Shown here one piece after another: positions 1 through 38,239 of a stretch of 38,239 nucleotides of DNA (position 1 is its first letter; each line of letters opens with the position of its first letter). This stretch comes from Verrucomicrobiota bacterium (GTDB lineage: Bacteria > Verrucomicrobiota > Verrucomicrobiia > Opitutales > Cerasicoccaceae), in the NCBI GenBank assembly GCA_039818205.1, contig JBCBUK010000024.1, positions 1 through 38,239 on the forward strand. Reading direction: 5' to 3'. Under the pieces are notes generated by a model, which made no database searches, was not told the origin of the DNA, and was given only the letters and a program-made list of their open reading frames with translations. The position numbers were made by a program, and so were the translations under genes.

Positions 1-2001
1 GGTCATAGTGCCATTCCCAGTTAAAGTCACAACGCCGTCGATAAGGAGGGCTCCTAGAGGTCCGGATACTACGGTAATAGCGCCTTCGTTTTGTATGGTT
101 CCTTTTAGGACTGGATTGAGTATGGTAGGGGGATTGAAAGGATCATTCGTTCCTTCTGATGGTGAGTTCAGTGTGACGTCACCGGTGATTTGCACGTTAT
201 TGAGAGTCGCGTCTAATACCGTAATCAAGCCACCGGTTGACGTTGCCAGTGTGCTTTGAGAAACGACAGCATCGGTGCTGATTTCAACTCGGCCGCTATT
301 GACGGCTTCGATGGTGCCGTAGGCGATTTGCCAGGAATCGTTAAAGTCGGCTCCAAGAATTCCCATGAGACTGTTCGCTCCGTCAGACCGAACAATGCCA
401 TTGGTGTTATCCATAATTCCTGTCGTAAGGTAACCCTGTCCTCCGTTGCTCGCTTGAATGGTGCCCGTATTGCGCCAGCCGGATAATCCATAGGATGAAA
501 TGTGCAACGATTGTCCAGGTGCGTTGGCGTCTACCAAACCGCGGTTTTCAAATTCAAATGTGCCGTCGAGTCCAACGGAGCCATGTCCACTGATGGTATG
601 GCTCAGATCATTGATCAGCTTATCGCCGATCGCATTGTTGGCCCCACGAAGGATTCCGGAATTTGTTAAATTGGTGACACCAAACCCGCCGAGGGAGACG
701 TCGCCGTCGATGCCCGTATAGCCTTGGTTGGCTCCGTCGACGATGAAGCTGTTGTCGTTGGTGATGGAGCCTTTGAGCTTAGGGATATAAGTACCAAACT
801 CGTTGTCTTGCCCCTGCAGGGTGGTTTCACCTTGATTGGTTACGCTGTCGAGGGTCGCGGACTCGACGAGTATGGTTCCGCCATCGCCGGTTTCGAGGTA
901 TCCGCCAAAGACCGTTCCGTCGCTGAGCTGGGTGAGGCTATCGGTTCCGTAGGAGGCAATGACTCCACTCGTATTGTCGAGGCCTTGACTTAAGAGGAGG
1001 TAGAGTATTCCTCCATTGTTGGATTGGATGCCGTTGGTGTTGGTTGAGCCAGGTCCGGGTTCGAGGTAAAGGAAGTTACCTGAGATTTCGGGGCGGATGA
1101 TGCCAGCGTTGTGGAGAACCAGAGTCTGGTCTCCCAGATGGCCGCTACCCACAATGGTGTGCCCGCCCTGGTTGCGCAGGATATCCGTAGAGGCGTTGTT
1201 GGCCGAGCGGAAGCGTCCGTTGCTGGTGAACCTAGTGGTTCCGCTGCCGCCAAGGGAGACGTCGCCGTCGATGCCCGTATAGCCTTGGTTGGCTCCGTCG
1301 ACGATGAAGCTGTTGTCGTTGGTGATGGAGCCTTTGAGCTTAGGGATATAAGTACCAAACTCGTTGTCTTGCCCCTGCAGGGTGGTTTCACCTTGATTGG
1401 TTACGCTGTCGAGGGTCGCGGACTCGACGAGTATGGTTCCGCCGTCGCCGGTTTTGAGGTATCCGCCAAAGAGAGTTCCCTCGAAAATCACAGTTTGACT
1501 GCCCACTCCGTAAGAAGCAACACTGCCTGTGCCGTTGTTAATGCCATTGCTTGGGGAAAAGAAGAGCGTGCCACCGCCACTTGATTGGATATCGCCAGAG
1601 TTGGCCGAGCCCGAGTCGGACTTTAGATACAAGGTGTTGCCACTGCTATTGGCGTCAATCAGTCCGCTGTTGGTGAGCATAAATCCATTGTTGCCGAAGC
1701 TTCCGTGTCCGGTAAGCGATTCTCCAGAATCGATGCTCAAGCTGTTCAATTGAATGGTATCGCCAGCCAGCTGCACCGTGACGTCGGTGGTGGTGACGCC
1801 CCCATCGATGAATACGTTAAACTGATCGGTGGGGTCATTGTCAGGAACGACGGCTCCGCTCCAGTTGCCAGCGTCAGACCAATTGCTCGTTCCCGCTCCT
1901 CCGGTCCAGGTTGTGTTAAACACGACCGCGTTTAGTCCAGTAGTCGTCAGACAGAAAATGAAGACCAAAAACTGAGGGATTCTCTTCACGTGAAGTAGCA
2001 T
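1..2001 (-). CDS. Secreted beta-strand-repeat (adhesin/autotransporter-passenger-like) protein, partial (runs off the left edge, >=667 aa)
   Basis: Not in the ORF track because it has no stop in the window. Manual translation from ATG at 2001 is open to base 1: MLLHVKRIPQFLVFIFCLTTTGLNA (signal peptide), then WTGGAGTSNWSDAGNWSGAVVP and G/N/T/S-rich ~187-aa repeats (e.g. NSGLIDAN, NAGIIRP, NTGTIQAS). Confidence 0.85.
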   Translation of the reverse strand, partial: MLLHVKRIPQFLVFIFCLTTTGLNAVVFNTTWTGGAGTSNWSDAGNWSGAVVPDNDPTDQFNVFIDGGVTTTDVTVQLAGDTIQLNSLSIDSGESLTGHGSFGNNGFMLTNSGLIDANSSGNTLYLKSDSGSANSGDIQSSGGGTLFFSPSNGINNGTGSVASYGVGSQTVIFEGTLFGGYLKTGDGGTILVESATLDSVTNQGETTLQGQDNEFGTYIPKLKGSITNDNSFIVDGANQGYTGIDGDVSLGGSGTTRFTSNGRFRSANNASTDILRNQGGHTIVGSGHLGDQTLVLHNAGIIRPEISGNFLYLEPGPGSTNTNGIQSNNGGILYLLLSQGLDNTSGVIASYGTDSLTQLSDGTVFGGYLETGDGGTILVESATLDSVTNQGETTLQGQDNEFGTYIPKLKGSITNDNSFIVDGANQGYTGIDGDVSLGGFGVTNLTNSGILRGANNAIGDKLINDLSHTISGHGSVGLDGTFEFENRGLVDANAPGQSLHISSYGLSGWRNTGTIQASNGGQGYLTTGIMDNTNGIVRSDGANSLMGILGADFNDSWQIAYGTIEAVNSGRVEISTDAVVSQSTLATSTGGLITVLDATLNNVQITGDVTLNSPSEGTNDPFNPPTILNPVLKGTIQNEGAITVVSGPLGALLIDGVVTLTGNGTMT
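692..911. repeat. Intragenic direct repeat, copy A (220 bp)
   Basis: Matches 1253-1472 at 218/220 nt by manual alignment; offset 561 nt = 187 codons. Confidence 0.95.
1253..1472. repeat. Intragenic direct repeat, copy B (220 bp)
   Basis: Matches 692-911 except for one synonymous (GAC/GAT) and one K/E (AAA/GAA) change on the coding strand. Confidence 0.95.
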
Positions 2002-2119
2002 CTACAATTCGTTGATGTTCGCAATCTAAAAATGTATTACGGAATCATGCCCGCTAATACGTTTATCGGCTATCTTCCAGAGACTTTACACCGCAAGTGA
2101 TTGGCGCCTGGATGGTGGT

Positions 2120-2473
2120 ATGTTGGAAACTTTGATCCATATGAATAGTTTGGCGGGCAAGCGGGCGTTGAGCCTGGTGTGCAAGACGGATATTGCTCAT
2201 GCGGGTCATGATGAGTCGATCAACATGGTTTTCAAAGATCTGCGACGCGACCCTCCAAAGCGCGTGCTCCCCAGCCATGGTTGGCGTTCGTTTACAATCG
2301 GACCCTTGCACCCAGACTTCGCCGATATGTATGGGGCCTTGATTGCACGCATTCGTGAAGCGGAGAAGAAAAACCGCAAAACGATAGTCTGCATAGTTAC
2401 TTCTGGCAGTTGCCCTCAGACTTCATTTAACTTAAAGTCCTATTCGAGCCGCATACGTCCGGCATGCTGCTGA
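2120..2473 (+). CDS. Hypothetical protein or gene remnant
   Basis: 117-aa ORF filling the gap between two clear genes; no recognisable motif. Confidence 0.25.
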   Translation: MLETLIHMNSLAGKRALSLVCKTDIAHAGHDESINMVFKDLRRDPPKRVLPSHGWRSFTIGPLHPDFADMYGALIARIREAEKKNRKTIVCIVTSGSCPQTSFNLKSYSSRIRPACC

Positions 2474-2544
2474 GTTTGGTAACCGTCCGCCTTCGAAGAC
2501 GCCAGTATGTGAAACAGCAACTATTTCAACAGAGATCAATACGT

Positions 2545-3657
2545 GTGAACGCTCCTCTAATTGCCCTCATCCTTATCGCTGTCCTATGGTCCACCCTTTC
2601 TGTCGAGGGAAATGGATCAGTGACCCTGAACCGTTCAGATCTCGAGCCTCCCACGGAATCGATTGCTCTCCGGTTCGTATTTGTTGGATGCAACCGTATT
2701 GCATACGATGATCGGACTCATTCCAACGCGTCATTGGCCAATGTGCCGACCTTGAAGCGAATCCTAAACGAAGTCGCTGGGATGGAGCGTGAGCCGGACT
2801 TACTGTTCATGCTCGGCGATCTTATTTTGGGCGAAACGAATACAACGGATCTGAATTCTCAACTTGAGGCTTGGGTTCAGCAATACGAAGACACCAGTTT
2901 CAGCGATATACAAAGCTCAGGAGTGGAGCTTGTCGCCGTTCCCGGAAATCACGAGATGCTTTATTATGACGATGCGAGCGGACAGGAGTACCCACTAGCA
3001 GGAGCGATTGACGTCTGGCTGAAACACATGACTCCTTATTTGCCCAAAGACCGAATTAGTGATCCGTCAGATCCGATTGTTCACGGAGCTACCTTTGCCT
3101 TCACACGAGGAAATGTCGTTTTCGTGATCATGGATACGGATACTTACAACGATAATAAGCTCGAGGGCCAGGTTCCCAGTCAGTGGATCAATCAACAGGT
3201 AGAAAAATACGCCCAAGACGAGCAGATTGAACACATTTTTGTTCTCGGCCATCGTCCTTACTATGTCGATGGAGCCATCAATACCGGACATGGAGGTTTT
3301 CCAGGGGGTCCAACCATCTGGCCGACACTGCAAGCCAATCGAGTTCTGGCTATGCTATGCGCCCACCAACACGTTTATGATCGTCAGCAGCCAGTCACGC
3401 CTGGGGTGAACCAGATTACGGCGGGTCACGGGGGCACCTACAACGATTGCTGCACCCCACAATTCTTCGGCTACTGCGTCATTGATATTCTGACCAATGG
3501 CGATGTGGAACTAACGACTTATGGTTGGAATGTCGGTAAGCCAAGCTATGGCCCTTCTTCCGCTCAAACCACCGTTCGGGATCGCACAACCTTGACTTGG
3601 GAGGCAAATAAAAACCCCTACACACGGCCTGTGTGTATCGCGGTGGATTCGAAATAA
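2545..3657 (+). CDS. Secreted calcineurin-like metallophosphoesterase
   Basis: Motifs LGDL, PGNHE, LGH and AHQH in canonical order; the first motif reads GCNR rather than D-x-H. A hydrophobic signal peptide follows the GTG at 2545 (the ORF track starts at 2464). Confidence 0.8.
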   Translation: MNAPLIALILIAVLWSTLSVEGNGSVTLNRSDLEPPTESIALRFVFVGCNRIAYDDRTHSNASLANVPTLKRILNEVAGMEREPDLLFMLGDLILGETNTTDLNSQLEAWVQQYEDTSFSDIQSSGVELVAVPGNHEMLYYDDASGQEYPLAGAIDVWLKHMTPYLPKDRISDPSDPIVHGATFAFTRGNVVFVIMDTDTYNDNKLEGQVPSQWINQQVEKYAQDEQIEHIFVLGHRPYYVDGAINTGHGGFPGGPTIWPTLQANRVLAMLCAHQHVYDRQQPVTPGVNQITAGHGGTYNDCCTPQFFGYCVIDILTNGDVELTTYGWNVGKPSYGPSSAQTTVRDRTTLTWEANKNPYTRPVCIAVDSK

Positions 3658-3716
3658 TAACCATAGGATTCGCTTAATAGATGAAGCGATCTCACTTGCG
3701 CGGCTCACTGGTCTGA

Positions 3717-3875
3717 CTACGCCCAAGCAAGTTGCTTTCCCTTTTGCACGATTCTACGCCGCAGCTTATTGCCGGCCGAATCGAAATGCTCTTTAGGAAC
3801 CCGGTTTTCTTCGAGGAGGCATTCGATGACATCTTGTTGTTTTCAGTTCATCCAACCGGCAAAGGTTGCCAAGAA
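3717..3875 (-). pseudogene. N-terminal relic of an integrase-core (rve/DDE, IS481/IS3-like) transposase
   Basis: Manual translation FLATFAGWMN*KQQDVIECLLEENRVPKEHFDSAGNKLRRRIVQKGKQLAWA* resembles the recalled N-terminus (LAGWxNRxQQDVIEYLxEENRVL...RRRLAxKGK) of transposases common in PVC bacteria; it has an internal stop. Confidence 0.6.
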
Positions 3876-3974
3876 AAATGAGAGTCGCGTACCTAAGGAA
3901 CGAGATCATAGTCTCTCTTAAAGTGCTGTCAATCAGCATGTTCACCGAATGCGCCCTAAGTTTGAACCTTCCAG

Positions 3975-4013
3975 GAATGCTTTATCCGAAAACGCATGCG
4001 GCAAAAAAGCCAT
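3975..4013 (-). pseudogene. 39-bp relic of the 3' end of a phosphopantetheinyl transferase gene paralogous to 15688-16413
   Basis: 34/39 nt identical to 15717-15755, same orientation; translates GFFAACVFG*SI versus SFWAACVFGKSI. Confidence 0.7.
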
Positions 4014-4106
4014 TGCTTGAACCCCACCTTTAGGCCCGGATTAGATGACTGTATTTGGCCTTATCGCCCGCAAGATAGAGTCAGCTTCGGATGCCCGTGT
4101 GTAAGA

Positions 4107-4757
4107 TCACCTACCAAGCAATGACTCGACGTATTTCTTAAGTCCGAGAAATGCTGAAATACCTTGGTAGCCTTTTTTCGAATAAAGACTGCTGGTTGGG
4201 GCCACTAAGATAACTCTACAACCACTTTCGCTGTAGCTTTCACCGTGGTGATCGCCTGGTCCGAAACGTAGAAAATCGCCAGCTCCGAGCGTCATACCCT
4301 CTGTCTGAAAATCACCCTCCAGAACGTAGAGGTGTTCAAACTCTAAGTGCTTATGTTCAGGAAAAAACGATTGCGGTTCGCAATGGAGCAGAAAGGTGTG
4401 CACGCCCCGTGAGCTCTCCTCGGCTAGTACTTTCAGGCGAACTTTGCCTTGCTTCACCGGGAAATTGATCCAGTCGTCTTCACTGGGGCGAATAACGGTG
4501 ACTCCGGAAGATTTCGGTTGTTGCTCAGCAGCTTCAGTAGAGGGTTCTTTTTCGTCACAGATTGTAAGAATCGAGTCTTTGAGATCAGCTGGTGGGGATT
4601 TTTTAGCAACCTTTGACTCAAACAGACGCTGAATGAGTTCCATCTCCTCGTTGGTGACTTCATCAACCCCCTTAGCCAGCAATTCATGGAGCTCCGCTTC
4701 ACTACCGAGGTCTAACAGTGATTCGATCTTAGGATCATCTGGCTCTTGTTCTTTCAT
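4107..4757 (-). CDS. ChrR-like cupin-domain anti-sigma factor
   Basis: Cupin motifs FPEHKHLEFEHLYVLEGDF and GDFLRFGPGDHH...SESGC, linker PPADLKDSIL; directly downstream of the ECF sigma gene. No HxxxCxxC zinc motif. Confidence 0.8.
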   Translation of the reverse strand: MKEQEPDDPKIESLLDLGSEAELHELLAKGVDEVTNEEMELIQRLFESKVAKKSPPADLKDSILTICDEKEPSTEAAEQQPKSSGVTVIRPSEDDWINFPVKQGKVRLKVLAEESSRGVHTFLLHCEPQSFFPEHKHLEFEHLYVLEGDFQTEGMTLGAGDFLRFGPGDHHGESYSESGCRVILVAPTSSLYSKKGYQGISAFLGLKKYVESLLGR

Positions 4758-4794
4758 TGCGTGGTTCGTTCTAGTGCGAAAACCTCATTCCTAT

Positions 4795-4823
4795 TGACGA
4801 CTATATCCTCCAAGAAGATTCAA
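4795..4823 (-). promoter_or_regulatory. Putative ECF-sigma promoter TTGAATC-N15-GTCGTCA upstream of the anti-sigma gene
   Basis: Both 7-mers and the 15-nt spacer are identical to the motif at 5639-5667; it lies about 40 nt upstream of the ATG at 4757. Confidence 0.65.
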
Positions 4824-4860
4824 CAAACTGTTGCTTAGTGTTAGATCCGTTGGGTAACGC

Positions 4861-5511
4861 TCAAGTAAAACGTTCCTTATAGCGTCTGTCATCAGATTTT
4901 TGGAGTTTCTGTTTAAGAAGCAATAAGCTTCTTCGGATCAGGGTCTTAGCTGTCCCGAGTGGTATTTCGAGTCGATCTGCGATTTCTTGTTGGGATAGCC
5001 CAGAATAAAAAGACAAATAAAGAGCTTTCGCCTGCTTTGGGTCAACTTCGCTCAAAGCCTTTAGCAATTCCTGAGCAAGCTCCTTCTTAGCGAGTAGGTC
5101 TGCCGCTGTAGAATCATTCAGCTTCTCGATACGTTTTTCAATCCAATCCGATTCATAGGTGGTTACCTCGTGGGTGGCTCGACGTTGGATTTTTCGATAA
5201 CGATCGATGGAGGCATTTCGCGTAACAGTGGTTAGCCAGGCTGAAACGCTACGAAGATTAGGTGGTGGGATGATTTTTGAACGCCAGATTTTGGCAAACA
5301 GCTCCTGAAGCACCTCTTTTGCTTCCTCTTCATCGCGTAGAATTGAACAGGCAATAGAGAAGAGGAGAGCGGAGTGCTGATCGTAGAGTTTTGCAAAGCT
5401 ATCTTTGTTACCCGCTTGTGCCGAAAGGTAAAGCGCCAAGCTGGCCGAAGGATCGTCGGATTGATCCGGACCTGGCTTCGATGGGGCGTCTTCATCGGGC
5501 AGCGAGCTCAT
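4861..5511 (-). CDS. ECF-type RNA polymerase sigma-70 factor
   Basis: Region 2 (FAKLYD...EAKEVLQELFAKIW...AWLTTVTRNASIDRYR) and region 4 (LSFYSGLSQQEIADRLEIPLGTAKTLIRRSL). Start taken at ATG 5511; the ORF track extends to 5586. Confidence 0.93.
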   Translation of the reverse strand: MSSLPDEDAPSKPGPDQSDDPSASLALYLSAQAGNKDSFAKLYDQHSALLFSIACSILRDEEEAKEVLQELFAKIWRSKIIPPPNLRSVSAWLTTVTRNASIDRYRKIQRRATHEVTTYESDWIEKRIEKLNDSTAADLLAKKELAQELLKALSEVDPKQAKALYLSFYSGLSQQEIADRLEIPLGTAKTLIRRSLLLLKQKLQKSDDRRYKERFT

Positions 5512-5638
5512 CAGTCTGAAATTTGGGAAGTGCGTTTTCGGACAGCTGCGGAACATGTCCGATTTGTAGCACAAAGAGAAGCACATTCTCAGACTTCGAC
5601 CGAGCTATTCATGAGGTTCGAGTGAATGTCGAAAATTT

Positions 5639-5667
5639 TTGAATCCATTCCTTTAGCAACGTCGTCA
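5639..5667 (+). promoter_or_regulatory. Putative ECF-sigma promoter TTGAATC-N15-GTCGTCA upstream of the PEP-CTERM/TPR/DUF4331 operon
   Basis: Same motif as 4795-4823, about 60 nt upstream of ATG 5726; resembles the GATCC-like -35 / CGT -10 layout of ECF promoters. Confidence 0.65.
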
Positions 5668-5725
5668 GTTAAGCGTCGTCGGTAATGTTTCAGTCGACCT
5701 CCAAGCAAGCAACGAATATAATAAT

Positions 5726-6349
5726 ATGAATTCCATTCAACGTTTCATTCCGTTAACAGCTGCCTTAGTATCAGCATGCTCGGCGCATGCTGTAATTGGA
5801 CTCAGCTTTGCTTCCCCGACGGTAACTCCCGAGGGATCCACTACTCTCGAAGTAGTCTTAAACAATCCTGTCGAAGACGCGACTTCATATAATTTAAACG
5901 CTTTTAGTGTGCAGTTGGCATTCACGCCTGTCATTCCCGCTGGCACCGAATTTTCTTTGGCCAGTTCTAATACCGTCAATCCATATGCATTGGCAGGTAT
6001 CGGAGACTTAACCGGGAACGACTTCTTCATGGTATCGAACGTAGGCTCGGTGATCAACTTCGGTGACGTTGATTTCGACTTCGGAGCGAATATGATTAAT
6101 CCAGGAGATACTCTAGGATTGGGAACCGTTACAATCGATTCGCAACTGAACGCTTTGCCTGGATCGTTCGCAATCACTTTTCAAGAGGGCTCAGGATTGA
6201 CGGAACTGACGGACGATTTTGGTGCTCCGATTTTGTTTAATTCAACGCCGGGCAACATTACTGTCGTACCAGAACCGAAATACGCCGCAATGCTTTTCGG
6301 ACTAGTGGCTCTTTTTGTTGTGCGTCGCAAGCAATCAACAGCCCAGTAA
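5726..6349 (+). CDS. PEP-CTERM sorting-signal protein (beta-sandwich, cohesin-like N-domain)
   Basis: Signal peptide ending SAHA; C-terminus VPEPKYAAMLFGLVALFVVRRKQ (PEP + TM + basic tail). Confidence 0.9.
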   Translation: MNSIQRFIPLTAALVSACSAHAVIGLSFASPTVTPEGSTTLEVVLNNPVEDATSYNLNAFSVQLAFTPVIPAGTEFSLASSNTVNPYALAGIGDLTGNDFFMVSNVGSVINFGDVDFDFGANMINPGDTLGLGTVTIDSQLNALPGSFAITFQEGSGLTELTDDFGAPILFNSTPGNITVVPEPKYAAMLFGLVALFVVRRKQSTAQ

Positions 6350-6379
6350 CACAAACCTTGAACGTAAGTTTGATGAGTT

Positions 6380-7652
6380 ATGAACGCCGCATATCGATTT
6401 CTTTTTATAATATTTTGTATAATAATGAATGTAGAATCTAATCTGGTTTTTGCTCACTCACTCTTTGAGCATGATATGAGTGACGCTCATTTGATCAAAC
6501 CAACGGGCAATTCTGATTTGGATCAGTCTATCCGCACGATGCAGCAGAAGATTGTCGACGAGGGTGAGATCCCGCAATACTTGGAAGCACTAGCATGGAT
6601 GTTTGTTTCGAAATCGAAAGAGACACAGAGCGATGGATGGCTAAACGGCGCACATGCTTGTTCTGATCGCCTGATGACCAAATGGTCGACGTATTCCGGC
6701 AGTTTACTACTGGAGTCTTACTTATTGCTGCAGGAACATCGATTCTCAGAAGCATTGGAGCTGGCGGGTGAACTGTTGAAACGGGACCCAACGGCACAGG
6801 CGCACATGATCTATGGCGATATCGCATTCGATATCGGTCGTTTGGAACTTGCAGCAGATGCTTATCAGCAAGCAATGAATACTAAGCCATCAGCCGAAGC
6901 CTACATGCGCGGTGCGAACCTAAACTGGGTTCTAGGGGAATGGGGGCAAGGGGCGTTTAACCATCCTTTCTCTCAAGTCGATGACCAATAACAGGTCAGC
7001 CTCATATGTTTGGGCGATGACAGGCCTAGCCCAAATCTATTGGAACAATGGTGAGCGTGATCAAGCAGCAGCAACCTTGACCACTGTCCTAGAGGCTCAG
7101 CCAGATTACGCACCAGCACTCTATCTGACTGGGCGCATTGCAATAGCGGAGAAGGATCGTGAAACAGCGGAAAGATGCTTCCGTGCGGCGTGTGAAGTCG
7201 ATCCACGGGCCGACTACCTATGGGCCTTACTTGAGGTGGTCGAGGAAACTCAGCGTTCAGATATCGAGGATCTTTTTGTTGCGCTCGGAGCATCTCATGA
7301 TACACGGGCTCTCTCGCTTCACTACGCGACGCTTGGTAAAGGAAACGAGGAAGCAGTCGCGTTGGCAATGGATGAATATGAGCGCCGGCAGGATGTCTTT
7401 ACTTGTGACACCGTTGCTTGGGCGCTGGCAAATAACGGACAGTTGAAAGAGGCGCAGCGCTATATGCATGAGGCCCTTGCAGTGGGATATCGAGATGCTC
7501 GTATCTACCTTCATGCTGCGTGGATCAGCCACGCAAACGGAGACCTCCAACAAGCAAAAAAACATCTTGAGCGAGCAAAGAAGCTGGAGTGGCAGCTCCT
7601 ACCCAGTGAAGCCCGTAGATTGGCTGAAATTTCCGATAAACTGGCTGTTTAA
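6380..7652 (+). pseudogene. TPR-repeat protein split by a +1 frameshift (ORFs 6380-6991 and 6981-7652)
   Basis: Both parts carry TPR-like helices (GRLELAADAYQQAM; ALANNGQLKEAQRYMHEAL). The second frame is +1 and open from 6936, so the shift lies in 6936-6991, which contains G4/G5/T3 runs. A sequencing error is possible. Confidence 0.75.
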
Positions 7653-7713
7653 GTGTGCTCTTCGACCAGGCTCTCCAGCCAGAATTCTTCAACCATAATC
7701 CTACCTAAATTAT

Positions 7714-9264
7714 ATGAAATATAGTTATATTAAAATTGTTGCTAGCATTGCTATGTCAGTGAGCGCATACGCTTCCAGTCATATGGATGCACCCCTGATA
7801 ACATTCGATGATCCCGCGAATACAACGGATGTCTATGCTTTCAAAACAGAGCGTGGTTCAACGCCGTATTTGACTACGGCATTGTCGGTTTATCCGTTCG
7901 AGCAACCCGGAATCGGCCCAAATAAATACACCTTTGACGATGATGTGCTATACCAGATCCATGTCTCGCTGGGGGACGATATTCAGAACGGTGACCCAAC
8001 CATTAGCTACGAGTTCGAGTTTTCGACCTTCTTTGCGAACTTAGGTACCATTCTCCAGGTATACCTCGGTCCGATTGATGCTGATTTCGTCAACGATCCC
8101 GATTTGAACCTACTGCAAAGCTACACCGTAACCAAGGTCGATCATCGCGACAATTCGCGTACCTTTCTTGGCTCCGGGCACGTAGCACCAAACAACCAAG
8201 GGATTGCGACTCCACTTTATAACCAAAACGATGATGGTAACATGCCTGCCAAGGATGGTGTCGATAGCGAAGCCAACTTGGATCCCTACACGGCAAATTC
8301 GATTGAGGCTTTGTCGGGTAGCTACCGTTCCTTCGCTGGACAGCGTGAAGACGGTTTCTTTGCTGATATTCAAGCGGTGTTCGATCTTCTGAGTTTGCGC
8401 TCAGGCGGTGTTGCCAATGCCTACGACAGCCAATCCGGCTTCAATGTCCATACCATCGCCTTGGAGATTCCAATCACCGATCTACGGCAGGATCCAACTG
8501 ACTTGAGCGAGGATCCAGAGATGCAGCTTGTCGGGGTGTTTGCTACTACAAGTCGCCGTGCAGTTCGCATCCTCTCCGATGGTCCGGCCTCTCCCGCGCC
8601 GCGTAATGTACGCAGCTGGGTACAAGTCGGTCGCCAGGGAAATCCGTTGTTCTGCGAGGCACTGGTTGGTATTGCCGATAAGGATCTATACAATCGCACA
8701 AGCCCGGCCGATGACGCATCATTGTTTGCATCTTACGCTTTGGATCCCGAACTTGTCACTTTGATTGATATATTGGTATTTGGAGACCTTCCCGGTGGTG
8801 CGGACTCTGGTGTGCCAGACAACCGTCTCACGGGACGTATCGATATCGCTGGTATTTTTATTCCCGATGTAATCAAGGTTGATCTGTCTACCGGCCCGGC
8901 CCGTTTAGCGGGAGGTAGCAATGATGACGTTGGCTACTCCAATCTTGGCGTATTCGGAGGCGATACCTTGACCAGCCAAGTACAACCAGGATTCGATCTC
9001 GGTGGCGGCACCAACGGAACGATCTCTGGCGGTTGGCCAAACGGTCGTCGATTTGGTGATGATGTCATTGACATTGCGGTTGCAGCATTGGTGAATGATC
9101 TACGCACCGCCCCGGTAACACTCGACCTGCTTGGTGTGGTAACGGCTGGCAACGGAATCGATAACGTGAATGCCAACGACGCCGTCTACAATAAAGTATT
9201 CCCCTACGCGGCTACACCACACAACGGACGTAATTTCGAGGCGAACCCCAACCTCGTTCGGTAA
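7714..9264 (+). CDS. Secreted DUF4331-family protein
   Basis: Signal peptide then SSHMDAPLITFDDPANTTDVYAF; FAGQREDGFFAD; GFNVHTIALEIP; WVQVGRQGNP; GWPNGRRFGDDVIDI; FPYAATP. Confidence 0.88.
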   Translation: MKYSYIKIVASIAMSVSAYASSHMDAPLITFDDPANTTDVYAFKTERGSTPYLTTALSVYPFEQPGIGPNKYTFDDDVLYQIHVSLGDDIQNGDPTISYEFEFSTFFANLGTILQVYLGPIDADFVNDPDLNLLQSYTVTKVDHRDNSRTFLGSGHVAPNNQGIATPLYNQNDDGNMPAKDGVDSEANLDPYTANSIEALSGSYRSFAGQREDGFFADIQAVFDLLSLRSGGVANAYDSQSGFNVHTIALEIPITDLRQDPTDLSEDPEMQLVGVFATTSRRAVRILSDGPASPAPRNVRSWVQVGRQGNPLFCEALVGIADKDLYNRTSPADDASLFASYALDPELVTLIDILVFGDLPGGADSGVPDNRLTGRIDIAGIFIPDVIKVDLSTGPARLAGGSNDDVGYSNLGVFGGDTLTSQVQPGFDLGGGTNGTISGGWPNGRRFGDDVIDIAVAALVNDLRTAPVTLDLLGVVTAGNGIDNVNANDAVYNKVFPYAATPHNGRNFEANPNLVR

Positions 9265-9295
9265 GCCAATTTAGTTTCACAAGGCAATTATCGCG

Positions 9296-9325
9296 AGCCC
9301 GTGACTTAATCGTCGCGGGCTTTTT
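9296..9325 (+). terminator. Intrinsic terminator of the DUF4331 operon
   Basis: Stem AGCCCGTGAC/GTCGCGGGCT, 6-nt loop, then a T run, about 30 nt after the stop. Confidence 0.85.
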
Positions 9326-9425
9326 CTGTTCACTGTTTTACGTCCACATGCAACCTAACTGGCAAGTCTTATACCAATCTATAGATTTGATGTTATTCTG
9401 CACCTGAACGGACATCTTTGGCCCA

Positions 9426-9644
9426 ATGCTTACACCGCTCGGGCTATTTGCGAGGTTTGAAACTAAAATCCATTCAAGATGTCACGACGCAGTTGTACTG
9501 GCATCGAACAGAACCACGCACATCGATCACGTCATCGCACTTCGTATTGGCCTATTCGTGATCGAAACGAAAAGCTATTGAGGCTAAGTTTATGGGAGCA
9601 AAAACCAGACGAAACGGACCAAAGTTCTACACGGCAAGAAATCC
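9426..9644 (+). pseudogene. NERD (nuclease-related domain) gene relic
   Basis: Manual translation ...HDAVVLASNRTTHIDHVIALRIGLFVIETKSY*G*VYGSKNQTKRTKVLHGKKS matches the NERD pattern TQIDH..GIFVIETKNYxGxIxG; two stops at 9579 and 9585. Confidence 0.75.
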
Positions 9645-9915
9645 GTGTTGCGCACGGTGAAAAGGTATAAGCCTTCCCAAGACCTTTCATTGATTTATAA
9701 CATTCTAGGTAACGGAGAGCACCTGGTCAGGCTGCAGGGTAGCGATGCAAACTATTTCCTCCGTTTTTAGTTCGAATCATTTCAGGTGCGCCTGTGGGGA
9801 AAAAATGCGAAAATGGAGAACCTCCGATTCTTAACGTTGTGTCTCTGCTAGTTTCTAGATAAGGCAATCAGTAACATAAAATACTTTTTAGATTGTGTAA
9901 TATCCCCCAGAATAT

Positions 9916-12300
9916 TTGTCTAATACGCTTATGACCACTTGGTCGCAGTCTCATTTGATGTCCATTGGCAACGCACTCAGCCTAAAAATGCTGCCAATCG
10001 CTTTCGGGATGCTCCTCGCAACTTTCTCGAGCACATACGCAGCGAACGGCGAGGCGTATTATGGCGAGGACTCATACAACCTTTCGATTAAACAAATTTA
10101 TTACAGCTCAGTGGAGTTCGATCCCTATTTTGATCCGAGAACAGAAAGCTCAGAATACCGACTCTTTCAAGAAGGACGACCTAGCTATATTGTGCTAGAT
10201 AGGAGTCATTTCGGAGTCGATTCATTGGTCAATCTATGGCCAAACACGCATTACCGATTCGAAATATGGTCAAAAAATTCGAACGAGTTATTCAATTCGT
10301 TCGAATTTGAAACACTTCCTCTATTCACTCAGGATGAGCCTATTCTCGCCTCGATCGGACCAAGCGGATACGTCCAGATCCAGATACAAACGACATCTCG
10401 AAATACATCTGGATCCCGCCTGTTATGGCGAAAGGCAGAAGGCGAATCGGAGTGGAGCGTAATCAAAGATTTTAAAGAGTGGGAATACGAATACCTGGAC
10501 ACAAGGATCCAATATAATACCACCTACAATTATTAGGTAACTGAATTTTTTGATCCTGCCCCAGTTGCCGATTGCCCGTGGTGGAGTGATGCCTGCGTCA
10601 CCATTACACCTCAGCAAGTACCGCCAGATTCTCCAGATATCACCGTCTACGTTACGCCAGAGATCATCAGTACGAGAATAGAGTGGACTCCCGGAATCGA
10701 CAGAAATCGCGTTGAGCGACGCCTACTTGATGGCAACACTTGGAAACCAGCTAGTGTGTATGATTGGCTCCCCAATACGTCCTATGTGTACCGGGTGACC
10801 GCCTCAAATGAAGCTGGCGATTCGCTAAACCCAGCAGAAGTAATCGTCGAAACACCGCAACGCGCTATTCCCAGAATCGCATATGTAAGTGATTTCTTTG
10901 TTCAATCGGGTACAGAGATTAGGCTCTTTATCGAGCCAGTCGAACGGGCGAATCGCTACATTGCTGAACGGCAAAAGCAAGGTGAGTCCGAATGGGAAAC
11001 CGTTCATGATGTTACCACTCAAAATAGTTTCGAACTTATTGATGCGGCAGTTAAGGAAGACTACTACTACTCCTATCGCATAATAGCATCGAATGAGACC
11101 GGATCAGCGGAGCCAGGCCAATCCCTTGCCATACTTGCCTACAATTCCATTCTTTACTACAATGAAGAGTTCGACCCGGAGCCTTCGCCATACTGGATAC
11201 GGCTTGAAGGAGTAACCCCGAAAGTCATCGATGGGCGTCACGTATTGGCTTTTGATGGCCCGGAAGACCGAATAGCAGAAATAATGGGAGTCCCGGCAAA
11301 GTTCGAATCCAACCTAACCTTCACAGTGAAATTTAACCAAGATACAAGCACTGGAATCGTGGACCCTTTTGACTTTGAATGCCATGCCATCCAAAACGAT
11401 CGGAGTACCAGTTTTTCAGCGAATCTCGGGATATTAATTCATCCAGGGAATAATCAAAACTATACAACTGACTAGTTCACTTCAGACCCCCTCAAAGTCC
11501 TTGATCTACCAGAAATAAATCCAATCGGCTTTCGTTTTCAACAAACCCGGCACGGGGGCGAAGGAAAAGAGGTATGGTATCTTGATTCCGTAACACTCAA
11601 AGGACCGGCGGTCGAGGCGCCCGACCAACCGAGTACACCGACCGCCTCCGAGCGTGCCTCCCAAAGCATCACGCTCAATTGGGACAGCATGGAAGGCGTG
11701 ACGGATTACATTATCCAGCGGTCACACGGCGGCGAGTTTCAGCAAGTCGGTCGGGTTCCAGCTTATAAAACCACTTATGAAGACCACGGCCTGGTGGCGA
11801 ACAAAAGCTATTTGTATCGAGTCCAAGCTGTGAATCAAAGCGGCAGCTCGGACCCTGGATTATCCAACGTATTTGAAACTCTCACTCAGAAACGTGACTG
11901 GCAGAAACAAAACTTCGATAACCCCGATGGTCCCGATGCCAATCTTTACGCGGTCGACGCTCTGGGTATCCCTAACTTGTTGCGCTTCGCATTTAACTCG
12001 CCCCCGGGACAAGGTTTGCGCCAAGCAAACTACGATAGGCAATCAGGCGGCACACCGTTGGTCACACACGAACCCAATGGTCATCAGCGCATCGAATTCA
12101 ACCGTCGCCGGCCAGAATCAAACCCTGGCATCACCTACGTCCTTGAGTGCTCCAATGACTTGAAGAGTTGGCACGCAGTTGCCCCTGACTACACAGCAGA
12201 GCTTTTGGATGATCAATTCGAATGGATAAGGTGGATGGGCACAACGGCATCTGGACCAAGATTCTACCGCGTTATCGTAAAGGATAACCCAGAGAACTAA
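9916..12300 (+). pseudogene. Secreted multi-fibronectin-type-III protein interrupted by two in-frame TAG codons (10534-10536, 11473-11475)
   Basis: ORFs at 9916, 10756 and 11689 share one frame and the gaps translate without further stops. FN3 motifs (LWPNTHYRFEI, LPNTSYVYRVTASN, LVANKSYLYRVQAVN); Verrucomicrobia-style C-terminus (YVLECSNDLKSW...FYRV). Probable start ATG 9988. Confidence 0.8.
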
Positions 12301-12376
12301 ACCTGCCCAGTTTCTCGGCTAAATAATCCAAACCAATTAAAACATCGGTTCGATGTTGAATTAATTTGGCTAACCT

Positions 12377-12394
12377 TGGTCGAGGCGGAGGGAT
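12377..12394 (-). repeat. Possible degenerate tRNA 3'-end (att-like) fragment
   Basis: The minus strand reads ATCCCTCCGCCTCGACCA, resembling ATCCTCTCAGCCCGACCA of the four att copies; no arm follows. Confidence 0.3.
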
Positions 12395-12502
12395 GTATTT
12401 CATAACCCTTTCGCATTTGATTCGTACAAACCTTGTTCCCTCAGATGAGCCTGCCGTGAGCTATTTCATAAAAGCGAAAGTCGGGTCAGCGAAATTTAGT
12501 TT

Positions 12503-12592
12503 TTAGGCCGCCTTGAGTCCCTCCTTTCCATTAGCGCGGCGATAGTAATTTAAGAGGCCACCCAGCCGTTCAAACTTTCGAATAGCTGAGCT
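12503..12592 (-). pseudogene. C-terminal relic of an integrase-core (rve/DDE) transposase
   Basis: Translates SSAIRKFERLGGLLNYYRRANGKEGLKAA*; ERLGGLLxYY is the recalled C-terminal signature of the same family as the relic at 3717-3875. Confidence 0.65.
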
Positions 12593-12607
12593 TCATCGTA
12601 AGCAACG

Positions 12608-15502
12608 CTAATTCAATATTAGGCGATTCGTTGCCAAACCTTCAGAGACACTTGTCCCCAAAGCGTAGTCGATAAAGTCACCATCGTTCGCAACCTCATC
12701 GGCGTCATTGAACATCCAAATCTCCAATTCAACAACTTCATCTGCTGCCGCAACCGGCAAGTCGGGAAGCAAGTTGCGATTCAAATCGGTTCTGATATAG
12801 TCTCCAGCGTCTCTGTAATCCCCATCCCCATTCGCGTCGATTGCCAGAAGGATATCAGCCGAGTGATCATAGATCTCGACACGACACGGACGACTTGCAC
12901 GCCCGAAAATATCGACGACTTCTTCTAATTCATCGCGGACATAGATCGAGTTCAGAAACGGAACATAGTAGAATGGATTGTCCTCGATAAGACTCGCGTC
13001 AACAACCGTCAGAGACTCCCTCTGGTCTGAGGTGGATAGATTCCAAACCGATTTTTTTGTAACCCCATTGGGACTCGACCATGTGACATCGACCGGCATC
13101 GTTGCTGCGTCATCTTCCGTCACACCAGATTCGACAATGACTTGAACCGTAAAAGGAACCCCCGAACCAAGCATAGGACTACAGCGACCAGCCTCGGCCT
13201 CCGAATCTCCCTTCACCAACTCGAAGACACAGACCTCGTCATTCAGATCCCGAACAACCGGCGACAATCCCGGAGCACTAACTTCAACGCTGCCGCTTAC
13301 ATCGGCTTCACCCAAGTTGAGAATGCTAAAGCTGGCTAACGCAGACTCGCCAGCGAGTACGCTCGTATCGATCTGCTGAGGTTGAATTGTTACCCATTCC
13401 ATCCGACCTGGGCTCGACGCCTCCTTTGACCTTAGATCCTGAACATTCAAGCTCCGATCTAGCGAATCAACGGAATCCGCATGCGTTCCACCTGATTCGC
13501 TTAGGAACTCCTGCAACTTTTCCAAACGGGAATATAAATCGGGAACTCGTTCAAACCATACCTCAGCGACCTTCTGGCCACTGACAATCCGCGATTCGAT
13601 CTCTTCACGAATCTTACCTGCCGCCTCAACATTGCCTTCCGTAATATAGAACTCGAGGAGATCGACCAACACATCGATCGCAATGTGGTGTTGGTTGAAT
13701 TTATCGGCTAGGTCAAGTGCAGTTAGCCAAGCCTGGACCGCACCTGCCTTCCGGCCGACCATACCCAACGCTTTCGCGTATACTTGATAAACACCACATT
13801 CTGATATCTTTGTCCCACGCACTCTCAAAATCTCAATTGCACGAGTTACATCCGCGATCGCTTCCTCCGGTCGATCAAGCTCGATATAAATTCTGGCGCG
13901 CAACTGAAGGGCGCTAACCAGATACTGAACCGCATTCACCGCCTCAACAAGTTCAACCGCTTTATTGGTATGTGCGAGCGCCTTCTCAGGCATACCCGAT
14001 AAAAGATACGTTCCCGCTTCCAACAACTCTAAATCATTCAGCGACAGGTTTCGCTGATAGCCCCTCAAGGCATTTCCCACATCTTCGTTAAACAGCTCAA
14101 ACTCCTCCAGCGAATTTCTTCCCAGCCGGACACCGATAGAAAGCTCCATAGATCGCCCAGAGTAGTATTTCACATCTAGTGCCTTAATATCGTCTTCTTT
14201 AAAATGCACTATTGATTCAAGCACCTGCGCCGCGCCTTCATAGTCTCCAATTCGATTCAGCTCCGAGGCCATCTTGATGATTGCTGCCAGATAAAATGCC
14301 TTGCTCCGCCAATCGAGATCAAATTTATCAAGCACTTCCGCCATCTCGTCAATGCGTTGTTCTTGAATACGGAGGTATTCGTCGCTGTCACCAATCGACC
14401 ACGCGTGGAAGTCATTCGCTGACAACCACAAAATATATTCACTATCCGTCATCAGTTGATCGCGCAATCGACTATCGGACTCAAGCTCTTCCGCCATGGA
14501 CTTCTCCAACGGAATCATCTCATCATAGACGCCGAACGCCTCAGCGATCCTTCCCTCAAACCAATAGCTATTGAAAATCGCTCGTTTTGCTCGAAGCACC
14601 TCATTGAAGACCGTCGCGTTCGAATAAGGGACGTTTTTAAAGCGTATACTCGCTTCCAGAAACGATTCTCTAGAGGATTCAAAATTACCCAACCCATTCT
14701 CGGTAAACCCAGCATCCATAAACACATGTCCATAGTCGCTCACGGCCCAAGCCATAAGCTCCAAAATGACATCGTACTCACGCTTAGCCTCTATTAGGTT
14801 TCCCGCCAGCTGATACCGAACACCCCGCCGATACTCATCGCGAAACCAACAGGAATGGAAAACATCCGGATTCTCCAAATGCTCTTGAGCCATAGCCTTT
14901 GGCTCCACCAATTCATCCGGTATCACAATTTCGTTTTTGACGTACGAATCAATATCCTCGGGCTTTTCTGACAATCGAGTCATCGTCGCCGCTCCAGCGC
15001 AATCCATGATAATGTGCACCTTGTCTTCAACAAACTTCATGTAATGGCATCGCGTACGAAGTAAGTCTTCTTCCATCATCCCCTTCCAGGAATACCGGCT
15101 CACTTCATCGTCTTCATCCAGGTATATGGAAGTAACGTAGCACTTCCCCGTCTCGTGGCCCACCGGCCTTATCCAAATAATGCCAGGCGTCCCATCAGTC
15201 CAGACCCCAAACCAGTATGAATCATAGAGAGGTTTAAGCTTCTCTTCGGAATCCAAAATTCGTTCCAGATAGATCTGATCTTCCCTCGAAAGGTCTCCAT
15301 AGCGAAAAACTCCAGCCGGCCTCCGATCATTCTGCGACTTTTTGACAAGGACCTCGTCGCCATCTCGCTCAACATAAGTCCCGTTATAAACCTGCCCATG
15401 AACATCGGTCCAGTTGTATCCCAATAGAGTCTCAAGCTGGACGAGCAAGGCGAGGCAAAGTAAAAACCCAGATCTCATTCGAGTCATTATCAACGCCAGC
15501 AA
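12608..15502 (-). CDS. Secreted SHD1-domain/TPR-repeat protein with acidic beta-rich C-terminal domain
   Basis: Signal peptide (likely start ATG 15478, MRSGFLLCLALL); SHD1-like WTDVHGQVYNGTYV...DLSREDQIYL; long TPR-like region; DANGDGDYRDAGD Ca-binding-like loop. Confidence 0.75.
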   Translation of the reverse strand: MLALIMTRMRSGFLLCLALLVQLETLLGYNWTDVHGQVYNGTYVERDGDEVLVKKSQNDRRPAGVFRYGDLSREDQIYLERILDSEEKLKPLYDSYWFGVWTDGTPGIIWIRPVGHETGKCYVTSIYLDEDDEVSRYSWKGMMEEDLLRTRCHYMKFVEDKVHIIMDCAGAATMTRLSEKPEDIDSYVKNEIVIPDELVEPKAMAQEHLENPDVFHSCWFRDEYRRGVRYQLAGNLIEAKREYDVILELMAWAVSDYGHVFMDAGFTENGLGNFESSRESFLEASIRFKNVPYSNATVFNEVLRAKRAIFNSYWFEGRIAEAFGVYDEMIPLEKSMAEELESDSRLRDQLMTDSEYILWLSANDFHAWSIGDSDEYLRIQEQRIDEMAEVLDKFDLDWRSKAFYLAAIIKMASELNRIGDYEGAAQVLESIVHFKEDDIKALDVKYYSGRSMELSIGVRLGRNSLEEFELFNEDVGNALRGYQRNLSLNDLELLEAGTYLLSGMPEKALAHTNKAVELVEAVNAVQYLVSALQLRARIYIELDRPEEAIADVTRAIEILRVRGTKISECGVYQVYAKALGMVGRKAGAVQAWLTALDLADKFNQHHIAIDVLVDLLEFYITEGNVEAAGKIREEIESRIVSGQKVAEVWFERVPDLYSRLEKLQEFLSESGGTHADSVDSLDRSLNVQDLRSKEASSPGRMEWVTIQPQQIDTSVLAGESALASFSILNLGEADVSGSVEVSAPGLSPVVRDLNDEVCVFELVKGDSEAEAGRCSPMLGSGVPFTVQVIVESGVTEDDAATMPVDVTWSSPNGVTKKSVWNLSTSDQRESLTVVDASLIEDNPFYYVPFLNSIYVRDELEEVVDIFGRASRPCRVEIYDHSADILLAIDANGDGDYRDAGDYIRTDLNRNLLPDLPVAAADEVVELEIWMFNDADEVANDGDFIDYALGTSVSEGLATNRLILN

Positions 15503-15550
15503 CGAGATTACAAGCGCATCTCAAACACAATACAAACTGCCATAAATACT

Positions 15551-15634
15551 GTATGGTCGGGCTGAGAGGATTCGACAGCCATCGTTGAATACCAAACACT
15601 TACAAACCCGATGGGCGTTTAGTGGGCGGGATTT
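15551..15634 (-). repeat. att-like repeat R1: tRNA-Pro-like 3' end plus conserved arm
   Basis: 15554-15575 reads TCGAATCCTCTCAGCCCGACCA on the minus strand (T-loop, T-stem, acceptor strand, A73, CCA), followed by gttgaataccaaacacttacaaaccc and atgggcg/gtgggcg repeats. Confidence 0.9.
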
Positions 15635-15687
15635 GATGGCCAAGATCACCAAGAAAATTGAGAGTTGCAATTCCAAGTATTGAAATT

Positions 15688-16413
15688 TCAAAGATTTGGC
15701 AGAGGATCACCTAAGCGAATGCTTTTTCCGAAAACGCATGCAGCCCAAAAGCTATCACGTGGCATCCAGCTATGGATGAGCGAACACGAGGTTCTATAAA
15801 GCTCTTTCGGCAAACCCCTTATCGCAATGCTTTCAGCAGAATAGTCTAATTCAATCGAAGACAGCCCAACGTTGAGACCATGCCCAGTAAGTTTAACAAT
15901 CGCCTCTTTGATGGTCCACCCCCTAGCCAAAAAGAAAGGCTTCTCTTGATCCCTCAGATCGCCGAAAGCCGCGATCTCTGCTGGACTAAGTATCGTTTGA
16001 TACAGTTCACGCCAGTCAGTGAAACCAGGAACCGATTCGATATCGACACCGACTGAAAAGTCGCTGCTCATACCCAATAAAACTAAATCATCAGAGTGGC
16101 TCAGATTAAAATATGGCGCGTTCTCCAGACCAACTAGAGTTGGTTTGCCCCACGGCCCTCCTTCAAACTTTAGGTCGCTTGGACGGACCCCAATCAAGCG
16201 GGCCAGGCGATGCCGCAACCAAGCAGTTCGCACAATACATCGATCACGGTCACGTTGGTATTTGTACGCGTTCGCCCGCCGCATCTCCTTTTCAGTAAGC
16301 ATATCTGGCAACGAACTACTTCCCGCCAAGCGCGACACATCCAATAGCCAACATTGGCCGCTCGGCAACGGGTATGGCGATTCGTGATCGTCGAAGATGC
16401 TGAAGTCGTCCAT
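15688..16413 (-). CDS. Sfp-type 4'-phosphopantetheinyl transferase
   Basis: Motifs GKP, FNLSHS, VGVDIE, WTIKEAIVKLTGHGL; divergent from the NRPS. Confidence 0.93.
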   Translation of the reverse strand: MDDFSIFDDHESPYPLPSGQCWLLDVSRLAGSSSLPDMLTEKEMRRANAYKYQRDRDRCIVRTAWLRHRLARLIGVRPSDLKFEGGPWGKPTLVGLENAPYFNLSHSDDLVLLGMSSDFSVGVDIESVPGFTDWRELYQTILSPAEIAAFGDLRDQEKPFFLARGWTIKEAIVKLTGHGLNVGLSSIELDYSAESIAIRGLPKELYRTSCSLIHSWMPRDSFWAACVFGKSIRLGDPLPNL

Positions 16414-16539
16414 GTGATTGTCTTGAATAAATCGGTCCGATTGGCTATAGCGCGTCCTCTACCCTCGGACAGAACGTCGAATCCGCATATAATATAATTG
16501 ACCCAAGAATAGAGTAATCGTCACTTTCGCGCTACTACT

Positions 16540-19500
16540 ATGGAAACTACTAGCAAACGGGCACTGGTCAGCCGCATCAAGCGTTTATCTCCATTCGCGA
16601 GAGAGCGACTATACAGTCGACTGCGGGAGAAATCCTCGCCCACGGACGATGCCCAAGCTTCTCCAACCGATTCACAGAAATATTTTTGGCTGCTAGACTC
16701 GATCGAACCCCAGCCAGAATCGCTAAATCTCGCTTTCATGATTCAACTGGTCGGTGAAGATCCACAACGCAAACTGATCGAGAAAAGCATCCAATGGGTT
16801 GTTGGTCAAAACGATATCTTCCGGCAGCGGCTAATTGCGAACGGCGATGAAATAGAAATCGTGGTGGCTGACGAAGAAGTGCCGTTTCTCGTTCATCGAG
16901 TTAATATAACTGCGCCGGAGGGCAATCCGATGGACCTAGCTGTTACTCAACTGCAGGATGCGAATCGCCTGCCCTTCGACCTTAGCAAAGACCTCCCAAT
17001 ACGAACATACATTTTCACTTCGAACGAGTCGACCTACGCTATCGGATTTATCATTCATCACGTTGCCTTTGATGGATCATCGCTGAACCCCTTCTGGGAC
17101 CAGATTACGGATAACTATGAAGCATTGAGTCAGGGTCGAACGCCTCAGCTCCTCTCCGCCCAAAGCCAATACCGAGCCTATCAGCGCCGTCAAACCTCAC
17201 GCCGTTCGAATGAAATGATTGAGCAAGGATTGCAATTCTGGAAGGAACAGCTCGCGGGTGCCAACGGAAAACTCGAGTTGCATGATCGCAGGGACACCAA
17301 CATCAATAACAATTGCGAAGTGTTTGTCGATATTCCGTTGAAGTTACTTGCGCAGCTCGAGACTGCGGCCCGGCTGCAGCAAACGACTCCCTACATTCTT
17401 TCACTCGCAGCGTTCTACGGGTTGTTACAACGCCACACTGGCCAGAAGGATATCATGCTCGGCGCTCCCACTGCCATTCGCCCCGAAACAAGAGACGAGT
17501 CCGTCGTTGGCTGCACGCTGAATATGATCTGTTTGCGGCAAACGATTGATCCTCAATGCACCTATCAGTCCCTGGTCGATTCAACCCGGACAGTCCTGGA
17601 CGAAAGCTTGCAACATGCCGACTATCCATACTGGGAGATGTTGTCTGGCAACCAAGACCCTAAGAGCACTCAATTCGAAGCCTATTTTCAATACGGATCG
17701 TTTCGCGGCGAACTAAAGTCGCTCGGCCAAGCACTGGCGAGATTCCGTCCAGTGCCCGCAATCGCAACGTCACTCCCACTCACCGTGGAAATACGACCGG
17801 ATGCGGAGCACCCCACGCTGTCCATCAAGTACGATACGCAACGCATATCTCGGCGCTACGCGCAACGTCTTTGTCGCCGTTACCTAACCTTGCTGGAGTC
17901 CGCCATCAAACAGCCCAATACCTCGCTATGCGAACTGGCTCTATTGGATGCCGACGAACGCAAAGAATGGCAGGAACGGCTGGCCTTGAACGCCAAAGCC
18001 TATCCGTCCGATGCGACGATCCATAACCTCGTTGAACAGTCTGCAAACGGGCGCCCATCTCAAACGGCGATTTTATTTGGCTACGAACGCATCACATTCG
18101 GCGAACTTATCCAGCAGGTTAATCAAGTCGCCGCCAACCTCAGTGCTCAAGGCATCTGTACTGGCCAACGAGTGGGCGTTTCGCTGAAACGGCATCCCAA
18201 AATGATCGTCGCCATTTTAGCAACTATGCGGTGCGGCGCCGCCTATGTGCCATTGCCTCCCGAGAACCCATCGGATCGTATTCAGCTCATCGTTGCCGAT
18301 GCTGAGTTGGCAATGATCATCACGGATGCAGACTACGAATGGATCACGAGAATAACCGTCGCCACCGTTTCTTTAGACTCTCTTTTTGTTCAAACCGGCC
18401 ATGAACTCCCGGCGATCCCACCAACCGCTAGCGAGCCAGCTTACATCATGTATACGTCAGGCTCGACCGGAAAACCCAAGGGCGTAGTGATCGAACACCG
18501 CAGCGCAGTAAACTTCTTGGACAGCATGGCTGATGAGCTCGGAATCGAATCGGATGATCGACTTTTGGCACTGACCACAATCTCGTTCGACATATCGGTT
18601 CTCGAACTATTTCTCCCACTGATTCAAGGCGCCGAAATGGTCCTCGGAACGGAATCCATGCAACGGGAACCCGAGCAAATCATTCATGCGCTCGGACAAC
18701 ATGACATCACTCACTTTCAAGCCACCCCAACCACTTGGCAAATGCTCATCGAAGTCGGCTGGAAAGGAAAAGGGAATTTAAACATTCTCTGCGGTGGGGA
18801 GAGTATGGGTGAGGTCCTAGCTGCAAAGCTACTCGCGTGCGGCCGTTCTCTATGGAATCTCTATGGTCCAACGGAAACGACGGTTTGGTCGACGATTCAA
18901 CAGATTCATTCGGCCAACGAGATTAGCATTGGCCACCCGATCGCGAACACCACTGTCCTCATTGTCGATCGCGATTTGAAGCCGGTCCTGCCGTGTGTCG
19001 TTGGTGAGATCCTAATTGGTGGAGATGGACTAGCGCGGGAGTATTGGCGGCGTGACCAACTAACCGCTAAGCGCTTTATTCATCTCGAGATAGGCGATCA
19101 ACCGATGCGACTATACCGCACGGGCGACCTTGGGCGTTACAATGCGGAGGGTCACCTTGAGTGCCTCGGCCGCATGGATCACCAGATTAAGATTCGTGGG
19201 CATCGCATCGAAATCGAAGAGATCGAGCGCGTCGTCAACGACCTACCAATCAATGGGAAGGCAGTGGTCGTCGCCCATCAAGACCCGAACCAAGGCACGC
19301 AACTCGTCACCTATTATACAGGCGATCCTAGGGAAGGCGTCGAAGAATGGAAGCAGGTCCTGCTGCAAAAGCTCCCCGCAATCATGGTACCAAGACATTG
19401 GGTGAATCTTGAAACGTTTCCTAAGACCGCCAGCGGAAAGGTCGATCGAAAAATGCTGGCTGGCCTCACCGTATCCGAGATCCAACGGGAAACCGTATTT

Positions 19501-20577
19501 GTTGAACCACGGAGCGCAACCGAATCCAAACTGCTGCAAATCTGGCAGCAGGTCTTTAATTTGGGATCTATCAGTTGCACCGATGATTTCTTTTCACTCG
19601 GTGGCAACTCCTTGTCCGCCGTCCGTTTCACCGCACTCCTTAAGAACGAACACGGATTTTCGTTAACCTATCACCAGTTGTTCACGGGAAGAACCATCCA
19701 ACAGCTTGCCGCAACGCTTGATGCCGAACAGGACGAGGCAATCGAACCAAATGAGCAACCCCGCAAACACGTCGTCACCTTGCGATCCGGCACTGCCAAA
19801 CCAACCCTCGTAATGCTGCATGGCATGGGTGGTGAGATGTTTGACCATCAGAAATTCGCCGCCCGTTTGGAAGGAGACAACCCAATCTATGGCGTGATGA
19901 ATCCAGATGCCAATCGCCAGGAGAATCCAGCGCAATCATTCGAAGAGCTGACCGAAATCTATTGCCGAGAGCTGCTCGAGCACGGTTTAAAGTCCCCCTT
20001 CTGCCTCTTTGGCTATTCGCTCGGCGGCTTCCTGGCATTTGCCGTTGCCCACCGCTTTCAAACCCTGGGCATGCCCGCGCAACAACTCTACCTGATCGAT
20101 GCCATCCCAACCAACCTCCCGTTTTGGCTACGGATACCCGCATCAATCAACTTTCGAATCAATAAGCTGCTGGACCAGATGAAGGGCAGCAAAACAACCG
20201 CGTCGCCGGTAGCGCCAACCGAAGACAGGAGTGTCTCTGGGCAGGCGAAGACTACCGGACAGCAACCAATACGACGCCGAGAATTTTTCGCGTCACTACG
20301 TCGCCGCTACATTCCGAAGCCCCTACCGATCAATACGATACTCTTTCGGTCAACCCATAATCACATGAACCTCAAGTCATCCTGGGGATATTTGACCAAG
20401 TACCAAACCCGAACAATCGTCGTCGATCGCGAGCATCATACCTTCATGGACAACCGCTTTAATCCACCGTTCTACAAGATCTTCAATCAGATTTGGCACG
20501 AAGAGCAAGAGAAGCGGAAACAGCCACCATCCAGGGAATTAGGGCCAGCGCGAGCGCAGAACAAACGCACAACCTAA
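16540..20577 (+). CDS. Single-module NRPS C-A(Gly)-PCP-TE
   Basis: C: HHVAFDG. A: YTSGSTGKPKG, FDISVLEL, NLYGPTETTVWS, YRTGDL. PCP: FFSLGGNSL. TE: GYSLGG. Specificity code read by eye as DILQLGLVWK (glycine-type). Confidence 0.93.
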   Translation: METTSKRALVSRIKRLSPFARERLYSRLREKSSPTDDAQASPTDSQKYFWLLDSIEPQPESLNLAFMIQLVGEDPQRKLIEKSIQWVVGQNDIFRQRLIANGDEIEIVVADEEVPFLVHRVNITAPEGNPMDLAVTQLQDANRLPFDLSKDLPIRTYIFTSNESTYAIGFIIHHVAFDGSSLNPFWDQITDNYEALSQGRTPQLLSAQSQYRAYQRRQTSRRSNEMIEQGLQFWKEQLAGANGKLELHDRRDTNINNNCEVFVDIPLKLLAQLETAARLQQTTPYILSLAAFYGLLQRHTGQKDIMLGAPTAIRPETRDESVVGCTLNMICLRQTIDPQCTYQSLVDSTRTVLDESLQHADYPYWEMLSGNQDPKSTQFEAYFQYGSFRGELKSLGQALARFRPVPAIATSLPLTVEIRPDAEHPTLSIKYDTQRISRRYAQRLCRRYLTLLESAIKQPNTSLCELALLDADERKEWQERLALNAKAYPSDATIHNLVEQSANGRPSQTAILFGYERITFGELIQQVNQVAANLSAQGICTGQRVGVSLKRHPKMIVAILATMRCGAAYVPLPPENPSDRIQLIVADAELAMIITDADYEWITRITVATVSLDSLFVQTGHELPAIPPTASEPAYIMYTSGSTGKPKGVVIEHRSAVNFLDSMADELGIESDDRLLALTTISFDISVLELFLPLIQGAEMVLGTESMQREPEQIIHALGQHDITHFQATPTTWQMLIEVGWKGKGNLNILCGGESMGEVLAAKLLACGRSLWNLYGPTETTVWSTIQQIHSANEISIGHPIANTTVLIVDRDLKPVLPCVVGEILIGGDGLAREYWRRDQLTAKRFIHLEIGDQPMRLYRTGDLGRYNAEGHLECLGRMDHQIKIRGHRIEIEEIERVVNDLPINGKAVVVAHQDPNQGTQLVTYYTGDPREGVEEWKQVLLQKLPAIMVPRHWVNLETFPKTASGKVDRKMLAGLTVSEIQRETVFVEPRSATESKLLQIWQQVFNLGSISCTDDFFSLGGNSLSAVRFTALLKNEHGFSLTYHQLFTGRTIQQLAATLDAEQDEAIEPNEQPRKHVVTLRSGTAKPTLVMLHGMGGEMFDHQKFAARLEGDNPIYGVMNPDANRQENPAQSFEELTEIYCRELLEHGLKSPFCLFGYSLGGFLAFAVAHRFQTLGMPAQQLYLIDAIPTNLPFWLRIPASINFRINKLLDQMKGSKTTASPVAPTEDRSVSGQAKTTGQQPIRRREFFASLRRRYIPKPLPINTILFRSTHNHMNLKSSWGYLTKYQTRTIVVDREHHTFMDNRFNPPFYKIFNQIWHEEQEKRKQPPSRELGPARAQNKRTT

Positions 20578-20699
20578 ATGTGACATTTTCCGTTCCGAGG
20601 AAAATAGGACAGTACAGCCTTGAAAGACACTCAATGATTACCTATCATCAAAATCAGTGCTTTTCCCGCCCCATACTACAGCAAATCACCTAGCAAGGC

Positions 20700-22568
20700 A
20701 TGGTAGCTACAACACCAGACACGACCCTTCGGGAACGCATTGAGGGTATCGCTTCACAATCTTCTAACAACCATTTGTTGGAGGCGCCTGGCCATGAACC
20801 GCTTAGCTATGCGGCAGTACTCGAACTGATCGCGCACATTTCGCAGTATTTTCAAGACGCCAGTGCAAACTCCCATCCGCGAATTGCCATCGCCGTTACC
20901 GACTCGCCGCAAAGTGTCACCTGCTTCCTTGCCGCAATGTCCGCTGGCGTTGCCTGCCCGGTGAATCCCAGGGAGCGCTTGTCCAGCTATCGCGAGTATT
21001 TCCGCGAACTCAAACCGGATCTGCTAGTCTGGTCTCGCGATGCCAACGAAGCGGCAGTCGAAGCTGCCCAAGGATTGGCGTTGCCGGTTCACGAACTCGT
21101 ACGCCCGCCCAGCGGGCCCGCCGGCGAGTTCTCGCTCGAACAAATTCACGAAACGGCCACGGCCGCTCAGCGCCCTCAAGGCGCCGTTGAGGACATCGCA
21201 TTGATTCTGCCCACGTCGGGATCAACTGGCATGCCCAAGCGCGCGCCCCATCGCTTGCATCATCTCTGGACCACCGCCTGTAATACGGCAGCAACCTTGG
21301 AGCTCAGTGCGTCTGATCGAAATCTGCTAGCCATCCCAATGTTTCACGCCCACGGATTGGTCTCTGGTGTCCTCATGCCATTGGTGTCCGGCGGGACCAT
21401 TGTTTGCCCAGGCATTTTCGCAATTGAACACTGGGATGACTGGATGGCCACCTACCGCCCGACCTGGTATTCGGTCGGACCAACGGTTCATCGGGAGATC
21501 ATGGCGCACCTTCGAGAACGCGACGTGATGCGCCCCTACCCCGCCCTTCGTTTTGTGCGTTCGGGATCCGCGCCTCTTGAATCCAGCTTCATCCGGGAAG
21601 TGAATGAGCGCTTGGGAGTCCCATTAATAGAAGCCTACGGTTTGTCAGAAGCACCCCATGTCTCGTGCAATCCGATTCAATCACCTCGATCCGGGTCGGT
21701 CGGCCAATCAGTGGGTCCAAAGATCGCGATCATAGATGACAATGGTTGCGAACGCCCGACCGACGAGTGCGGTGAGATTGCCCTTAAAGGCGAAACGATT
21801 ATTCGAGGGTATGACGGTGAAGAGCAAGCTCCAGCCAAGCATGTAGACCAATGGTTTAGAACCGGTGACTACGGGCGGCTAGACGAAAATGGCTATCTGT
21901 ATATCGAAGGGAGAATCAAAGAGATCATCAATCGCGGTGGCGAGAAAGTCATGCCGCTGGAGGTCGATCGTGCGCTAGCCACGCATCCCAGTGTAAGCGG
22001 GGCATTATCATTCTCCGTTCCCCACCCGACCCTGGGGGAAGACATTGCGGCAGCTGTAACCCTAAGGGCTGGCAACAAAGTAACTGAGACGGAGCTACGA
22101 GCACACGCCTTGACTGCGCTAGGTTATATCAAATCCCCCTCCAGGATATTAATCGTCCCGTCATTTCCGACCGGTCCAACTGGGAAGCCTCTGCGCTCAA
22201 AGCTATGGGAAGCCTATGGGTCGACATTAGATGCTCCATATCGGGCGCCCGCCAACGATGCAGAGTCCATTATCTGCGAGCTATATGCCAGCGTGCTGCG
22301 ACTCGGTCAGGTGGGAGCCGATGACAATTTCTTTGTGCTAGGGGGCGACTCACTGAAAGCGCAACGGGTGATCGCACGCTTGAATGCGAAGTACACGCTT
22401 CATTGCAAAGCGAATCTCCTATTTCGCCATCCAACACCCGCGAACCTTGCCCGACAACTGACTGTCGAAATCGAGGAATCACGAGAAGTTGAAGCGCTGC
22501 TTGAGGAATTGAGGCAGCTGCCCCCAGAGGACTTGAATGACATCCTAAACGAAGCGGAGGCCTCCTGA
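20700..22568 (+). CDS. Acyl-adenylating enzyme (oxalate-CoA ligase AAE3/PCS60/Fum10p-like) fused to a carrier protein
   Basis: PMFHAHGL, PTWYSVGPTVH, LRFVRSGSAPL, IEAYGLSEAPH, GRIKEIINRGGEKV; C-terminal PCP FFVLGGDSL and an acidic docking-like tail. Confidence 0.85.
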   Translation: MVATTPDTTLRERIEGIASQSSNNHLLEAPGHEPLSYAAVLELIAHISQYFQDASANSHPRIAIAVTDSPQSVTCFLAAMSAGVACPVNPRERLSSYREYFRELKPDLLVWSRDANEAAVEAAQGLALPVHELVRPPSGPAGEFSLEQIHETATAAQRPQGAVEDIALILPTSGSTGMPKRAPHRLHHLWTTACNTAATLELSASDRNLLAIPMFHAHGLVSGVLMPLVSGGTIVCPGIFAIEHWDDWMATYRPTWYSVGPTVHREIMAHLRERDVMRPYPALRFVRSGSAPLESSFIREVNERLGVPLIEAYGLSEAPHVSCNPIQSPRSGSVGQSVGPKIAIIDDNGCERPTDECGEIALKGETIIRGYDGEEQAPAKHVDQWFRTGDYGRLDENGYLYIEGRIKEIINRGGEKVMPLEVDRALATHPSVSGALSFSVPHPTLGEDIAAAVTLRAGNKVTETELRAHALTALGYIKSPSRILIVPSFPTGPTGKPLRSKLWEAYGSTLDAPYRAPANDAESIICELYASVLRLGQVGADDNFFVLGGDSLKAQRVIARLNAKYTLHCKANLLFRHPTPANLARQLTVEIEESREVEALLEELRQLPPEDLNDILNEAEAS

Positions 22569-23338
22569 TGAAGAAACAACGTTTTCACGAAAGAAGCGCA
22601 GTCATTACCGGAGCCAGCCGCGGCATCGGCCGGGCGACGGCAATTGTGCTTGCTCGCGAAGGCGCCGATCTGCTCCTCCACGGTCGCGATGAAACTGCAC
22701 TAAATGGCCTTCAGCAGGAGCTTAACATCTATGGCGGTAACTACGCGGTTTGCATTGCTGATCTGGGGCAACCTGGCTACGCGGAGAAAATCGTTAGATC
22801 CGCGCAATGTGAACTCGGTCGGATCGATGTCTTGATTAACAACTGTGGCGGGGGCGTCGCGAAACAACCCTTTCATGAATTACCAGTGAATCAGCTGCAG
22901 AAAGTCTATCAACTCAACTTAGAGTCCGTATTCCTGCTGACTCAGCAGGTCATACCGGTAATGCTCAAGCAGCAGTACGGAAGAATTGTTAATGTGGCAT
23001 CCCTAGCCGGGCGCAAGTATAGCCCGTTAGCATGTGCTGACTATACGATGGCGAAAGCCGGGCTCATTGGGCTCACCCGACAGCTGGCGATGGAGTATGC
23101 CTCGCAGGGGATCGGCATCAATGCTGCTGCGCCGGGCATTACGTTGTCGGAGCGCATCGTAGATCGCTGGAATCAGAAAACGGATGAACAACGCAAACAA
23201 ATCGTTAGTGAGACTCCCATGGGTCGCCCCGCACAACTCGAAGAAGTCGCCCTCCCCATTGCCTTTCTTGCCTCCGATGAGGCAGCCTACATAACCGGCC
23301 ACACGTTGGACATCAACGGTGGCGCTATGATGAACTAG
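22568..23338 (+). CDS. Classical short-chain dehydrogenase/reductase (FabG-like)
   Basis: TGASRGIG, NNCG, YTMAK (YxxxK), ITGHTLDINGG; start overlaps the upstream stop. Confidence 0.92.
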   Translation: MKKQRFHERSAVITGASRGIGRATAIVLAREGADLLLHGRDETALNGLQQELNIYGGNYAVCIADLGQPGYAEKIVRSAQCELGRIDVLINNCGGGVAKQPFHELPVNQLQKVYQLNLESVFLLTQQVIPVMLKQQYGRIVNVASLAGRKYSPLACADYTMAKAGLIGLTRQLAMEYASQGIGINAAAPGITLSERIVDRWNQKTDEQRKQIVSETPMGRPAQLEEVALPIAFLASDEAAYITGHTLDINGGAMMN

Positions 23339-23340
23339 CC

Positions 23341-25128
23341 ATGGATACTACTGCTGATATACTTGCCAGATGGCTGAACCAAAACGGACATCAATCAGTC
23401 TTTAGCGTTCCTGGTCTCCAGATCGATCCAATCTGGCTGAACCTGATCAACGACCCGTTAATCAACCTAATCACCGCAACTCATGAAGCCGCCGCCGGAT
23501 TCATGGCTGACGGTTACGCTCGCAAATCGCGCGATTTGGGCGTGTGCCTTTCCATCGGTTCGGTGGGGTTAGCGAACCTGGCAATCGCCATTCTCACGGC
23601 GAAGTCCGACAATTCTCCGGTCATGTTTATCACCGGGGAACCACCAGCTCACTTGAACGGCTTTTTTCCGTTTCAAGATACGAGCCCGCAAGGCTCACAT
23701 GACCAAGCCTATATCAAGCCGTTGATCAAGCGCTCCTTTCAGATTACCAACCTAGCCACTATGGCGTCCGTACTCGACCAGGCGCGAAGCACGGCGCTTA
23801 GCTATCCCCGTGGCCCCGTGCACGTGTCGATTCCATTTGGCCTACCCCATCACACAACTGTGCCGAGTTCGATCCGCCCCCGGTCCGACCATGACCTTCC
23901 GCTATCACTCAACCGCGATATCTCAGTAATCATTGATCGCCTTCGTGAATGCCAAAATGCCGTAGCACTTATTGGTTACCCGAATCTTGAATCGCAAACG
24001 ATCCAACCCTTCCTTGAAAACTATCTGATCCCATTCGCGACGACGCTTGGCACGAAAGGACTCATCTCTGAATCCCACCCACTTAGTCTGGGGAACTTCG
24101 GCTTTGCTGGCAGTTCACTCGCGAATGAGGCCCTGTTGAGAGATGACATCGATTTGCTGCTTTGCCTAGGAGTTACCTTTGGCGAACGTAATACACTCAA
24201 CTGGAGCAGTGATCTTTTTCACAATCGCGATCTCATTGCAATCGGCTGTCAAGAATCTGGCCATGAACCCAGCCGTTCAACGACGTCGATCAATCATAAC
24301 CCTGCGATCGTATTGAGGGAGCTCAGAAAGCGAGCATCAGCCTTACAACCTCTTAAAGCTTCATCCCCAAAACGAGCCACCTGGCTCAGCAATACATTCA
24401 CAGCAAATTGCCACATAGACGTCACCATACCGCGGGCTGATGACGAAACCATCGACCCGAACGGGATCATGTCCGCGCTGAGACGACTGCCAGAAAGCAA
24501 TAGCATCGTCATAGACGCAGGATCGGCCCGTACCCTATTTGGCAAGTATTGGGAATGCCACTCACCACATACCTTTTTCTCATCCGCCGCAACGGGCTCC
24601 ATGGGTTGGTCACTTGGAGCCGCTGCCGGCATCGCGCTAGCTGGAAAAAAGGATCCCGTAACGATCGTCATCGGCGATGGCTCACTACTCATGTACGGGA
24701 ATGAACTCCGGACGCTCAAGGAGTCCAATACCCCAGCTGTGATTGTTCTACTCAACAACAGTGCCTACGGATCAATTCACAAGCGGTGTGAGAATGACCA
24801 AACAAAGCAAGATGCTTCGCTCCAATCCATCAATTGGGCAGCCTACGCGGCTTCCTTCAACATTGAGTATCGCCTTATCGAACGGGCTGACGATATGAAA
24901 GAACCCATTGATCGGTTCATCAGCAATTGGCACGACAAACAGCACTCACCGATGCTTCTGGACGTGCGAGTTCCGATCGACTGGGTCCCCACTAGCGACA
25001 AAAACGGTTATAACACGGAGCCCTACAGCGCGGCATCGAGCCGCCAAGCACCAATGGGAGCCGAACACGCCTACACGATTACAAGAGAGCCCAGAGTCAC
25101 CCAACACCCACCCACAATCAAAGCCTAG
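23341..25128 (+). CDS. Thiamine-pyrophosphate-dependent enzyme (acetolactate synthase-like family)
   Basis: HEAAAGFMADGYAR, GPVHVSIP, GSMGWSLGAAAG, and the GDGSLLM...LNN TPP-binding motif. Confidence 0.9.
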   Translation: MDTTADILARWLNQNGHQSVFSVPGLQIDPIWLNLINDPLINLITATHEAAAGFMADGYARKSRDLGVCLSIGSVGLANLAIAILTAKSDNSPVMFITGEPPAHLNGFFPFQDTSPQGSHDQAYIKPLIKRSFQITNLATMASVLDQARSTALSYPRGPVHVSIPFGLPHHTTVPSSIRPRSDHDLPLSLNRDISVIIDRLRECQNAVALIGYPNLESQTIQPFLENYLIPFATTLGTKGLISESHPLSLGNFGFAGSSLANEALLRDDIDLLLCLGVTFGERNTLNWSSDLFHNRDLIAIGCQESGHEPSRSTTSINHNPAIVLRELRKRASALQPLKASSPKRATWLSNTFTANCHIDVTIPRADDETIDPNGIMSALRRLPESNSIVIDAGSARTLFGKYWECHSPHTFFSSAATGSMGWSLGAAAGIALAGKKDPVTIVIGDGSLLMYGNELRTLKESNTPAVIVLLNNSAYGSIHKRCENDQTKQDASLQSINWAAYAASFNIEYRLIERADDMKEPIDRFISNWHDKQHSPMLLDVRVPIDWVPTSDKNGYNTEPYSAASSRQAPMGAEHAYTITREPRVTQHPPTIKA

Positions 25129-25262
25129 CCAGTCCCGCACTACTGTTTCAACACATGATCAGACTAGAAAGCTAACCAGTCGCAGTTTCCAAGGTCGGCA
25201 CGCACCAACCAACGAGCCACTTCTACGGCAACTCGACCTAAGCAGCTAAGCGAGCTTATCCC

Positions 25263-25347
25263 GTATCGTCGGGCTGAGAGGATTCGAACCTCAAAGTTGA
25301 ATACCAAACACTTACAAACCCCGGTGGGCGTTTGGTGGGCGGGATTT
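25263..25347 (-). repeat. att-like repeat R2: tRNA-Pro-like 3' end plus conserved arm
   Basis: gtatcgtcgggctgagaggattcgaacctc retains the full T-arm (GAGGTTCGAATCCTC on the minus strand); the arm is nearly identical to R1, with gtgggcg at 25324 and 25335. Confidence 0.9.
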
Positions 25348-26788
25348 CAAGGGGGACGTCGGTCAATCCGATAAGGGTCGGGCGACAGCTAATTGCTTGA
25401 GCAAACTATACGATTCAAGTCTCATAGGGTATTCAACCATACTGTTTCCATGTCCGACCTAATACATCCCAAAGTTAAAGAATTCTCAGCGGATGTCGCC
25501 AAAGAATTCAATCTTGATGAGAAATTCACAGAGTTCGTGCTTTCTGACAACAAGCCGCTTTGCTTCGAGTATCGTGTCGAGAATCCTTCGAATGGATGGA
25601 CTTGTTATTTACCCGACGAGGTCGAGGTTGCCTACCCCCTTTGGTCATGCAATGCAGATCAAACATTGCTCTGTGTAGACAAAGGCGGTTACTGGTTCGC
25701 TCGCGGCTATCATGACGACCACGACCTGAACAGAATTTCAAACTCTCACCAGGGGCTACTCGCCGATCTATTCATTTCATTGTATGAGTCTGAAGAAACC
25801 GATTTCGCATTAAAAGAAGCTGCCTCGGCTAGTGGATTTAGATTTCTGGAAAAAGTACTCGAATTTCTTGAACAAGAACACGAGGACCACTACGGCGAGT
25901 GCGAAAAATTCGTTCTCGAGGTAGACATACTGGCAGCGGAACCACCAACGGAAGAAGAGCTGAAACGAGTCGAAAACTTTCTATACATTAGCAAAGAGGA
26001 AACCACCAAGAGAGAAATTCCAGCAACCGCTATCGAATCACTTAAAAATAGAGGCCTGGTCGTATCAGAACCTTATCCGCTATCGCACTCTGAGTATGCC
26101 TGCGGATTAAGAATCTTGAAACCGATTGCGGCGGGCGGGAACAGTCACCCATTCGAGATCAGAACAGTCGATGAAACCAACACTGATGGGCCTATTTTCT
26201 ATCTCTTCAAACAAGATGATGAGTGGGCTCTTGAAACAATACTCCAGGTGGGTAGCAAACCACCCATTAAAACTTACCAGGATGTTGATGGAGCAATCGA
26301 CTATCTCATTGATCTATTCTTCGGGGCGCCAGACAACATGCGCGCCCTTAACCAATCCCCATACGATAACCGTCAAGAGGTCATCGATTACGCCATCACT
26401 GTAGCGAACCAGACGTTAGCGAATACCATCAGCCTAACAGAGGGAGTCATAAGCCTTGCGAGTTTATCGCAATATCTTGGGCCTCAAAAAGATCTTGTTC
26501 GACCTTTTCACGGATGGAGCGGTCGGCTCAGCCTCTTCCCGGTAGGAGACGTCCGCAAGCGTTGGAATCCCGATGCACTTGCGAAATTTGATGCTGAACG
26601 AGATCAGGCTGAAGCACCCCTTAGAGCCATTGTAACCGAAACTTGTCAGCACCTGATACAACAGCTTAGTTAACTAGAAGCGTTGGTGTTAAATTAATAC
26701 TTCTTGGAGCTAGCCCAAGCTTCCAAGAACATACTCACAAGGCCATTAATCAATCATTAAGTGGTTGCTTTTCAATTACTTAAGAAAC
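25266..26788. mobile_element. Integrase-less cassette B (~1.5 kb, one gene) between R2 and R3
   Basis: Bounded by att-like repeats; a single long ORF. Confidence 0.6.
25450..26673 (+). CDS. Hypothetical acidic protein, apparently three fused modules, with a C-terminal DUF2489-like domain
   Basis: ATG 25450 preferred over TTG 25393; C-terminal EGVISLASL...FPVGDVRKRWNPDALAKFDAER resembles DUF2489 as recalled. Confidence 0.6.
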   Translation: MSDLIHPKVKEFSADVAKEFNLDEKFTEFVLSDNKPLCFEYRVENPSNGWTCYLPDEVEVAYPLWSCNADQTLLCVDKGGYWFARGYHDDHDLNRISNSHQGLLADLFISLYESEETDFALKEAASASGFRFLEKVLEFLEQEHEDHYGECEKFVLEVDILAAEPPTEEELKRVENFLYISKEETTKREIPATAIESLKNRGLVVSEPYPLSHSEYACGLRILKPIAAGGNSHPFEIRTVDETNTDGPIFYLFKQDDEWALETILQVGSKPPIKTYQDVDGAIDYLIDLFFGAPDNMRALNQSPYDNRQEVIDYAITVANQTLANTISLTEGVISLASLSQYLGPQKDLVRPFHGWSGRLSLFPVGDVRKRWNPDALAKFDAERDQAEAPLRAIVTETCQHLIQQLS

Positions 26789-26858
26789 TTGTCCGGCTGA
26801 GAGGATTCGACACCCAGCGTTGACTACCGAACACTCACAAATCCCGGTGGGCGGAATT
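26789..26858 (-). repeat. att-like repeat R3 (more diverged)
   Basis: ttgtccggctgagaggattcga is 20/22 identical to R1; then gttgactaccgaacactcacaaatcccggtgggcggaatt with one gtgggcg unit. Confidence 0.85.
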
Positions 26859-26992
26859 CTACACCATCAATAGCGCGCCAACGCCTGAGGTCCCGACTTG
26901 AATCTCCGGGAAAGCCAAAGAACCTGAAACCTCGTCCTGAACTTGGACTGCACCGTATTCTCCTTAAAATTGATCCACCACCGACTAAATTT

Positions 26993-28372
26993 TCAATACG
27001 GAACCAATAACGACGCGGTATACTTTCGTTTTTGCTTCTCGAGCAGGCGTTGCACCTGAGCTTTCTCATCGATTCCAAGCTCAACGACCTGAACCGTCTG
27101 CTCCATCTCACTCAGTTGCTCGAAGCTGGCAACCATCGTGGCATTTTCAATCAACTGCATTCGCTCCTCAACATCATCGACTTCAAAAGCCCACTTGGTT
27201 GCTGCAACGGGATCGCTTGCCAACAAATGCGTTGAGGTGGCCTTCGCTCCAGCGTCATGAAACTCGGGATTGTCTTGGTTCTGCAACCACACCAATGCCG
27301 CATCGTAATCCTTTCGCAACCAACTACTGATTGCTGTCTCCGCCACGTCGGCATTGCCACCAGAATCCAACTGCTCCAACACCCCGATGACCTGTTTAGG
27401 AACCATCTCAGAAAGGGGTCCAATCATTTTGATTACCGACTGTGGTGGAAGTGCTTCCGGTCGATCCAAAACCGAAGCCAGGAGTCGCTCAGGATCTTGG
27501 TATCCAAACTCTATCACCAAGTGGTCGATGGCGCTATCGCGGAGAGATTCATTTGGCTGGTTGAGGCTCCACTGAATGGCACTATTCAAATTCTGCGTTC
27601 CCAAATGGCGAAGGATCGGTTGAACCAACTGCCGCTGGAGCACTTCGTTCTCTAGCTGACCAAAGAGCTCCTTCGCATCCTCTGGATCGACTTCAGCATA
27701 AGCGGTAAAGGCCGCCACGTAACCTTGAGTAAGCGCGTACTCGGAGATATCGTAGGCTTCAAACTCTGCAAGGGCGGTGAAGGCTTGTTGAACATCCGCT
27801 TTGGCCCAACCGGATGCCAGAGCAATCACGAGCTGATCGCGGTCCTCCCGCAATCGAAGCATACCCAAATAACGGGTCGCTTCTCTAGGCGCCTGCCTCG
27901 CCATTTCTTCAAGAACCAGAATCTGCTTGCGGGCATATCCCTCCTTGGAAAAAAGGCTCTGATTTCTTTGCAACCAGTCGTACGCGGCGACGGGATCGCG
28001 GAATCGCCAAGCCTCAACCAGTTCATTCTTGTAACGTTCCAAAGTCGCGGGCCCACGACTAAGCATAAGCCTCGCGGCCGCCCCGGGGTCTCTTCTCAAC
28101 ACTTCCATTAAGAGAAACCCATCCAAGGACTGCAGAATTTCCTGCAGTTGCTCACCCGTCAGACCACTCGCATCCAGCGACTCCACAATGACATCAGGCG
28201 TCGAGGATGGAACGAGTAGTTCGATCTGATCCTCTTCGTTTTGACTGGGCATCGCCACCTCGCGAACAATTACCTGTTCCTCTACCGATGACGGAGCAAC
28301 AAAGAAACCACGAACGTAGAATCCAACTGCTAAGCTAGCAAGAGAAACCAGTGCCAAACTAAGAAGCTTCAT
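26993..28372 (-). CDS. Membrane-anchored alpha-helical repeat protein (W-x-x-x-DP-x-AA-x-x-W type)
   Basis: N-terminal TM from ATG 28372 (MKLLSLALVSLASLAVGFYV); repeats WRFRDPVAAYDWL, WAKADVQQA, WLRKDYDAALVWL, SDPVAATKWA. Confidence 0.75.
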   Translation of the reverse strand: MKLLSLALVSLASLAVGFYVRGFFVAPSSVEEQVIVREVAMPSQNEEDQIELLVPSSTPDVIVESLDASGLTGEQLQEILQSLDGFLLMEVLRRDPGAAARLMLSRGPATLERYKNELVEAWRFRDPVAAYDWLQRNQSLFSKEGYARKQILVLEEMARQAPREATRYLGMLRLREDRDQLVIALASGWAKADVQQAFTALAEFEAYDISEYALTQGYVAAFTAYAEVDPEDAKELFGQLENEVLQRQLVQPILRHLGTQNLNSAIQWSLNQPNESLRDSAIDHLVIEFGYQDPERLLASVLDRPEALPPQSVIKMIGPLSEMVPKQVIGVLEQLDSGGNADVAETAISSWLRKDYDAALVWLQNQDNPEFHDAGAKATSTHLLASDPVAATKWAFEVDDVEERMQLIENATMVASFEQLSEMEQTVQVVELGIDEKAQVQRLLEKQKRKYTASLLVPY

Positions 28373-28396
28373 AACAAAAAAATTGGGGTAGCGGTT

Positions 28397-28430
28397 AAAA
28401 CCAGCCTTCCCGATCAACGCGGAAGGCTGG
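28397..28430 (-). terminator. Hairpin/intrinsic terminator between the GH16 and helical-repeat genes
   Basis: Perfect 10-bp stem CCAGCCTTCC/GGAAGGCTGG followed by TTTT on the minus strand. Confidence 0.65.
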
Positions 28431-28458
28431 CTGCAAACTCTCATCTTGCGCTAGACGA

Positions 28459-29346
28459 TTACTTCCACTTGTAGTGATAGAAGTAGTCGACGTGCATCCA
28501 AGAGTCACCCTTATAATAGGTCCAAGATGCGGGCACGAAGTACGGATTACTCAAAATCCAATACTGGCGCGAACGGCAGGTATAGAGCAGCTTGCCGGGC
28601 GTGTTCTCGTAACTCGAATACCATATTTTTGGCCCTCGCTTGACCCATCTACCATTCGTAAATTCCCAAGTTTGCATGTAGGAATCGCCTCGGTATTCGA
28701 GACCGATTATCTTCCAACTTGAGTGATCGGGTGCTGCATATTCATCGAAGAAATGAGGCCATTGCGATCTGGGGAGGGTAACGTTATTCACTCGTGGAAT
28801 CATGTGTGAATCCCAGCCATATTTGCCATTCGACCATTCCATGAAATCGATCTCAACCCAATTCTTAGGGACTGGGTTCAATTGTTTTCCAGCCATGTTA
28901 AAAGGTGAACTCCAAATCGCCGGATGCCACGGCGTAGAATTCCTGCCGTTAAAGCCACCAATCAGCCGGAACTTCGCGATATAGAAGCCATAGTGAGCAG
29001 AGTTCTGGGACGAGATACCACCGCCTTTTTTAGTACTAGCAGAACCTCGAAGGCTCACGAACGACGTGCCGTTCTGATTTACGATATAGGCATACGATGA
29101 ACCAACTCCAACACCAACAGTACTCGGATCACCTAGTGTTCGATAGGTCCACTTCGAAAAATCAAGGGAATTAAAGTTATCGGATACTGACCAATCAATG
29201 CTGGGCTGGTATTTAGAAGCAACCTCAGCTGGTGGCTTCGTGGGGTCGGTGTTCGCACTCAGCTGAAAAGGCACCGTAAAGGCACCGAAGGCGAGACAAG
29301 CAGTAAGGAGTCTCACTTTATTTCTTATCGGGGATATATTCTTCAT
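28459..29346 (-). CDS. Secreted glycoside hydrolase family 16-like protein
   Basis: Signal peptide; SDNFNSLDFSKW, HYGFYIAKF, WHPAIW, catalytic EIDFME (ExDxxE), MHVDYF. Confidence 0.8.
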   Translation of the reverse strand: MKNISPIRNKVRLLTACLAFGAFTVPFQLSANTDPTKPPAEVASKYQPSIDWSVSDNFNSLDFSKWTYRTLGDPSTVGVGVGSSYAYIVNQNGTSFVSLRGSASTKKGGGISSQNSAHYGFYIAKFRLIGGFNGRNSTPWHPAIWSSPFNMAGKQLNPVPKNWVEIDFMEWSNGKYGWDSHMIPRVNNVTLPRSQWPHFFDEYAAPDHSSWKIIGLEYRGDSYMQTWEFTNGRWVKRGPKIWYSSYENTPGKLLYTCRSRQYWILSNPYFVPASWTYYKGDSWMHVDYFYHYKWK

Positions 29347-30053
29347 ATGAGGTATATTTGTTTGTATTACATTTCGCAGTGGTTGCGAAAAACTAAAAAC
29401 CCCATGAATGGGACCAAAAGGTCCGCCTTCCGATACTCATCATGAAATGTGTATTGGAGGCAGAAAGAAACACCGTGATTAGATGCAACTTGGGGCAGGT
29501 TAAATTGGGTAGAGAAAAACCAAAACATACAAGTTTACATGCGAAAATCATACGCCAATATGCGTATATTTCATGCACATTCACGCAATGCCACCGGGCG
29601 ATCAAATCACGACCAACAAACGGCATGTACCAACCCATAAGGTAGTCGGTCAGCTTTCTGTCCCGTCGCAACTAAGACGAAAGCCGCCCCTTCCGTATCA
29701 TCGGAAAGGACCAGCTAAATACAATTGTTCAAACTAAGCGTTCACTTCGACATGCTGTTATAGAAGGAGCAAACAGGCATTCTGAAGTCGCCATGGCGGT
29801 AGACCCAACTCGCATGATACCAATATCCTAAATGCGAGAAGCCTCATTACATCAACAGCTACTCACAATTCCCAATTTTTGAAGCTAAAACACTCATTAA
29901 GCACTCTTTACTGCCGGTAAAGGGAAAAACTGGTTCACAACCACAACAGTTAGGCCCTGGACATACAAAAATGATCCACATACCAAGTTGAAAAACTCTC
30001 GAGAACCAACACAAGCCCCCTCAATGCGCTGTCATTCAACAGCTCACAAAAAC

Positions 30054-30070
30054 TGGTCGGGCTGAGAGGA
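30054..30070 (-). repeat. att repeat R4: 17-bp tRNA-Pro-like 3' end marking the prophage boundary
   Basis: tggtcgggctgagagga is identical to 15554-15570; followed by a different arm with cggtta direct repeats at 30109 and 30120. Confidence 0.85.
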
Positions 30071-30172
30071 CCCGCCCAATCTCATTATTAAAAGGGCTTC
30101 TTGGCTTTCGGTTAAAAAACGGTTACTGTTTCTCAGAGTAAAACAGAGTCCGGACCGCCTTCCAGGTCTCCC

Positions 30173-30202
30173 AAAGAAAAAGCTGCCCATGTCTAAGGCA
30201 GC
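30173..30202 (-). terminator. Intrinsic terminator of the prophage late operon
   Basis: The minus strand reads GCTGCC-ttagacatg-GGCAGC-TTTTTCTTT. Confidence 0.75.
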
Positions 30203-30267
30203 ATTTCAAGTGGACGCACGCATTCGGCCAGTGCTCTCCAGCGGCTATTCTTTCGGCGGTCTTGGCA

Positions 30268-30528
30268 TCATTCTCCATCCCGCGCCAATGTGATCCGCAA
30301 CTCCATGATTGCTTCTTTCAGCTCTTCGGTAGCCTCGGTTTGCCTGGTGATCGATTGGCGGAACTCTGATATCGCGTGGCTCTGGCTGAGGTTCGTATCC
30401 GAATTCTCGCGGGTCTCGTCCCTAACCTGCCGGTAATCGCTGCCGACTATGTAAGCAGCAAAGACGATCGCAACCGCCCCGCCAATGACAATCCAAGTTT
30501 GAAGCTTCTGCTTTGCGTCCGTGGTCAT
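30268..30528 (-). CDS. Phage membrane protein (one TM + coiled coil; holin- or i-spanin-like)
   Basis: TM WIVIGGAVAIVFAAYIVG then a heptad-like tail; 4-nt overlap with the upstream gene. Confidence 0.6.
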   Translation of the reverse strand: MTTDAKQKLQTWIVIGGAVAIVFAAYIVGSDYRQVRDETRENSDTNLSQSHAISEFRQSITRQTEATEELKEAIMELRITLARDGE

Positions 30529-30962
30529 TTCAAAACGCGCCCGTAGGCGACTACTTTGCCAATGTATTGTGTTTCTGTGAGCACCAGAGAGTCGGGTAGA
30601 GTATTGTTGTCCCCCTGGGTCATCCAGTGACTTCCTAGCCGCTGAACAAGTCGGTGCACAGTAGGCATGCCCCCATGCTGGTAGACGACAATGTCGCCCT
30701 CCTGAAGGTCGCTGAACGGGTAGTATCGATCGATCGCAATCGGGTCACCTGGCTTGAGCGTTGGAAGCATCGAGTTTCCGTAGTGCTCATTAGAAATGAC
30801 TGAGTTAAAGGCAATGCCCTCTTGCTTGACTGGCGGGGTCGAGCTGCGCTGCTTGATTGGTTGCGATGAGCACCCAGTAAGCATCAGCACGAGAAACGCA
30901 ACCACAAGCGCCGCCGCGATGCCGATCAGAATATCAACTGCGCTGGAACACCAATCTTTCAT
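30525..30962 (-). CDS. S26-family (S26B/SipW-like) signal peptidase, predicted lipoprotein
   Basis: GNSMLPTL (Ser), GDIVVY, VHRLV (His), TQGDNN...D, YIGKV; lipobox LTGC after a hydrophobic stretch. Confidence 0.8.
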   Translation of the reverse strand: MKDWCSSAVDILIGIAAALVVAFLVLMLTGCSSQPIKQRSSTPPVKQEGIAFNSVISNEHYGNSMLPTLKPGDPIAIDRYYPFSDLQEGDIVVYQHGGMPTVHRLVQRLGSHWMTQGDNNTLPDSLVLTETQYIGKVVAYGRVLK

Positions 30963-30963
30963 G

Positions 30964-31446
30964 TTATGCGCGCCGAGCTACTTGATTCCCGAAGTAGAAG
31001 CCGATGATTGCAATCAGCGCGATGTTTCGAACCGGGTCAAAGACGCTGACAACGGCATCAGGCGCAGAGCTACCGGTCTTGATCCAATTGATATGTTCCA
31101 TTGATACCTGCCAGGGCCAAAAGCCGTCAGAGGTGTCATAGTAGCCGATTACGATTTGGATTGGATCGCCAGTGAAGGCTGCCGCTAAAGCAGGGAAAGA
31201 AGGCCAAAGGAAATAGAAGGCGACAACGATCAGAGCGATTGCGCTCCGAACCCAATAGAAGCCTTTCCATTTGCCTTCATATTGGCGAGCTTGTCCTGTC
31301 GACTCCTCCGTTGCCTGAGCCTGACCGGCTCGATACTTGCGCTCCTCAGCGAGATCGGCAGCTCGCTGTGACCACATCGTCATGATCGCCGAGCCCACTA
31401 AAGAGAGAACGGCAGTGATTGCTTCGGGTGAAAGAAATGGATTCAT
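30964..31446 (-). CDS. Three-TM holin-like phage membrane protein
   Basis: Three hydrophobic segments; C-terminal IIGFYFGNQVARR resembles 3TM (GTA-type) holins. Confidence 0.55.
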   Translation of the reverse strand: MNPFLSPEAITAVLSLVGSAIMTMWSQRAADLAEERKYRAGQAQATEESTGQARQYEGKWKGFYWVRSAIALIVVAFYFLWPSFPALAAAFTGDPIQIVIGYYDTSDGFWPWQVSMEHINWIKTGSSAPDAVVSVFDPVRNIALIAIIGFYFGNQVARRA

Positions 31447-31610
31447 GGCTTGGTGAAGTCTAGAGTTGTTCCGCTATCAGATTGGGTGGCAGGTGGACGA
31501 ACCTCCTGCGTCGGCATTTCATTCGTTAGGTCAATGACCCTGCCGCCGGTTGCGCAACCCGCCAACAGGGCGAGAGAAACCGCGAAGGTGATCAGCAATA
31601 TTGCTTTCAT
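31443..31610 (-). CDS. Small Pro/Thr-rich phage lipoprotein (55 aa; o-spanin-like?)
   Basis: MKAILLITFAVSLALLAGC lipobox from ATG 31610; the longer ORF-track start overlaps the upstream gene. Confidence 0.65.
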   Translation of the reverse strand: MKAILLITFAVSLALLAGCATGGRVIDLTNEMPTQEVRPPATQSDSGTTLDFTKP

Positions 31611-31639
31611 GCCTAAGGAGTATAATGCCTGTGACTTAA

Positions 31640-31948
31640 CTATGAGTCCGCGATGATCCCAGCCCCGCCAGTCTCTCTCAGGCGGTCGCGCAAGGCCTCT
31701 ATCGTGACAGTCTGATTTGCGATGACATCGCGCATGCTCTCGACTGCGTCGCGCAAGGCCTCGCATTCCGCTTGTGTTGGATCCGCGGAGAACGTGAGCG
31801 CCGCGACTCCACCATCGGCGGGAAGGCTCGCGTCATCCACATCAGCAACCGCAGCCAGAAGGTCCAAGGGCTCAACCTCGAATGTTCCGTTGTCGGAACC
31901 CGATCTTACTTTGAGAAGTTTTCCAATATCACTATTTTCAATTGCCAT
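31640..31948 (-). CDS. Small phage fibre-like protein (head-fibre-type coiled coil)
   Basis: AAVADV...ALRDAV...IEALRDRLRETGGAGII pattern recalled from phage head-fibre/whisker proteins. Confidence 0.45.
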   Translation of the reverse strand: MAIENSDIGKLLKVRSGSDNGTFEVEPLDLLAAVADVDDASLPADGGVAALTFSADPTQAECEALRDAVESMRDVIANQTVTIEALRDRLRETGGAGIIADS

Positions 31949-31954
31949 GATTCT

Positions 31955-34726
31955 TTAAGTTTGTGGTTCAATTGCTACGTTGCCCGCGTCGTCAACCATC
32001 GCGATTCCAGAGGCATCTACCGCCTGATTGACGCCGACGATGCCAACCCAGTAGGCGTAATCGCCACGGGCACCGAATGCGTTGTTTCTGGTCGTCGATG
32101 CGACCCTCAAATCAAGACGACCAGGGGACACGGTCAGGTAGCTAAACGAAGCAGCTGTGATTCTAACCTCCTGCCAGGTATTCCCCTCGTCAAAGGACTG
32201 TTCCAGAATGTGCCATCCTGCCGTTGCCGTCCGCGGCCAGCGCACAATAACTTGATCCATCGTGTTCGACAAGGCCGTTACAGTGATCTCTGAGAGTGCT
32301 GTTACTGTCGGGTTACTTGGAATCGAAACCCGTTCGGATTCATCAACTGGCGCTGTCTCGCCATCAAAGGTGTAGATGATCGGCGCATAGTTCACCGCGG
32401 CAATCTCAAACTCACCATCCTGAAGCGGTCGCACGCGAACTACGGTCATCAGCTTGCTGAATTCATTTGCGACTCCGAACTGAACGAGAGGCGCTTCATA
32501 CTCATCGTCAAAATATAGGTTCTCAGTTGGTATCGATTCACCTGCAATTATCTGTGTCGATGTTGCCCCTTCGGTAACGCTGAAAGGTCCAAGCACATCG
32601 CCGAACTTGTCGCGGATTACAATTTGGTGACTCTCGCCTTCGGTGAAAGTTACCGGTTCGAAAAGTTCGATGGTAGCGCCGTCTATACTCTCGATAAAGG
32701 AACCTTGGCCCCACTCAAAGAGATCATGATTCACGCCTATCAGATCTCCAAACGTTGGAAGGTAGCCCTCGGTTCCAGTTCGGAAAGTGAGGTTGCGGGA
32801 ATGGTAGCGCCGCTTTGCCCTCAGATAGAGCCCCATGCGGTATGCGTTGTCTATGTTCGTGATCCCCGGAATTCTAACCTTCTCCGGGTTTTTGGGTTCT
32901 TCTGGATCGTCTGAAAGTTGGCAAAGGATTGTTTCCTCGCTACGCTCATTCTCAGACTGATACGTCACCTCAAGTGCGTCGAACTCGTCTTCACCAGGTA
33001 ACTTAATATCATAGCTAAAGCTGCCCTTTATGATGTTGTGATGGTTGAAAATATAGACCGGTAGAGTCTTGGGATTATCGCGAACCGCAGATATCTTTGA
33101 GCCATCAAAAATCGGAACTGTTCGCCCGACTGCCAAGGCTGCTTGCGCCGCCTCCCAAATCGTCGACGATGCATCAAAGATCCAATCAAAGGTGATTGCC
33201 TCGCTTTCGAAATCGTCCGCAAGTGCCTTCCACGTTTCAAGGTCAAGGTGCTCATCGCCAAGTCTACCGCCATACAGCGACTTGAAGATTTCTAGTGTCG
33301 CCCAAACGGGATTTCGGGTAGCCGTCAAATCACTCCACCCGGTTACAGGGTCCCAAATGGGGAGCTTCCGTGTCGCCCAAACGTTTATTCGTTGTGAGCT
33401 GGAATCATTCAGGTTATTAGATGCACGTATCTTAACCGCGACCATTGTTTTATCGCCAAAATTCGAGATATTCTGAAGATACGCCCGAGCCGATTCCCAT
33501 AAGAGCTTGTCTGCAACTGTATGACTGAGGCCTGCATTATTTGTCCGTCGCCCTCGAACCTGCCAACGCCCAGCGTTGGGCATGATGTATTCTTCGGTAA
33601 AGCGTTGAGGCGTGTTGGTCCTTAGCGCGTAACCTCCACCTATCTGATATTTCTTAACGGTTCGGTTTGTGGTAAAACCGTATTCATTTCCCGATTCTTC
33701 AGTAATTGTTTCCCCTGGATCTCCGAGCCCGTCGCTTGGCAGCCATTCTGCCGACTGCGAAAGGACCCAAGGCCCGGCCACTGGAGAACTACCCAGCCCG
33801 CTTATCACTTGGCGCGTAAACCGGGTTACAACCATCGAGGTTTCGGGGTTTATCCAATCCCCAAAAGAAACGCCGGAATCATCGACCTGCTGAAACTCGA
33901 CCTCATAGGTTACTTGCCGCTTGGTCAGCCCGCCAAGATCGTTTGTCACGTAGAGGCCTTCGGGAAGAACGAAATCGATTTCAATTCGGTCGGTCTGAGT
34001 TCCCGTAGGATTTAGTATAAACGGGCCAGTCCAATCGTCGAAGTTTTCTTCGTTGGGGCCGAAGAGCTCAATTGACCCGACCTCGCCCGAAGTAATCACA
34101 TTATTATCGAACAGTGCCAGGTCTTCTCCTGGGCCGACAATGTGGGCTTCTGCTTCCTGGAAGTTGGATATTTGAGAATCCTCTATCCAGATATCACTCA
34201 CCTCATAGCTTCCGTGACCAAGACACAGCAAAGCATAGAAGAATTGCTCGTTATTTATATAGCGCGTGTATGGTCGAGCCGCGTAAGATGGGAAGAAGCG
34301 ATTAAATCCAAAGCCCGCCTCCACTGGAAATCCTAACCGATTCTGATTCTGCCTGCCTTTGAAAGTAAACACTGGATCAGGCTGACCGGCATCTGCCCGG
34401 CCCGGCGTGTTAGGCGTTGGTGTTGTTGAAATCACACTCACCGCAACCGCTGCAACTACTGCTACGATCAAGCCCACAATCAAAGTTTCGATACCCTGAA
34501 CAACAGGGAAAAAGTGAACCATATCGCCATCCGAAACCCTCCTTGTTTTCCAATCGGCTCGAAGGCAAGGCTCCCCATTGACAACGCACACCGTTGGCTT
34601 GTCGAACTCCTCGAAGCCTCCGAAGTGCCAATTGAGCCATTCCCAAATTGTGACATCAAAGTCGGTGTGCACTTCTGCCCCTTGCGTTGGCCGCATCGGG
34701 TCATTGACTAGGATAAATTTTGCCAT
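31955..34726 (-). CDS. Tail tip/host-specificity protein (lambda gpJ-like) with N-terminal gpI-like region
   Basis: N-terminal ubiquitin-like segment + TM + QNRLGFPVEAGFG; TRNPVWA; FDWIFD; PTFGDLIGV; directly follows NlpC/P60. Confidence 0.88.
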   Translation of the reverse strand: MAKFILVNDPMRPTQGAEVHTDFDVTIWEWLNWHFGGFEEFDKPTVCVVNGEPCLRADWKTRRVSDGDMVHFFPVVQGIETLIVGLIVAVVAAVAVSVISTTPTPNTPGRADAGQPDPVFTFKGRQNQNRLGFPVEAGFGFNRFFPSYAARPYTRYINNEQFFYALLCLGHGSYEVSDIWIEDSQISNFQEAEAHIVGPGEDLALFDNNVITSGEVGSIELFGPNEENFDDWTGPFILNPTGTQTDRIEIDFVLPEGLYVTNDLGGLTKRQVTYEVEFQQVDDSGVSFGDWINPETSMVVTRFTRQVISGLGSSPVAGPWVLSQSAEWLPSDGLGDPGETITEESGNEYGFTTNRTVKKYQIGGGYALRTNTPQRFTEEYIMPNAGRWQVRGRRTNNAGLSHTVADKLLWESARAYLQNISNFGDKTMVAVKIRASNNLNDSSSQRINVWATRKLPIWDPVTGWSDLTATRNPVWATLEIFKSLYGGRLGDEHLDLETWKALADDFESEAITFDWIFDASSTIWEAAQAALAVGRTVPIFDGSKISAVRDNPKTLPVYIFNHHNIIKGSFSYDIKLPGEDEFDALEVTYQSENERSEETILCQLSDDPEEPKNPEKVRIPGITNIDNAYRMGLYLRAKRRYHSRNLTFRTGTEGYLPTFGDLIGVNHDLFEWGQGSFIESIDGATIELFEPVTFTEGESHQIVIRDKFGDVLGPFSVTEGATSTQIIAGESIPTENLYFDDEYEAPLVQFGVANEFSKLMTVVRVRPLQDGEFEIAAVNYAPIIYTFDGETAPVDESERVSIPSNPTVTALSEITVTALSNTMDQVIVRWPRTATAGWHILEQSFDEGNTWQEVRITAASFSYLTVSPGRLDLRVASTTRNNAFGARGDYAYWVGIVGVNQAVDASGIAMVDDAGNVAIEPQT

Positions 34727-35106
34727 CGATAAAAGCGTATGGTTCGCCAGCCATGTTTCTTGAGAGATGCAACGCTTTGAATGACTACGCCAGTTGACTC
34801 GGGACAGTGCAGAACAAGCCCGCCGTCGATATGAAGGTGCAGTCCTACGTGCGCGATTCGTTTTCCCATGCCCATACCCACAAGCGCAAAGTCCTCAGGC
34901 TCAGCAATAGGCAGCCATTGCGGATAGTCCGAATCGTCAATGCCTTGCTCTCTGAAGGCTCTCGAACTGGTTTCGAGATACTGCGGTAAATCGATGCCCT
35001 TTTGTGTTCGGTAGGCAAAGTGCACCAACCCCCAGCAATCGAACTCATCAGGGCCAAACGCGTGCTCCTTCCAGGGCTTTGTCAAAAGTGGTGTCGTCCA
35101 ATGCAT
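34708..35106 (-). CDS. NlpC/P60 tail assembly protein (gpK-like)
   Basis: FDCWGLV, HVGL, VLHC catalytic pattern. Confidence 0.9.
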   Translation of the reverse strand: MHWTTPLLTKPWKEHAFGPDEFDCWGLVHFAYRTQKGIDLPQYLETSSRAFREQGIDDSDYPQWLPIAEPEDFALVGMGMGKRIAHVGLHLHIDGGLVLHCPESTGVVIQSVASLKKHGWRTIRFYRWQNLS

Positions 35107-35606
35107 TAATCGCCGAGGGTTGGAAAAGTCTTCCGGGTGTAGTCTTCCGTCAGAAACTGCTTATTGAGGAAGTTCCGAAATGAAGCGCGACTCGTGATTG
35201 AGAACACCGCGATTCTTGCTGCTACCAACGAAAGCGTGAGGGGGGGATCTTGGGTTGGCTTTGAAAGGTCCGAGTGCAAATACATCCGGTATGTTAGCTT
35301 CACGTCTTCATCAGATCCCTCTAGTCTATCGAGTTCATCGGTAAGCGCTTTGTCTACGTTATCGACGGCGATATTCAGATCTTGCAGGCCGTCCTCACTG
35401 CGCTCTGGTAAGGTAAAACTAAAACCCGCTGCCTTGAATGTTTGGTCCTGCCCCGTCTCAAGGGTTAGGACCATGTCTTGGCGCTGACGAACAAACCAAT
35501 AAGTTTGGGTGAATAGACTATGAGACAGCTGGAGCGTATGAATGTGAACTTCGCTCTTAGGGCACGAGGCGAATGCCTCTTTGACTGCATCATCCCATGT
35601 TGGCAT
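35106..35606 (-). CDS. DUF1833 tail protein (gpL-equivalent)
   Basis: HTLQLSHS, FKAAGFSFTLP, LNIAVDNV, YRMYLHSDLSKP, YTRKTFPTL; canonical position before NlpC/P60. Confidence 0.85.
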   Translation of the reverse strand: MPTWDDAVKEAFASCPKSEVHIHTLQLSHSLFTQTYWFVRQRQDMVLTLETGQDQTFKAAGFSFTLPERSEDGLQDLNIAVDNVDKALTDELDRLEGSDEDVKLTYRMYLHSDLSKPTQDPPLTLSLVAARIAVFSITSRASFRNFLNKQFLTEDYTRKTFPTLGD

Positions 35607-38239
35607 CAGTCCATCGTTTTCATTGATACCTTGGCGATCTGGATGTCATCGCTTTTCGAGGTGATTCGAAGTGTTCCAGCTGTGGTGAACGCCGGGATCT
35701 CGGTTTCAATCCGTAGCGCTACATAGTGAAGGCCAGGGTATTTGATAAAACGAATCGGCTCGCTCATGTCATAGGTCAGATCAACCAGGATCTCACCTTC
35801 GTCATAGCTATCTTCAGTGAACGGTGAGGAGCCCGGCCAGCCGTTTGCCGGATCGTAAATAGGCGGAAAGCGCCGCGCCCAGATTTCAACCAACACTTTG
35901 CGAGTGCCTCGCGTGCTCTCTGTCAGGGTTAAGGCTTGCTCGATGAAATCGTCGGTATCGAGTTCGGTCACGCCAAGGGTATCTTGTGGCGAAACACCAT
36001 CGGCAAGCGAGCCGGTTGCTATCGCCGTCCCACCGCTGTTAGTCCAGTTTGCAAGGGCGGCGGCATCAAGCAAGGTTTCGGAGAGAATTTCGGCGCCTTT
36101 GGGTTTCGGAAAATCAATGTCGCGGATATCGATCCCGAATTCGTGTTTGTCTTCTCCACCTTCGTAGGAGAGCTCGAGGTCGCTCATCGTGAATCCGCCT
36201 GCGCTGTGAATCAGAACGGCAAGCTTGTCTCCAGAGAGAAGGCGATCGAAGCCATCTGGGAGACTGAAGTCGGCCGTCCAGCCGAGCACCAAGCTGCTTA
36301 GTGGGCCGTTGACGATCGTTCCGTCGACTGAGCCAGTGGTATCTTCCCAATCGCTTGCATTGACGCCGCCAGGATAGGTAATCGCTCCGTTGATATTTAC
36401 ATCGGAAATGGCTCCGTCGAAGAAGTTCACCGCATTGCGGCCGCCGATACGGTTAAAGGTAAATGTCTCGGCCGCTGTCAATGTGTTCGACTGCAGGACG
36501 CCATCGAGTGTGACACTGACAGTGGTTCCAACACGCTCCAATCTAAACCGAACCGTTTTACCAGCTTCGATCGCTCGATCAATATCAAGGTGTTGATCGT
36601 TGCCTCCGATCTTAATATTGATTCGCGTGTCGAGATTCGACCGACGAATGAAGTTATTTGGATTCCCGCTGTCACCAATCCAGCACGTATTGCCAGTGTA
36701 GGTGTTTGGGTAGAGGTTCATTTCAACGAAGAAGTCACCCGCGAAACTCTGCGTTGCTAAGTCAACCGACTGGTCGACCCCATTGAATGTCCCCTTCGAC
36801 TCTTCGTTGATATTCGAGGCGGTGAGCTGGGTCCAATGACCTTGAGGCAATCCGTAGTTGTCGTGCCAGTATTGCGTGAACGAGTAGACCCGATTAGTAT
36901 AAGTAATCGAAACCGGGCTTCCAGCCTCTCCACTGATCTTTGTTAGTGTTCCTGATGCGAACTTCTGGCTAAAAGAAAATTGGGCCTCCATGCGAAGCAC
37001 ATATTCACCGCTTGCAATGCTTCGGGAGTTGTCCTGGAAAACCTCGGCAACGGTGTATTGCTTGTTATCCGTATCCTCGTAGACATCGCCCACGGTTACA
37101 CCTGGATCCGCGGCCACATAGAAACCCGGATAGAAATTGTTCTCACCAGTGTCGTTCGTTGGCGCAGCCGTCCGATCTAGAAGGTAGATATCGACCGCCT
37201 TGTTGGTCGAGGGCTTGAGCTTCGCATTGGCAACACTCGGCCCAAAGCGGGGAAGTATCATTTCGGCTAGACTATACTCGGAGAACGAAATCCGGTTCCC
37301 ATTTTGCATGTCCATGTATTCAGAGTTCAACTCTGACACATCGTCGTCTAGATCAAGCGCGTCAAAATACTGTGGGTTATCGAGCGCTTTGTGACCCGTA
37401 TAAATTTCCTTCCAGACCTTGCGGCGCTGTTCAATCGTGCCTGGTCGCAAGTTGTCCAGGTCAGACGAATCGATTCCGGTTCGCATGCGGAAAAATTTGA
37501 GTCCACGTTTTGGCCGAGGCAGTTGATTGACTAAGTATGAAAGTGGCCCTGAGAAGATTTCGTTGGTTCGAACCCCGGGATGCGTGACGTTGCCCCAGAA
37601 CGGCGCATAGTCGGCGGCATTATCGTTGAGCGTTCCCGAGTGGCGGAGCACATGGCTGTCGAAAAGCGTATCGAAAACCGGAACCCCGTATTCCTCGGCA
37701 ACTCGGTGAATTGCTGTGATAACAGCGCGGCCCTGATTGTCGTGGTATTCGGTGGCTAGAATCGGAATTGACCCAGAGCTCAAGACGCCTTCGACCATCG
37801 TTCGCAGGTCGTTGATGTAGTCGTCAAGCCGATCGACCCAGGTCATATCGTTCGTATAGCTGATCAGGATCGAGAAGCGCGGGTTGATGTCAAAGAAGCC
37901 AAGCGACCCGTGAAACGATGTGTTGTTGATCAGGTCTTCAAATAGTTTCTGGTAGATGTAGCCCGACTGACTAAAGGCAGCTTCAATGCGCCAATCGGAA
38001 GCCTCGGCAACTTTCTGCGCCCAGCCCTTTCCGACGATTCCGAAGCTGTTGGCCGTGTAAGAATCGCCGTGAATCGAAATCGACTCGGCGTTGGCGAGAT
38101 TGATGACCGTTATATTCGCGCCCGCCGAGCCGCCGGTTTGCAGGACGGTGATATCCGCTTGGGCTTGGTCAATCTCAGACTGCGCCTCAACCATGTCGGT
38201 TTCCAGCGTTCCCAGTCGGGTCTCATGATCCAGCTCAGA
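35606..38239 (-). CDS. Tail-associated protein with coiled coil, SGNH/GDSL hydrolase and LamG-like lectin domains, 5'-partial (>=877 aa)
   Basis: Frame is open to the window edge (SELDHETRLGTLETDMVEA...); IHGDSYT, SYTND, VTHPG; later TFNGVDQSVDL...FFDGAISDVNING. Confidence 0.78.
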   Translation of the reverse strand, partial: SELDHETRLGTLETDMVEAQSEIDQAQADITVLQTGGSAGANITVINLANAESISIHGDSYTANSFGIVGKGWAQKVAEASDWRIEAAFSQSGYIYQKLFEDLINNTSFHGSLGFFDINPRFSILISYTNDMTWVDRLDDYINDLRTMVEGVLSSGSIPILATEYHDNQGRAVITAIHRVAEEYGVPVFDTLFDSHVLRHSGTLNDNAADYAPFWGNVTHPGVRTNEIFSGPLSYLVNQLPRPKRGLKFFRMRTGIDSSDLDNLRPGTIEQRRKVWKEIYTGHKALDNPQYFDALDLDDDVSELNSEYMDMQNGNRISFSEYSLAEMILPRFGPSVANAKLKPSTNKAVDIYLLDRTAAPTNDTGENNFYPGFYVAADPGVTVGDVYEDTDNKQYTVAEVFQDNSRSIASGEYVLRMEAQFSFSQKFASGTLTKISGEAGSPVSITYTNRVYSFTQYWHDNYGLPQGHWTQLTASNINEESKGTFNGVDQSVDLATQSFAGDFFVEMNLYPNTYTGNTCWIGDSGNPNNFIRRSNLDTRINIKIGGNDQHLDIDRAIEAGKTVRFRLERVGTTVSVTLDGVLQSNTLTAAETFTFNRIGGRNAVNFFDGAISDVNINGAITYPGGVNASDWEDTTGSVDGTIVNGPLSSLVLGWTADFSLPDGFDRLLSGDKLAVLIHSAGGFTMSDLELSYEGGEDKHEFGIDIRDIDFPKPKGAEILSETLLDAAALANWTNSGGTAIATGSLADGVSPQDTLGVTELDTDDFIEQALTLTESTRGTRKVLVEIWARRFPPIYDPANGWPGSSPFTEDSYDEGEILVDLTYDMSEPIRFIKYPGLHYVALRIETEIPAFTTAGTLRITSKSDDIQIAKVSMKTMD

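Follow-up and report, generated by a model that had tools for sequence, protein, structure and literature searches.

A tandem array of tRNA-Pro 3' ends and integrase-free gene blocks in a Verrucomicrobiota genome, probably built by accretion of decayed islands

Results and Discussion

The window, the whole stretch of 38,239 nucleotides that was analysed, contains four co-oriented copies of a tRNA 3' end in tandem, while the tRNA gene itself is located on a different contig, C13. The array is best read, with a probability of about 0.65, as the site-specific accretion of decayed islands at tRNA-Pro(GGG), the integrase ends of which have been lost. The stacking of islands at one tRNA is a known route of gene gain in bacteria, and under this reading the array is not a new mechanism.

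The tRNA-Pro repeats and their common arm

The preliminary description placed four copies on the minus strand at 15554, 25266, 26789 and 30054, saw slight degeneracy in R2 and R3, and proposed tRNA-Pro as their origin. All four are present at these positions and align to the intact tRNA-Pro(GGG) of the genome, with the following identities to that gene.

15554..15634, minus strand: R1, tRNA-Pro(GGG) end from the T-loop, 22/22 nt, with an arm carrying a tandem CGCCCA repeat
25266..25347, minus strand: R2, tRNA-Pro(GGG) end, 26/27 nt, with an arm carrying a tandem CGCCCAC-n4-CGCCCAC
26789..26858, minus strand: R3, tRNA-Pro(GGG) end from the T-loop, 20/22 nt, with an arm carrying one CGCCCAC unit
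30054..30126, minus strand: R4, 17-nt tRNA-Pro(GGG) 3' end, 17/17 nt, with a tandem GTAACC-type arm repeat (30109-30126)

R2 and R3 no longer carry the exact CCA end. The core mismatches in R1, R2 and R3 are 0, 1 and 2, respectively, so that the outermost copy is perfect and the innermost is the most altered, although these are small numbers. Outside the contig of the window, a search of 9.63 Mb on both strands that allowed 2 mismatches found the 17-mer in a single place, the tRNA itself; therefore, four copies within 14.5 kb are far beyond chance. The alignments support the assignment of R1-R4 as att scars of tRNA-Pro. R1-R3 retain the tRNA end and common arm of an attR, a putative att function given that R2 and R3 are mutated.

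R1-R3 do run on into one non-tRNA arm, as had been noticed, with 94% identity over 52 nt between R1 and R2 and 85% over 48 nt between R1 and R3. The homology ends at one common point just past the tandem repeat, and a blastn search of the genome with the arm gave matches in the window's contig only. The earlier proposal that one integrase specificity built all three cassettes holds in part. The common arm points to one integrase family, which probably built the three blocks, but we infer this builder, because no integrase-bearing element with the R1-R3 arm was found among relatives or in any other collection examined.

The opposite ends of the blocks are less alike. The 60 nt after R4, R3 and R2 show no significant likeness indicating a common left arm (33-91% of 1000 shuffles reach the score, in a comparison of adjoining sequence rather than of recognised left arms), and no exact CGCCCA unit occurs in the 300 nt on the left-arm side of the blocks. 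A weak likeness links the 26 nt that follow R4 to those that follow R3 (123/5000 in the background, best of 15 pairs). No attC-like hairpin was detected on either strand of R1-R3 (z from -1.9 to +1.0, without a common structure), and an Rfam search gave no match. Two other candidates in or next to the arm were rejected. An IHF-like site in the R1/R2 arm has one mismatch to the consensus, which is too weak to use at a background of 0.2 per 240 nt. An ATG right after the R1 arm resembled the start of an integrase but opens a frame of only 15 codons, for which the opposite strand of a transposase remnant is the better explanation.

The blocks and their cargo

The interval sizes, estimated before as about 9.7, 1.5 and 3.3 kb, are 9,695, 1,506 and 3,248 nt. 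The families in block 1 were assigned with Pfam and NCBIfam, and the transposase remnants by homology.

15571..25265, both strands: block 1, 9,695 nt including the R1 arm, 52.9% GC
15638..15755, minus strand: truncated and decayed rve-type transposase start, including flanking sequence upstream, joined directly to the R1 arm; homology to 3800-4020
15688-16413, minus strand: phosphopantetheinyl transferase, block 1
16540-20577, plus strand: NRPS C-A-T-TE, block 1
20700-22568, plus strand: A-T protein, block 1
22568-23338, plus strand: SDR, block 1
23341-25128, plus strand: TPP enzyme, block 1
25283..26788: block 2, 1,506 nt including the R2 arm, 46.3% GC, one ORF with short flanks
25393-26673, plus strand: block 2 ORF, 426 aa, without a confident family
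26806..30053: block 3, 3,248 nt including the R3 arm, 48.8% GC, two minus-strand ORFs
26993-28444, minus strand: block 3 ORF, 483 aa, without a family
28459-29346, minus strand: block 3 ORF, 295 aa, without a family
3723..3975, minus strand: 5' remnant of the rve-type transposase farther out in the island; 3723-3932 matches the transposase, E 2e-13

GC content thus varies from block to block. The 483-aa protein of block 3 is similar to unnamed Verrucomicrobiota clusters (0.92), and the leads from the Atlas for the 426-aa protein of block 2 were rejected at a score of 0.75, which is chance level. Each interval was said to hold complete, unrelated cargo. The genes are indeed unrelated; however, the 9.7-kb block is not complete cargo only, as it also holds the transposase remnant. 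Segment 15638-15755 aligns collinearly to 3800-4020, with a score that none of 1000 shuffles attained, and matches two other copies more weakly (87 and 14 of 1000 shuffles). This remnant fused to the R1 arm is likely a deletion scar.

The statement that no interval encodes a recombinase agrees with Pfam, tblastn and profile searches, all of which were negative. Pfam found neither a recombinase nor a remnant of one among 31 ORFs of the window, tblastn with the genome's 19 own integrases reached a best E of 0.017, and a profile search with stops read as X gave nothing at E<=1. Within the blocks, Pfam, NCBIfam, tblastn and the profile search found no integration or transfer genes, and Pfam and NCBIfam found no integrase, replication or packaging genes among the block ORFs. 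PADLOC gave no match in 25 proteins.

The intact tRNA and the prophage

The intact tRNA-Pro that had been expected beyond the right edge exists on another contig, together with an integrase. Immediately behind the tRNA-Pro(GGG) gene (G000:C13:106824-106901) come a tyrosine-recombinase-like protein of 381 aa and phage early genes. A GTAACC-type arm repeat overlaps the start of this integrase; it is of the same type as the R4 arm and unlike that of R1-R3. In the window, R4 borders the following feature.

30127..38239, minus strand: right end of a prophage with tail-tip, NlpC/P60, DUF1833 and S24 genes (Pfam), cut by the contig end

In the relative G014, an integrase 70% identical to the C13 integrase lies behind a tRNA-Pro with the same end. 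The R4-type repeat is found there twice, once where the integrase begins and once, on another contig, at an end with a 17-nt core. Because the repeat recurs at both ends in G014, R4 is assigned to this type and is likely the right end (attR) of the prophage. From the R4 arm type, we infer across an assembly gap that the C13 tRNA contig is joined to the window. The downstream synteny of tRNA-Pro(GGG) is not kept among congeners, and its native flank cannot be placed. As a rule, judged by eye, the tRNA-linked integrases of the family have tandem 7-nt repeats near their att sites.

The adjacency and the same tRNA target would suit an integrase of the adjoining prophage as the maker or mover of the blocks. 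However, its GTAACC-type arm repeat is found at R4 only, and its common core is 17 nt vs 22-27 nt at R1-R3. As its arm differs and its core is shorter, the prophage integrase does not hold up as a source of mobilisation in trans, and it is a highly improbable builder or mover of the blocks.

Search for an integrase with the R1-R3 arm

The search covered relatives, the order and several wider collections. In 60 relatives, the blastn matches to R2 and its arm covered the tRNA part only, apart from two short ones in the arm that lacked the tRNA end. Of 401 genomes from the order, only the one that contains the window has the arm-plus-core pattern; the other 400 lack it. The strict arm pattern, an exact match and hence insensitive, was found in no species-representative genome, and the arm pattern occurred in neither of two collections of viral contigs. 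Metagenomes contained six arm matches, none of them running on into the tRNA-Pro end, and what matched in phage and plasmid records was either part of a tRNA or due to chance. The tandem CGCCCA had 17 matches in eight of 16 family genomes, one of them near an integrase (G008). This integrase was rejected as the builder, because the repeat falls within an ORF farther downstream in a tmRNA island, the arm of which is different.

Among 22 tyrosine-recombinase frames of the genome itself, none has an exact tandem CGCCCA within 500 nt. A motif-scan candidate near such a repeat, C1:118726, reads as a transcription regulator. It is important to note that the initial integrase profile missed the integrase of C29, so divergent integrases may escape detection. 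The integron integrase profile TIGR02249 gave nine matches in the assembly, none above the cut-off (fragments on C12 and C39 make a split copy possible). The sole resolvase-family gene of the genome is on C43. Excised junctions were absent from the contigs of one run containing this DNA, probably the source sample; two other runs, X2 and X3, contain almost nothing of the stretch and speak neither for nor against excision. Among 16 closed tRNA-Pro intervals of five relatives, 13 are free of tyrosine integrases, one has a fragment and two have an intact gene; the count omits three integrase-positive tRNA-Pro ends (G013, G014) with the other end on another contig.

These results bear on a rival explanation, in which minimal cassettes never had an integrase and were moved in trans by a helper with CGCCCAC arms, the arm and tRNA end forming the whole att site. 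The common stop of R1-R3 homology past the tandem repeat, the complete lack of integrase fragments in the blocks, the single gene and short flanks of block 2, the mostly integrase-free intervals of relatives and the weak likeness after R4 and R3 would all agree with it. However, no helper is seen among the 22 frames, the arm is absent from the 400 other genomes of the order and the other collections searched, a left arm is not common to the blocks at significance, the R2 and R3 cores are mutated, there is no attC-like fold, and the contigs of the one run, probably from the source sample, hold no joint. This explanation is considered unlikely. The original proposal of an integron-like platform, or of satellites mobilised in trans, is likewise not supported: the genome and the collections searched gave no arm-matched integrase, the blocks have no significant left arm in common, an attC-like hairpin was not detected, and R1 has a likely deletion scar.

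Probable accretion of decayed islands

In the preferred reading, accretion of decayed islands, a single tyrosine-integrase family would account for three islands, its arm sites being tandem CGCCCAC and its crossover lying in the T-loop or just ahead of it. The islands would have inserted in turn at tRNA-Pro(GGG), each leaving the arm and tRNA end as attR. Deletions, some of them involving an rve-type insertion sequence, may then have taken the integrase and left arm, so that cargo and attR remained. Last to insert would have been the prophage, which has a different integrase (17-nt core and GTAACC arms) and would have displaced the array from the tRNA. R0 and block 0, presented below, would derive from elements of another family that is also anchored at tRNA-Pro. 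As passengers now fixed in place, the blocks would move rarely, if at all, and then within a larger excision. The signs of decay counted for this reading are the lack of the exact CCA in R2 and R3, the transposase remnant at the R1 arm and two ends in the relative G010. The lack of a significant common left arm and the integrase-free majority of closed intervals in relatives also count in its favour. Against it, three losses of integrase and left arm are needed, yet zero integrase fragments are seen; the R1 to R3 decay order is opposite to that of a simple push-out; R4 and R3 show the weak likeness in their first 26 nt; and the collections searched yielded no integrase-bearing element with this arm.

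The first two difficulties would be eased if the blocks had been stacked in another host or element and arrived as a composite island, or if later blocks entered an outer att copy, with a single tRNA-proximal integrase lost later. One integrase loss then suffices, and the reversed decay order R1<R2<R3 agrees. PMC5704250 describes both the transfer of composite CIME-ICE tandems and the insertion of elements at att sites already present. However, blocks 2 and 1 would still require their own left arms, none of which is seen, GC is unequal among the blocks, and no related composite was found in the 60 relatives or the 401 genomes of the order. Such an origin is rather improbable.

Comparison with known systems

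The route from integration through decay to a CIME and accretion is described in PMC5704250. Like CIMEs, the blocks are tandem elements behind what is probably one tRNA end, mostly without integration genes and beside a functional-looking element (here the prophage). However, CIMEs retain attL and attR, while the blocks show a recognisable right arm only. The neighbouring prophage also has a different arm, and mobilisation of the blocks in cis is therefore doubtful. The Dehalococcoides ssrA islands (PMC3146451) share with the array many tandem islands, copies of an RNA-gene 3' end, a conserved non-RNA motif just upstream and a crossover in the T-loop region. Fifteen of them lack an integration module; however, their target is tmRNA and a serine recombinase is present in 16 islands, while here the target is tRNA-Pro and no builder was found.

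The Prochlorococcus tycheposons and tRNA-seeded islands (bioRxiv 10.1101/2020.12.28.424599) and the additive islands of Alteromonas (PMC5217437) are likewise marine, with successive tRNA integration, including at tRNA-Pro, partial tRNAs and degenerate remnants. Tycheposons carry their own integrase and often replication genes (bioRxiv 10.1101/2020.12.28.424599), whereas the blocks have neither. Integron arrays and CALINs (PMC11389934) resemble the array in unrelated cargo, one recombination site per unit and no adjoining integrase. However, they have attC hairpins and small co-oriented one-gene cassettes, while the array has tRNA ends with direct-repeat arms, and its blocks contain 5, 1 and 2 genes that are not co-oriented, one unit being a 9.7-kb divergent operon.

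Read in this way, the array is a clear case, in a little-studied phylum, of a tRNA gene gathering foreign genes by repeated site-specific insertion and decay, and the cargo gained includes an orphan NRPS cluster. Island predictors based on integrases would overlook such blocks in annotation. The significance would be far greater were a borrowed integrase still able to excise the blocks.

R0 and the rve-type transposase

The preliminary description overlooked a fifth end, R0, the block behind it, and the broken insertion-sequence pieces fused to R1 and R0.

12377..12473, minus strand: R0, fifth co-oriented end, 18 nt, 17/18 to the genome's tRNA-Pro(TGG)
12394..15553: block 0, 3,160 nt, between R0 and R1
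12506-12592: last 29 codons of an rve-type transposase, block 0, by homology
12608-15502, minus strand: block 0 ORF, 964 aa, TPR

The arm of R0 differs from that of R1-R3 and is common to R0 and congeners. R0 is a member of a genus-wide family of tRNA-Pro-like ends, of which six of 17 lie 101-228 nt behind the C-terminus of an rve-type DDE transposase. This transposase is below the family cut-offs of IS3 (95.8/160 bits) and IS481 (76.2/224 bits), and its rve_3 domain exceeds the cut-off. An intact copy of 378 aa is located at G001:C27:15095-16228. A long target-site duplication as the sole origin of R0-type ends was rejected, as most of them share the same non-host letters across genomes. Homing to tRNAs by all rve-family members was also rejected: none of 76 distant loci has a tRNA-Pro-like end, and 12 of the 76 have any tRNA in the stretch examined.

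It might be supposed that both R1-R3 and R0 were built by this transposase instead of a tyrosine integrase, since its remnants touch R1 and R0 and it precedes the six R0-type ends. However, the R1-R3 arms are unrelated to the R0-type arms, R2 and R3 have no transposase remnant, distant family members lack such an end (0/76), and R1-R3 contain genuine T-loop sequence of the tRNA and, in their tandem arm repeats, resemble the att sites of tyrosine integrases. This origin of R1-R3 is very doubtful.

A broader proposal treats the tRNA-Pro genes of this bacterial family as docks for cassettes that do not encode the recombinases serving them. An unseen integrase would act in trans on one-armed R1-R3 cassettes, and R0 would belong to an rve-type DDE lineage, the right end of which would mimic the tRNA-Pro 3' end, with cargo inserted exactly behind CCA. 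The proposal is tentative and not likely. A tRNA-homing, cargo-carrying insertion sequence of the R0 kind was not found in the published literature searched. If a DDE transposase homing to tRNA-Pro does make R0-type ends, bacteria would have a way of capturing genes that has not been described, and one that might serve as a tool for site-specific insertion. In G010, two integrase-free ends have a common arm of about 190 nt; at one of them a transposase remnant is fused to the arm, and at the other transposase codons begin right after CCA.

Arrangement of the repeats

The window covers all of contig C24, one of 66 in the 4.85-Mb genome. The four minus-strand tRNA-Pro ends of the preliminary description, R1 to R4, are present, and a fifth end, R0, had been overlooked.

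Repeats and the blocks between them
R0, 12377, co-oriented with R1-R4, 17/18 nt as in the genome's tRNA-Pro(TGG) end
R1, 15554, minus, 22/22 nt as in intact tRNA-Pro(GGG)
R2, 25266, minus, 26/27 nt as in intact tRNA-Pro(GGG)
R3, 26789, minus, 20/22 nt as in intact tRNA-Pro(GGG)
R4, 30054, minus, 17/17 nt as in intact tRNA-Pro(GGG)
Block 1 (R1-R2), 9,695 nt, NRPS cluster
Block 2 (R2-R3), 1,506 nt, one 426-aa ORF
Block 3 (R3-R4), 3,248 nt, two ORFs

The non-tRNA arm said to be common to R1-R3 was found as well, with identities of 94% over 52 nt (R1/R2) and 85% over 48 nt (R1/R3). The arms of R1 and R2 contain the tandem CGCCCA-n4-CGCCCA and that of R3 a single unit; in all three the homology stops a few bases further on. 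The blocks carry unrelated cargo, as had been described, and their ORFs include no recombinase by Pfam, NCBIfam, profile search or tblastn with the genome's own integrases.

Positions 15688-25128 form an orphan biosynthetic cluster with a PPTase, a C-A-T-TE NRPS, an A-T protein, an SDR and a TPP enzyme. Relatives of the A-T protein are at most 41% identical among the best 120 of 628 matches. The 295-aa protein of 28459-29346 has no Pfam or NCBIfam match and contains an EIDFME motif of the kind seen in family 16 glycoside hydrolases.

The most probable origin, to which we give about 0.65, is that three islands of one tyrosine-integrase family entered tRNA-Pro(GGG) in turn, each leaving an arm and a tRNA end behind. 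Their integrases and left arms would then have been lost by deletions, partly tied to an element with an rve-type (DDE) transposase, leaving blocks that are presumably immobile at present; the prophage would have inserted last.

R4 and the prophage

Of the genome's two tRNA-Pro genes, tRNA-Pro(GGG), at C13:106824-106901, carries the 17-mer of the repeats at its 3' end, and outside C24 this tRNA is the single copy with up to two mismatches in 9.63 Mb (both strands). The intact gene sought by the preliminary description thus exists, with an integrase-like gene right behind it, whose 381-aa product matches XerC/D weakly; phage early genes follow to the contig end. The right end of the window carries phage tail genes. 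The assembly graph leaves a gap here (C13 leads to C58, a contig common to another prophage, and C24 only to a 532-nt contig), and a link between the two contigs is suggested by their similar arm sites.

At 39-56 nt from R4 there is a tandem resembling the GTAACCA-type one that overlaps the start of the C13 integrase. The relative G014 has a related integrase (70% identity over 378 aa) behind a tRNA-Pro that ends in the same way; the tandem recurs at the start of this integrase and, together with the 17-nt core, at an end on another G014 contig. This confirms the arm type of R4. R4 is therefore likely attR of the prophage, made by an integrase other than that behind R1-R3. The prophage integrase sits at the same tRNA, but given this difference it is a most improbable builder of the blocks.

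In the prophage behind tRNA-Pro(GGG) (L001:8055-12646), a response regulator and sensor kinase adjoin an S24 repressor; the C29 prophage has a similar module.

Search for the integrase

Tyrosine-recombinase frames in the genome numbered 22 (iterated profile), 19 (20-sequence alignment) or 12 (Pfam), none of them on C24; the counts may be incomplete, as the first profile did not detect the C29 integrase and the assembly contains gaps. No frame has the exact CGCCCA tandem within 500 nt; one has a copy with one mismatch. The C29 locus L173, near 13700-14000, encodes a divergent tyrosine integrase overlooked by Pfam and preceded by a reverse tRNA-Lys piece.

By blastn, the R1-R3 arm occurs in the genome in C24 only. 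Searches of 60 relatives, of 400 further genomes from the order and of phage and plasmid records did not turn it up, nor did exact-pattern scans of species-representative genomes, viral contigs and metagenomes; being mostly exact-match scans, they indicate that the arm is rare, not that it is absent. The proposed search of the genome and its relatives for the arm yielded no integrase-bearing element. The single integrase specificity suggested for all three blocks is supported by their shared arm; no such integrase appeared in the collections searched. A composite array built elsewhere, with a single integrase loss, is rather unlikely.

The suggested integron-like platform was not borne out. 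None of nine integron-integrase matches in the genome is above the cut-off and R1-R3 form no common hairpin, so that the array is neither an integron nor a CALIN as outlined in the available text of PMC11389934. Below the cut-off, fragments at C39:7537-8115 and C12:1678-1992 match opposite ends of the integron-integrase model, possibly a split integron; short ORFs lie beside the C39 fragment on the other strand.

Signs of decay

An exact tRNA end has been lost at R2 and R3. The would-be left arms, taken as the 60 nt that follow R4, R3 and R2, are no more alike than shuffled sequence; when 26 nt are compared from a fixed anchor, R4 and R3 are weakly similar (123 of 5000, the best among 15 pairs). 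Simple push-out from the tRNA would not lead one to expect the outermost core, R1, to be the best kept, as it is. Within R1, 15638-15755 is collinear with 3800-4020 (0/1000 shuffles). The latter contains the first part of an rve-type transposase gene (E 2e-13); in R1 the gene stops at the arm after about 10 codons.

Cassettes moved in trans would fit blocks free of recombinases, and this alternative is unlikely, though not negligible. Contigs of a single sequencing run with this DNA, probably the source sample, span R0-R1 and R2-R4 at depth 24-27 and contain no joints, a result of weak value because contigs lose rare variants.

Arrays in relatives and known systems

Stacked tRNA-Pro ends behind tRNA-Pro genes were found by pattern search in several of 16 family genomes. 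Sixteen intervals have both ends on one contig (G002 3, G010 4, G005 4, G001 4, G015 1); by integrase profile, two contain an intact tyrosine integrase, one a fragment and 13 none. Outside this set are three integrase-positive G013/G014 ends and the G003 ends, all with partners on other contigs, as well as a doubtful end in G010 and a decayed one in G002.

In G010, two integrase-free ends have about 190 nt of arm in common. At one, a transposase 5' remnant is fused to the arm; at the other, transposase codons start directly after CCA. The pair is a direct parallel, with the pattern that deletions through an island would leave. The rve-type transposase as builder, for which its contact with the R1 arm might speak, is very doubtful.

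A second rve-type subfamily in G005 and G002 (L152, L159, L166, L162), with terminal inverted repeats of about 25 nt, is apparently an ordinary unclassified insertion sequence, often within tRNA-Pro arrays. No tRNA-Pro(CGG) was called in the genome under study; it is present in 5/5 congeners and was lost or unassembled.

The feature is real and probably belongs to the known accretion-type arrays. As far as the available texts describe them, it works like CIME accretion (PMC5704250) and like the ssrA arrays of Dehalococcoides, in which 15 islands are without an integration module (PMC3146451). A CIME in the strict sense would also have a left arm, and none was identified here. Islands of Prochlorococcus are described as holding partial tRNAs and decayed elements (bioRxiv 10.1101/2020.12.28.424599), and Alteromonas as having duplicated tRNA ends (PMC5217437). 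No literature joining Verrucomicrobia, genomic island, tRNA-Pro and integrase was found, and supplementary island lists may have closer cases; the term "integrase-less" was not used among the matches listed.

R0 and the transposase family

The final codons of a member of the same rve-type transposase family precede R0 by 111 nt. The R0 arm bears no relation to the R1-R3 arm and occurs in 4/5 congeners; the arm shared in the R0-type family is built of 2-3 degenerate hairpin modules.

Members of the R0-type family
12377-12592 of the window
L053, L050, L048, L038, L231, L228, L229, L052, L045, L046, L237, L238, L047, L235 (loci)

Seventeen R0-type ends from seven genomes were gathered by pattern, blast and eye. 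A co-oriented transposase C-terminus lies 101-228 nt ahead of six (two ends have less than 700 nt of upstream DNA). Most have their non-host letters in common; three come within a single mismatch of just one host tRNA end, and one is a mismatch away from both. In three cases, judged by eye, the DNA after the end also stands immediately after an intact tRNA-Pro, pointing to insertion precisely at CCA. One left-end sequence recurs after tRNA-Pro(GGG) in G002, tRNA-Pro(TGG) in the genome under study and an R0-type end in G002.

The transposase has an rve_3 domain and scores below the IS3 and IS481 cut-offs; none of 76 distant relatives has an R0-type end. Among the papers listed, none dealt with DDE or IS481 elements and tRNA targets, judged by titles and abstract starts. 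The R0-type ends may be made by the transposase, or it may be a passenger at att sites. That the region holds trans-mobilised one-armed cassettes, or at R0 a tRNA-homing DDE lineage, seems a slim prospect. At L235:7702-7944 (G015), only 166 nt separate tRNA-Pro(CGG) from a following R0-type end whose 18-mer is of GGG type, an empty mini-element.

Rest of the window

Positions 1-12376, with no gene-length DNA match in five congeners, are probably more island. They contain an ECF sigma/ChrR pair, TPR genes and DUF4331 genes. A single fibronectin-III gene may have given rise to the three consecutive ORFs at 9916-12300. The left-edge ORF has a 291-nt internal repeat.
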